Below, piece by piece: positions 1 through 64,000 of a stretch of 64,000 nucleotides of DNA. The stretch spans positions 1-64,000 of IMG/VR virus record IMGVR_UViG_3300045988_082442; one strand, written 5' to 3'. Positions within the stretch are counted from its first letter, which is position 1; every line of letters begins with the position of its first letter. A model generated the notes under the pieces. It saw only the letters and a list, made by a program, of their open reading frames with translations. It had not been told where the DNA came from and did not search any database. Made by a program: the position numbers and the translations under genes. The stretch is from a virus.

Positions 1-7083: not shown

Positions 7084-8985
7084 ATGAAAATATGTAAATT
7101 ATGTGGAAAAGAATTTGAACCAAAAGTATATAATGCTACAATATGCTATGATAGGCATGATATTCCTTGTAGAATATGTGGGAACCTAGTAAATATAGAT
7201 GGACCTACGAACAAGGCTAAAAGAAAGATGTATTTAGAAAGAGGATATGTATATTGTTCTCATAACTGTGGTTGCATAGGTGCTGGGCAGGATAAATGGG
7301 ATAATGCAAATGCAAAAGTAGATATGGATAGATTAAAGTATTTAAGAACTCAAACTTCAATGTTTGATATTGATATTGCTAAAGAACTAAATACTACTGT
7401 TGACTTTGTTATTAGTAGATGTGAAAGATATGGCTGGAATAGACCAGAAGAACTAAAGAAAGAACTTCAAGAGAATAAAAACAACATAGTATCTGACATT
7501 ATGACAGAGAAATATAAAGATGAAGAAGTTAAGAATGAAATGCTACAGAAAGCCAGTGATACATATAAAGAAAGAACTGGATTTGAACATAACTTTAAAA
7601 ACCCAGAGGAAGTAGCAAAATATGTTGAAATAAAAAGAGAGAAATATGGTACTGCTTGTAACTCAGAAAAAGGGCTACAAACAAGATTAGAGAAGAATAA
7701 TGGTGTTTTCTGGACGGAAGAACAATTAGAGAAATCAAAAGAAACAAAGATTAAAAGATATAACAATGCTAATTTTAACAATAGGGAAAAATCTAAAAAG
7801 ACAATGATTGAGAAATATGGTGATACTGTTCATTCTAATAAGATTAAAGATACTTGGAATAGTAAGACTTTTGATGAAAAACATAAAATAGTATTAAAAC
7901 AACAAAAAACAAATATGGATAGATATGGTGTTAAAAATTCTCTTAGTAGAAGTGATATTCGTGAAAGGATAAAACAAACAAATATTAAGAAATATGGTGT
8001 TGATAATCTATTTAAGTCACCAGAAGTACAAGAGAGGATAAAGCAGACTAATTTAGAGAAATATGGAACAATGTATCCAGTAACATTATTCTCTTATCTA
8101 AATAATAAGACTATATCTAAAATAAATAAAAGATTTTATGACAAGTTATTAGAATTAGGCTGTAATGCTGAGCTTGAGAAATCAATAGGAAATAAAGCTT
8201 ATGATATTTGTGTAGATAAAACTTTAATAGAAATAAATCCAACATACACTCATAATAGTACAGTTGGACCATTTATATGGGGAAGTAAACGAGAACCTAA
8301 ATCTACTACTTATCATCTTGAAAAGACACAGACTGCCTTAGCAAATGGTTATAGTTGTATTCATGTATGGGATTGGGATGATTACGATAAGATTATAAAT
8401 CATTTTAAACCTAAAAAGACACTATATGCTAGAAATTTAGAAGTTAGAATTGTTCCTAATGATGTAAGCAGAAAGTTCTTAAATGATTATCATTTCCAAG
8501 GTAGTTGTAATAATCAACAAATTAAACTTGGGTTATATAAAGATGACGACCTAATTCAAATGATGACTTTTGGTAAGCCAAGATATAATAAACATTTTGA
8601 ATATGAACTATTAAGATTATGTACTAATGAAGATTATATTGTAGTAGGTGGTGCTAATAAGTTGTTTAAATACTTTATAGATAACTATAATCCTGCAAGT
8701 ATTATCAGCTATTGTGATTTGTCTAAATTTAATGGAAGCGTTTATACTAATCTAGGTTTTGATTTACAGTCAACATCTGCACCAACTAGACATTGGTTTA
8801 ATATAAATACTGGTAGACATATTACTGAAAATTTATTAAACCAAAGAGGCTTCTCTCAATTACATGGAGATAATGATTATAAACTTTATAAGAAAGGTGA
8901 CTCAAATGAACAGCTCATGCTAGAAAATGGTTACTATGAAGTGTATGATTGTGGACAGGCAAGTTATGTTTGGAAAAAGAAGTAA
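7084..8985 (+). CDS. putative free-standing homing endonuclease, paralogue of 1979..3583
   Basis: ATG 7084 preceded by GAGGGGG; the track extension from 7000 runs through the promoter. About 8 K-Y-G repeats (REKYGTAC, IEKYGDTV, MDRYGVKN, IKKYGVDN, LEKYGTMY). Core YDICVDKTLIEINPTYTHN..YSCIHVWDWDD. Shared C-terminal domain VVGGANKLFKYFIDNYNP. Confidence 0.6.
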   Translation: MKICKLCGKEFEPKVYNATICYDRHDIPCRICGNLVNIDGPTNKAKRKMYLERGYVYCSHNCGCIGAGQDKWDNANAKVDMDRLKYLRTQTSMFDIDIAKELNTTVDFVISRCERYGWNRPEELKKELQENKNNIVSDIMTEKYKDEEVKNEMLQKASDTYKERTGFEHNFKNPEEVAKYVEIKREKYGTACNSEKGLQTRLEKNNGVFWTEEQLEKSKETKIKRYNNANFNNREKSKKTMIEKYGDTVHSNKIKDTWNSKTFDEKHKIVLKQQKTNMDRYGVKNSLSRSDIRERIKQTNIKKYGVDNLFKSPEVQERIKQTNLEKYGTMYPVTLFSYLNNKTISKINKRFYDKLLELGCNAELEKSIGNKAYDICVDKTLIEINPTYTHNSTVGPFIWGSKREPKSTTYHLEKTQTALANGYSCIHVWDWDDYDKIINHFKPKKTLYARNLEVRIVPNDVSRKFLNDYHFQGSCNNQQIKLGLYKDDDLIQMMTFGKPRYNKHFEYELLRLCTNEDYIVVGGANKLFKYFIDNYNPASIISYCDLSKFNGSVYTNLGFDLQSTSAPTRHWFNINTGRHITENLLNQRGFSQLHGDNDYKLYKKGDSNEQLMLENGYYEVYDCGQASYVWKKK

Positions 8986-9009
8986 AATATCTTTACTTCT
9001 TTTATTTTT
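8978..9009 (+). terminator. rho-independent terminator
   Basis: AGAAGTAAA (8978-8986) / TTTACTTCT (8992-9000), then TTTATTTTT. Confidence 0.7.
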
Positions 9010-9021
9010 GTTTAAAAATGC

Positions 9022-9050
9022 TTGACAAAATTTAAAACTTATAGTATGAT
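9022..9050 (+). promoter_or_regulatory. class-1 early promoter TTGACA-17-TATGAT with conserved spacer AAATTTAAAACTTATAG
   Basis: TTGACA 9022-9027 and TATGAT 9045-9050. Part of the repeated about 27-nt element AAATGCTTGACAAAATTTAAAACTTAT. Confidence 0.75.
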
Positions 9051-9081
9051 GTATCTATAATAAGAAATGGGGGTAAATTTT

Positions 9082-9489
9082 ATGGAAGATTTTAAAATAG
9101 TAGAATGGGGAAAACAAATTAAGGATTTTAATCCAAATTACAGAAAGCCAGATAGTTACTGGTGTAGTTATAAAGCACTTGATAATAATTTTAGAGAATA
9201 CATTGATTGTAGATTTTATGCAACAAAAGGTGGAACAGTTTATTGTTGTATCTGGGTATATTGTGGAATAGATAGCAAAACTAATGTATCTGGTTTCTCA
9301 GCATCTGGTAAAGCTGGTGGCTGGGGTTATGATAAGAAGTCAGCTGCATTACAGGAAGCTTTAACTAATGCTGGTATAAAATTAAATCATAATATATGGG
9401 GAACTGGTGAGATTAAAAGACCATTAGAGGCTATTGCTAAATATATCAGTGGAAAAAGGTCAATACACATAATTGAAAGTTATGGGTAA
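9082..9489 (+). CDS. hypothetical early protein
   Basis: ATG 9082 with GGGGG at 9069-9073 is preferred over ATG 9067, which lies too close to the predicted transcription start. No family recognised. Confidence 0.6.
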   Translation: MEDFKIVEWGKQIKDFNPNYRKPDSYWCSYKALDNNFREYIDCRFYATKGGTVYCCIWVYCGIDSKTNVSGFSASGKAGGWGYDKKSAALQEALTNAGIKLNHNIWGTGEIKRPLEAIAKYISGKRSIHIIESYG

Positions 9490-9492
9490 GAA

Positions 9493-9524
9493 AAAGAAGC
9501 TTGGGAAAGCTTCTTTTATTTTTA
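9493..9524 (+). terminator. rho-independent terminator
   Basis: AAAGAAGCTT (9493-9502) / AAGCTTCTTT (9507-9516), loop GGGA, T-rich tail. Confidence 0.75.
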
Positions 9525-9564
9525 TAAACAAAGTAAGTATTAGACATAACCCTAATACTTTAAT

Positions 9565-9592
9565 GGGTATCTATATTATATTATAGATACCC
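9565..9592. terminator. hairpin between convergent genes (11-bp perfect stem)
   Basis: GGGTATCTATA (9565-9575) / TATAGATACCC (9582-9592). A second 9-bp hairpin sits at 9535-9560. Confidence 0.55.
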
Positions 9593-9609
9593 TAAAATGT
9601 CAACAATTA

Positions 9610-9822
9610 TTAATTATTTTCATTAGTTTCTTCGTTTTCTTGATTACACATATTTAGTAATACTTTTACATCCCAATAGATACTATCTAGCTTCTCATTA
9701 AGATAACATTTATATGAATGTTCTTTATTTAATTCAGTCATTACAGCATTCATTTTATCTTGAATATTATAAGCTGCAGACAACCCAGTTTTCTTTTGAG
9801 TTTCGTTTAGATATTCTAACAT
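9610..9822 (-). CDS. hypothetical early protein
   Basis: 70-aa ORF, third gene of a minus-strand early operon. Confidence 0.55.
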   Translation of the reverse strand: MLEYLNETQKKTGLSAAYNIQDKMNAVMTELNKEHSYKCYLNEKLDSIYWDVKVLLNMCNQENEETNENN

Positions 9823-9824
9823 AT

Positions 9825-10220
9825 TTATTCACCTCTATCTATGACATCTTTTATTATTTCTGCTAATGCCTTTGAAGAATGTATTATATATTCTAATCCC
9901 TCAGAATGGCACTCTTCCCAAATTACACTATAGATAATATCTGTTTGTGAACCATTAAATCCATAATCAGTACTTAATGCTGATTTTAAGTCCTCTCTAA
10001 ACTCAGCTGCTTTATTATTAGTTGCCTTATGATATTCTGTTAATTTCTTAGAATACTCCCCTGCTAACTCGGCTTGATGCTCTCTATTCCATTTTACTGT
10101 TTTATTCTCGTCATATACATATCCTTCCTTTTTATAACCCTCTGGTCTTTTTGGATACTCTATATCTACTTTATATCCATCATTTATCATTTTTTGCTCT
10201 AATTTGTCAAAATTTATCAT
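9825..10220 (-). CDS. hypothetical early protein
   Basis: 131-aa ORF, tightly spaced within the operon. Confidence 0.6.
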   Translation of the reverse strand: MINFDKLEQKMINDGYKVDIEYPKRPEGYKKEGYVYDENKTVKWNREHQAELAGEYSKKLTEYHKATNNKAAEFREDLKSALSTDYGFNGSQTDIIYSVIWEECHSEGLEYIIHSSKALAEIIKDVIDRGE

Positions 10221-10233
10221 AATTATACCTCCT

Positions 10234-10476
10234 CTAAATATTTAAAATTTGTTTTGCTTCATCATTATCTAATATATAGTATGCAATTACTGTTTCTATA
10301 TCATCATCTTTATAAGTATCAGATTCTATCTCAGCAATAAATATTTCTTTACCTTTATATATCCTTCTATAAATTGTTGCTGGTACTGTATTTAGTACAA
10401 CATAATAAAACCCTTTATCTACACTATTTATTATCATGTCTTTGGCTTCATCATCCAATAATCTAATAATCTTCAT
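10234..10476 (-). CDS. hypothetical early protein
   Basis: 80-aa ORF with AAGGA upstream. First gene after the class-1 promoter. Confidence 0.6.
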   Translation of the reverse strand: MKIIRLLDDEAKDMIINSVDKGFYYVVLNTVPATIYRRIYKGKEIFIAEIESDTYKDDDIETVIAYYILDNDEAKQILNI

Positions 10477-10517
10477 ACACTAAATTCCTTTCTATAAATA
10501 TTATTCTATCTGTAATT

Positions 10518-10546
10518 ATAATAGTATAAGTTTTAAAATTTGTCAA
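10518..10546 (-). promoter_or_regulatory. class-1 early promoter (minus strand) TTGACA-17-TATTAT
   Basis: TGTCAA on the plus strand at 10541-10546; -10 complement at 10518-10523. A weaker tandem copy lies at 10567-10595. Confidence 0.7.
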
Positions 10547-10628
10547 GCATTTTTAAAAATAATTTATATAAATTTTAAGTTTAGTCAAGCAGTAATATTA
10601 AAACTTCTAATTTTTGAATTATGACAAG

Positions 10629-10644
10629 TAAAATATTAATGAGG
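10629..10644 (+). promoter_or_regulatory. class-3 element TAAAATATTAATGAGG
   Basis: Exact 16-mer. Here it is followed by hairpins rather than directly by an RBS. Confidence 0.5.
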
Positions 10645-10680
10645 CAGGAAGACTGCCTACCCCCAATAAATATTGATAAA

Positions 10681-10745
10681 AGTTTAGATAAAAGTAAGAT
10701 ATACAATATCTAACAATACTTTAATCTAAACTTTTTATTTTTATA
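10681..10745 (+). terminator. long AT-rich hairpin plus T-run (attenuator, or 3' end of a short RNA)
   Basis: AGTTTAGAT (10681-10689) / ATCTAAACT (10724-10732), extended by AAAGTA/TACTTT and GATAT/ATATC, then TTTTTATTTTTAT. Confidence 0.45.
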
Positions 10746-10855
10746 TTTGGGATTTGCCTTCCTCTTATCTTCCAATATCGCTATTGGTAATCAGAAAGAG
10801 AGAATGAGTAGGAAGTCAGGCGACCTACAAATATTTTAAAAAGGAGGAATTTAAA

Positions 10856-11065
10856 ATGGCAAAAAGAGATTTTTCAGCAGTTACAACTGCTACAATCAAA
10901 AATGCTGGTAAAAAAGCTGTAGAGGTTAGATACTTCAAAGTTAATTTCCCAGAAGTTTTAGAGCCAGAAGATGAAATAGTTCTTACAGTAGCTAGTTCAG
11001 AAGAAGCAGCTTACTACAAAGCTCAAGAAAATGCTGAATTAGGTATAGTAGTAACTCTTGCTTAA
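10856..11065 (+). CDS. hypothetical small protein
   Basis: AAAGGAGG RBS. 69 aa. Confidence 0.65.
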   Translation: MAKRDFSAVTTATIKNAGKKAVEVRYFKVNFPEVLEPEDEIVLTVASSEEAAYYKAQENAELGIVVTLA

Positions 11066-11095
11066 TTTGGAAATGTTAGTTAGGAGGTATGTTAC

Positions 11096-11479
11096 ATGAA
11101 AGTAACAGTTAAAAACCCTAGCAACAAACCTATAAATATTTCTAAACTTGCACCACTTATGCCAGTAATGGTTTTAGGTGTAAATCAAGAAATTGTAGTA
11201 AATGTTAGGGATATTGATAGTGTTATGTCAAATGCTAAAGTAATTGGTGTAACTGTTACCCCAATGAACGGAGCCTTTGAAGTAACAGAAATTGTAGAAC
11301 CTGATATAGGTGAAACTGTTAGTGATGATGAGACACACCCAGATTCAAACGAGGTTGCCCCAGAAACGGTTAAAACTGAGGAAGATAATAAAGGTGTTGA
11401 TGAAAAGAAATCAAAGACTAGAAAGTCATCTAAGGTGAAAAAATCTACAAGAAAATCTATTTTTGGTAATAATAAATAA
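11096..11479 (+). CDS. hypothetical protein with Lys/Ser-rich basic tail
   Basis: TAGGAGG RBS. C-terminus KKSKTRKSSKVKKSTRKS. Confidence 0.65.
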   Translation: MKVTVKNPSNKPINISKLAPLMPVMVLGVNQEIVVNVRDIDSVMSNAKVIGVTVTPMNGAFEVTEIVEPDIGETVSDDETHPDSNEVAPETVKTEEDNKGVDEKKSKTRKSSKVKKSTRKSIFGNNK

Positions 11480-11568
11480 AATCATATATTATTACAAGTA
11501 TGGTTATAGGCTGATACCTACCTCTTCAGCCTATGACTATACAAATTTAAAGTTACGGAGGTAGTTAA

Positions 11569-12339
11569 ATGAATGAAGAAGAAATAAACAACTTACCTGA
11601 TTTGGATAGTGTGTTCAATGATAAAGATTTAGTTAAACCTAGAACCTACCCTCGTATGAGAAAAAGAACTAAACAAATTGTAAGATACATTGAGAAACAA
11701 CTTGGTGGGGATGTTCTAGAATTAGAACTAACACCAGAACAAATAAAGGAAATTGTTGATGGAGCATTTGATGAGCTAAAACATTATATATCAGATACAT
11801 ATACAGTTACTGTACCTTATGCAAAATGTATTGATTTAAAGAAATATAATATAGATGCAGTAGATAGAGTAACTAGAACTAATGATAGTATATTATCTGG
11901 AACATCTTATTTAGTACCTATTGCTATGTATCCAAATACATACTCAGGTATTTATGATGTACAAGATTATGCAAATGCTTTAATGGTAAAAAGAAACCTA
12001 AATATATTATCAACAGACATGGATTATCATTGGGATAAGCCAAACAGAAAATTATATGTAGTAGCAAATCCTCAAGTGCCTTCATTTGTAACAATTTCAT
12101 TTAAACCTGAAATGTATTCATGTGAAGACATTAGGGAACAATATTGGGAAACACAATTAAGAAAGTTAGCATTAGCAATGGCTAAAATTGTTATTGGTAG
12201 AATTAGAAGTAAATATACTCCTAATAATGCTACATTTGGACTTGATGGTGCAACCCTATTAGCAGAAGGTAATTCAGAATTACAAGCTGTTAGACAATAT
12301 CTTGATGACAATAGAGATAATTTTAAAGTATTAAATTAA
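11569..12339 (+). CDS. hypothetical protein (possible virion/neck component, by position only)
   Basis: 256-aa ORF with a GGAGG RBS, upstream of the sheath module. Confidence 0.5.
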   Translation: MNEEEINNLPDLDSVFNDKDLVKPRTYPRMRKRTKQIVRYIEKQLGGDVLELELTPEQIKEIVDGAFDELKHYISDTYTVTVPYAKCIDLKKYNIDAVDRVTRTNDSILSGTSYLVPIAMYPNTYSGIYDVQDYANALMVKRNLNILSTDMDYHWDKPNRKLYVVANPQVPSFVTISFKPEMYSCEDIREQYWETQLRKLALAMAKIVIGRIRSKYTPNNATFGLDGATLLAEGNSELQAVRQYLDDNRDNFKVLN

Positions 12340-12383
12340 ATACTTGTCAAAATTTAAAACTTATAAGGAGGGGTGATATTATA

Positions 12384-13040
12384 ATGGAATTTAGGGAAGC
12401 TTTATTAGCAGAAATGCAAAAATCTAAATCTAAATTAGTTGAAAACAGACAACTTAAAAAAGAATCTAAAATTGAAGAAGATACAGAAGAATATTTAGAA
12501 CCAAGATTTGATAGCAGAGCATCTTTCTATAAGAAAGCAAAAGTTGTTAAAAAAGATAATGGTGATGAAGAATTATATTCTTATGGAACACACGTTGGTG
12601 GAACTAGAAATGGTAAACCTTATTCAAAAGGAAAATGGTCACAAACAACTTCAAGACATCAAGCAGAATATTTTAGACAAAAGGGATATGACCCAAAAGA
12701 AGTAGAAGTTGAAGAAGGAAAGAAACTTCAAGAAAGAGATACAAGCAAAGAAGCAATTTTAGATAGTGTAAATAATAAAATAGTACCAGAATTAGAGTGG
12801 GTAGCAGAATTTGGAAAAGATGCTGGATTATATGGTTTAGCCGAACTTTGTGAAGAATATGCTAATACTTTAAGAAATACTAAAATTGAAGAATCTGATA
12901 AAGTAGATGCTGAGAAATTTGTAAAAGATACAGGAAGAATGAAGAAACTTGGACTATGGGATGGAAAAGATAATACTTATGCAGATGCTAAAAAGAAACT
13001 AGATAAAATTGACAAAGTAAATAAAGAACTTAACAAATAA
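12384..13040 (+). CDS. hypothetical charged protein
   Basis: 218-aa ORF with an AGGAGGGG RBS. Motif LYSYGTHVGG..WSQTTSRHQ, family not recognised. Confidence 0.6.
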   Translation: MEFREALLAEMQKSKSKLVENRQLKKESKIEEDTEEYLEPRFDSRASFYKKAKVVKKDNGDEELYSYGTHVGGTRNGKPYSKGKWSQTTSRHQAEYFRQKGYDPKEVEVEEGKKLQERDTSKEAILDSVNNKIVPELEWVAEFGKDAGLYGLAELCEEYANTLRNTKIEESDKVDAEKFVKDTGRMKKLGLWDGKDNTYADAKKKLDKIDKVNKELNK

Positions 13041-13058
13041 AGAGGGAGGAAATGTTAA

Positions 13059-14777
13059 ATGTTAAAGAAATCTAATAAAATATCATTAGAAGAAGCTACA
13101 AGATTAGCAATATTAGGAAAACTTCCATTAAATGAAAGTACAACAGTTACAACAACTGATGATAATATAACAATGGTTGAAACTGATGACGCCAACATTG
13201 TTATAGAACCAAAAGAAGATGCAGCAGTTGATGTTTGCCCAGATTGTGGAGCAACAGAAGTACCTGTTGAAGCACCTGTAGAAGAGCCAGTTATTAACGA
13301 GCCTATTGCAGATGATACAATAGCTGACGAACCAGTAGAGGAAATTCCTGCTGAAGAAATTCCAGCAGAAGATGACCTTGAAGAAAGTAAGAAAATTGAA
13401 GAAGGAGAAGCACCATTATTCAAAAAGAAAATCAATAAAACTGATATTAAAAAAGTTGAAAGTAAAGACAAAGGATTAAAGGAACATAAAGTAGCTTTCA
13501 AATCAAGTAATAAATTACAAGAAGGTGTATATGCTTATGAATATATAGGCACATTCAATGAATTGTATGAAACAAGTTGGGGTCAAGCAAAGAGAATTCT
13601 TGATGAAATTGCTGAAGCAGGAAAAGAAGAAGAACTTATGGACTATTTAGAGGAGTATGGTAGTGACCCAGAAAATGCAATAGACAGAACATCATTAAAT
13701 GACTTACTTGCTTATGACTGGGAAATAGTTTTTGAAGCATTAGGAATTAATGAAGATGAGGATGAAGATGAAGATGAAGACCTAGATGAGAGCAAGAAAG
13801 TTGAAAGTAAAGATGCTGAATTATTCAAGAAAAAAATCAACAAAACAGATATAAAGAAAGTTGAAAACGTTGAAAAAGATTTAGACTTAAAGAAAGCAAA
13901 GAAAGAAGAGCATAAACTTGCAGTAAAAGAAAATAGAATTAGAAAGAAAAAAGTTGAAACAATAGAAGCTACTGAAATTCATTATATAGATGATTTCATG
14001 GATTTAAGAGAGTTTTGCTGGGGAACTGCAGCACAACAAACACTAGATGAAGTTGAAAGATTAGGAAAAGAAGATGACTTAATCGCTTGGCTTGAAGATG
14101 TAACTGGTGGAGAAATTGATGCAACAGGTTTAAATGACATAGTTGCTTATGATGATACACTACCAGAAGATTTAGGTTTATTTGATTATGCTGATGAAGA
14201 AGAGGAAGATTTAGATGAAAGCAAAAAAGTTGAATCTAAATTACAAGAAGGAGAAGCTCCTTTATTCAAAAAGAAAATCAACAAAACAGACATCAAAAAG
14301 GTAGAGAATAAGAAAGTTGAAGAAGACTGTGTTTGCAAAGAAACAGGAAAAACAATTAAAGAAGATAAAAAAGAAGAAGCTCCAAAAAGACATATAATCA
14401 ATAAAGTTGATTTAAGAAAAACTGAAAGTATAACAGTTGAAAAAGAAGCTCAAAAAGACACAAAAGAAGCTTCAAAAGACATTGAAGACCATCTTAAAAC
14501 AAAAGTTGCAGAAGGTTTAACAAAATTTGTAAAAGAAGCTTATACAAATGGAAAAGAAGTTAAGGTTGAGAAAATTCTTAAATTGACAGAAAATAAATTA
14601 TATGTAAAAGGAAGTTTAGTAATGGAAAACTCTACAAGAGATTTCAGTTGCAAACTTATTCCAGTAATGGAAAATAAATCATTTAGAAAGTACACAATCA
14701 AAGAGAACAAACTATTAAAAATAACAGAAGGTAAAACATCAAAAGGAAAAGAGTTTAATCTTATAGTTAAAAAATAA
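13059..14777 (+). CDS. highly acidic modular repeat protein (572 aa)
   Basis: Three copies of (E/D)ESKK(I/V)E...LFKKKINKTDIKKVE. Two copies of a module of roughly 70-80 aa (..WGQAKRILDEIAEAGKEEELMDYLEEY..LNDLLAYD / ..WGTAAQQTLDEVERLGKEDDLIAWLEDV..LNDIVAYD). Confidence 0.7.
   Translation: MLKKSNKISLEEATRLAILGKLPLNESTTVTTTDDNITMVETDDANIVIEPKEDAAVDVCPDCGATEVPVEAPVEEPVINEPIADDTIADEPVEEIPAEEIPAEDDLEESKKIEEGEAPLFKKKINKTDIKKVESKDKGLKEHKVAFKSSNKLQEGVYAYEYIGTFNELYETSWGQAKRILDEIAEAGKEEELMDYLEEYGSDPENAIDRTSLNDLLAYDWEIVFEALGINEDEDEDEDEDLDESKKVESKDAELFKKKINKTDIKKVENVEKDLDLKKAKKEEHKLAVKENRIRKKKVETIEATEIHYIDDFMDLREFCWGTAAQQTLDEVERLGKEDDLIAWLEDVTGGEIDATGLNDIVAYDDTLPEDLGLFDYADEEEEDLDESKKVESKLQEGEAPLFKKKINKTDIKKVENKKVEEDCVCKETGKTIKEDKKEEAPKRHIINKVDLRKTESITVEKEAQKDTKEASKDIEDHLKTKVAEGLTKFVKEAYTNGKEVKVEKILKLTENKLYVKGSLVMENSTRDFSCKLIPVMENKSFRKYTIKENKLLKITEGKTSKGKEFNLIVKK
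13417..14307 (+). repeat. three dispersed in-frame copies of about 45 nt, TTATTCAA(A/G)AA(G/A)AAAATCAA(T/C)AAAAC(T/A)GA(T/C)AT...
   Basis: Copies at about 13417-13460, 13821-13865 and 14263-14307, all inside CDS 13059..14777. Confidence 0.7.
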
Positions 14778-14797
14778 GGAAAAGGAGGAAATTAAGA

Positions 14798-16354
14798 ATG
14801 AGTTTTATAGACATTACAACAAATAATCTATCTAGGGACTTATCAAACTCTACAACAGTAGTTGATAACTGGGTATATGTACCTGGTACTGCAATTACAG
14901 GAGATTACACAAAACCATTATTATTCACAAGTTTAGATGATTTTAAATCTACTTGTGGTGACCATGGACCAGAAGGTTCTAGTACTTTTGAATATGTTTC
15001 TGGGTTACTATCTGCAGGTATGCCTGTTATGTTTAGAAGAATTGCTTGTGAAAATCAAGACACTTCTAATGTGTTAAAAGCATTACAAGCTAGTGCTGAA
15101 TTTAAGCATACAGATGATGATGGTGCTACTGAAATAGTTGACTTTAAAGTAACTGAGAAATATGGTGGTTCTTTTGGAAATAATTTATATATTTCTTATA
15201 GACCAACAGCAAGTGCTATATGGTTAGATGTAATATTAGATAAATCTTTAATAGAAAGAAAAAGATTAGCAATTAGAAATAATGCTGATACAACTTCTTT
15301 AGCCAAAGAAGTAATTAAATCATTACACAATGTTGAATTTGAAAGAATCATTATATCTAATATAAATGATGATGAAACAACATTTGATGTAAACACTGAA
15401 AGAGATAGAGTAAAACTATCTGGTGGTACAGATATGGATGAAAGTCTAGTAGCAAAAGAAATCCCACAATCATATAAATTTATATATGATAAAATGTTAT
15501 TCAAACCTAAATTTATAACATCTGGTGGATATACAGACAGTTTAACTGATGGAACATTCCCTATTGCTTCAGCAATGAAAGCAATAACACAAGCAAGACA
15601 AGACTGTGTAGCTATTATAGACCTACCAATAGGAACTGAAAAAGCTGAATATGATAGTGCAGCTGCTTCATTAGCATATACACAATATACAGATACTTCA
15701 ACAATACCAAGTGCAAGATTATTTGGACCTTGGGTATATGTTAGAGTTGGTTCTGATAGTTATTGGATGCCACCATCATTTGCTTACTTAACAACAATGG
15801 GAAATAGATTAGCAGAGGGTAAAAAACCATATAACCCAGTTGCTGGTTTAAGTACAGGTGTTGTTAAGAATGTAGTAAAAACAGAATTTGAAATAGGTTC
15901 TGATATTGCTGAAGAATGGCAAAGTGATGATAGTGTAAACATAAACCCAATTATGAAAATAAATGGAAGTACTTATGCTATTGGTGGAAACAGTACATTA
16001 TTGATACCAGAAGAAGAAACAGGTGAAAACAACTTATTCCTTGAATCAAGTGCTGATTTAGCAGTAATTGATATTAGAAGATTTGTTTACAACCTAGCTA
16101 CTGAATTACAATATCAGTATAATTCTGCTGAAGTATTTGAAACATTTGGTTTAAGAACATCTGATTATTTAGACAGAATGATTTCAGAAGGAGCAGTTAC
16201 AGATTATGCAATTTATAACGAAAGCTCTGATAAAGAACCAAGAAAGTTAAAAATAAGACTTGATGTTTATCTATCTCCAACAGTTAAGAAGATTGAAATC
16301 TTACTTAATGTTGGTTACGGAAGTGTAGAATTAGATGAAGGAGGTAATAGCTAA
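14798..16354 (+). CDS. contractile tail sheath protein
   Basis: 518 aa. N-terminus VDNWVYVPGTAITGDYTKPLLFTSLDDFKSTCG is typical of sheath proteins. The gene lies directly upstream of the tube gene with a TAATG overlap. Confidence 0.8.
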   Translation: MSFIDITTNNLSRDLSNSTTVVDNWVYVPGTAITGDYTKPLLFTSLDDFKSTCGDHGPEGSSTFEYVSGLLSAGMPVMFRRIACENQDTSNVLKALQASAEFKHTDDDGATEIVDFKVTEKYGGSFGNNLYISYRPTASAIWLDVILDKSLIERKRLAIRNNADTTSLAKEVIKSLHNVEFERIIISNINDDETTFDVNTERDRVKLSGGTDMDESLVAKEIPQSYKFIYDKMLFKPKFITSGGYTDSLTDGTFPIASAMKAITQARQDCVAIIDLPIGTEKAEYDSAAASLAYTQYTDTSTIPSARLFGPWVYVRVGSDSYWMPPSFAYLTTMGNRLAEGKKPYNPVAGLSTGVVKNVVKTEFEIGSDIAEEWQSDDSVNINPIMKINGSTYAIGGNSTLLIPEEETGENNLFLESSADLAVIDIRRFVYNLATELQYQYNSAEVFETFGLRTSDYLDRMISEGAVTDYAIYNESSDKEPRKLKIRLDVYLSPTVKKIEILLNVGYGSVELDEGGNS

Positions 16355-17106
16355 TGGGAAGAGTATTTTCAACAAACTTAAATATGAATAATAGAAACTC
16401 AGTTACAGCTGATATTTCTGATAAATATTTAGGTACATCATATATGTTACTACACAAAAAAGATTTTGAACCTGGTAGAAGTTCTGACTTTATATTCAAA
16501 GTTAAATTCGCCAGAGACCTTTATGATATGGATGGACAATTTGTAGCTAGTGCTGCAGATGCCTCTGAAACACTTGCCTTATCATTAAGAGATTTTGCTG
16601 GACCATCAATGACTGTTGACCCAATGACATTAAGAACTGGTAATGGTGAAATGAAATATGCTGGTGTACCAACAGTAGGTACAAGTGCAATATCATTTAC
16701 AGACTATATAGGTATGGATACAGAAAGAATCTTACTTGCTTGGTATGTTCAATGTCATAACCCTAAAAATGATAAAATAGGTTTCAAAGAATATTATAGC
16801 AATGATGGTCTATTATATAAATGGGCTCCTAACGGAACAAGAGTTATAGACTGGAGATTACAAGGATGCTGGATAAATGAATACAACCAAGGTAACTATT
16901 CAAGACAAAACCCAGAATTTAGACAATTCTCAACAACTATACAATATGATAAAGCTTATCCTTGGACAACAACACCTTACAAAGACTTTAAAGTTAGTGA
17001 TTCAGATGTTGCTAGTCAATCAAGCTCAGCTCCATTTAACAATTCATCAGCTACTAACTACCTTGGAACACTTGGTAATGTTAATACTGATACACATAAC
17101 CAATAA
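16354..17106 (+). CDS. tail tube protein
   Basis: Called from position: start overlaps the sheath stop, and a strong terminator follows. Confidence 0.65.
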   Translation: MGRVFSTNLNMNNRNSVTADISDKYLGTSYMLLHKKDFEPGRSSDFIFKVKFARDLYDMDGQFVASAADASETLALSLRDFAGPSMTVDPMTLRTGNGEMKYAGVPTVGTSAISFTDYIGMDTERILLAWYVQCHNPKNDKIGFKEYYSNDGLLYKWAPNGTRVIDWRLQGCWINEYNQGNYSRQNPEFRQFSTTIQYDKAYPWTTTPYKDFKVSDSDVASQSSSAPFNNSSATNYLGTLGNVNTDTHNQ

Positions 17107-17127
17107 TTTTATAAAATGGAAATAAAG

Positions 17128-17143
17128 TAAAATATTAATGAGG
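17128..17143 (+). promoter_or_regulatory. class-3 element TAAAATATTAATGAGG
   Basis: Exact 16-mer, 48 nt upstream of ATG 17192. It forms the 5' arm of the terminator hairpin. Confidence 0.55.
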
Positions 17144-17175
17144 AGATAAAAGCCCTCATTAATATTTTTTCATTT
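17129..17175 (+). terminator. rho-independent terminator with 15-bp perfect stem
   Basis: AAAATATTAATGAGG (17129-17143) / CCTCATTAATATTTT (17154-17168), then a T-run. Confidence 0.75.
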
Positions 17176-17191
17176 TATAGGAGGTAGGAGT

Positions 17192-18019
17192 ATGTCTGAT
17201 TTATTAAATAATCAAACTCAAAACAAAAAAGAAGAGATAAAAGAATTAGAAGAGGAAATAGTACCAAATGTTAAGAATATAAAAACTCAAGAAACATTTG
17301 TATTACCAAGTAAGGGATTATTATATAGTAATCCAGGTATGGGAAGTATTACGCTAAGAAGAATGACAATAAAGGAAGATAAAATCAGATTAAGAAATGA
17401 AGGAGAAGATAAAATCAGAAGAGACTTACTACAAGCTTGTGTAGTAGGGGAGGGTATTGACATAGGTCAATTAACATTATTTGATGTAAACTATTTATTA
17501 TTCTGTTTAAGAAGAATTAGTTTATTAAACAATACTTATAAAGTAAGATGTGTTTGCCCTAACTGTGATTCTGAATTTGTAGATGAACTAGACTTAACAA
17601 AGTTAAAGATTAAATATGTTGACCCAAATAATTTACCTAACTTTGATGTTATTTTACCAGTATCTGGATTAAAGATTAAATTAAAATATCCATCTTTAAA
17701 TTCAGTAATAATATTTAGAGATAAAATAACAGAATTTCTAAATGTAAATACTGATACAGATATTAGTGAATTACTATATGTATTAGGTGATATGCTTTAT
17801 ATAGATACTGTAAATGGAAAACCAACAGTATATGAAGAATTAGAAGATATAATTGAAAATCTTGATATATTAGACAGTAGAGAAATTAAGAAAGCAATAA
17901 AACAATTAGATGGTAGATATGGAATAGATGATGATATTCTATGTAAATGTCCTAAATGTAAAAATGAATTACATCATGGATTACCAATAACAAGTGAATT
18001 ATTTACTCCCTCATTATAA
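17192..18019 (+). CDS. putative tail assembly chaperone (short form), with two CxxC pairs
   Basis: Lies between the tube and tape-measure genes. Motifs CPNCDSEF...CPKCKNEL. Confidence 0.55.
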   Translation: MSDLLNNQTQNKKEEIKELEEEIVPNVKNIKTQETFVLPSKGLLYSNPGMGSITLRRMTIKEDKIRLRNEGEDKIRRDLLQACVVGEGIDIGQLTLFDVNYLLFCLRRISLLNNTYKVRCVCPNCDSEFVDELDLTKLKIKYVDPNNLPNFDVILPVSGLKIKLKYPSLNSVIIFRDKITEFLNVNTDTDISELLYVLGDMLYIDTVNGKPTVYEELEDIIENLDILDSREIKKAIKQLDGRYGIDDDILCKCPKCKNELHHGLPITSELFTPSL

Positions 18020-18257
18020 ACCACAACCGAAACTACCTGATGATTATATCCAATATAAGAAAGAGGAAGTTGAAAATATATTTGACAAGGTTATAATCAT
18101 TAGTCAGCTTTCAGAAGGTGGTATTACTTATGGTGATTGTGAAAATATGGATGCTTGGGAGCTAGAATATATGGCTAGAAAGCTAATCAAACTTAAAAAA
18201 GAAGAAAATGAGATTAGAAAGAAACAAATTGAAGAAGCAAAGAAAGGTAGAGGCTAA
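17994..18257 (+). CDS. +1-frame extension of the chaperone ORF (candidate frameshift product)
   Basis: This frame is open from 17991. It has no ATG and no SD. CCC_U at 18008-18011 lies in the overlap. Confidence 0.5.
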   Translation: MNYLLPHYKPQPKLPDDYIQYKKEEVENIFDKVIIISQLSEGGITYGDCENMDAWELEYMARKLIKLKKEENEIRKKQIEEAKKGRG

Positions 18258-18267
18258 CCCTCTACCT
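18245..18267. terminator. bidirectional hairpin terminator
   Basis: AGGTAGAGG (18245-18253) / CCTCTACCT (18259-18267), then TTTTC. Sits between convergent genes. Confidence 0.65.
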
Positions 18268-18272
18268 TTTCA

Positions 18273-18932
18273 TTATCCTATTTTCATTTCCAATTCTTCT
18301 ACTTTTTTATCCAATTCTTCAAATACATCTTCATAGTTTGATATGATTTCTTTTGTGTCTAGTATTTCTTTCTTTAATATATTTACGTCTGTATTATTAT
18401 CATTTCTAATTGCTATCTTTAATTCTGCGTTTAGTCTATTTAGCTTCTCTTTCTCTATTTCAATTTCTAACTGTACTTTATCATAATCTTTCACAACTTT
18501 GTTATATTCTCTTTTTAAAGCTGGTCTTTCCTTCTTTTGTTTTTCTAATGCTATTCTTTGAGCTCTTGCTTTTGATTTACATCTCATTATTTCAATAGCT
18601 GGTATTACTATTAGTGTTATTCCTAATAAGATATATGGAATATTGCCTAAATCTTTATTCATTGATGATTGATACAATAAACATAATAAACCACCAAATG
18701 TAAATGTACTAAACCATAATACAGTTGCTCCTTCATGCTTGTCTATAATACTAGGTTCTGAATAACTAGAACTTGTATCTCTATCCCTTCCTTCTAATCT
18801 CTTATTTAGTTCTTTCAATTCTTGAGTTTGTTCATATAGCATTGAATCCCTTTCTGATTGTCTTATTTTTTCTAAACCAGATAACCCATCATATCTTACA
18901 TTAAATACTGAAAACTTACTCATAATAATCAC
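18273..18932 (-). CDS. membrane protein with two TM segments and a C-terminal coiled coil
   Basis: TM segments VLWFSTFTFGGLLCLLY and IPYILLGITLIVIPAIEIM. Heptad-rich KE tail. Confidence 0.65.
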   Translation of the reverse strand: MIIMSKFSVFNVRYDGLSGLEKIRQSERDSMLYEQTQELKELNKRLEGRDRDTSSSYSEPSIIDKHEGATVLWFSTFTFGGLLCLLYQSSMNKDLGNIPYILLGITLIVIPAIEIMRCKSKARAQRIALEKQKKERPALKREYNKVVKDYDKVQLEIEIEKEKLNRLNAELKIAIRNDNNTDVNILKKEILDTKEIISNYEDVFEELDKKVEELEMKIG

Positions 18933-18940
18933 TTCCCTTT

Positions 18941-19171
18941 CTATATAATATAACTAAATTCTTCAATTTTATACTCTTTAAAGTTCTTAAAATAATCTTT
19001 TGCAAAATTTTCTGCTTCTTTATGAGTATCAAACCATATTGCATTCTCATTTGTAAACTCCCATTCACAGTTCATTTTATCACCTATATATTTACCTGCC
19101 TTTAAATATAACTTCTTTCCAGATAATGTATTCATCACTATTCTATAAAAATATTCTTTTCTTCCATCCAT
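18941..19171 (-). CDS. hypothetical protein
   Basis: 76-aa ORF, first gene after the minus-strand class-1 promoter. Confidence 0.6.
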   Translation of the reverse strand: MDGRKEYFYRIVMNTLSGKKLYLKAGKYIGDKMNCEWEFTNENAIWFDTHKEAENFAKDYFKNFKEYKIEEFSYII

Positions 19172-19203
19172 TACTATATACCCCCTTATGTCTTTCTACT
19201 ATT

Positions 19204-19232
19204 AGTATATGATAAGTTTTAAATTTTGTCAA
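19204..19232 (-). promoter_or_regulatory. class-1 early promoter (minus strand) TTGACA-17-TATACT
   Basis: TGTCAA at 19227-19232; -10 complement at 19204-19209. Confidence 0.7.
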
Positions 19233-19260
19233 GCATTTTTATAAAATATTTTAATTTTTG

Positions 19261-19276
19261 TAAAATATTAATGAGG
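19261..19276 (+). promoter_or_regulatory. class-3 element TAAAATATTAATGAGG
   Basis: Exact 16-mer, 31 nt upstream of TTG 19308. Confidence 0.6.
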
Positions 19277-19307
19277 GAACAATACTGATTTATAGGAGGA
19301 ATAAAAG

Positions 19308-22300
19308 TTGAGTGAGCAATATAGAAAAGATAATTTAGGGTTTGAAATAGACAAATTAAGTAAGCAAATAAAATTGCTTCAAGAATTAGATAAACTTTAT
19401 AGTGAGCAAAAAGATAAAACTCTTAGTGTCCAACGAAGTGTTGAAAATACTACAAAGATTATGGAACTACAAAGAAAACTTGAACAACAAGGTATTAAGA
19501 ATATCCAAAATCAGAATGACCTTAATGAGAAATCAGCTGAGTTAGATAGATTAAGAGCTATTAAATGGGATGAAAGATTAAGAATTGAACAATCTATCAC
19601 AAAGGCTCAAAAAGAGGAATTACAAAATCAAGAAAAACTAAATAAGAAAGAAGAAGAACTATCTAAAAAGAAAGACGATAGGGCTAAAAGACAAGCTAGA
19701 AATGATATAGATAGTTACAGAAATCAATCAAAGACAGTAGAGCTTAAAAAACAAATAGCTAAATTAGAGGAAGAATCATTCCTCAAAGATAAAGCTAAAA
19801 AGACATCTACTAAGATGGAGCATTTAGAAAATAATAAAAAGATAAATGCCTTAAAGAAAGAATTAGAATTACAAACTAAAATAGAAAATGTAAAAGCTAA
19901 TAGTAATCAAAGTATAAAGAATAGTATAAATAGGGCTACAATACCAGGACTAGGTTCTGTTGGAAGTTTAAAGGAATTTAGTGAGCTAAATACAAGTGCT
20001 AAGGTGTTTTCTGTTGCTGTAGATGCATTCAATAAAACAGTAGATAACTTTGTTGGTGCATTTAAAGATGGGATGAATGCTGTTGCTGGTAAAGCTAACA
20101 GCCAATTTCATAATATAGCTACAATGACAGGAATGTCTTATGGTACATATAGAAATGGTATAGGAGGCATGGGAAATCGTCTTCGTAATTGGAATGGCTA
20201 TAATTTACAAGATAATATAAAAACATCTGATGTTCAAGATGCCATGAATAGTCTTGCTAGTGCTGGTGTTAGTAGAGAGAGCTTACTTTCTAATGCTGTT
20301 GAAAATGCTATTACAAATACAATAGTACCTTATTTAGATACACAGTCAGAAAATTTTATTCTTTTAAATGAAAGAATAGGTGGAGATTTCTCTAAACAAA
20401 TTAGGGGTATAAGTAAAGCAAATATTGAAATAGCAGGAAATAACCTAGCAACAAAAGACATACTAAACTCTATGATAGATTTAGTAAAACCTATGTCAGA
20501 TGAAGCACTAGAAAACTTAGCAAAAGGTTCAACAGAAGTATCAGCAATGGTAAATAAACTTATGAAAGAGCAAGGATGGAGTAAGGAAAATGCTGAAGCC
20601 TATGCAACATCTATGTTTAAATACCAAAAGTATGGAGCATCACAATTAGCAGGTGCATCTACTTCTGATAAACTAAAATATTATAATATTCTTCACAGTG
20701 GTTATGATTTAGGGGATTTAAACAATGCTAATAATATAATGGGTATTGCATTAGATACTGACATGAAATTAATGGGAATGACACCTGGGTATGGAAATAA
20801 TATTAGTAGATTACAATCAAATACATTTGCTGATGCAATGGGTATTGATTATAATTATAGACAACAACTTTATAGTTCTAATAAAAAAGGACTATCTGGT
20901 TCTAGATTATCAAAATCAACAGATTTAACAAATGCACAATTTAATAACTATGGAAATCAAGCAACTCAAGATTTAGCTAATGGTGATACTCAAACAACAA
21001 GGGATAAACAATTAACACAGCTTGAAAACCTATCTACAGAAGTTGCAATGTGGAAAGTTGATAGTGGTTTATGGTTTGATACCTTGACCACTGCTGTACA
21101 AGGAATTGCTAAAATACTTGTTACTTGGGCAGCTGGTAAAGTAGTAGGAAATATTGGAAGCAATTTAATGGGTGGTGCTGGTTCTGGAACTGGTACATTA
21201 TTAAAGGCTGGTCTAACACAGGGGTTTGCTAAAGGTTCTACAAAGGCTTTTGGTGCTGGTAAAATAGGTGCATTAAGTGGAACTGGTGGTGCTATTGCAG
21301 GGGCAGCTGGAATTGCTGCTGGTGGTGCTATGGCTATCGATGGTGGTTCAAGAGTAATCAGTGATTTCCAAAGTGGGGATGTAAATGCTGGTACTGCATT
21401 AGCTGGTACTGAAGCTGCTGGTGGTGCTATTGGTGCTGGTGCTTTAATTGCATTAGGAGCTTCAAATCCTATAGGTTGGGTAGCATTAGCTGTTGGTGGT
21501 TTAGCTATGGTTGGAAAAGCAGCTTATGATTCAGCTAATGCCTATAAAGAGGGTGGAAAGATTGTAAAAAAAGAATATGATTCTATTAAACAGTCTTATA
21601 AAGAAGAAATATCAGATAGGGAAGACCTTCTTTATAATATAGAAGATAGTCTTAAACAAAATGAAGATTTAGAAGCTACAAGAAAAAAATTGATAAATTC
21701 TGGTATTTTAAGTGATGAAGATTCTATAAAAGCTCAAAAAATGTCAAGGGAAGAATTAGAAAAATTAACAGAACAATATACAGAATCTACTAAAAAATTT
21801 GGCGATAATGTTGATGATATTGTTGATAAATATAGTACCATAGCACAGGATGATACAAATGAAACCAACAAAAGTATTAGAGAATGGTATGAGAAGAACA
21901 AGAATACTAAAAATGATACTAATAAAGGCATGATGCAGAAGATGGTAATGGAAACTGTCAATGCCTTAAAAGAGAAACAAAGCAATGGTGGAAGCTTAAC
22001 AAAAGACGAGGAATGGTTTTTAAGTGAGTATAATAAAAATGAGTCACATGGAAAAACAGAACAAAAGGATTATGAGTGGTTACTTGATAAAGGACACAAT
22101 CTATCAGTATTTTATGCAAATGTAACAGGTCAAAGATTGGAAAATGTAACAAGGTATGCATCAAAAAATGGGGCTAATGGAATTAAATCATACAACTATG
22201 ATGACCCAAATGAGGTTACTAAATGGACAATAAAATTAAGGGAAGCTATTGATAATAACGATAAAAGTGCTGCTGAAAAAGCCCTAAAAGGTGCTAAGGA

Positions 22301-22664
22301 AGCGTCATTATCAAAAGATAAATATAGCGAGATTAGAGAGGCTGTAGATAAATTTGGGTTATCTTATAGAGTTGGTACTGATAATATTCCTTATGATAAC
22401 TACCCTGCATTATTACATGAAGGTGAGGCTGTACTTACTGCTTCAACAGCAAATGATTTAAGAGGTTTAATTGACGAATATAGAGAAACTAAAAGTAATA
22501 ATATTAGAATAACTCAAGCAATAGAAAATCAAACAGAAGCTTTAATAGCAAAACTAGATGCAATATATACTAAAATGCCTGGTAATGATGAGTCAAATGC
22601 AAAAGATACAATGCCAGGAAGACTAATGCAAAATGTTAAACAAATGACACTACCTTTTAATTAA
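19308..22664 (+). CDS. tail tape measure protein
   Basis: 1118 aa. Long coiled-coil N-terminus and a Gly/Ala-rich hydrophobic segment (GAGSGTGTLLKAGL..AGGAIGAGALIALGA). Position is after the chaperone. Confidence 0.85.
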   Translation: MSEQYRKDNLGFEIDKLSKQIKLLQELDKLYSEQKDKTLSVQRSVENTTKIMELQRKLEQQGIKNIQNQNDLNEKSAELDRLRAIKWDERLRIEQSITKAQKEELQNQEKLNKKEEELSKKKDDRAKRQARNDIDSYRNQSKTVELKKQIAKLEEESFLKDKAKKTSTKMEHLENNKKINALKKELELQTKIENVKANSNQSIKNSINRATIPGLGSVGSLKEFSELNTSAKVFSVAVDAFNKTVDNFVGAFKDGMNAVAGKANSQFHNIATMTGMSYGTYRNGIGGMGNRLRNWNGYNLQDNIKTSDVQDAMNSLASAGVSRESLLSNAVENAITNTIVPYLDTQSENFILLNERIGGDFSKQIRGISKANIEIAGNNLATKDILNSMIDLVKPMSDEALENLAKGSTEVSAMVNKLMKEQGWSKENAEAYATSMFKYQKYGASQLAGASTSDKLKYYNILHSGYDLGDLNNANNIMGIALDTDMKLMGMTPGYGNNISRLQSNTFADAMGIDYNYRQQLYSSNKKGLSGSRLSKSTDLTNAQFNNYGNQATQDLANGDTQTTRDKQLTQLENLSTEVAMWKVDSGLWFDTLTTAVQGIAKILVTWAAGKVVGNIGSNLMGGAGSGTGTLLKAGLTQGFAKGSTKAFGAGKIGALSGTGGAIAGAAGIAAGGAMAIDGGSRVISDFQSGDVNAGTALAGTEAAGGAIGAGALIALGASNPIGWVALAVGGLAMVGKAAYDSANAYKEGGKIVKKEYDSIKQSYKEEISDREDLLYNIEDSLKQNEDLEATRKKLINSGILSDEDSIKAQKMSREELEKLTEQYTESTKKFGDNVDDIVDKYSTIAQDDTNETNKSIREWYEKNKNTKNDTNKGMMQKMVMETVNALKEKQSNGGSLTKDEEWFLSEYNKNESHGKTEQKDYEWLLDKGHNLSVFYANVTGQRLENVTRYASKNGANGIKSYNYDDPNEVTKWTIKLREAIDNNDKSAAEKALKGAKEASLSKDKYSEIREAVDKFGLSYRVGTDNIPYDNYPALLHEGEAVLTASTANDLRGLIDEYRETKSNNIRITQAIENQTEALIAKLDAIYTKMPGNDESNAKDTMPGRLMQNVKQMTLPFN

Positions 22665-22671
22665 AATATAA

Positions 22672-22703
22672 AAAGAAGCCTAACTAGGGCTTCTTTTATT
22701 TTT
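22672..22703 (+). terminator. rho-independent terminator
   Basis: AAAGAAGCC (22672-22680) / GGCTTCTTT (22688-22696), then TATTTTT. Confidence 0.7.
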
Positions 22704-22705
22704 GG

Positions 22706-22721
22706 TAAAATATTAATGAGG
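22706..22721 (+). promoter_or_regulatory. class-3 element TAAAATATTAATGAGG
   Basis: Exact 16-mer, 40 nt upstream of ATG 22762. Confidence 0.6.
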
Positions 22722-22761
22722 GAGAAATACCCTATTTTAAGATGAAGGAGAGGAACTTTAA

Positions 22762-25416
22762 ATGAACATAAATTTTGGAATGGATAATTTCTATGTGCGT
22801 TATTTGAAAAGATTCTTGGCTAGTGAAATGCCACAAACAAATATGGTTCTTGGTGAATTTGATAAAGAGGACCAACAGTTATTAATTCAATATTTAAACT
22901 TACCAAATGTTGAGCCTATGTCAAGAGTTCAAAGAAAACTAAACGAGATGTATCCTCAACTTAATCAATTATTTAATATGAAATTACAAGATAATTATAT
23001 AAAATGGACTTCAAAAGTTATTTCAGAAGAAACTTCTGCTTTTATTAGGGATAATGTAGATGATATATCTGCATATTGTAAAACAGTTGGTTGGAAATTA
23101 GATGATGCCCACGAGTGGGTAAATAGTGCAATGGACATCAATGGAGATGGGGTTATAGATGAAACTGATGGAGCTATTGTTAGAGATATTGCATATAATA
23201 ATGAAGGTTATGAACTTGCAAAAGGAAGAATAACAGGTAAGATTGTTTGCCCTAATATTGTTAATTGGGTAGATTTAAACCCTACAATATCTTTATATAA
23301 TTCATATAATCAGTTAGTAACTACTTCTTCATTTGAAGTTACAAGTAATACATATTTATTTAAGGATTTAGACCCTGGTGTTTATTCTGTAAAAATTGTA
23401 ATAGATGGTTATGTTGATAGTACTATGAACAATATATATGTAAAGACTGGTTTTGTTTCTAAAGTGCAAGATATAGATATATCAAGATGTGCTGGAGATG
23501 TAAATGGAGATGGTACTATTGATGCAACTGATAAGAGTATAATAGGGGCAAATTATGGAACTACAACTCCTAGTACCCTAATATATGACTTAAATAAAGA
23601 CGGTACTGTTAATATAGCAGATTTATCGATAGCAGCCTATAATAATGGTAGAATAGGAGCTAACTATAATTGGACTGAAAACTTTGAAGAAATGGATAAA
23701 AAGAATAAATATCCAGCTGATGTCAGAAAGAAAGCTGATATAAATTTAGACGGTGTTGTAGATTATAAAGATGTAGAGCTATTTCAAACATATCTTGAAT
23801 CTGAAAGGGTGTTCTTTTCTGTATCTATGGAAAATAGGAAAAATCATTTTCCAAATAAAGATATGCTTGTGTTTATAAATCAATTTGATGGTACTTTTTT
23901 ATATGATTATGCTATTAGAGATGGTGGGGCTGGTGTTGATAATTTCCCACATAAAAATAGTACAGGTTTATATAAAATTGGTTTATACAAATGTAAACCA
24001 AATCAGAAAGTAACTATTGCTCATAACAATACAAAATCTACTAGACTGGTTATAGGTAGTTCACCTGCTAGACTAAAACAAGATGTAACATCATTTATGT
24101 TACAAAATGTTGTAGAAGTTACATTAAACCCAGGAGAGAGTTTTCAGTATCAAGCAAGTGGTAGTGATACTGGAACTTATAATGCAAATTGGATTTGTAT
24201 TCAATGTCCATCATCACATGGTGATTTAAGTGGTACTGTTGAAAAGTCTATAACTGGTGAGATTGGTGATGTAAATATGGACGGAAAAATAGATATGGAA
24301 GATTACAAATTAGCAGCTTATTATACAGCAACTGGAACACCAGATGCTGAGAAACTACATTGGGAAGCATCACCTAGACAAATACTTGCTATGGATGTAG
24401 ACAAAGATGGTAAAGTAACTGTTCAAGATGCAAAATATATCTATGATTTCTTACATGGAACTTTTCCAGGAATAAGCTTAGGTTTATATCAATACAATTA
24501 TAATGTTCCTAGTGATTACTCTGATATGGACAATGTATCTAATCTACTTATCATAGATGGCTGGTATGAAAAAGAAGTAGGAATACCATTTTTAGATTTT
24601 GTTAAAAATCCTTGGATAATACATGAGAAATTCTTTAATTATCTTTTAGGAATGGCTGTTCATAAATATTCTAATTCAGAAAGTATAACATTTGTTCAAG
24701 AGTTGCTAAAAGAATATTATCCACATACCCATTTTGGTACTGATTTCTTACAAACTGGTATTTATAATAACACTATGATTGATATGTTGAAAGAATACCA
24801 AAGAAGTAAAATAGTATTTACCTATGGTGACTTAGATAGAGATGGTAAATTAACTAATAAAGATTTAATAATTTTAAGAGAGTATTTATATGGATTAGAT
24901 GATTTAGAATTAAATACACCTATTACTTTAAAAGAATTAAGGGATTATTTAGATGGCATAACTACATTAAGTTATGAAAAGATGCAATGGGCAGATGTAA
25001 ATAGAGATGGTGTTGTAGATGAAACTGATTATCAATTACTTCTAATTTATAAAGGGGATAAAACACTTGCAGGAAAAGTCAAAGATTATTTAGACCATAA
25101 GGGTACCTTAACACCTGATGAAATGGCTCTTGCAGATATGGACAATGATGGGGAAGTAACATCAGATGATTATGAGAAACTTATGAGTTATCCTAGAACT
25201 TTAACTGGTGTCCAACTAACACATGCTGATATAAATCACACTGGTTTGATTGATAAATCATGTTACTATATTCTAGAATCTAATATAAATGGAACTTCTG
25301 ATAGTTTAACAGATTATTTAGTACCATTTTCACTAGGATGGTATGATATGGATACAGAGTTATATATGGAACAAGAATATAACAGTTACGAAACAATAAG
25401 TGAGGTGAGTAAGTAA
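22762..25416 (+). CDS. tail-associated multi-dockerin protein (884 aa)
   Basis: 10-11 segments of the form DxNxDGxhDxxD plus an amphipathic helix. A beta-sandwich-like stretch GRITGKIVCPN..YSVKIVIDGYV. Two stretches resembling the PG_binding_1 domain. Confidence 0.7.
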   Translation: MNINFGMDNFYVRYLKRFLASEMPQTNMVLGEFDKEDQQLLIQYLNLPNVEPMSRVQRKLNEMYPQLNQLFNMKLQDNYIKWTSKVISEETSAFIRDNVDDISAYCKTVGWKLDDAHEWVNSAMDINGDGVIDETDGAIVRDIAYNNEGYELAKGRITGKIVCPNIVNWVDLNPTISLYNSYNQLVTTSSFEVTSNTYLFKDLDPGVYSVKIVIDGYVDSTMNNIYVKTGFVSKVQDIDISRCAGDVNGDGTIDATDKSIIGANYGTTTPSTLIYDLNKDGTVNIADLSIAAYNNGRIGANYNWTENFEEMDKKNKYPADVRKKADINLDGVVDYKDVELFQTYLESERVFFSVSMENRKNHFPNKDMLVFINQFDGTFLYDYAIRDGGAGVDNFPHKNSTGLYKIGLYKCKPNQKVTIAHNNTKSTRLVIGSSPARLKQDVTSFMLQNVVEVTLNPGESFQYQASGSDTGTYNANWICIQCPSSHGDLSGTVEKSITGEIGDVNMDGKIDMEDYKLAAYYTATGTPDAEKLHWEASPRQILAMDVDKDGKVTVQDAKYIYDFLHGTFPGISLGLYQYNYNVPSDYSDMDNVSNLLIIDGWYEKEVGIPFLDFVKNPWIIHEKFFNYLLGMAVHKYSNSESITFVQELLKEYYPHTHFGTDFLQTGIYNNTMIDMLKEYQRSKIVFTYGDLDRDGKLTNKDLIILREYLYGLDDLELNTPITLKELRDYLDGITTLSYEKMQWADVNRDGVVDETDYQLLLIYKGDKTLAGKVKDYLDHKGTLTPDEMALADMDNDGEVTSDDYEKLMSYPRTLTGVQLTHADINHTGLIDKSCYYILESNINGTSDSLTDYLVPFSLGWYDMDTELYMEQEYNSYETISEVSK

Positions 25417-26231
25417 TGAATGGTTATATGGGTAGTCTAATTCCAAATAATGCAGAAACAGGTAGGCAAGGATTTCAACAATGGGAGTGCTATATGTTAC
25501 TTAAATATGGAAACAAAGGAAACTTTGGATTAGGTGGAAATACTGAATATCTTTGCGAACTTCCACTCTATCCAGAGGAAGTACAAGAAAGTATAAATGC
25601 TAACTGGGAAGAACAAAGTGTAATAGGAAGGTCAGCACCATTATCTGCTTACTCTAATACAAGTTTAAAATCAGTATCATTTAGTATGGATTTGCATAGA
25701 GATTTTCTTACTGGTAGCTATTCTTTAACAGATGAGAATTTAAGGGAGATTGCTTCTGATAAACGTGTTTCACATGACACTGTTAGAAGAAACCAAGCTG
25801 CAGGTAGACAATATGATTATGTAAACGGTTTATTTGGTGGTAGAACATGGTATATAAATATAAATAAGATGCTACAAATGGCTTGTTATCCACAATATAC
25901 TAATGCAGGTGCAATACCACCAACTACTTATTTTGTATTTGGACAAATGATTTTAAAAGGTTATATAGAAAGTTATTCTACACAATGGAAGAAACCTATA
26001 ATAAATACTTTCTATGGTTGGAACAGTGTTAGTATTACAATGAAATGTTATCCAGATACAGTTATATCTGCAAGTGATATTATATCTGGAAATACAAGTA
26101 CACAAAATACTTATAATACTAGATTTCCTTCTAAGGTTGGTAGCAGTAATGTTATGGCTAGAGATTTTGGTAGAGGAAATTATAGAGGAAGTTCATCAAT
26201 AGGAAATTTAACAGATATACTTATAACATAA
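25416..26231 (+). CDS. hypothetical tail/baseplate protein
   Basis: Start ATG 25416 overlaps the last base of the upstream TAA stop. Contains EEQSVIGRSAPLSAYSNTSLKSVSFSMDL, which is reminiscent of tube-initiator-like proteins; this is a weak call. Confidence 0.45.
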   Translation: MNGYMGSLIPNNAETGRQGFQQWECYMLLKYGNKGNFGLGGNTEYLCELPLYPEEVQESINANWEEQSVIGRSAPLSAYSNTSLKSVSFSMDLHRDFLTGSYSLTDENLREIASDKRVSHDTVRRNQAAGRQYDYVNGLFGGRTWYININKMLQMACYPQYTNAGAIPPTTYFVFGQMILKGYIESYSTQWKKPIINTFYGWNSVSITMKCYPDTVISASDIISGNTSTQNTYNTRFPSKVGSSNVMARDFGRGNYRGSSSIGNLTDILIT

Positions 26232-26243
26232 AGGAGGTAAGAT

Positions 26244-26669
26244 ATGTCAGCTAGAAATATAAAATTCACAATTAGAAATAAAAATATATCACCAGCATAC
26301 TTAGCCCAATTTAGGGAGGTATATGAAGATTTAGATTACCTTAATCCTAGGGTTTATAAAGATGTCAGCAGATATAAGAATGTTAGAACTATTCAAGATA
26401 AAGATAAAGATACTGCAAAAATATATCATGAAACTGTAAATCAATATAAAATCCCAGAAGAAGATGATGAATCAACATATATTGTTGGGATTGAAACAGA
26501 AAACAGATTAGATTTAGTTTCATACAGAAGTTATTCAACACCTAAATACTGGTGGGTAATTGCATTAGCAAATAACATAATAGACCCATTTGATGTTCCT
26601 TATGGTACTATATTAAGAATACCTCAATTAACACAATTATATGATGAGGGAGGGGTACTATATGGCTAG
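26244..26669 (+). CDS. tail protein X-like (P2 gpX / XkdP, LysM-like)
   Basis: C-terminus LDLVSYRSYSTPKYWWVIALANNIIDPFDVPYGTILRIPQ. Confidence 0.6.
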   Translation: MSARNIKFTIRNKNISPAYLAQFREVYEDLDYLNPRVYKDVSRYKNVRTIQDKDKDTAKIYHETVNQYKIPEEDDESTYIVGIETENRLDLVSYRSYSTPKYWWVIALANNIIDPFDVPYGTILRIPQLTQLYDEGGVLYG

Positions 26670-28257
26670 TAGAAGTTTTACTGGTTCTTCAGCTACAATG
26701 AATCAAGTTACTATGGCAGCTAATTTTGAAAATACATTAAAAAGAGTAAATAATATGATAAAGAAAGACAGTGCTTATTCTGTATGGATTAGAATGGTTA
26801 TAGGTAAAGGTTCTAATCAGATTGTATTTGATTCTAGTAGTACAAATAAAGAAGAAAATATAGTAATGAGTTTAGATTATGAGAAGTCAGGTGTAGGTAG
26901 TGCTAATCAATTTACATTTAAAGTTGCATTCGATTTATTTAATTATGGACAACAGACAAAAGGTGCTGTAGAACAACTAGATGAATTATTATATAATGCC
27001 ATGAATATATCTGGTTTAGGTTCTAATATATCAGAATCAAATATATTAAATTGTAAATTTCAATATGGCTATAATATATTAGGTGATACTCAAATTGTAT
27101 CACCTTTGTATGAAGGAATGATTACTGATATTGTTCCATCTGTTGATTATACAAATGGTAAAACATACTATACAATAAGTGGTTCAAGTTTTGTAATAAA
27201 TACCAGTACAGGACAAGGATATAATTTCAGTGCCATTGGTAATGTTGAAACTGGTGAGGGTGGCTGGAATGGAATGGATTTAATCCTATGGATACTTTGG
27301 TATTATCATGGAAATAATAGCACAGTTGATATGATATGGGATAAAGGTTATAAGAATAATCTTGAAAATCATAGCACAGACTGGTATGGTGACCTTGTAG
27401 ATAAGTTTAATATTGATATTCCAGAAGATTTAAGAAATTCAGCATCTAATGTTTGTATGGAGGCAGTAAGTGGTGTAACAGCAATAGACTATTGTAAAAT
27501 GGTTTTAGATAAAGTTAAAAACACAGCTGACCCTAGATATAATGCTGAAAAAGGGGACTATAATTTAAAAGATGGAGAAAATCCACCTAAATATATTTTA
27601 TATATGACAGATTCTGGAGGTTCTGGTAGAGCAACTATACATATTGCTTATATAGGAACACCTAGTGATTATACAGCTGCTGGTGTTAAAACAATAAATT
27701 TTCCATTTGAATGGTTTAATAGAACTAATAATATTGTTCTTAAATGGAACCCTGAGGTAAATTTGATTTCATATCTAATTGCAAGGGGTCAAGCTAAAAA
27801 TAAATCCATTATTGAAGGTTTGAGAGACAAAGCTCAGCAAAATGTAGAAAATGCACAGGACACCATTAAAAACACAGTAATTCCAAAACCTATATATGGA
27901 CCAGTACAAAATCCAGAAGCAACAAATGCTAGTTTTGCAGAAAAGTTTAAGAAAACAATGGAAACCCTATCTTCTGCAGCTAAAATGTTAGCATCTAATC
28001 GAGCACTTATTGAAGATTACGATACACAGCTATCTGGGCTACAAGATGAAAATATTGAATACTATAATTCTGAAATTACATTAGTTGGAATACCATCAGA
28101 TATACCACTAAATGTACTACTTAAAATAAAACCAAAAATATTGGAATCAGTAAGTAGAACACAGGGTACTTATTACATTACAGGCTCATCTGATAGTATA
28201 AGTACATCTGGTTTATTTACAACAACTATAAAGATATTTAGATGTACAAATTATTAA
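26662..28257 (+). CDS. baseplate hub-like tail protein (gpD/XkdQ position)
   Basis: ATG 26662 with GAGGGAGGGG 7 nt upstream. The call rests on synteny only. Confidence 0.45.
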   Translation: MASRSFTGSSATMNQVTMAANFENTLKRVNNMIKKDSAYSVWIRMVIGKGSNQIVFDSSSTNKEENIVMSLDYEKSGVGSANQFTFKVAFDLFNYGQQTKGAVEQLDELLYNAMNISGLGSNISESNILNCKFQYGYNILGDTQIVSPLYEGMITDIVPSVDYTNGKTYYTISGSSFVINTSTGQGYNFSAIGNVETGEGGWNGMDLILWILWYYHGNNSTVDMIWDKGYKNNLENHSTDWYGDLVDKFNIDIPEDLRNSASNVCMEAVSGVTAIDYCKMVLDKVKNTADPRYNAEKGDYNLKDGENPPKYILYMTDSGGSGRATIHIAYIGTPSDYTAAGVKTINFPFEWFNRTNNIVLKWNPEVNLISYLIARGQAKNKSIIEGLRDKAQQNVENAQDTIKNTVIPKPIYGPVQNPEATNASFAEKFKKTMETLSSAAKMLASNRALIEDYDTQLSGLQDENIEYYNSEITLVGIPSDIPLNVLLKIKPKILESVSRTQGTYYITGSSDSISTSGLFTTTIKIFRCTNY

Positions 28258-28273
28258 AAGGGAGGTTAAGTAA

Positions 28274-30049
28274 ATGCAAGTTGCAAATAAAATAACATAT
28301 TATAATAAAGCAATGTCAGCCATTGTGGTAAATAATGATTCAGGACAGGACCCCCTTAATAAAAGTAGGGTACAAGTATATATTCCAGAATTACACGGAA
28401 TGAAGGATACTTATACTAAATATCAAGAATATGTAGCTGCATCTGATAAGCCTAATAGGGATGATTTTACTGCATACCCATGGGCATTTAATACTGTATC
28501 TGATGTAAACAACGGTGATACAGTATATGTAATGAATTTAAGTAACTATATAGGTAGCTTTGTAGTTATAGGTAGAGATGCCTCATGTAAATCTGGTACA
28601 GGTGGTAGTGATAGTGATTTAAGTGCAGGTGGACTTGCTGAACTAATTATTCCATTTACTATACACCATGAATGCTATGTCCATATAACTGATTCATCTT
28701 GTCATACTGAGGGATATGCAACAGTTAAAGGACACGACCCATTATATAAATGTGTTGGTTGGGATAGTAATATTCCAGATATTGTACTTGCTGTTTATAC
28801 TACATCAACTTCTGGAAGCTGGTCTGTTGGTTTGCTTAACTGGGATGCCTCAAGAGCTTATAAGTTGATTTTTGAAATTGCCAGTAGAGATAGTAGTTGG
28901 AAAAGTAAATTTACAAACACCAATAATAGCTTTGTTTCACATTTAGAGCGTGATGTACAAACTGGAAATTGCAGTACATCCCCAGAGGTGTACCAAACAG
29001 GTAGAACATCTGAGCCATCTATTATAAAAGGAATACAAGCAATGCTTACTTCTAGTATAGGCAGAGAGGTACAAATTTCTACTTGTAGAAAAGATGTAAC
29101 TGATTATGTTCAAGGTTTCCTTGACTCAGGTATATCAAACCCAGCAATTGTTATGTATATGGCTGATTTATGTAATCAATGGGGAAGTGCAAGTCCTTTT
29201 TTAGAGGCTATGCGTAGTGCTGCAAAAGACCCATCTAGTATTATGGGTTCTGTTTCTAAAGAGGTTGAAATTGCTATAAAGAATTATCCGAATGCAAACC
29301 AAATGATGAAAGAAGTTGAAGCAATCCATGCTTATTGGATGGGACCTTTACACACTAAATATGGAATGAATAGATATGCACCAAGAAGAAATGAATGTAT
29401 TGCTTATATCAGAGAATTATTTAAACAAGGTAAATTTTCTCAATTCTCAGCTGGTATGACAATGCTAGGAAATCTTAATCAGGCAACTTATAAAGGTATT
29501 ACACTTGCATATCCATTTGAAAGTGAAATTGCAGAAAATCAAACATTTACTGGCAACGCTTGGAATGGAAGAAATGCCTATGTTATGACTTGTACTATGA
29601 GAATGCCTAAGTCATACCCAATTACATCATTATTTGGGGCAAGAAAACTTGGTATCCATAGACACATGGGAGTTGACTTCTCAGGACCAGAAGGTGTTGT
29701 ATTATATGCCTCACATGACGGTGAGCTAAAAATTGTTAATTCTGGTGGAGCAAGCTATGGATATCATGCTGTTATTACATTTACAAATGGAAGTGATGTT
29801 TGGGAAATCTATTATGGACACATGCTTACAAACTCATCTGTTCAATATGGATATAGAGATGGTGGTAAATATCAAATAAAAGCTGGTCAACCAATAGGTC
29901 AAATAGATAGTACAGGAAATAGTACAGGAAATCACTTGCATTTTGAACTAAGAAGAAATGGTAAATTTGTAAATCCACTACCATATTTAGGTTTAGGAAC
30001 TGAACATTACCCAATTCTTCCAGGTATGGAGAATTACTTATTAGAATAG
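28274..30049 (+). CDS. baseplate spike / tail-associated lysin with C-terminal M23 peptidase
   Basis: N-terminus is gpV/gp5-like (RVQVYIPELHG..GDTVYVMNL..FVVIGR). M23 motifs HRHMGVDF and GNHLHFELRRNGKFVNP. Confidence 0.75.
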   Translation: MQVANKITYYNKAMSAIVVNNDSGQDPLNKSRVQVYIPELHGMKDTYTKYQEYVAASDKPNRDDFTAYPWAFNTVSDVNNGDTVYVMNLSNYIGSFVVIGRDASCKSGTGGSDSDLSAGGLAELIIPFTIHHECYVHITDSSCHTEGYATVKGHDPLYKCVGWDSNIPDIVLAVYTTSTSGSWSVGLLNWDASRAYKLIFEIASRDSSWKSKFTNTNNSFVSHLERDVQTGNCSTSPEVYQTGRTSEPSIIKGIQAMLTSSIGREVQISTCRKDVTDYVQGFLDSGISNPAIVMYMADLCNQWGSASPFLEAMRSAAKDPSSIMGSVSKEVEIAIKNYPNANQMMKEVEAIHAYWMGPLHTKYGMNRYAPRRNECIAYIRELFKQGKFSQFSAGMTMLGNLNQATYKGITLAYPFESEIAENQTFTGNAWNGRNAYVMTCTMRMPKSYPITSLFGARKLGIHRHMGVDFSGPEGVVLYASHDGELKIVNSGGASYGYHAVITFTNGSDVWEIYYGHMLTNSSVQYGYRDGGKYQIKAGQPIGQIDSTGNSTGNHLHFELRRNGKFVNPLPYLGLGTEHYPILPGMENYLLE

Positions 30050-30062
30050 GAGGTATATAAGT

Positions 30063-30455
30063 ATGAAATATACAACATTTGCATTCCCAACTATGATAGA
30101 TAGAATAAATGGAAAAACAAGGTTATCAACAGAAGAGAAATCTGTTAATGAATGTCTGGGTATCCTTTTTAGAACTAGACCAGGTGAACTTATGGGTGAC
30201 CCTGAGTATGGTTGTAATCTAATAAATAGAATACATCAATATGGTGGAGCTATTCTTTCAGATTTATGTAAAGAGGATATTGTAAATGCTGCAGCAAGAT
30301 GGGAAACTAGATGTAGCATAAACCCAGATGACATTTATATAAGACAAGAAAATAGAATTGTATATATTTATATTCAGTACACTAACCTTGTTACTGGTAC
30401 TATTGAGGAACTAGAGCTTAATTTAGATAGTACAACAGATACAACTTATTATTAA
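30063..30455 (+). CDS. baseplate wedge protein gp25/gpW-like
   Basis: 130 aa. Motif RTRPGELMGDPEYGCNL. Lies after the spike gene. Confidence 0.65.
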   Translation: MKYTTFAFPTMIDRINGKTRLSTEEKSVNECLGILFRTRPGELMGDPEYGCNLINRIHQYGGAILSDLCKEDIVNAAARWETRCSINPDDIYIRQENRIVYIYIQYTNLVTGTIEELELNLDSTTDTTYY

Positions 30456-30485
30456 AAATTACTAAAAATCACATAAAATCAAAGT

Positions 30486-30530
30486 TAGAAGATGTTTATA
30501 TTATTGTAGTCATCTTCTATTATTTTACAA
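30486..30530 (+). terminator. hairpin terminator at the end of the tail module
   Basis: TAGAAGATG (30486-30494) / CATCTTCTA (30511-30519), then TATTATTTTA. Confidence 0.55.
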
Positions 30531-30597
30531 TGTTAAAACACTTGACAATATATCAAAATTGTCAAAAATGTAAAGGCTTTTAAGACTATAATTTTGT

Positions 30598-30613
30598 TAA
30601 AATATTAATGGGG
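30598..30613 (+). promoter_or_regulatory. class-3 element variant TAAAATATTAATGGGG
   Basis: One mismatch to the 16-mer. Lies 25-30 nt upstream of the nrdD start. Confidence 0.5.
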
Positions 30614-30637
30614 GACAATACTATTTAAGGAGGAGAT

Positions 30638-32830
30638 TTGAGTATGATAGTGGTCAAAAGAGATGGTACTATTGTTGATTTTAATAGCGATAAAATAAGA
30701 ATTGCTATCAATAAAGCAAACAAGGAAGTGATTGCTGAAGAAAGGGCAACAGACAAAGAAATAGATGAGATTATTTCTGGTATTGAAGGTAAAAACCTAG
30801 ATAAAATCAATGTAGAAGAGATTCAAGATTATATTGAAAATAAGCTAATGGATATGGATAGAAATTTACTAGCCAAAAAATACATAATATACAGATATAA
30901 AAGAGAATTAGTAAGAAAGGCAAATACTACTGATGAAACAATACAGGAACTTATAGATGGAGAAAGTGAATACTGGAACACAGAAAACTCTAATAAGAAT
31001 GCTAAAATAGTTACTGTTTTAAGAGATTACTTAGCTGGTGTTACCAGTACAGATATTTCAAAAAGATTATTATTACCATCTGACATTGTAAAAGCACATG
31101 AGGAGGGAGTAATACATTTCCATGATATGGATTATTTTGCTCAACCTATATCTAATTGTGAGCTTATCAATCTTGAAGATATGTTACAAAATGGAACTAT
31201 AATAAATGGTGTTATGATAGAAAAGCCACATAGGTTTATTACTGCTTGTACTATTGCAACTCAAATAATACTAGGCGTTTCCTCAGCTACCTATGGTGGT
31301 GCTACAATTACTCTAACACATCTTGCACCGTTTGTAAGAGATAGTTATAATAAGTATTATAGTAAATATGCTAATAGGGGGTTAGATGAAGAAACTTGTA
31401 AAAAATATGCTAAGGAAGATACTAGAAAAGAAGTAGCAGATGGGGTCCAAACATTTAATTATCAAGTAAATTCAATGACAAATACTAATGGTCAAGCACC
31501 TTTCTTATCTGTTTGTATGTATTTAGGTGAGACAGAAGAATATAAAGAAGAATTAGCAATGGTAATTGAAGAATTTTTAAATCAAAGAATATTAGGATTT
31601 AAAAATGAAAAAGGTGTTTATATTACACCAGCATTCCCAAAACTTTTATATGTCCTAGAAGAGGATAATATTTACGAAGATAGTAAATATTGGTATCTAA
31701 CAGAATTAGCTGCAAAATGTACAGCTAAAAGAATGGTACCAGATTATATATCAGAGAAAGTAATGTTAGCAAATAAAATAAATAAATATGGAAATGGAGA
31801 ATGCTATCCTTGTATGGGTTGTAGAAGTTTCTTAACTCCTTGGAGAACAGAAGGAAACCCATCAAAAGCTAAGAACTATGTTGAAGGTAAAGGAAAATAT
31901 TATGGAAGATTTAATCAAGGTGTTGTAACAATAAATTTACCAGATGTTGCTATGTCATCAAAGAAAGATACTGAACAATTCTGGAAACTATTTGATGAAA
32001 GATTGGAACTATGTCATAAAGCATTACAATGTAGACACAATAGATTGCTTCATGTAAAATCAGATGTTGCTCCTATATTATGGCAAAATGGTGCATTAGC
32101 TAGATTAGATAAGGGAGAAGGAATTAAACCTTTATTAGAGAATGGTTACTCTACAATATCATTGGGTTATGCTGGTTTATATGAATGTGTTAAATATATG
32201 ACAGGTGACTCACATACTGGTAAAGGTAAAGAATTTGGACTTGCAGTTATGCAACATCTAAATGATGCTTGTGCTAAATGGAAAGAAGAAGAAAATATTG
32301 ATTATTCAGTATATGGCACACCAATAGAAAGTACAACATATAAATTTGCTAAATGCTTGAAGAAAAGATTTGGTGATGATATATTTATTAAATTAGATGG
32401 TAAAGATAGAAATTATATAACTAATTCATATCATGTGCCAGTATTTGAAGAAATAGATGCTTTTGAGAAATTAAGACTAGAAAGTGAGTTCCAAAGATTA
32501 TCTCCTGGAGGTGCAATATCTTATATAGAAACTGCTAACCTACAAAATAATGTTAATGCTGTATTACAAGTTATCAAATTTATATATGGTAATATAATGT
32601 ATGCAGAATTAAACACTAAATCAGACTACTGTCAAGAATGTGGTTATGATGGAGAAATTCTAATAGACGATAATTTAGAATGGTATTGTCCAAATTGTGG
32701 AAATAGAAACCATGATACATTAAATGTAGCAAGAAGAACATGTGGTTACATTGGAAGCAATTTCTGGAATAAAGGAAGAACTCAAGAAATAAAAGAAAGA
32801 GTGCTCCACTTGGATAACAAAGACGCTTAA
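30638..32830 (+). CDS. nrdD: anaerobic ribonucleoside-triphosphate reductase
   Basis: N-terminus VVKRDGTIVDFNSDKI. C-terminal Zn ribbon CQECGY..CPNCGN. Glycyl-radical motif RRTCGYIG. Start is TTG 30638 or ATG 30644. Confidence 0.95.
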   Translation: MSMIVVKRDGTIVDFNSDKIRIAINKANKEVIAEERATDKEIDEIISGIEGKNLDKINVEEIQDYIENKLMDMDRNLLAKKYIIYRYKRELVRKANTTDETIQELIDGESEYWNTENSNKNAKIVTVLRDYLAGVTSTDISKRLLLPSDIVKAHEEGVIHFHDMDYFAQPISNCELINLEDMLQNGTIINGVMIEKPHRFITACTIATQIILGVSSATYGGATITLTHLAPFVRDSYNKYYSKYANRGLDEETCKKYAKEDTRKEVADGVQTFNYQVNSMTNTNGQAPFLSVCMYLGETEEYKEELAMVIEEFLNQRILGFKNEKGVYITPAFPKLLYVLEEDNIYEDSKYWYLTELAAKCTAKRMVPDYISEKVMLANKINKYGNGECYPCMGCRSFLTPWRTEGNPSKAKNYVEGKGKYYGRFNQGVVTINLPDVAMSSKKDTEQFWKLFDERLELCHKALQCRHNRLLHVKSDVAPILWQNGALARLDKGEGIKPLLENGYSTISLGYAGLYECVKYMTGDSHTGKGKEFGLAVMQHLNDACAKWKEEENIDYSVYGTPIESTTYKFAKCLKKRFGDDIFIKLDGKDRNYITNSYHVPVFEEIDAFEKLRLESEFQRLSPGGAISYIETANLQNNVNAVLQVIKFIYGNIMYAELNTKSDYCQECGYDGEILIDDNLEWYCPNCGNRNHDTLNVARRTCGYIGSNFWNKGRTQEIKERVLHLDNKDA

Positions 32831-32856
32831 TATATTATAATAGGAGGTATATTTTA

Positions 32857-33210
32857 ATGTGCGATAATAATTTAATAATAGGTGATTCATTAAAAATTAA
32901 AGGTTATGGAGAACATATAGGAAAAGATTATTTCGTTTATTTTGAAAATATATCTCCTGATTTGTTAAAATATAAATTTCGTAATAGATGGGGAATGGAA
33001 GAATTTTTATATTCTAATGGTATTGAAAAATTTGATTATAAATCTTCTAATGGAAAAGTAATCACAAAAGTTTGGGAATATATTCCAGAAGAAGTAGAAG
33101 ATTGGAGAACTAGTTGGTGTAGAACTAAAACTGAAAAACAGAGGGGAATGCCAGAAAAATATACTTATGAAGACTGGCATTTAGGTCATTATATTAAGGA
33201 GAAAAAATAA
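32857..33210 (+). CDS. hypothetical protein
   Basis: 117-aa ORF with a TAGGAGG RBS. Confidence 0.6.
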   Translation: MCDNNLIIGDSLKIKGYGEHIGKDYFVYFENISPDLLKYKFRNRWGMEEFLYSNGIEKFDYKSSNGKVITKVWEYIPEEVEDWRTSWCRTKTEKQRGMPEKYTYEDWHLGHYIKEKK

Positions 33211-33332
33211 TGGAAGAGAATTATTATTGTAAAATATGTGATTGTGAAATAACAAAATGGCAACATGAGAATAATGATGATATATGTACTTTTTGTCAAG
33301 AAGAAATTGATGAAGATGATAATGAGAATTAA
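33210..33332 (+). CDS. small zinc-ribbon protein (40 aa, below the track cutoff)
   Basis: TAATG-coupled start. Motif CKICDC...CTFCQ. Confidence 0.45.
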   Translation: MEENYYCKICDCEITKWQHENNDDICTFCQEEIDEDDNEN

Positions 33333-33347
33333 GGTGGTGAATAACTT

Positions 33348-33521
33348 ATGGAAAATGATGAGATAGAAATAGTTTTTACTATTGAACAGTTAAGACTAAT
33401 AAGAGACGCTCTTAAAGGTCAATTAGTCAGAGAAAATGATATGAACTTTGACTACTTATCAAGAGTTACTACTATTGGTAAAAAGATAGAAAATGAATTG
33501 AGGTGTAACAATGCAATATAA
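33348..33521 (+). CDS. hypothetical small protein (57 aa)
   Basis: ATG 33348 with an AAGGTGGTG RBS. Its stop overlaps the nrdG start. Confidence 0.5.
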   Translation: MENDEIEIVFTIEQLRLIRDALKGQLVRENDMNFDYLSRVTTIGKKIENELRCNNAI

Positions 33522-34008
33522 TAAAATAAGAAAAATGGATATTTCAAATGGACCAGGTGTTAGGGTTTCTATATTTGTTCAAGGTTGTGCTTTTAACTGT
33601 AAAGGTTGTTTCAACCCAGAAACACATGATTTTAATTCTGGAAAAGAATTTACAACAATGGAAGCAAATAAGATAATACAATTAGCTAATAAAGATTATA
33701 TAAATGGGTTATCTATACTTGGTGGTGAACCTTTACATCCTAAAAATATAGAGAGTGTTTCTATGCTATGTGAATACTTCAAATATAAGTACCCATATAA
33801 AACAATATGGCTATGGTCAGGATTTAGATATGAAGATATACTAGAAAGAGAAAATAATTATAATATATTTAATTATATAGATGTTCTTGTAGATGGTCAA
33901 TTTAAGGAAGAATATCATAACCCAACTTTAAGATGGAAAGGTTCCTCTAATCAAAGAGTTATTGATGTTCAATCATCACTTAAAGAAGAAAGAGTAGTTG
34001 AATTATAA
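33511..34008 (+). CDS. nrdG: anaerobic RNR activating protein (radical SAM)
   Basis: GPGVRVSIFVQGCAFNCKGCFNPETH (CxxxCxxC). Confidence 0.9.
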   Translation: MQYNKIRKMDISNGPGVRVSIFVQGCAFNCKGCFNPETHDFNSGKEFTTMEANKIIQLANKDYINGLSILGGEPLHPKNIESVSMLCEYFKYKYPYKTIWLWSGFRYEDILERENNYNIFNYIDVLVDGQFKEEYHNPTLRWKGSSNQRVIDVQSSLKEERVVEL

Positions 34009-34031
34009 TAGGTTGCTAATGTGTCAGGATG

Positions 34032-34060
34032 CCCCAGAATTGATTTTAAATATTCTGGGG
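34032..34060 (+). terminator. 9-bp hairpin after nrdG
   Basis: CCCCAGAAT (34032-34040) / ATTCTGGGG (34052-34060). This argues that the track ORF start at 33998 is not real. Confidence 0.45.
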
Positions 34061-34090
34061 TATAATTTTATAGATGGAGGTATAAAAGCA

Positions 34091-34423
34091 ATGAGAATAA
34101 AGAATAAAAAGTTAGAGTGGTATGTTTTAAATTACAACTTTAATAAAAAGAAAGTAGTTCAATATAATATATTCTATCAAGACTTTATAGATGGTCTTTA
34201 TAAAGAATATAAAAAGAAGAATATACTTACAAAAGATGATTTAAAAGAATTTATCAAAAGATATTGCTTCAACTATATGGGAAGAAGAGAATATGAAATA
34301 ATGGTAGGTGACTTATTTGATGATATAGACAACTGTGAAAAGATAGATGTATATACTCAAGTAATGATGAATATTGATAGAATAGTTGACTATGTCAATG
34401 AGGAATTATCAATAGGACTATAA
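34091..34423 (+). CDS. hypothetical protein
   Basis: ATG 34091 with GGAGG at 34075-34079. Confidence 0.55.
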   Translation: MRIKNKKLEWYVLNYNFNKKKVVQYNIFYQDFIDGLYKEYKKKNILTKDDLKEFIKRYCFNYMGRREYEIMVGDLFDDIDNCEKIDVYTQVMMNIDRIVDYVNEELSIGL

Positions 34424-34446
34424 AATATTAATAGGAGGGGTAAATT

Positions 34447-35115
34447 ATGAAGATTATAAAACCAGTAATAGAAGTAGAGAATTATGATGGTATTAAAATC
34501 ATGAAAAACATTGAAAGGGCTTGTAGAACTTGCTATAGAAGTGAGGGGCTTATAACAGAAGATAGCTATAAAAAATTATTGAATAACTGTATAAATAGGG
34601 GGCATGAATCTGTTCTAGAACATGAGAAAATAACAATTAGAATGACATGTGATATTGGTGTCTATAAAGATTTAACTCGTCATAGATTTGGTAGTTTCTC
34701 AATAGAATCTACAAGATACTGTAATTATGGTAAAGATAAATTTGATAATGAAATAAAATTTATAGAACCTTGTAATATAGATAGAGGTACAGTTGAATAT
34801 GCTCATTGGTTAAATGTTATGCAAGTTATAGATAATACATATAATGAGTTATCAAGAATAGGATGCACTCCAGACCAAATGAGAATGATATTACCTCATT
34901 CTACAGCAGCACAGGTTACAATGACAGCAAATATAAGAGAGTGGAGACATATATTAGATTTAAGAACAAAGAAAATGACACATCCATCTATTAGACAATT
35001 GCTTATTCCTTTATTACTTAAATTTAAAAGTGATATGCCAGAATTATTTGATAGTATTGAATATGACACTGACTTCCCAGTTGAGAAATATGCTGAACTT
35101 AAAATAATGGATTAG
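34447..35115 (+). CDS. thyX: flavin-dependent thymidylate synthase
   Basis: ThyX motif TRHRFGSFSIESTRY plus REWRHILDLR. A class-3 variant TAAAATATTAATAGGA lies at 34421-34436. Confidence 0.9.
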   Translation: MKIIKPVIEVENYDGIKIMKNIERACRTCYRSEGLITEDSYKKLLNNCINRGHESVLEHEKITIRMTCDIGVYKDLTRHRFGSFSIESTRYCNYGKDKFDNEIKFIEPCNIDRGTVEYAHWLNVMQVIDNTYNELSRIGCTPDQMRMILPHSTAAQVTMTANIREWRHILDLRTKKMTHPSIRQLLIPLLLKFKSDMPELFDSIEYDTDFPVEKYAELKIMD

Positions 35116-35126
35116 GAGGTGATATA

Positions 35127-35531
35127 ATGTTAAATATAGAATTAGATTTTGAAGTTGCAAATACAGAAATCTGTCAAGAACTAACTCTTATGAAATTGGA
35201 ACTTCTAAAAGATTATGATATAAATTATAGACCAGGATACAGAGTTGTATTGGAACATAATCTACAAAGTGCTAGAGATTTTGGACTTAAAGAATATAAA
35301 ACTAGAAAGAGAGAAGTGGAATTCTATGATAACTTAGAGAAAGCAATAAACTATTTGAAAGAAAAAGCAATAGACTATCAACTTAAAGCAGATGAAGAAA
35401 AAGCAAAACTTACAGATGAATACGATGCACCTATAAGAGAATATTGGTGTTACACTGCAGCTTATAGAGCAATGCAAGTGCTAATGAGACAGATAACAGA
35501 GGGGGATACTTATGTTATTAGAAACTGGTAA
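35127..35531 (+). CDS. hypothetical protein
   Basis: 134-aa ORF with a GGAGG RBS. Confidence 0.6.
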   Translation: MLNIELDFEVANTEICQELTLMKLELLKDYDINYRPGYRVVLEHNLQSARDFGLKEYKTRKREVEFYDNLEKAINYLKEKAIDYQLKADEEKAKLTDEYDAPIREYWCYTAAYRAMQVLMRQITEGDTYVIRNW

Positions 35532-35557
35532 TTATATTTAGATACGGAGGTTTTGTT

Positions 35558-35725
35558 ATGAAAGAATGTGATTGTTTAAAAGAATTTAAGGATAGTATTA
35601 TGAATTATACTTTTTATGATGAGCAACATAATTTAATATTATGCTTAAATGAAGATAAGATTAAAGAGATATTTGGTGTTGACAAAGTAATATTTCAAGA
35701 AGATTTTGGTTATGAAAGGAAATAG
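35558..35725 (+). CDS. hypothetical small protein (55 aa)
   Basis: ATG 35558 with ACGGAGG upstream. The terminator follows directly. Confidence 0.5.
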   Translation: MKECDCLKEFKDSIMNYTFYDEQHNLILCLNEDKIKEIFGVDKVIFQEDFGYERK

Positions 35726-35749
35726 AGTACATAATGTACTCTATTTTTA
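35722..35749. terminator. bidirectional terminator between convergent blocks
   Basis: ATAGAGTACA (35722-35731) / TGTACTCTAT (35735-35744), then TTTTT. Confidence 0.7.
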
Positions 35750-35986
35750 TTCTTCATTATAAATTAAGTCTATTAAATCCCTAAATACAGTATGTATGTT
35801 TTCACCCTCTTTATAGTTTCTTAAATAATATTCAACCATAAGGATTTTATTACTATCTCTGAATTTATTAGATTTAAAAGTATGATATTCTTTTCTTGTT
35901 ATTTGTAGTTGAATATAAGTAATCAGAAATAATGTTAATAACAATATTATTACTAAAATCAGAATAATCATAATATTAGATACCAT
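35747..35986 (-). CDS. small membrane protein
   Basis: N-terminal TM segment IMIILILVIILLLTLFLITYI. Confidence 0.6.
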   Translation of the reverse strand: MVSNIMIILILVIILLLTLFLITYIQLQITRKEYHTFKSNKFRDSNKILMVEYYLRNYKEGENIHTVFRDLIDLIYNEE

Positions 35987-35988
35987 AA

Positions 35989-36519
35989 TTAGTCATCCTC
36001 CTCTTCCACATCTACTAAACAAGATTCAACAGCTTTTAAAATATATCTATCTTCTTGGAAATGGTTTACAGAAGACTTTATGTATGATGTAATTATTGAT
36101 ATACATATTTGACTTATTATGAAAGCTATCTCAATTCCTAAGCAGAATAAGATTACTCTTGTATCCTTATTATAAAGAAGCACAAATGCAAAATTTAATA
36201 CTGATACTATTGCTAATATAAGAGAAAATATCTTCTCAAAACTAATTATTTTATCTATTATCATAGAATCTGTTGTTCTATCTACCATTGTTGCTTTTAT
36301 GTTTTCTTCTATACTCTTCATTGATATAGTTCCCTTTTTAATTTTAACTGAAACTTCATCATCTTTCTTCACATCTTTCTTCACATCTTTTTTAGGTGTA
36401 TTTTTTACTTCTTTTTCAGAAGTTTCTTTTACCTTTGATGTTTTAGATTTAGGGCTAGTTTTCTTTACATCTTTCTTAACAGTAGATTTCTTTGTTGTTT
36501 TCTTTTCTTCTTCCATCAA
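35989..36519 (-). CDS. membrane protein with Lys-rich N-terminal tail
   Basis: KKTTKKSTVKKDVKK... followed by two hydrophobic segments. Confidence 0.6.
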   Translation of the reverse strand: MMEEEKKTTKKSTVKKDVKKTSPKSKTSKVKETSEKEVKNTPKKDVKKDVKKDDEVSVKIKKGTISMKSIEENIKATMVDRTTDSMIIDKIISFEKIFSLILAIVSVLNFAFVLLYNKDTRVILFCLGIEIAFIISQICISIITSYIKSSVNHFQEDRYILKAVESCLVDVEEEDD

Positions 36520-36983
36520 ATACTCCTCCTTTCTATATTATAATTATCATTATGTAATTGTACTAATTTGTCCAATGTCATGTTATCTTCTCCTAGGAAT
36601 AATAATCTGAAATCACCATAGCCTGTAATTAGTTTAGATATGTCTTTTTTAGCAAACCTTTTTGACGAACAGGTAGTTTTACAAACAACTCTACCTACAT
36701 CATCAACAGCAATATAATCTCCTCTTAAATCTTCTATACCATCAGTGCTATTGCTACTTAATACATATATCTTTCTTTTTATGTTAAAATCTAAATCTTT
36801 CTTTTTAACATAATACTGAATACCTTTATATTTAACAATACAGAATGTTCCATATAAATTACTATAGTTATCATCTATTACAGCAACACAAGCTCCATTT
36901 GGTATATTCTTATATTTATGAGCAATTTGAGTTTTATAATCCTCATCTGCTAATTCTTTTAAGGCTCTGGCTTTATTCTTCAT
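36516..36983 (-). CDS. hypothetical protein
   Basis: 155-aa ORF; its stop overlaps the start of the downstream gene 35989..36519. Confidence 0.6.
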   Translation of the reverse strand: MKNKARALKELADEDYKTQIAHKYKNIPNGACVAVIDDNYSNLYGTFCIVKYKGIQYYVKKKDLDFNIKRKIYVLSSNSTDGIEDLRGDYIAVDDVGRVVCKTTCSSKRFAKKDISKLITGYGDFRLLFLGEDNMTLDKLVQLHNDNYNIERRSI

Positions 36984-36984
36984 C

Positions 36985-37209
36985 TTATTCTAATCCCCCA
37001 TCTGGTTTCTTATAACTTTTCACATAATTATCTAATTCATATTTTGTTTGTTCATAAGTTTTACCATTCTTCTTTTGGTATTCTTCATTTGACATATAAA
37101 ATTTACAGTTCTCTGATGTGCAATATAATCTTTTTAAACAAGCACAATCAACTGTTTTTAATCTTTGTTCATAAGCAAAGCAATCAGTTTTAGGTTGTTG
37201 TTTAATCAT
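36985..37209 (-). CDS. small Cys-rich protein
   Basis: CFAYEQRLKTVDCACLKRLYCTSENCKFY. Confidence 0.55.
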   Translation of the reverse strand: MIKQQPKTDCFAYEQRLKTVDCACLKRLYCTSENCKFYMSNEEYQKKNGKTYEQTKYELDNYVKSYKKPDGGLE

Positions 37210-38206
37210 GATAATTTTCCTCCAATTCTTTTAATCTATATGCTAATATCTTATCAATAGCATACTCTTCAAGAGTATGTTTTGACTTACCTTTTACAAT
37301 ATTCATAACATCTTTTGCAAAAGAGTAGAACCTTTTATGTACATCTCTATCTTCTTTGTATTGCTCATCTGTTAAGCCTTCTGGACCGTTATATACAAAC
37401 CAATTATTTGCATCAATATATAAATAATCTTTATCTATAAACTTATTTAATAAACCAACATCATGCTCAATATCATCTTCATCTGCACCATCTGGAATAG
37501 CCAATTTTATATGAATACTAGGTGTGCAATCCTCAGATAATGTAACTAAATAGTCCATTGCCTTCAATTTTCTTACAAATTTCATAGATATTTTAGAATC
37601 CTTTTTAATTTGTTTTAATTTTGCATGGTCATACTTCCAGTTTGAGAATTTAGATTTTACATAGTATCTTAAGCATTGTAAATCTGATTTCTCATACCAA
37701 ATGTTTTCTCTACCACCATATACATAGGCTTTTATAGGATGGTTGTGCATCCAAGTTAATATTTCTGGTACATCAGATAGGTACCATTCTTCATTCTTAA
37801 TTCTTCTGTTTGTTTCTTCTGATTTCTCATACCAAGCACTTCTGTATATTCCTTGAACATAATCTGAATAAGATGGTTTAAACTTGTCAATTTCTTTTTC
37901 AGATTGTGTAAAGAACAACAACTCTGATTTAGAACTTACTTTATATTGGTCTGACCATAAAAGTATATTATTATCTATACATTGTGAAATCTTTGTAAAT
38001 CTATTTGTGTTCCAAAATGCAAATAGAAATCCAGGTATTTCTTTTATATGAAAATGACAGATACTATCTTTTGGTCCATCAAATAAAAAATATGTATTAG
38101 TGAAATATATATCTGTAGCGTGAAATCCTGTATATTCCTCAATTTCTTTTATTGCTGATAAAGCTAAGTTCTTGTTTGATAATTTACTTAATTTTGCTTC
38201 CCCCAT
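37202..38206 (-). CDS. hypothetical protein
   Basis: ATG at 38206 with an AAAGGAG RBS. The track start at 38239 abuts the -10 box, so it was rejected. Confidence 0.6.
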   Translation of the reverse strand: MGEAKLSKLSNKNLALSAIKEIEEYTGFHATDIYFTNTYFLFDGPKDSICHFHIKEIPGFLFAFWNTNRFTKISQCIDNNILLWSDQYKVSSKSELLFFTQSEKEIDKFKPSYSDYVQGIYRSAWYEKSEETNRRIKNEEWYLSDVPEILTWMHNHPIKAYVYGGRENIWYEKSDLQCLRYYVKSKFSNWKYDHAKLKQIKKDSKISMKFVRKLKAMDYLVTLSEDCTPSIHIKLAIPDGADEDDIEHDVGLLNKFIDKDYLYIDANNWFVYNGPEGLTDEQYKEDRDVHKRFYSFAKDVMNIVKGKSKHTLEEYAIDKILAYRLKELEENYHD

Positions 38207-38239
38207 TATAATTACTCCTTTATTTATAAAATTTACCAA

Positions 38240-38268
38240 ATTATATTATAAGTTTAAAAATATGTCAA
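38240..38268 (-). promoter_or_regulatory. class-1 early promoter (minus strand) TTGACA-17-TATAAT
   Basis: TGTCAA at 38263-38268; ATTATA at 38240-38245. Confidence 0.75.
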
Positions 38269-38272
38269 GCAT

Positions 38273-38554
38273 TTATTCAAATAATTTATTTAATATTTCT
38301 GAATACCAATCAATTTCTTTTTGACTAATATATGGGTTTAATGCTTCCTTTTGGTATTCAATTTCTTCATCATTCAATTCTTTATGTCTAACCATATATC
38401 TCTCAATGTCTTTTTCCTTATATTTCTTAATACAGCTGTAAGAACGAACATATACTTCATATATAATCTCCTTATTATCACGAATCCAAGATTTACATAT
38501 AACTCCAATACATGTTCCATCTACAACTACTATATCTCCAAAACAAAATTTCAT
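38273..38554 (-). CDS. hypothetical protein
   Basis: 93-aa ORF. Confidence 0.6.
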   Translation of the reverse strand: MKFCFGDIVVVDGTCIGVICKSWIRDNKEIIYEVYVRSYSCIKKYKEKDIERYMVRHKELNDEEIEYQKEALNPYISQKEIDWYSEILNKLFE

Positions 38555-38562
38555 AATATCTC

Positions 38563-38850
38563 CTATCTCATCCTTCTTATGTAAGGTGTGTTATTATATA
38601 ATAAATTTTTATGCTCCTTATCATAAGTAACTAATTTAACTTTGATAGACTCATAACAAGAACCATCTATCTCTTGCTCTACAGCTTTGGTTACAATATT
38701 GATTAGAACTAAACCGTTATTTATTTCTGTCATATTTACTATTTTTGTTGTTCCAGTTGTTGATTGATTAGTAAACTTTCCAAATTTATAGCCAGAATTA
38801 TTAAATGCTTCTAATATTTCTTCTTTTAATTCTCTGCTAATTGTTTTCAT
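38563..38850 (-). CDS. hypothetical protein
   Basis: ATG at 38850 with an AGAGGGGG RBS. Confidence 0.6.
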   Translation of the reverse strand: MKTISRELKEEILEAFNNSGYKFGKFTNQSTTGTTKIVNMTEINNGLVLINIVTKAVEQEIDGSCYESIKVKLVTYDKEHKNLLYNNTPYIRRMR

Positions 38851-38883
38851 AAAAATACCCCCTCTAAACAATTTCTTATTATG

Positions 38884-38912
38884 AGCATATCATAAGTTTT
38901 AAATTTTGTCAA
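38884..38912 (-). promoter_or_regulatory. class-1 early promoter (minus strand) TTGACA-17-TATGCT
   Basis: TGTCAA at 38907-38912; -10 complement at 38884-38889. Confidence 0.65.
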
Positions 38913-38922
38913 GCATTTTTAT

Positions 38923-41018
38923 CTATTTCACAAATTCAGATACTTCATTTTTATAGAAGTCATAATTTATTGAATCTTTATGGTCAAGATATTCATTTAC
39001 AAATGCACTAATTAAATCTGCTAATCTAGTAAAATCTTCTTCTTTAAAACCTTTTGTAGTCATTGCAGGTGTTCCAATTCTAACACCAGAAGATTTTAAA
39101 GGTGGAAGCTCGTCATTAGGAATTTGATTTTTATTAAGAGTAATATTTATCTTATCAAGCTCAGTTTCTAAATCTTTACCTGTCATCTTCTTATTTGTAC
39201 TTGAATAAATATCTAGAACAAACATGTGATTTTGAGTTCCATTAGAGATTATCTTATAACCTAATCTTATAAATTCTTTTGCAAAAGCATCAGCATTTAA
39301 TATAACTTGTTTTGCATACTCTTTAAATTCAGGTTGTAATGCTTCCTCAAAACAAATACCTTTACCAGCAATAATATGTTCTAGTGGTCCTCCTTGTATT
39401 CCGTGGGAACACAGCAGAGTTTATTTTCTTTGTTAAATCTTCATCATTCCAAAGAATGATACCACCTCTTGGTCCTCTTAAAGTTTTATGTGTGGTAGAT
39501 GTAACAACATCAGCCCAACCAATAGGAGATGGGTGAACACCACCAGCAACTAAACCAGCAACATGTGCCATATCACGATTTGTTATCTTTATGTTTCCAT
39601 AAAGTCCAGACTATACCATTAACTTTTATATTTCCAAATAAAACCTGAATAAGATTTATATTCATTAGTGCAATTTCTATAAATTCCGTCTATAGCAACT
39701 CCTGTAATTTTTGATGCTTCTTTTACACTTGGGAATGTTGCTATTAAATTTTGATTCATATCATATTGTTCTGTTATCTTTCCGTGTGTTCTTTGTGCTG
39801 CCTTTCTAACCCCATCTGCTAATCCTGTGTTGTATGCGTGTTGAGTATTATAGCCAGGAGTACACCATTCGAGATTAGTATATTTATTATTTCTTTTATT
39901 ACCGTCCTTATGATTTACTTGTGTGTTCTTATTAGGGTTCTTATTTTCTATAAATAAACTTGCAACCAATGTATGTATATATATTTGTTCAAATTTTCCC
40001 AAAAATCTAAATGTTGCAAGTGTATAGTCATTTGACTTAATATTAGAATAATCATAAATCTTTTCAGCCGAATGTCTCACTACTTTTTTACCTTTTCTTT
40101 CATAAGTAGTTTCTCTTGCCAAACTTTTTACTCTCCCATAATTACTAACTTCATATAACCCTTCCCAGTTAGGAACTGCTTTCCAAATTTCCAAATCTTA
40201 TTCACCTTCTTTCCATATAATAAGTTACTCCTTGGTAGTCGTTGAGAGCTTACCATGCCATAATGGTTTAGGTCTATCTCTGCTGATTGTCCAATCTTAA
40301 ATATTTTCAGGTGTTATTAAAATTTCTAATAATAACTACTAATTTAAGCTCTAAGGAGTTTCCAGCATATTCGGAGTTCAATAATATATTTCTATATTAA
40401 GGGGCTGCTTGCTTAGGCACAAAGCAAATTAACCATATATACAGGTCTATCTCCAGTTTTATTATAATAATCTTCTATTATTCTGGCTATTCTTTCATAA
40501 TCTATAATTTGTGAATAAGAACTTGCACCAACTAAAATCATTTTAGGGTTATATTGATATAATTTGTTTTCTATATCTTCATAATCAATAATACCATTTT
40601 CTGTAACACCATAGGAAACTATATTATAATCTTGTCCACTAAATGACATTTTATGTCCGTGTGTTAGATGTCCTCCAGCACCTAAATCCATACCTAAAAC
40701 TGTATCTCCATTATTTAATAATGCTCTGTAAACAGCTTGATTTGCAGAAGAACCACAATGTGGCTGAACATTAGCAAATTTGCAACCAAACAATTTACAT
40801 ACATCATCTATTGCTTTTTGCTCTATCATATCTATATATTTACAACCACCATAATATCTTTTATTAGGATAACCCTCTGCATATTTATTTGTTAGAATAG
40901 AACCACAAGCTGCTTTAACCCTATCACTACAAAAGTTTTCACTTGCTATCAATTCTATATTCTTATTTTGTCTGCCTTGTTCCATTTTAATTATATCTTC
41001 ATAAGAAGCTTCTATCAT
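38923..41018 (-). CDS. glyA: serine hydroxymethyltransferase, interrupted. Exon 1 is 41018-40432, the group I intron is 40431-39576, and exon 2 is 39575-38923 with a 1-nt frame break at 39403.
   Basis: [21 protein letters not shown]..; [29 protein letters not shown]; [27 protein letters not shown]. The reconstructed length of 412 aa is typical of SHMT. Confidence 0.85.
39576..40431 (-). mobile_element. group I intron (856 nt) carrying an HNH homing endonuclease ORF
   Basis: The 5' exon ends in U and the intron ends in G. Splicing restores ..VYMV|DMAHVAG.. in frame. Candidate P7 pairing is GACUA (40240-40236) with UAGUC inside GGUAUAGUC (39613-39609). Confidence 0.75.
39619..40194 (-). CDS. 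intron-encoded HNH homing endonuclease (NUMOD4 + HNH_3-like)
   Basis: TTG start with GAAGGTG 8 nt upstream. Motifs [21 protein letters not shown] and [18 protein letters not shown]. Confidence 0.8.
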   Translation of the reverse strand: MEIWKAVPNWEGLYEVSNYGRVKSLARETTYERKGKKVVRHSAEKIYDYSNIKSNDYTLATFRFLGKFEQIYIHTLVASLFIENKNPNKNTQVNHKDGNKRNNKYTNLEWCTPGYNTQHAYNTGLADGVRKAAQRTHGKITEQYDMNQNLIATFPSVKEASKITGVAIDGIYRNCTNEYKSYSGFIWKYKS

Positions 41019-41019
41019 A

Positions 41020-41568
41020 TTAATATCCTCCTTTATCTAGGGTTTTCATCTTTTTATGATTTCTTACCCTTATTGCAAATGACCTTGTTCCATAATCTGC
41101 AATATCTTTTAATAGTTTTTCAATTAGTTTTTGAGTATCTGGGTGGAATATCATTGTAGGTTTATTCTTTTCATAATACTCTAATGGAGATTTTTGTGTC
41201 CACTTATCTCCCATATAAACTTTTCCAGCACCTATCCAATCACAAATCATTTCTGCAACATATCTATATGGAATTTTAGCTGGTTTATTTTCTTTGGTTC
41301 CTAAATTATCAATCCAATATTCCCAATGATGCTGATTTCTTCCTCTATGATGAAGCCATACATAAGAATAACCTTTTTCTTTCTTTTCTGCATCTATTGG
41401 ACTTGATGTTCCTTGAAAGTATTTAACACTTGTTTTAAATTCTGCCTTACTGAATTTACTCATATCATGTAATAATCCTTGTTTATATAGCCCACATTTA
41501 AAACAAATTTTTCCTACTTCCCATTTGTGTTTACACACAGTTTTGAAATGCTTTAAAGCCTTTTTCAT
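41020..41568 (-). CDS. DUF5662-like / HD-type protein
   Basis: ATG 41568 with a GGAGGTG RBS. Motifs LLHDMSKFS and [15 protein letters not shown]. Confidence 0.55.
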
Positions 41569-41580
41569 TTCTACACCTCC

Positions 41581-41599
41581 TATATTATATAACATCTTT
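41581..41599 (-). promoter_or_regulatory. class-2 promoter on the minus strand, AAAGATGTTATATAATATA
   Basis: Reverse complement of 41581-41599. Drives the 41568 gene and glyA. Confidence 0.55.
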
Positions 41600-41605
41600 A
41601 TTTTG

Positions 41606-41621
41606 TAAAATATTAATGAGG
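41606..41621 (+). promoter_or_regulatory. class-3 element TAAAATATTAATGAGG
   Basis: Exact 16-mer, 28 nt upstream of ATG 41650. Confidence 0.6.
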
Positions 41622-41649
41622 AGAAATTGTATTTAAAGGAGGTATATAA

Positions 41650-44340
41650 ATGGCTGATGCTTATGGTGGATTTGTTTTTGGTCATACAATTATAAGTGAC
41701 TCGTGTGAGGTTTCACATGACTTTTGGGGGCAAGGTACTAAAACAGCTTTTGGTAACCTAAGTATTACAGTATTTGCATGGAGAGAAAATAAGTTTAATG
41801 ATAAAACACTACATTGGTGTATATATAGTTCAAGCAGGAGCCCCTTAAATACTGGTTATGGTAAATTATTAGTAGGTTCTAGAGATAGTATGCTATCTGA
41901 AAATTATTATTTAAGAGCAATGTCTATGCAACTTTCTATAAATGGAACATATATAGTTAATGGAAAACCTACTTGGTCTGATGGTTCATATAAAATGCCA
42001 TATTTTGCTGCCAAAACCCTTGTTACAGGTAATGCCTCTGGTAATGTAGCAACACCAGCTGGTGCATTAACAGAAGAAAATAAAGACAGATTACCAAATG
42101 GAGAGACATCATGGAGATTATTAGAAAAAGAATTTACAAGCAGGCTATATTTTGGTTTCCAGGTTTCTGACCATGGTATTAACTTTCAGGATGTACGAAA
42201 CTGGACAGCAAATAAAACAAGACAGAACATGACTTTCAAATACCCACCATATATGCCAGTTCCTAGTAAAAATACTGATAGTTTCCCATCTACACCTAGC
42301 AACGGAAGTATGGATATAAGTGATGGTTCGACTAAACTTACAAACTGGTGGGCATATAAAATTACTAAAGCTTCCAATAATAAGAATGTATTTAACTGGA
42401 ATCCTTCAACATCTACTGGGGAATATGGTCTTGGAATAACTACAGACGTCATAATAAATGGAAATACATATAATGGTACTGGTTCTAGTTCAAAAGATTA
42501 TACACATAGTACAATAGCAAGTTCATATTCTGGTTATGTAAAAAGATATTATACAGATATGACAGGTATTTATACTATAAGTTCGTCATCAACTGCATAC
42601 ACTTATTCAAAGCCATCTCTTTCTGGTATAGCTTTGAGTAAATCTACTTTAAGTCCTAGAAGTGGTAGTAGTTTAAGAGTTACACTTAATGGAATGAATA
42701 ATAGAACTTGGGGTGTTGAAAATCATTTCGACACAAAGATTTGGAGTAATTGTAATGGTAGTAGTGGAAGCCCATACACAAACGAAAGAACTACTTCAAA
42801 CTACAAAGATTATGGGCAAGGTGATATAAGGGCATTATTCCCAGATACATCAGCTTCAAATGGTGTTGTAAATGGTACTATTTATACATTAAGACGTAAT
42901 ATGGGTGTTAAAGGTGGAAACCCTGGAAATGGAACACAGATATATGTAACAGGTGTAAAGCAAGCAAATGTAAAGATACAATATACACCAAAAGAAAAAA
43001 TAAATGTAGATGATGAGCCAAATGGTAACGATAATCATAGTGGATTAGCATACTATAAATGTGAAAATGGAGTACAAGGAAATAAGATAGCTGCAGCAAC
43101 TACTTGGGAATTATTAAATAATTATGATATTTCTAATATGACTGGTATAAGGGTTAATGTGCAATACCCTAAAACTGATGGTTCTGGTGTTATTAGTGGG
43201 TATAGAGTTAGATTGTATTCTGCAGTAGATGGTTCACCTAAATCAGATACAATGTATTATGAGAATCATTTTAACACTTCTGATTATAACTTTACATTTA
43301 CAATATTTTATAGTGAGCTAAGAAGAGGTGTTAGTGGTAATATTATAAAGATAACACCATATTATACAGCTTCTAATGGTGCTAAATGGTACGGACCAGA
43401 AGTAAGTAAAAGATTTGTTGATATTGCTTGGAGATTAAATAAACCAGTTATAGACTGTCCATTAAATGATACTACTTGGCATAATCACAAATATAGAATA
43501 CTATTTAGATTACCAATAGATAAAGATACACAATATAATGGAAATACAAACGATATAGAGAATTATTACGGAAGTGGAAATTATAGATACCAAAATATAT
43601 GTATTAAAATAAATGGTATTGATACATATTTTGATGATAAAACATTCTATAATGCTCATAATGCTTGGAACAGTCCTATATCAATATCAAATGCAAATCT
43701 AACTTATAGAAGAACAATTATTGTAAACCCATCTTTATTACCAAATTATAAAGATGAGGCATCTTATTCAATTCAAATAAGAGTTAGAAAAGCATACGGA
43801 CAAAATTCAAACTGTGATGGATGGAGTGATTGGTCAGATACTATATTTGTTAGAAGAAAAACTGTATCTAATGATGTAGTAAAAAGACATGAATATATTA
43901 TGGCTTCCCATTATAAAACAGTTCAAGATGCTTTTAATAATAGTCTTGCTTGTTATTCTAAAACAGCTTCTGATAATAAGAACTTTGTAATAAAGGAAAG
44001 TTTTGATAGAGTAAGGGGAGATAACATAAATGGACCACATTTAAGTCCACCAACAAATACACCATTAAGAACAATAAGGGAATATGTAAGTGAATTTAAT
44101 GACTTACATCAACTAAAGAATAAAATCAATAGTTATGCATCATTTGACACTGACCAAGATAGAAGTTTAGTTAAACTAGATAGTAAAAATAATCTATTGG
44201 CTAATTTTACACCTAGCCAAGAGTTTATTACAGCTGCCAAAGACCAAAATGGTGCAACAGAATGTGATAACATAAATACAATACTAAAAGGTAGAAATTA
44301 TATGAAATATATGTGTGATGAGTTAAATCATCTTTATTAG
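41650..44340 (+). CDS. large Ser/Thr/Asn/Gly-rich structural protein (putative tail fibre or receptor-binding protein)
   Basis: 896 aa. Has a class-3 element upstream and a strong terminator downstream. Beta-rich composition. No family recognised. Confidence 0.4.
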   Translation: MADAYGGFVFGHTIISDSCEVSHDFWGQGTKTAFGNLSITVFAWRENKFNDKTLHWCIYSSSRSPLNTGYGKLLVGSRDSMLSENYYLRAMSMQLSINGTYIVNGKPTWSDGSYKMPYFAAKTLVTGNASGNVATPAGALTEENKDRLPNGETSWRLLEKEFTSRLYFGFQVSDHGINFQDVRNWTANKTRQNMTFKYPPYMPVPSKNTDSFPSTPSNGSMDISDGSTKLTNWWAYKITKASNNKNVFNWNPSTSTGEYGLGITTDVIINGNTYNGTGSSSKDYTHSTIASSYSGYVKRYYTDMTGIYTISSSSTAYTYSKPSLSGIALSKSTLSPRSGSSLRVTLNGMNNRTWGVENHFDTKIWSNCNGSSGSPYTNERTTSNYKDYGQGDIRALFPDTSASNGVVNGTIYTLRRNMGVKGGNPGNGTQIYVTGVKQANVKIQYTPKEKINVDDEPNGNDNHSGLAYYKCENGVQGNKIAAATTWELLNNYDISNMTGIRVNVQYPKTDGSGVISGYRVRLYSAVDGSPKSDTMYYENHFNTSDYNFTFTIFYSELRRGVSGNIIKITPYYTASNGAKWYGPEVSKRFVDIAWRLNKPVIDCPLNDTTWHNHKYRILFRLPIDKDTQYNGNTNDIENYYGSGNYRYQNICIKINGIDTYFDDKTFYNAHNAWNSPISISNANLTYRRTIIVNPSLLPNYKDEASYSIQIRVRKAYGQNSNCDGWSDWSDTIFVRRKTVSNDVVKRHEYIMASHYKTVQDAFNNSLACYSKTASDNKNFVIKESFDRVRGDNINGPHLSPPTNTPLRTIREYVSEFNDLHQLKNKINSYASFDTDQDRSLVKLDSKNNLLANFTPSQEFITAAKDQNGATECDNINTILKGRNYMKYMCDELNHLY

Positions 44341-44376
44341 AGGTAGAGGGAATATTTGTCCCCTACCTCTTTTCTT
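44339..44376 (+). terminator. rho-independent terminator
   Basis: AGAGGTAG.GGG (44339-44350) / CCC.CTACCTCT (44360-44370), then TTTCTTTT. Confidence 0.7.
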
Positions 44377-44394
44377 TTGGGGAGGTTGATTATT

Positions 44395-44574
44395 ATGTAC
44401 ACGAAACATAGTTGCTATAAATGTGAAAACAGAAAAGTGGGTTGTCATTCAAATTGTGAAATCTACAATAAATATAAAATGGAGTTAGATGTTATTAATA
44501 GTAGAAAAAAACAATTTAAAGAAAATGAATACAATCCAAGGAGGTGTAAAATATGGAAGATAACTCAAAAATGA
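44395..44574 (+). CDS. small Cys-rich protein
   Basis: ATG 44395 with GGGGAGG upstream. Motif CYKCENRKVGCHSNC. Confidence 0.55.
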   Translation: MYTKHSCYKCENRKVGCHSNCEIYNKYKMELDVINSRKKQFKENEYNPRRCKIWKITQK

Positions 44575-44831
44575 AAAAAGAAGAACTAAATAATCTGGAA
44601 AAGAACCTAGTTACGAAGCTAAATGAAATAAGAGATATAATGGATGCACAAAAGAATACTCTTGCTGTTAGTATCAGAAGAGATGTTGTTGCTGTTCAAT
44701 TAAAAGACATTTTAGATGAACATACATCTTTTCATTCTTTAAAGAATGCATTAGAAGAATATATAGAATACCTTTATTCAAATATTGAAATAAAGGAGGT
44801 TACAGAAGATGAAAACAACAACAAAGAATGA
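44553..44831 (+). CDS. hypothetical acidic helical protein
   Basis: AAGGAGG RBS. 92 aa. Confidence 0.6.
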   Translation: MEDNSKMKKEELNNLEKNLVTKLNEIRDIMDAQKNTLAVSIRRDVVAVQLKDILDEHTSFHSLKNALEEYIEYLYSNIEIKEVTEDENNNKE

Positions 44832-44975
44832 TTATATAGAAATAACTTGTAAAAGATATTGTGCTAATTATGATACATGTGATAAAAAGCATATACATAT
44901 CCACGAAATAAGTGATAAAACAACCAGTATTAGTTGTATTGCTTACAAAAAAAAGGAGGAAACTCGTGAAAGTTA
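44808..44975 (+). CDS. small Cys/His-rich protein (55 aa), candidate partner of the MazF-like toxin
   Basis: ATG 44808 with AGGAGG at 44793-44798. Overlaps the toxin start by 10 nt. Confidence 0.5.
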
Positions 44976-45289
44976 AAAGAGGTGAAATATGGTATTGTAA
45001 GAATTTTGGTAATGGGTTAAAAGGCATTATATCTGGTCCAAGACCAGTATTAGTAATTTCAAATGATACTTTTAATGCTTGTAGCCCAGTTGTAAATATT
45101 CTTGGAATATCTGGTCAAGATAAAGAAAGTCCTGTTCACTATAAGGTTGCATTAGAAGAAGATAGCTATGTAAATTGTGAACAAATATATACAGTGAATA
45201 AATCATATATGATGAGAAAGATGGGAGAATTGGACGACCATCAAATGTTAGAAATTGAAAACTTATTAATGTTTCAATTAAATATGTAA
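44966..45289 (+). CDS. mazF: MazF/PemK-family endoribonuclease toxin
   Basis: GTG 44966 after AAAGGAGG. VKRGEIWY..GPRPVLVISND..SPVVNILGIS aligns with B. subtilis EndoA (VKRGDVYF..GVRPVLVIQND..SPTAIVAAIT). Confidence 0.8.
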   Translation: MKVKRGEIWYCKNFGNGLKGIISGPRPVLVISNDTFNACSPVVNILGISGQDKESPVHYKVALEEDSYVNCEQIYTVNKSYMMRKMGELDDHQMLEIENLLMFQLNM

Positions 45290-45315
45290 AAGATGTTATT
45301 TAAAAGGAGGCATAT

Positions 45316-45567
45316 ATGGAAATAGATTTACAAACAATACTAAAAGGTATAAATATGTATAAAGTTGCTTCTAGTAATTTAGCTGCAGTAGGATATAATG
45401 CAACTTCAAAAGTATTAAGGGTTATATTTAATGGTGGCTCTTCTTACTTATACTTTGGTGTAGAGCCTATTGTATGGGATGCTTTATGTAAAAGTCAAAG
45501 CAAGGGAAGATTTCTAACAGAAAATGTAACTAAAAGAAAAGATAAGTATAAATATATAAAGATTTAA
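45316..45567 (+). CDS. KTSC-domain protein
   Basis: VASSNLAAVGYNATSKVLRVIFNGGSSYLYFGVEPIVWDALCKSQSKGRF. Confidence 0.6.
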   Translation: MEIDLQTILKGINMYKVASSNLAAVGYNATSKVLRVIFNGGSSYLYFGVEPIVWDALCKSQSKGRFLTENVTKRKDKYKYIKI

Positions 45568-45594
45568 TCTATTATGTCTCAGCACTATTCTTTT

Positions 45595-45618
45595 AAGGCA
45601 GAGTAAATCTGCCTTTTC
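45595..45618 (+). terminator. rho-independent terminator
   Basis: AAGGCAGA (45595-45602) / TCTGCCTT (45608-45615), then TTC. Confidence 0.6.
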
Positions 45619-45646
45619 TAAATATTATAATGAAGGAGATTTAAAA

Positions 45647-46720
45647 ATGGAAATTGTATTTAACAGAACATTACTTATAGATGGAAGTTATATGTTACAT
45701 CGTCAACTTTCTGTCATAAATCAATGGGATTTACAAACAACAACTGGTAAAAGAACTGGTGGTGTATTTGGAGTTATAAAGAGTGTATTCAAGGAAATGC
45801 AAAAATATAACTATTTTCCAATAATGGTGTTTGATGGTGGCTTAGCTCCAAGAAGATTAGCACTATATTCAAACTATAAGAGAAATGAAGAAAAACAGTT
45901 ATTATTAGAAAGTACTAGCTATACTGAAAAGACAGAACAACAACTAATGGATGAAGCATTTATGAGAGAATACAGAACACAAAGAAAAGACATAATAGAA
46001 TTTATGCATGGTATGGGTATTCCTTGTATTAGAATAAAAGACTGGGAGGGTGATGACTTATTATATATTCTATCTAAAATGTCAAAAGACAGTATAATAA
46101 TTTCTGATGATAAAGATTTAATTCAAGCTGCATTTGAAGATGAAAATAGAAGATGTAGAATTTGGAGAACTATGCATGAGGAAATGCTTGATACTCATAT
46201 ACTGGAAAAAGAAGGTCTAAATGCTTGGAGTTATATAAATAGAAAAGCTATTTGTGGTGACCCATCTGATAATATTCCTTCTGCTTGTTATGGTGTTGGA
46301 GAAAAGACAGCATTAGACTTAATAAAACTTTATGAAAGTTGTAAATTAAATAATGTTAGTTTTCCACATGATGAAAACAGTTTAGCTGATGCTTGTATTA
46401 AAGCTGGTATTTCAAAGAGAAAGGCATATACTAATTTTGATGAAGCACAATTCATTATCAATATGGAATTGATGAATTTAAAACTTGTAGATAATGACAT
46501 TACAGAACAATTTGTTAATAAATTATATGATGAAATAATGATGGAACTAGAGATGCCAGATGAAAATATAATAAGAGATAAAATAGAAGAACTAGAAATG
46601 TTCTCATTAGATACTAAATCAATGAGAAATAAGGTTATTAAATTAAAAGATTATTTAAAAATAGAGGATAGACAAAAAGTAGAAAATCACTCAGAAGAAA
46701 CAATCACTCATTTATTTTAG
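45647..46720 (+). CDS. 5'-3' exonuclease / flap endonuclease (T4 RNase H / Pol I 5' nuclease family)
   Basis: LLIDGSYMLHR; FDGG..RR..YKRN; EGDDLL; DKDLIQ; CGDPSDNIP..GVGEKTA. Confidence 0.85.
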   Translation: MEIVFNRTLLIDGSYMLHRQLSVINQWDLQTTTGKRTGGVFGVIKSVFKEMQKYNYFPIMVFDGGLAPRRLALYSNYKRNEEKQLLLESTSYTEKTEQQLMDEAFMREYRTQRKDIIEFMHGMGIPCIRIKDWEGDDLLYILSKMSKDSIIISDDKDLIQAAFEDENRRCRIWRTMHEEMLDTHILEKEGLNAWSYINRKAICGDPSDNIPSACYGVGEKTALDLIKLYESCKLNNVSFPHDENSLADACIKAGISKRKAYTNFDEAQFIINMELMNLKLVDNDITEQFVNKLYDEIMMELEMPDENIIRDKIEELEMFSLDTKSMRNKVIKLKDYLKIEDRQKVENHSEETITHLF

Positions 46721-46764
46721 AAAAAAGCTAAAAAAATTTAAAGAAGTATAGATTTTTAGGTTAT

Positions 46765-46779
46765 AAGATGTTATATTAT
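46765..46779 (+). promoter_or_regulatory. class-2 promoter AAGATGTTATATTAT
   Basis: Family member, 64 nt upstream of ATG 46843. Confidence 0.5.
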
Positions 46780-46842
46780 ATAGGAGGTATAGCTTTTTAT
46801 AACCTTTTAAATTTTATTATAGGAAATGGGGCATAAAACGTA

Positions 46843-49209
46843 ATGATTAAGTTAAAACCAAAAGACATAAATTATACAATGTCTACATATTTGAAAAAGA
46901 AATTAAAGAAAGAAACTATAAAAAATAGTGACGACTTAATGTATATATTGACTAATGATAATAAATCATATAGAGAGATTCTTAATGAAGTAGGTTCAGA
47001 TATTCCAGATGAAGAGTTTTATGAAACTGTTAATGAATTTATGGAAACAAACCCTTTTAAAAAAGAAAGAAAGGGTATTGCTGAGCTTGAAGGAGATAAT
47101 ATAAGAGTATCTTATACTGTTGATACAGATGGTATGGCTCACTGGTTAGAATTAGAAGATTTAAACACATACTTATTTAATGATGTCAATGAAGGGAAAT
47201 ACTCTGATTTAGAATTATCTAAATTAGTTATAAATGCCTTTTCAAAAGCATACCCAGTTATTCCAAATAAAGGGGTTGTTTGTTTTGACTTAAAACTTAT
47301 TGCTGATAAATCTGAGGGGAAATTGTCCTTATATGATGTAGCAAGATATTTTTATAGAGCAAGTAAATGTGGATTCTATAAAGTAGTTAAAACCAGATTA
47401 AATGTAGGTAATATACATACAATATTTATGTGCAAAATTGAACATTCTGATTATATGTATCTTGATGGAGAATCATTTGATACTTGTATTAAAGTTCCTA
47501 CCCATAAAGGAGTTGCAAGACTTCAAGATATGTTCAAAGAAGATACTGATTTATCAGAAGAAGATGTAGAATTATCAGAAATAAGATATAATGTTAGAAC
47601 ACCTCATGTTCTATATTCAAATCATTCATTACATTTAATGCCAGATGGTTCTATTGGTTATATCCTAAATAGTTTATTCATAGGAGCAAAAATCAAATAT
47701 ATAAGTAATAGAGGAGTATCATGTGATATTGTTGCTATACACTCAAACAAGAAATGGGATTGTTTCTCAAAAGTAACACATGGAAAAGAAGTTCTAAGAC
47801 AAGCCTATGATGATAAAATGTCAGAAAAGATATATAATAATCATATCATAGTATATGGATTTACATTTGGAGATGATACAACACTTTGTAGCAAGTTATT
47901 TAGTGAACAAAATGACAAGAAAAGCAGAAATATAATGAGCCTTGAAAGTGGATGGTTTATTACTCCTTCTGGAAGTAATATTAAAGGTATCTACATATAT
48001 GATAAAGATACTAAATGGCATACTATTAAGCAAGAGTGTATTGAATATACTGAAAGAAGAGGTGTCAGATTAGAAACTGAAAGAGAGAAAATAGTTAGAG
48101 AAAATAGCATAAGCAGTATTGAAAGTGTAATAGGTAAGAACACAAATATAGATGGTATGTGGTCTTCTTATGATAGCATAAAATACTCAAAAACAGTTTT
48201 AGATAGCATAGGGGGTAGTGTCCCTTTATTAACAAGTGAAGATATAGATGATATGTTAGTTACAGATGTAACTCAATTTGCTCTATATCTAACTATAATA
48301 AAACCTTATATGTCTTATATAAGTTGGAAGATAGACCTTGAAATGAAAGATTTTAAAGGTATGGTTGTTGATGAATTATGTGCTGGATATAATGGAATAT
48401 CTTATAACCCAATGATAATGGAAAATAAAGATAATTTCACAATGCACTATATAAATAGAAAAATAACAGAACTTATAGATTCTGGTATTTATTTCACAAA
48501 CCCAGAATTAGAAGATACTATTAAAAGTATCAGAAGAATAAGAAATAAAGAAGTAAAAGTTCAAGAAGTATCTTCTAAATTAGGTAAATATATAAATTTA
48601 GATGAAGTAGAAGATATATATAATACTATGAAATTGAGATATGATTATCTACTTGAACAAATATCTGAATTTAAACACATCAATGATTTAAACGGTAGAT
48701 ACAGAATGAAATTAGCTAGATTTTATCATAAATATAATAAAGCAACAGGTAAGAGATTACCAATACAAAATTTTAAAATAAATGTAATAGATTTAACAAG
48801 TGATATAATAAATGATAATAAAGAATATATTAAAAGAACAAATAATAAAGAAGCAAAAACAAAATTAAAAGAACTAAATAAATCATTAAGAAAACACTCA
48901 ATGACATTAAGAAAGAACATATTAAAAGAAACAATATTTGCAGATTATAAAACAAATAAAAAAGATATAAAATTAAATGAGATAAATAATGAAGTAAAAA
49001 CAAGATTACAAGATATAGTAACAGATGAATATTTAATAAATAATGGATACGATATGAGTAGAATAATTAAATTACAAGGGTATGTTGCTGATATTGAAAA
49101 CAGAATGTATGAGATAGAAGATGGGGATATATACTCTAATTCTCTTGGAAATCTAAATAATACTTTTGTTAGAGTAGATTGGCAACGAAGATTTGGGTTT
49201 ATTATGTAA
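46843..49209 (+). CDS. large hypothetical protein (788 aa)
   Basis: Long uninterrupted ORF between the FEN and helicase genes. No motif recognised. Confidence 0.6.
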   Translation: MIKLKPKDINYTMSTYLKKKLKKETIKNSDDLMYILTNDNKSYREILNEVGSDIPDEEFYETVNEFMETNPFKKERKGIAELEGDNIRVSYTVDTDGMAHWLELEDLNTYLFNDVNEGKYSDLELSKLVINAFSKAYPVIPNKGVVCFDLKLIADKSEGKLSLYDVARYFYRASKCGFYKVVKTRLNVGNIHTIFMCKIEHSDYMYLDGESFDTCIKVPTHKGVARLQDMFKEDTDLSEEDVELSEIRYNVRTPHVLYSNHSLHLMPDGSIGYILNSLFIGAKIKYISNRGVSCDIVAIHSNKKWDCFSKVTHGKEVLRQAYDDKMSEKIYNNHIIVYGFTFGDDTTLCSKLFSEQNDKKSRNIMSLESGWFITPSGSNIKGIYIYDKDTKWHTIKQECIEYTERRGVRLETEREKIVRENSISSIESVIGKNTNIDGMWSSYDSIKYSKTVLDSIGGSVPLLTSEDIDDMLVTDVTQFALYLTIIKPYMSYISWKIDLEMKDFKGMVVDELCAGYNGISYNPMIMENKDNFTMHYINRKITELIDSGIYFTNPELEDTIKSIRRIRNKEVKVQEVSSKLGKYINLDEVEDIYNTMKLRYDYLLEQISEFKHINDLNGRYRMKLARFYHKYNKATGKRLPIQNFKINVIDLTSDIINDNKEYIKRTNNKEAKTKLKELNKSLRKHSMTLRKNILKETIFADYKTNKKDIKLNEINNEVKTRLQDIVTDEYLINNGYDMSRIIKLQGYVADIENRMYEIEDGDIYSNSLGNLNNTFVRVDWQRRFGFIM

Positions 49210-49976
49210 CTAAATCTTGCTAACCATTGGTACCGTAAGTGTTCAAGACTTTTAAAAATAAGGGTTTAAAAGTCTATTTAGTGTTCCCAAAAATATTTAC
49301 AGTATCAGTAATTTTTTGAATTTTTTAAAAAAGTGTTATAAGTTTTAAAATATAACAAGCATTATTTTAGAAGTTTTCTAAAATCCTCAATTTTGCTAAC
49401 ACCCTCTCTAAAATTCTGGAAATTGTTATAAAAATTTCGGACATTCTCCCAGTTCCTATTAATAAGCTTCCTAGATTGGATTAGCTCTAAGCTTAAAAGA
49501 CCAATGATACAAATTTTAATATTTGTTATTCCAAAGGGTATTTAATTATTCTCCCCTCAAATGATTATATGTTTATATCTTATCCTCTTCAATATTCTGT
49601 CTAGTATCCTGTGTTTATTTCTATTTAGGTTCTAAATATTAGATAACCCATAGGAAAGTATTTGTCTAGTATAAAGGTCAAAAACAAATACTTTCAAAGA
49701 GCAGTTAGGAAGCAGAATATTCATTTTAAGTAAAGCACCCTCCTGAGTGCTTTGGAGTATTTGAACTTTTCCAGAAATTCTCCTTCTAACTAAAAATATT
49801 AAAGTATGCTAGTAATAAATTTAGAATAAAATATATCTCTTATAAGCTTTAAAATATATCAAGTATTTATTAGTTTTGTATAAGCTTTAAAATACTTCAA
49901 GCATTTAAGTAGTTTTAGAATATAACAATTTATTATCAAAAGATGTTATAATATATGAAAGGTAGGTACATAACAA
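49210..49976. other. 767-bp ORF-free region with degenerate class-1 promoter copies and hairpins
   Basis: No ORF of 60 aa or more in any frame. Element copies at about 49341-49368, 49849-49876, 49884-49912 and 49912-49935. Perfect 10-12-bp stems occur where GACTTTTAAA pairs with TTTAAAAGTC (about 49248-49276) and where GAAAGTATTTGT pairs with ACAAATACTTTC (about 49654-49696), plus a 6-bp stem AAGCAC/GTGCTT (about 49733-49754). Confidence 0.6.
49939..49952 (+). promoter_or_regulatory. class-2 promoter AAAGATGTTATAAT
   Basis: Lies 24 nt upstream of ATG 49977. Confidence 0.6.
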
Positions 49977-52259
49977 ATGGAAAATGAAGAGCTAAATAAA
50001 ATATTAGAACAATATAAAACTGATTTAACAACTCATAATTTAGACGAAGAATCTCAATTAGAGGAAGTATTGAAATCAAGCTGTAGCTTATCAACAAAGA
50101 GTATTTTTGCTCTCAAGGTATTAATAAAAAAAATTCCCAATGGGGAATTAAGACATCAACAATTAGAGCTGATACATAGAATGAGTAATGTTATAGAAAC
50201 AGAAGATGATGGATTACTTCAAGCTGGAACTGGTGTTGGTAAAAGTATATCTTATTTAATACCTGCCATTATTAGTGGGAAGAAATGTTTTGTAACAACT
50301 TCTACAAAACAACTAACATCACAATTAACAGATAAAGACTTACCCCTATTAAAAGAGTATCTATTCCCAGATTTACAATATTCTGGTTTACAAAGCTTAT
50401 CTAATTATATATGTATTAAGAAGTATTTAGATATGTTTGAGGAAATTCAAGAAAACCCAGGTTTATATGAAAAAACAAGACCAGATGATTTAAAATCAGT
50501 AATGATAATAAAGCCTTACTATGAGAAATACTTATTAGGTAATATAAAACCTGTTGATTTTACTTTAGAAAGTACAGGTTGTGAATGTGAGAGTGCTCAA
50601 TGTTCTGGAGCTGGTTGTATTAGAGGTTGTAAATTCAAAAATAAATCTATCTGTCCTGTATATAGGTTATGTCAACAAATAATGGCTAGTGATGTAGTTG
50701 TTACTAATCATGCTTATGTTAGTAAAATGCTTGTTGGTGCAAGTAAAGATAAAGCAAAAGAATTAGGTTTATTAAAAGGTAGACCACTTTGGATATGTGA
50801 TGAAGCACATGATTTAGAGGGATATTTAGAAAATGCTTTCTCAACCAAATTAGAAGCAGGTGTTTTAAAATATGTTTATATTCCTAAATTGAAGAAGTAT
50901 TTAGAAACAATGGTAATGCAAGAAACTTTTAATAATACATTTAAAGAATATGATACTAAATTAAGGGAATCAAATATACCTGTTGATGATGAGTGTAGAT
51001 ACCACAGTTACGAACAATTAGCAAATGATGTAAGGTCAATTGGTTTAGTAATAGGTAGAATACTGAAGGTAATGGATAGATATAGATTTGATGCTGAGAA
51101 TGAAATTGAAAGTAAGACTAGCGTTGAAAGAGAATTTGAGTTTGATGATTCTGATAATGAAGAGATAAGCAAATGTATTGATATACTATTAAAGATACAA
51201 ATAAGATTAGAAACACTTACATCAGTAAATGTTAAGTATGTTCCAACTATTAGAAATATTGTATCTGATTTAGCAAATGCACTAGAGATATTTTATAAGT
51301 CAAGTGGTAACAAAGAATCTTATGTAACATACTATGATTATATGGCTCCAAGACATGATAATGATGACCCATTTAGTATATCTTCTACATTTTTACAATC
51401 TGGGGAAGCATTACAAGCAGCACTTGGTTGTTTAGATTTAGAGAAATCAGAATTAGTAACTGTAAATAAGAATAAAATAAATATGATAGGTGTCTCAGCT
51501 ACATTATGTGTTGGTGGAAGCTTTAGGGATACAGCAGAAAAATTAGGAATGACAAAATTAAAAGATATGCACTGTCAATGCACAGATGTAGGAACAGTGT
51601 TTGACTACCAAAAACAAGGTTTGATGTATATACCACAGGGAATACCAGATGTAAAGAAGAATAGAACAGAACATTTTGATTACTTTAAAAAGTCAATAAA
51701 AGAACTTATAAAGATATCACATGGTGGAGCATTGATACTTTGTACTACTATAAAAGAAACAACAGAAACATATCATTACTTATTAGAAGAATTTGGGGGT
51801 ACTTATACAGTTTTAAGTGCTGAAGATAAAAGATGGAAAACCAAAAATGATTTAGTAAAAGCATTCAGGGATGATGAGAATAGTATTCTAATTGGTACAA
51901 GAGGATTTTTCCAAGGTTTAGATGTGCAAGGTGATTCATTAAGACTATTATGTTTAAATAAACTTCCTTTTGGAAACCCAGGAGTAGTTAGTAAGAGAAA
52001 AGGAGAAATTGCTAAGTCAAAAGGTTTAGATGATTTCAGAATAACAGCAATAGTTCCAACTACAATGATGTTATTACAAGCTGTTGGCAGACTTATTAGA
52101 CATACATCAGACAAAGGAGTTATAGCATTATATGATAATAGACTTTATACTGGTTCCTATTGGATAAGTCCATTAACAATGTCTTTACCACCATTTAGAA
52201 CTACTACAGATTTAAAGGATGTTGAAGAATTTTTTACTGAAAACAAAAGTGAAGAATAG
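49977..52259 (+). CDS. DinG/XPD-family (Rad3-like) DNA helicase with Fe-S cluster cysteines
   Basis: AGTGVGKS; Cys cluster CECESAQCSGAGCIRGC..C; DEAHDLE; FQGLDVQGD; QAVGRLIRH. Confidence 0.85.
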   Translation: MENEELNKILEQYKTDLTTHNLDEESQLEEVLKSSCSLSTKSIFALKVLIKKIPNGELRHQQLELIHRMSNVIETEDDGLLQAGTGVGKSISYLIPAIISGKKCFVTTSTKQLTSQLTDKDLPLLKEYLFPDLQYSGLQSLSNYICIKKYLDMFEEIQENPGLYEKTRPDDLKSVMIIKPYYEKYLLGNIKPVDFTLESTGCECESAQCSGAGCIRGCKFKNKSICPVYRLCQQIMASDVVVTNHAYVSKMLVGASKDKAKELGLLKGRPLWICDEAHDLEGYLENAFSTKLEAGVLKYVYIPKLKKYLETMVMQETFNNTFKEYDTKLRESNIPVDDECRYHSYEQLANDVRSIGLVIGRILKVMDRYRFDAENEIESKTSVEREFEFDDSDNEEISKCIDILLKIQIRLETLTSVNVKYVPTIRNIVSDLANALEIFYKSSGNKESYVTYYDYMAPRHDNDDPFSISSTFLQSGEALQAALGCLDLEKSELVTVNKNKINMIGVSATLCVGGSFRDTAEKLGMTKLKDMHCQCTDVGTVFDYQKQGLMYIPQGIPDVKKNRTEHFDYFKKSIKELIKISHGGALILCTTIKETTETYHYLLEEFGGTYTVLSAEDKRWKTKNDLVKAFRDDENSILIGTRGFFQGLDVQGDSLRLLCLNKLPFGNPGVVSKRKGEIAKSKGLDDFRITAIVPTTMMLLQAVGRLIRHTSDKGVIALYDNRLYTGSYWISPLTMSLPPFRTTTDLKDVEEFFTENKSEE

Positions 52260-52271
52260 GAGGGTAATATC

Positions 52272-52403
52272 ATGGCTTTTGATTTAGATGATGAAGAATT
52301 AGAAGCAACTAGGGTATTTATCAATCATTTACCACCAAAGGAAAAACAAGATAGCAGTGTTGATAAAGATAACAAAGATGTTAAATTGAATGACAAGAAA
52401 TAA
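52272..52403 (+). CDS. hypothetical small acidic protein (43 aa)
   Basis: ATG 52272 with TAGGAGGG upstream. Confidence 0.45.
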   Translation: MAFDLDDEELEATRVFINHLPPKEKQDSSVDKDNKDVKLNDKK

Positions 52404-52441
52404 GTTTTAAAAATTGTCAATAATTTTAGGAGGTAGAAATT

Positions 52442-52726
52442 ATGGAAACTGATATGTTTGTAAAGGCAGCAAAATATCTTATACAAGATTTTTATAATAA
52501 TAGTCTTGATAAAACAGATAATGTTACATTGAAGGATGATGACATTTATGTTGTCTGGTATGCTAAAACTTTAAAAAATTCAAAAGGTTTATTAAGTACA
52601 AGGCTAATAGACGGAATGTATTTTGAAATTACTTATAATGGAACTGATAAAGAGTTCTACTTTGATGCCTATAAGAAATGGCAAAATAAAGCAGTAAAGG
52701 TGGAAGATATTGATGTTCTTAAATAA
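52442..52726 (+). CDS. hypothetical protein
   Basis: TAGGAGG RBS. 94 aa. Confidence 0.6.
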   Translation: METDMFVKAAKYLIQDFYNNSLDKTDNVTLKDDDIYVVWYAKTLKNSKGLLSTRLIDGMYFEITYNGTDKEFYFDAYKKWQNKAVKVEDIDVLK

Positions 52727-53150
52727 CAGGGAAGATATTAAGAAATCTATTACAAAATGTGAGCATTACCTAAAAAGTAATGCTCAAATACAGTATATAG
52801 AATCATGTGAAGATTCGGTAGCGTTTAAATCTGATGATATGACACATATAAAAGTTGTTACTGATGCTTTAAAAGAAGCTTTATATATGATTGATATACT
52901 AAATAAATCAGACTTTGACAAAGAAAAATCAAGTATGATGTATTATAATGATATGAAGGAATATAGAGATAAATCTAAAATGCAATCTGAAATGATTAGC
53001 CTTATGCTAGACTGGATAGTAGACCATAGTGATTGCCCATTAGAAAATGAAGATACTGATTTATACTGTGAAATTAGATGTAATGATGATAAAGGTTTAT
53101 ATAAAGATTGCTGGGAGCAGTTCTTTATAAATAAATTGAAGGATAAGTAG
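52713..53150 (+). CDS. hypothetical protein
   Basis: ATG 52713 after AAGGTGGAAG. Confidence 0.6.
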   Translation: MFLNNREDIKKSITKCEHYLKSNAQIQYIESCEDSVAFKSDDMTHIKVVTDALKEALYMIDILNKSDFDKEKSSMMYYNDMKEYRDKSKMQSEMISLMLDWIVDHSDCPLENEDTDLYCEIRCNDDKGLYKDCWEQFFINKLKDK

Positions 53151-53161
53151 GTGAGATTCAA

Positions 53162-53503
53162 ATGAGAATACATTTTAGCAAAGATTTAAAACATTGGTAT
53201 AAATTTATATTACCAAAAGATTTAAGACTTGTAGAACCCAAAATAAAGTGGTTATTTTGGGATATAGAATTTACACCAACAGAACAAAGAGATTACATAC
53301 ATGATAAGACAGGGCAATCAACTTTTGTATATTGTCCAAATTGTAATAATGAATTAGTTAATAGTAATAGTTTTGTGAAGGACACAGACTATGTTTATTA
53401 TAAATGTGATAAATGTGGAACAGATAGTAAATGGGATTTTGATTTTATATGTCCTATTTTAGTTGAATTTAGAAAGGAAGAGTATATTGAAAATAAAGAA
53501 TGA
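53162..53503 (+). CDS. hypothetical zinc-ribbon protein
   Basis: CPNCNN...CDKCGT. Confidence 0.6.
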   Translation: MRIHFSKDLKHWYKFILPKDLRLVEPKIKWLFWDIEFTPTEQRDYIHDKTGQSTFVYCPNCNNELVNSNSFVKDTDYVYYKCDKCGTDSKWDFDFICPILVEFRKEEYIENKE

Positions 53504-53753
53504 TATTGATTTACAAAAGTTAAGGAATTTTGGGTTTGAGTATGAGCCAGCAACTGGTGGATATTATAAAGTATATTTTCCAAAGTTTTTAAAATTCATA
53601 CCAATGGCAAGAAGTAATAAAGTAAGAGGTTTAGCCATTTATGATGATAGAAATATAATAATAAAGAAAAAATATGGATTTATGTGGATACCAGCATTTG
53701 AAGATGAGTTTGCAATACAAGATTTAATAGATGCTGGATATGTTGAAGCATAA
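53463..53753 (+). CDS. hypothetical protein (start uncertain)
   Basis: ORF with only TTG starts near the 5' end. Confidence 0.5.
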   Translation: MNLERKSILKIKNDIDLQKLRNFGFEYEPATGGYYKVYFPKFLKFIPMARSNKVRGLAIYDDRNIIIKKKYGFMWIPAFEDEFAIQDLIDAGYVEA

Positions 53754-53767
53754 GAGGGGGTTTATAA

Positions 53768-54865
53768 ATGAAATTATTTTTATATTCAGATGTACATATA
53801 AGTAGAACAAGTAGTATTCTACCAACAGTTAGTGAAAATGAAAAATATACATACAGACAGAATATGATTATAAAAACAGCAGAATGGATGTCAGAGATTA
53901 TAAAACAAGAAAATGCTGATATGATAATAAATTTAGGAGATACTTTTGACCAAAACACAATTACAAGTTATGATGTAGAAACAGCAAGTGAGTTTTTTAA
54001 GAGATTTCCTTCTGGTATTCGTCATCTTGTATTATGTGGAAATCATGAAATGTTAAATAGTAAAGATAATGTATTAAAGCTTCTAAACAATATAGAATGT
54101 ATCTCAGTAATAGATACAGTAACATCAATAGATAACTTATTATTGGTACCATATTGTGATTATAAGGATTTAGACCTTACATCTTACAATGAAGCTGACT
54201 ATTTGTTTTTACATCATGATGTTTATGGGAGTCAAATTGCACCAGGCAGAGTTTTAGATTTTGGTATTGAACAAAATAGTTTATCTAAATTTAAAAGAGT
54301 ATTTAATGGGCATGTTCATGCATCAAGTAAATTTGGTAATATTGTAAATGTTGGTAGCATAACAACTCATTCATTTGCAGATAGTCCTATTTCATATCCT
54401 ACTTGCTATATATTTGATACAGTTACAGGTGAACTAAAAGAGTTTTATAATAGAAATTGTCCTTTATTTAGAAAGATAAAGGCAGATACAATTCAGGAAT
54501 TACAAAATTATTTAGCAGTAAATTTGGAACAAGGTTGGAACTATATATTACATATTGACTGTTCTTTTGAAATAAAGAGTTCAGTAGAAGATATTATTAA
54601 GAATAGACCAAATGTTCTTAACTATAAGATTACTACAAAATCTATTAAACAAGATGGAGTTCCCGAATTAGAAAATACTAAAATAGAAAGCAACCTTGAT
54701 GTTAAGAAGTCATTCAAGGATTTCCTAAATACTGGTATTGAATTAAGATACCCAATGAATTTATATAATGAAGTAATTGGGGAAATAAAAGATAAAGAAG
54801 AAAATGTTAAAACAGACGATAAGATTGAAATATTGTCAAGCAATAAAGCAAATTCATTATTTTAG
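53768..54865 (+). CDS. sbcD: SbcD/Mre11-type nuclease (T4 gp47-like)
   Basis: Calcineurin-like phosphoesterase motifs DVHISR, GDTFD, GNHE, LHHD and GHVH. Confidence 0.8.
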   Translation: MKLFLYSDVHISRTSSILPTVSENEKYTYRQNMIIKTAEWMSEIIKQENADMIINLGDTFDQNTITSYDVETASEFFKRFPSGIRHLVLCGNHEMLNSKDNVLKLLNNIECISVIDTVTSIDNLLLVPYCDYKDLDLTSYNEADYLFLHHDVYGSQIAPGRVLDFGIEQNSLSKFKRVFNGHVHASSKFGNIVNVGSITTHSFADSPISYPTCYIFDTVTGELKEFYNRNCPLFRKIKADTIQELQNYLAVNLEQGWNYILHIDCSFEIKSSVEDIIKNRPNVLNYKITTKSIKQDGVPELENTKIESNLDVKKSFKDFLNTGIELRYPMNLYNEVIGEIKDKEENVKTDDKIEILSSNKANSLF

Positions 54866-54889
54866 ATATGAAAGAGAGGTTATAGAATA

Positions 54890-55060
54890 ATGAAGCATAA
54901 CTTTGAATTTAATATTGATTTCTGGGATAGTAAAACAGAATCAGACTTTTACAGATATAGGGATATATTAGTAAATCTTTCTGATATGGATACTATTCAA
55001 GCAACTCACTTTTTAGAAAATGTATATAGTTCAGTTGCAAGAGATTATGGAGATGAATAG
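54890..55060 (+). CDS. hypothetical small protein (56 aa)
   Basis: ATG 54890 with AGAGAGG upstream. Confidence 0.45.
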   Translation: MKHNFEFNIDFWDSKTESDFYRYRDILVNLSDMDTIQATHFLENVYSSVARDYGDE

Positions 55061-55070
55061 TTTTATCATT

Positions 55071-55084
55071 AAAGATGTTATAAT
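55071..55084 (+). promoter_or_regulatory. class-2 promoter AAAGATGTTATAAT
   Basis: Lies 20 nt upstream of ATG 55105. Confidence 0.6.
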
Positions 55085-55104
55085 TTATAGAGAGGTGTAA
55101 GAAG

Positions 55105-57786
55105 ATGAACTTAATACAAAATATTTTTCAAAACCCCAATTTTAAAGTTGAGGGTGACCATCATAAATTAAAGAAAAGAATATTGAAAGATATAATCAAC
55201 ATGAACTGGTTTAACGATTGTGATTTACTTATAGGATATTCAGATGGTCAAAGAGTATATACTAATCCAAAGCAATGGCAATTAGATGCAGCAAATAGTT
55301 TATTTGAGTTTTATTGGAATTATACAGTTGATAGATATACTAATTATGACGCACTAGAGGATGAAATTTATAACCACATGAAGAACTCAAAATATGTAGG
55401 GGTACAAACAACAGTATTACCAAAATTTACAATACCATTTAGAGCAGATAGTGGACAATGCATGATAGATGAAAATGGAAATCAAACATTTAGAGATGGA
55501 ACACCAACTAGACCATTTTATTCTTTAATCTATATTGCACAAAATGGATTTATTGATTTTGATGATAAGATTAGATTAAAAGACTGGGATTCAGTTATAA
55601 GAAGTAACCCTAAATATTTAAGATACTTTGAAACTTGTTTAGACCATTTTGCAGATGGTGAAAATAGTGTCAAGAAACAAATAAGAGATTTAGTTAAAAC
55701 ATATAAAGATTTTAGAGATTATTTGGACCCTAATCTTCCAATAGTAGAAGATAGAAAATGGTTGTATGATTTCTGTGTTGAAGTAGATGTAAAGTGTGAC
55801 CCTTATAAAAATTATGAAACAGAATTATTACATAAAAATGGTTTTATAGTTATGGGTGGTAATGAATATATTTATTATAATGATATACCATGTGTAAACT
55901 GTGGAAAACCACATTATAGAAATGGTTTATGTAAAGACTGTTGTGAAATGAATTTTAGAGATAGAATGATAGGTAATAAACTATATGGAAAAGCAAGTCA
56001 AAGAAGTAACTCAATGCATCTAAACGAAATAAAGTTAGCAGGTGCAGCTGCAAGTGCAAGTTCAAGTAGTTATAGAGTTAGTGGGGATACATCAAGACAA
56101 GCACACAGTATGGATGATGAGAGTATTATATCAGCAAGTACAAGTGCAATATCTAGCAGAGCAAGTAGAGCTGCAGGAGAACCAGCAACAGTAGGTATAA
56201 ATACATCTGGAAATTCAGCAGTTATAGTAGATGATGATATTGGTAACGCAGCAAGTTCAAATAGGTCAAGTTTTGTAAGTAGAGCTGCAGGTGTAAATCT
56301 ATCAAGTAGTATTACAGGTGTATCAACAGCAGTTTCAGAAGAAAGAATGTCAGACGCAAGTCATACAGCAGTAAAAAGTAACCCAAGTAGAGCTTCAGGT
56401 ATAACAGTTAGCCAGAATACAACTGGAATATCAACAGCAGTTTCAGAAGAAAGAATGTCAGACGCAAGTCATACAGCAGTTGCAAGTAAAGTAAGTAGAA
56501 TGCCAGGACAAAATATGGGAAATGTTACACAGGTAGGTACAACAACATCTGCTAGTAGTACATCTGTATCAGATGATGGTATTGGGGCAGCAGCAAATAC
56601 CAGTGTTTCAAGTGGAAGCAGTCAGTCAAGGGGACAAAATATTGGTATGCAAAAACCAAGTGCAACATCAAGTGTAATTGATGAGGAAACTTTACAATTT
56701 GCAAGTTATGATAGTAGAGTTGCAGCATTTACACATACTTCTGGTGCCTCAGATGTAACATCAAATGAAGAAGTACAAAGAGCAGGATTGGAATCAAGAA
56801 CAGCAGGTTTTCAAACAGCAGTTAGAGCTGTAAATATAGGAAACAGTGAATTTGCAAATTCTAGAACAAGAGTTGGTGTTAGCGTTGGAACTACAACATC
56901 AGAGCAATCATTTGCAAGGAATAAAGATACAGTTGATGAGACTGGAAAAGCAAGTAGGAGTAGTATTATAACATCCCCATCAGCAACAAATATAAATGAT
57001 GTTAATTTTATAGGAAATATAAAAGACTTTGTTTATACATCTCCTAATACAGTTAGATACTATTCATCTCAAGGTAAGATATTCGATATGACCATACCAA
57101 AAGGTTATAGATACCCAGATAATATATCAACAAATAGATTCTTTATGTTTGGTAGTTTTAATGGTAATCTTGAATTATTAAAACAATTCTGTCCACAAAA
57201 TGCTTTCGTATTTGACCCATTTGCAGGTCATGGAGATAGAGCATTATTCTTTATGGAATATGGTTGTAAAGCATATATAGGAAATGATACTAACGTAAAA
57301 GAATGGACATTTTTAAATGATAATCTAATCAAGTTAATAAACAAATACAAGAGATTTAACCAAAAATGTGAGGTTAGAATAAAGAACTCAATGATATATG
57401 AACCAGAATTAGAGAATAAAGTAGACTTTGTTTACACATCCCCACCATATTTTGATTTTGAAATGTATGATGGATTTACTGAACAGATAGCAGGAATGAA
57501 AACATACGATGACTTCCACAGAGAGTTTTCAGTACCTATATTCAAAAATGTATATAGATATATGAAAGATGGTGGTGTAGTTATTCTACAAACAGAAAAA
57601 GATGCAAAATTAAAACAAAAGTGGATAGATATGATGGTTAGTGTTGGTTTTAAAAACATTACAGAACATGATTTAAGTAATGAACAAAAACATGGAATAA
57701 ATAAAACTATTCAAGAGATAGGTATATTTGTTAAAGGTGACTATAACAGGGGAGAGGTAAAACAAACAACTAACACATTATTTTAG
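55105..57786 (+). CDS. fusion protein: unknown N-terminal domain + CxxC..CxxC + about 340-aa Ser/Ala/Thr-rich SR-repeat linker + C-terminal SAM-dependent (S)PPY methyltransferase
   Basis: Motif I is FVFDPFAGHGDRAL and motif IV is DFVYTSPPYFDF. Paralogue of 57801..59714. Confidence 0.7.
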   Translation: MNLIQNIFQNPNFKVEGDHHKLKKRILKDIINMNWFNDCDLLIGYSDGQRVYTNPKQWQLDAANSLFEFYWNYTVDRYTNYDALEDEIYNHMKNSKYVGVQTTVLPKFTIPFRADSGQCMIDENGNQTFRDGTPTRPFYSLIYIAQNGFIDFDDKIRLKDWDSVIRSNPKYLRYFETCLDHFADGENSVKKQIRDLVKTYKDFRDYLDPNLPIVEDRKWLYDFCVEVDVKCDPYKNYETELLHKNGFIVMGGNEYIYYNDIPCVNCGKPHYRNGLCKDCCEMNFRDRMIGNKLYGKASQRSNSMHLNEIKLAGAAASASSSSYRVSGDTSRQAHSMDDESIISASTSAISSRASRAAGEPATVGINTSGNSAVIVDDDIGNAASSNRSSFVSRAAGVNLSSSITGVSTAVSEERMSDASHTAVKSNPSRASGITVSQNTTGISTAVSEERMSDASHTAVASKVSRMPGQNMGNVTQVGTTTSASSTSVSDDGIGAAANTSVSSGSSQSRGQNIGMQKPSATSSVIDEETLQFASYDSRVAAFTHTSGASDVTSNEEVQRAGLESRTAGFQTAVRAVNIGNSEFANSRTRVGVSVGTTTSEQSFARNKDTVDETGKASRSSIITSPSATNINDVNFIGNIKDFVYTSPNTVRYYSSQGKIFDMTIPKGYRYPDNISTNRFFMFGSFNGNLELLKQFCPQNAFVFDPFAGHGDRALFFMEYGCKAYIGNDTNVKEWTFLNDNLIKLINKYKRFNQKCEVRIKNSMIYEPELENKVDFVYTSPPYFDFEMYDGFTEQIAGMKTYDDFHREFSVPIFKNVYRYMKDGGVVILQTEKDAKLKQKWIDMMVSVGFKNITEHDLSNEQKHGINKTIQEIGIFVKGDYNRGEVKQTTNTLF
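56321..56480 (+). repeat. tandem 108-bp duplication (52-nt perfect cores)
   Basis: 56321-56372 and 56429-56480 are identical (TATCAACAGCAGTTTCAGAAGAAAGAATGTCAGACGCAAGTCATACAGCAGT). They are in frame and encode ISTAVSEERMSDASHTAV twice. Confidence 0.9.
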
Positions 57787-57800
57787 AAAGAGGTTTTATA

Positions 57801-64000: not shown

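Follow-up and report, generated by a model that had tools for sequence, protein, structure and literature searches.

Dockerin-type modules inserted in a conserved baseplate-region protein of large phages: a candidate calcium-dependent adhesion array

Dockerins serve bacteria as plugs in cellulosome assembly. Few protein-protein connectors are known to be as tight or as specific, and dockerins have been studied almost only in plant-fibre-degrading bacteria. What an array of them might do in a virus was the question raised by an 884-residue open reading frame in a 64,000-nucleotide sequence of an uncultivated phage (the window), which an earlier note, made from the sequence alone, had described as a phage tail protein with about 10 dockerin-type segments. 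The gene is preceded by a strong ribosome-binding site (GAAGGAGAGG) upstream of its ATG, and the first three residues (M1-N2-I3) were unchanged across 58 homologues. By-eye inspection of the N-terminus (MNINFGMDNFYVRYLKRFLASEMPQ) revealed no hydrophobic h-region or signal peptide, which is compatible with release of the protein by lysis. No PHROGs family was found for the protein, and a tblastn search of 50,697 deposited phage genomes returned no match at E<=1e-5; at E<=1, the same search gave one marginal 74-aa match in an unannotated faecal contig.

The presence of about 10 dockerin-type segments was confirmed. The Pfam Dockerin_1 model (PF00404; curated gathering score, 22.9 bits) matched the whole protein in 7 stretches, with an E-value of 3.1e-31 and 107.8 bits. 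A six-frame regular-expression scan of the window detected 10 strict dockerin loops, nine of which are in this reading frame, starting at residues 125, 246, 276, 326, 503, 545, 690, 745 and 792. A further loop in the protein, at residue 823 (DINHTGLIDKSC), is degenerate, with T at position 5 and C at position 12; the same loop is canonical in most relatives. The module pattern consists of segments of approximately 22 residues, each with a 12-residue calcium loop (D/N at positions 1, 3, 5 and 9; Asp at 12) and then a helix, and a helix followed every loop in the DSSP assignment of the predicted model. The nine canonical loops and the degenerate one make up five two-segment modules, A to E, all of which exceeded the Dockerin_1 cut-off when scored singly (Table 1). 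An EF-hand reading was rejected, as Dockerin_1 outscored the EF-hand models in each of the five modules and position 12 is occupied by Asp, not by the Glu typical of EF-hands. The segments at 246 and 276 form a canonical pair, as had been proposed, but simple sequential pairing did not hold, since the segment at 125 pairs with that at 326 to form dockerin A. The counterparts of these two segments are 34 aa apart in most relatives; here they are split by an insert of about 180 aa, found in approximately 12% of the aligned family, which comprises a beta-sandwich and the pair 246/276. Long inserts separate the segments in both pairs A and D.

An AF2 model of the 884-aa protein (pLDDT 86) was compared with solved structures using Foldseek. 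The best matches were the type II XDoc structures 4wi0_B, 2b59_B, 4u3s_B and 5g5d_B, matched over their full chains of about 156 residues (E 2e-6 to 2e-5, TM 0.69-0.73, rmsd 3.1-3.9 A); the query range, which the search output does not report, was taken to be aa ~153-297. Other matches were the double dockerin 8x39 and the type I dockerins 4fl4_A, 2vn6_B and 4uyq_B (TM 0.65-0.78), and the PDB sequences matched by the family profile were dockerins only. A relative without the insert, modelled as a control, gave no XDoc match by Foldseek. The full model thus matched solved dockerins and not generic EF-hand or thrombospondin-like calcium loops, and neither of the computational outcomes that the earlier note had named as speaking against its claim (no significant dockerin matches, or generic loops of this kind) was observed. 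Judged by HMM, by profile search of PDB sequences and by predicted fold, the segments are genuine dockerin-type modules.

The beta-sandwich in the insert had been described as a carboxypeptidase-regulatory or Cna-B-like stretch. The HMM scores did not bear this out (CarboxypepD_reg, 17.5 bits against a cut-off of 32.3 bits; SdrD_B, 17.1 bits; GBD_IRG7_N, 22.8 bits; all below cut-off), but the fold did, with CnaB2 and transthyretin-like matches. Together with dockerin B, the sandwich is predicted to form an XDoc-like dyad that is nested inside dockerin A. A word-indexed search with the insert (aa 150-312) gave one weak match among 38 candidates scored, and it missed near-identical orthologues too. 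The BFVD matches of the full model were mostly high-rmsd noise, except for two proteins labelled 'Dockerin type 1'. No receptor-binding-protein fold was matched above chance level by the full model, and no fibre-like repeat was seen.

Table 1. Features of the dockerin gene and its surroundings, in window coordinates (bit scores are for Dockerin_1).
Feature	Position	Strand	Basis or remarks
Baseplate protein of 726 aa, the second to bear a dockerin (one, aa 379-437); N-terminus gp6-like	3643..5823	+	
Tape-measure-like protein, 1118 aa, upstream	19308..22664	+	Composition, position
Terminator-like hairpin between tape-measure-like and dockerin genes	22671..22697	+	
Multi-dockerin baseplate-module protein, 884 aa	22762..25416 (including stop)	+	ATG start; PF00404 in all of 145+ homologue clusters
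N-terminal domain (aa 1-120), three PG_binding_1-like helices, then alpha/beta unit	22762..23121	+	DSSP of model
Dockerin A, segment 1 (loop aa 125-136 and helix)	23122..23199	+	31.7 bits when spliced with 326
Small beta-sandwich (aa ~153-241), X-module/transthyretin-like/CnaB-like	23218..23484	+	Model, fold matches; part of ~180-aa insert
Dockerin B (aa 243-297), canonical two-segment	23488..23652	+	35.0 bits; XDoc fold matches
Dockerin A, segment 2 (loop aa 326-337 and helix)	23716..23805	+	Regular expression, alignment, HMM
Beta-core part 1 (aa 349-500), conserved jelly-roll-like sandwich	23806..24261	+	No Pfam match; weak cupin/CBM-like fold matches
Dockerin C (aa 501-566), inserted in beta-core	24262..24459	+	31.9 bits; present in distant subfamily A2
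Beta-core part 2 (aa 567-620)	24460..24621	+	Model, hhalign
PG_binding_1-homologous helical domain (aa 621-688)	24622..24825	+	hhalign to P0158/P0166; SleC fold; CtpB C-terminal domain
Dockerin D (aa 689-765), segments 690 and 745 with helical insert between	24826..25056	+	37.1 bits; occupancy varies in family
Dockerin E (aa 785-845), segment 792 and degenerate 823	25114..25296	+	28.5 bits, first segment only aligned
Conserved C-terminal element (FSLGWYDMDTE...ISEVSK), closes PG_binding_1-like domain	25297..25413	+	Alignment
Downstream protein of 271 aa, weak resemblance to P2 GpU (below Pfam cut-off)	25416..26231	+	
591-aa M23 peptidase protein	28274..30049	+	Counterpart in distant relative: Phage_base_V, M23 and lysozyme

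The dockerins are insertions in a conserved scaffold, formed by the N-terminal domain, a jelly-roll-like beta-core and a PG_binding_1 domain. The N-terminal domain is the signature of the family: phmmer against 1.84e9 representatives gave 45 matches, all from residue 1. The two stretches that had been likened to PG_binding_1 (PF01471) gave no match at E<=1 on the window protein, whether whole or as excised regions, but the resemblance was recovered through homologues. The relative P0152 scored 23.5 bits on PG_binding_1 over aa 12-42, and P0158 and P0166 scored 37.1 and 38.8 bits near their C-termini. In the hhalign comparison (probability 100%, query residues 1-684), residues 621-684 fell on the PG_binding_1 region of P0158, and SleC fold matches and a match to the CtpB C-terminal domain were also obtained. 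Residues ~863-873 seem to contribute the last helix of the aa 621-688 domain. Foldseek found no confident structural homologue of the scaffold among known baseplate proteins. A cupin, CBM or jelly-roll identity for the scaffold, raised by Foldseek with a dockerin-poor relative, was rejected because the matches were weak (rmsd 10-17 A). A 31% identity over 88 aa between the beta-core and a Cyclobacteriaceae T9SS adhesin (L008; SprB/CHU_C) was too weak for inference.

The family conserves its two termini and its core, and variation was limited to the number of the dockerin modules and to their surfaces. Its members had between 1 and 9 strict loops; distant relatives carry no dockerin or one, and in these PG_binding_1 was scored directly. 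The distant subfamily A2 has kept dockerin C, which is taken to be the ancestral dockerin of the family. Its first segment was conserved over its full length in the entropy analysis. Among the 58 homologues the calcium ligands were near-invariant, and positions 10, 11, 14, 17/18 and 21, which form the helix faces contacting cohesins in cellulosomes, reached entropies of 2.5-3.4 bits. The segments within each pair are asymmetric at positions 10/11. Invariant ligands with hypervariable faces fit adaptive partner recognition and equally fit the lack of any specific partner, as variable exposed faces are also expected of unconstrained surfaces. The family is carried by myophage contigs of ~140-220 kb with 27-35% G+C, at least some of them from the human gut. 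The gp6-like baseplate protein has one or two dockerins among relatives.

The gene order around the locus is sheath, tube, T4_baseplate, tape-measure-like protein, dockerin family, three proteins of small or medium size, a lysin-bearing spike, and gp25, and this synteny was kept in relatives at 98%, 45% and ~30% identity. In the window and in the loci L001, L003/L004/L007 and L009, the gene follows the tape-measure-like gene and precedes the genes for GpU-like, wedge-like, hub-sized and spike (M23) proteins. By this conserved slot, the dockerin protein is assigned to the contractile-tail/baseplate module; to this extent the description as a tail protein stands, but the slot alone does not place the product at the tail tip. 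The upstream neighbour had been called the tape measure, which its coiled coil, its Gly/Ala-rich hydrophobic core and its position support, although no family match was found for this 1118-aa protein. The stop codon of the dockerin gene overlaps the start of the 271-aa GpU-like gene. The 591-aa M23 protein is probably the central spike, given the domains of its same-slot counterpart in a distant relative (Table 1).

No cohesin (PF00963) was detected among the approximately 66 proteins of the 64-kb window, in the 10 kb on either side of the gene in three lineages (precomputed Pfam tables), or among the fold matches of either model (the full protein and the dockerin-poor relative). A co-varying partner domain was sought in the adjacent spike protein (591 vs 494 aa), and scattered divergence with no domain-sized indel was observed. 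The host is probably a member of the Bacillota; hints come from a SpoVG gene, the 29% G+C content and the anaerobic NrdD/NrdG, and the MAG bin labels are Bacilli, Clostridia and Romboutsia. The window contains no tRNAs and gave no match to Rfam. Neither Romboutsia nor the Bacilli are known to bear cellulosomes. Many dockerin-like modules reportedly occur in organisms without known cohesins, and membership of the family by sequence is therefore no proof of cohesin binding.

From the architecture, synteny, copy-number variation and conservation pattern we infer, tentatively and with slightly less than even confidence, that the protein is a conserved structural part of the baseplate region and that its modules serve as a multivalent, calcium-dependent adhesion array on a host-surface partner. 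The data suggest that the dockerins help the phage to stick to its host. The ancestral protein would have begun with a PG_binding_1-like domain, continued with a jelly-roll-like beta-core that held a single dockerin, and ended with a PG_binding_1 domain, and in the window lineage this scaffold may have gained dockerin modules by insertion, up to five (ten calcium loops). The protein would be made in the cytoplasm, with no signal peptide, and assembled into the baseplate via its conserved termini and core. Its modules might bind Ca2+ and fold once released into the calcium-rich gut fluid, and the folded modules could then hold the baseplate, as a multivalent array, on a proteinaceous host partner, for which a cohesin-type module would be the obvious candidate. 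The PG_binding_1 domains may meanwhile engage peptidoglycan beside the M23 spike lysin. A peripheral site for the protein is at odds with its position: the slot adjacent to the tape measure holds inner-baseplate proteins in other contractile tails, by analogy with which the scaffold would lie near the tail axis.

In a strict form of the docking that the earlier note proposed, the dockerins would bind cohesins on the host surface as the primary receptor recognition, the XDoc-like dyad above all. The solved relatives of the dyad have type II cohesins as partners, on scaffoldins anchored to the cell, and the probable host phylum is that with the best-known cohesin systems, but the MAG labels point in part to taxa not known to bear cellulosomes, and a cohesin was detected in none of the sequences examined (the window and the flanks in three lineages). 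The hypervariable contact faces are what host-range adaptation would give, and the protein is multivalent, with copy number expanded in two baseplate proteins; set against this are the asymmetry of the segment pairs at positions 10/11 and a gene slot that points to an inner-baseplate protein, not a fibre. On balance, strict cohesin docking seems rather unlikely. Candidate host proteins for such docking would be of the scaffoldin, amylosome or toxin-complex type. It is likewise improbable, in our view, that a widespread clade of large gut phages has co-opted the cohesin-dockerin system of cellulosomes, a mechanically robust XDoc-type dyad included, and adsorbs by a Ca2+-gated dockerin array that folds only on leaving the calcium-poor cytoplasm and plugs into host-surface cohesins, with host range tuned by the gain, loss and surface diversification of modules.

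Alternatively, the modules may be partnerless F-hand units, acting as calcium-dependent folding or stabilising elements or as rigid spacers, by which the baseplate would be reinforced in the calcium-rich gut lumen. We consider this doubtful. Modules were repeatedly and independently gained, lost and duplicated in loops of two different baseplate proteins, and a whole XDoc dyad was acquired; selection for a surface interaction explains both more easily than does stability alone. The tenth loop, moreover, has lost ligands in the window lineage at no apparent cost. A structural role would nevertheless agree with the calcium ligands being most conserved while surfaces drift, with the conservation of segment C1 throughout, as if packed on the scaffold, in a pair that appears ancestral, and with the long inter-segment inserts of two modules, which are atypical of binding-competent dockerins. 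The failure of the window scans to find a cohesin would also be explained, and many non-cellulosomal dockerin-like modules are likewise said to be without a known cohesin.

Docking within the virion, in which the dockerins would plug into divergent cohesin-like sandwiches of other phage structural proteins, encoded outside the window, or into the jelly-roll core of the dockerin protein, and would build or decorate the baseplate in a cellulosome-like manner, would account for one phage having dockerins in two or more of its baseplate proteins. The beta-core is a jelly-roll-like sandwich, and approximately 150 kb of the phage genome lies outside the scanned window. This arrangement is nonetheless very unlikely: Pfam cohesins were found neither in the 64 kb nor in the relatives' flanks, the fold matches of the two models included no cohesin, a conserved internal partner predicts conserved contact faces where hypervariable ones were observed, and the adjacent spike protein showed no co-varying domain-sized indel. 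That the protein acts off the virion, freed at lysis to dock into cohesin scaffolds of the host or its neighbours, or as an exit-only accessory of the tail lysin, is scarcely credible, for although it combines dockerins and PG-binding domains with no catalytic domain and has its own ribosome-binding site downstream of a terminator-like hairpin, its slot in the tail/baseplate operon is strictly kept across lineages with only ~30% identity, its stop overlaps the start of the next baseplate gene, and it has no signal peptide.

No report of dockerins in phage tail proteins was found in the literature searched, which upholds the earlier claim of novelty; a few metagenomic gut-phage proteins were already labelled 'Dockerin type 1' in BFVD. 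Decoration of phage tail proteins with adhesion modules is known in kind, and dockerins would be a new variety of module. Such arrays in baseplate proteins of common large human-gut phages could represent a new calcium-dependent, multivalent and modular chemistry of adhesion or receptor binding. They suggest cohesin-like receptors on gut Bacillota beyond the classical cellulosome producers, and matching cohesins might offer a handle for finding phage hosts. If the phages did adsorb through cohesin-dockerin recognition, a demonstration of it would be the first for any virus, and functional cohesin-bearing surface proteins would exist in gut Bacillota without known cellulosomes. The protein also exemplifies a conserved scaffold that gains binding modules by loop insertion, including a dockerin within a dockerin, and protein engineering could draw new orthogonal connector pairs from the modules. 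If they are only calcium-dependent stabilisers, they would caution against taking a 'dockerin' annotation as proof of cohesin binding.

The two-segment plan of calcium loop and helix is common to the phage modules and to the type I cellulosomal dockerins of C. thermocellum Xyn10B (1OHZ_B) and C. cellulolyticum Cel5A (2VN5/2VN6), and PDB chains of this class were matched by the sequence profile and by fold, at the TM values given above. The cellulosomal type I dockerin is a single C-terminal module of a secreted enzyme, whereas the phage protein has five modules in the loops of a structural scaffold, no signal peptide, two split modules, and paired segments that differ at the recognition positions. 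In the XDoc of C. thermocellum CipA (2B59_B, 5G5D_B) and A. cellulolyticus ScaA (4U3S_B, 4WI0_B), an Ig-like sandwich packs on the following dockerin, as in the phage model, with 15-21% sequence identity. The XDoc lies at the scaffoldin C-terminus and the phage dyad is nested between the segments of another dockerin; cohesin binding by the latter is conjectural. The best PDB profile match was the double-dockerin protein Clo1313_0689 of C. thermocellum (8X39/8X3A; E 1.4e-7 for the dockerin-rich and 1.7e-10 for the dockerin-poor subfamily), which, like the phage protein, has tandem dockerins in one polypeptide. It is a secreted serine protease with two modules and a known cohesin system, compared with five modules in the phage protein.

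Among phage proteins, P2 gpX and T4 gp53 are LysM proteins encoded beside the tape measure in contractile tails. The likeness is in the slot between tape measure and hub or spike, and in a small domain of cell-wall-binding type in a non-catalytic baseplate protein. The dockerin protein differs in having PG_binding_1 and not LysM, in its far larger size, and in its beta-core and dockerins, and no homology to these two or to other characterised baseplate proteins was detected using PHROGs and Foldseek. Accessory adhesion domains are known on phage structural proteins, such as the Ig-like domains of T4 Hoc and the BACON and CBM modules on tail proteins. These, like the phage dockerins, are small inserted or appended modules with variable copy number and fast-evolving surfaces. 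The phage modules differ from them in being of the calcium-dependent dockerin type, the sole characterised function of which is high-affinity protein-protein docking.

The gene at 22762..25416 (+) starts with ATG behind a strong Shine-Dalgarno sequence (GAAGGAGAGG) and codes for 884 aa, and the first three residues of the protein were unchanged in 58 homologues. Pfam Dockerin_1 matched the protein over seven stretches (E 3.1e-31; 107.8 bits against a cut-off of 22.9 bits), which bears out the earlier note's description of dockerin-type segments. Each of the five two-segment modules, A to E, exceeded the cut-off when scored alone (31.7, 35.0, 31.9, 37.1 and 28.5 bits), and all five scored higher with Dockerin_1 than with every EF-hand model. 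When the whole 64-kb window was scanned in six frames with a strict loop pattern, ten loops were found, nine of them within this ORF, and their concentration there is therefore far beyond chance. The earlier note had listed ten segments; nine are strict loops, but the tenth, at aa 823, is degenerate in this protein (T at position 5, C at position 12), the homologous position 12 being D in 51 of 58 aligned sequences. A family profile searched against all PDB sequences matched dockerins only, the top match being the double dockerin of C. thermocellum Clo1313_0689 (E 1.4e-7).

An AlphaFold2 model of the protein, built on an input alignment of 58 sequences, was confident (mean pLDDT 86.2, pTM 0.57), with a helix predicted after every Ca loop. 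Together, the module scores and the predicted fold argue against generic EF-hand loops without the paired-helix dockerin fold. The best Foldseek matches in the PDB were the type II X-module-dockerin (XDoc) dyads of CipA and ScaA (4wi0_B, 2b59_B, 4u3s_B and 5g5d_B; E 2e-6 to 2e-5, TM 0.69-0.73 on the target, rmsd 3.1-3.9 A, ~156 columns), followed by 8x39, a double dockerin, and a number of type I dockerins (TM 0.65-0.78). CnaB2, the PG-binding region of SleC and carboxypeptidase D (transthyretin-like domain) gave smaller matches. Foldseek did not print the query range of the XDoc match; this was assigned to dockerin B (aa 243-297) and the predicted beta-sandwich that precedes it (aa ~153-241), because the model of a relative without residues ~145-320 gave no XDoc match at all. 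For the beta-core, no family, no convincing structural relative and no cohesin were obtained among the fold matches, which were weak cupin, CBM or jelly-roll hits (rmsd >10 A).

For most family members (630-720 aa), the alignment shows an ordinary dockerin made up of the loops at 125 and ~159. In the subclade to which the protein belongs (P0001-P0011, 57-98% identity), dockerin A is interrupted by an insert of ~180 aa; a second, complete dockerin lies in this insert together with a beta-sandwich, and one dockerin is thus nested in another. Module number also varied beyond aa 700, and the strict loop count per family member ranged from 1 to 9. With aa 1-124, the N-terminal domain free of dockerins, as query, a sensitive search of 1.84 billion representatives recovered only 45 proteins, of ~370 to 930 aa, and the domain started at residue 1 in all of them. 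Distant members of 476-542 aa had zero or one Pfam dockerin match and, towards the C-terminus, significant PG_binding_1 matches of up to 38.8 bits; in one relative, PG_binding_1 matched aa 12-42, within the common N-domain. By profile-profile comparison, aa 1-684 aligned to the distant members (probability 100%, E 1.7e-85), with aa 621-684 falling onto their PG_binding_1 region. The dockerin array at the C-terminus (aa 689-845) is flanked by two conserved elements, 'YQ..K I.F..G' and 'F.LGW.D..TE', and falls inside the last loop of the PG_binding_1-like domain. The two PG_binding_1-like stretches that had been noticed previously are supported, since the corresponding regions of relatives align there, although Pfam PG_binding_1 did not match the protein itself. 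The profile of the distant subfamily matched PDB dockerins (E 1.7e-10). As this subfamily still has pair C, that pair is the ancestral one, the other four (A, B, D and E) being later additions.

The genes around the dockerin gene are listed in the table. The window has a G+C content of 29.2%, and its nearest isolates by tail sheath were T4-like cyanophages, at 25% identity only. A contig of 213,644 bp (ENA ERZ28663717, ZEEV15-1_SAMEA3664998_METAG-scaffold_17), which its name links to a human-gut metagenome, coded for an identical protein, and relatives were carried on contigs of 123-220 kb. Gene order was unchanged for a 45%-identical relative (loci L003/L004/L007) and for P0158, a dockerin-poor distant relative on a 143-kb contig, where gp25, a protein of 745 aa and a P2 gpI-like protein come after the spike (Phage_base_V + M23 + lysozyme). 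Because this order is common to the window and both relatives, the family has a fixed slot, with the tape-measure-like gene before it and the hub/spike genes after it. This is good evidence for a structural role in the baseplate region, but it does not place the protein in a fibre or at the tail tip. The hairpin between the tape-measure-like stop and the dockerin-gene RBS suggests that transcripts end or are attenuated at this point within the tail module. L003 also codes, upstream of its T4_baseplate gene, for an 850-aa protein (1773..4325) with a weak intein-splicing match and MJ0330_N.

Features of the window, with positions and strands
Feature	Position	Strand	Remarks
DUF7487 protein	1979..3583	+	one side of gp6-like gene
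726-aa gp6-like protein	3643..5823	+	gp6/Baseplate_J-like N-terminus; one Dockerin_1, aa 379-437, 24.7 bits
DUF7487 protein	7000..8985	+	other side of gp6-like gene
Tail sheath	14798		upstream of dockerin gene
Tail tube	16354		upstream
T4_baseplate hub protein	17192		upstream
1118-aa tape-measure-like protein	19308..22664		upstream; coiled coil, Gly/Ala-rich hydrophobic centre; no family match
Terminator-like hairpin	22671..22697	+	11-bp stem + T-run
Strict dockerin loops in ORF 22762..25416	aa 125, 246, 276, 326, 503, 545, 690, 745, 792	+	strict pattern scan; A = 125+326, B = 246+276, C = 503+545, D = 690+745, E = 792+823
271-aa protein, weakly GpU-like	25416		downstream; start overlaps stop of dockerin gene
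141-aa baseplate-wedge-like protein	26244		downstream
538-aa protein	26641		downstream; no family match
591-aa M23 peptidase protein	28274		downstream
gp25	30063		downstream
NrdD	30638		downstream
Serine hydroxymethyltransferase gene, in pieces	38923..41018	-	
C-terminal part	38923..39225	-	HMM 338-399
HNH_3/NUMOD homing endonuclease	39619..40194		between the two parts
N-terminal part	40413..41018	-	HMM 8-195
PemK/MazF-like toxin domain protein	44912..45289	+	E 7.6e-19
893-aa protein	55105..57786	+	C-terminal N6_N4 DNA methylase domain
637-aa protein	57801..59714	+	C-terminal N6_N4 DNA methylase domain; adjacent to the 893-aa protein
SpoVG homologue	63587..63862	+	Pfam E 7.9e-26

The gp6-like protein of the window also bears a dockerin. 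Its 46%-identical orthologue in L003 (17254..19476) has two tandem dockerins and occupies a different place in the tail module. The flanking DUF7487 proteins, one with weak REase/zinc-finger matches and the other with a Mom-like region, may be DNA-modification or mobile genes that break up the structural module. Elsewhere in the window, no Rfam intron was detected at gathering score in the divided serine hydroxymethyltransferase gene, and an intron, an intein-less split or decay may each account for its state. The two methylase-domain proteins have long N-terminal regions without assignment.

A relative was found in four GTDB genome records. In three of these the relative was on a phage-type contig, two of the contigs being 202-220 kb long and the third a 9-kb fragment, and the MAG bins that held them bore the labels uncultured Bacilli, Clostridia and Romboutsia. 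The fourth, from a Cyclobacteriaceae MAG (locus L008), was a weak match and was set aside; there, a T9SS-secreted SprB/CHU_C adhesin (8255..11209) had 31% identity over 88 aa (pairwise E 7e-7) to the start of the phage beta-core, and a common adhesin-type beta domain may be involved, the similarity being too weak to interpret. The window also codes for an anaerobic ribonucleotide reductase and for SpoVG, a Bacillota-type regulator, so that, taken with the MAG labels, the host is likely, though not certainly, an anaerobic member of the Bacillota.

Across the 58 homologues, the Ca ligands (positions 1, 3, 5, 9 and 12), G6 and hydrophobic position 8 were near-invariant (entropy 0-0.6 bits). Positions 10, 11, 14, 17/18 and 21, which we take to be the helix faces contacting cohesins in cellulosomal dockerins, were highly variable (2.5-3.4 bits). 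The exception was the first segment of dockerin C, conserved over its whole length. In the two baseplate proteins, or family-wide, modules were gained and lost repeatedly and are displayed in loops of a scaffold that is itself conserved, and exposed faces evolve fast while Ca-binding residues are strictly kept. This combination would be expected of surface-exposed interaction modules, but unconstrained surfaces would look similar, and the pattern does not identify the ligand. The best-supported reading is that of a baseplate-region protein whose PG-binding-type scaffold would have gathered Ca-dependent dockerin modules over evolution, these acting together as a multivalent adhesion array; the analysis establishes the dockerin identity and the architecture of the protein, and from these and its gene context we infer its virion location, Ca gating and ligand. 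Strict docking of the dockerins onto cohesins is an attractive possibility, mainly on account of the XDoc-like dyad, and a purely structural role, with the modules serving as Ca staples, is a serious rival. Cohesin-dockerin assembly within the virion is less likely given the hypervariable faces and given that no cohesin was found, either among ~66 window proteins scanned for PF00963 or in precomputed Pfam tables that cover +/-10 kb from the gene for three lineages. The conserved operon position likewise makes a role outside the virion less likely.

In the full-text library searched, no paper dealt with dockerins in the tail, baseplate or receptor-binding proteins of phages, the nearest mentions being of an E. 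coli phage with an annotated CBM and of a putative ANME virus contig with dockerin domains; deposited phage genomes held nothing similar to the dockerin protein. A few metagenomic gut-phage proteins are already labelled 'Dockerin type 1' in BFVD, and the mere presence of dockerins in phages is therefore not new. What appears to be undescribed is the array itself with its nested XDoc dyad, the PG_binding_1 scaffold and fixed baseplate slot of the family, and its spread across >145 protein clusters from large phages, of which at least some come from the human gut. The proposed multivalent array would be a case of the modular decoration of phage tail proteins with adhesion domains.
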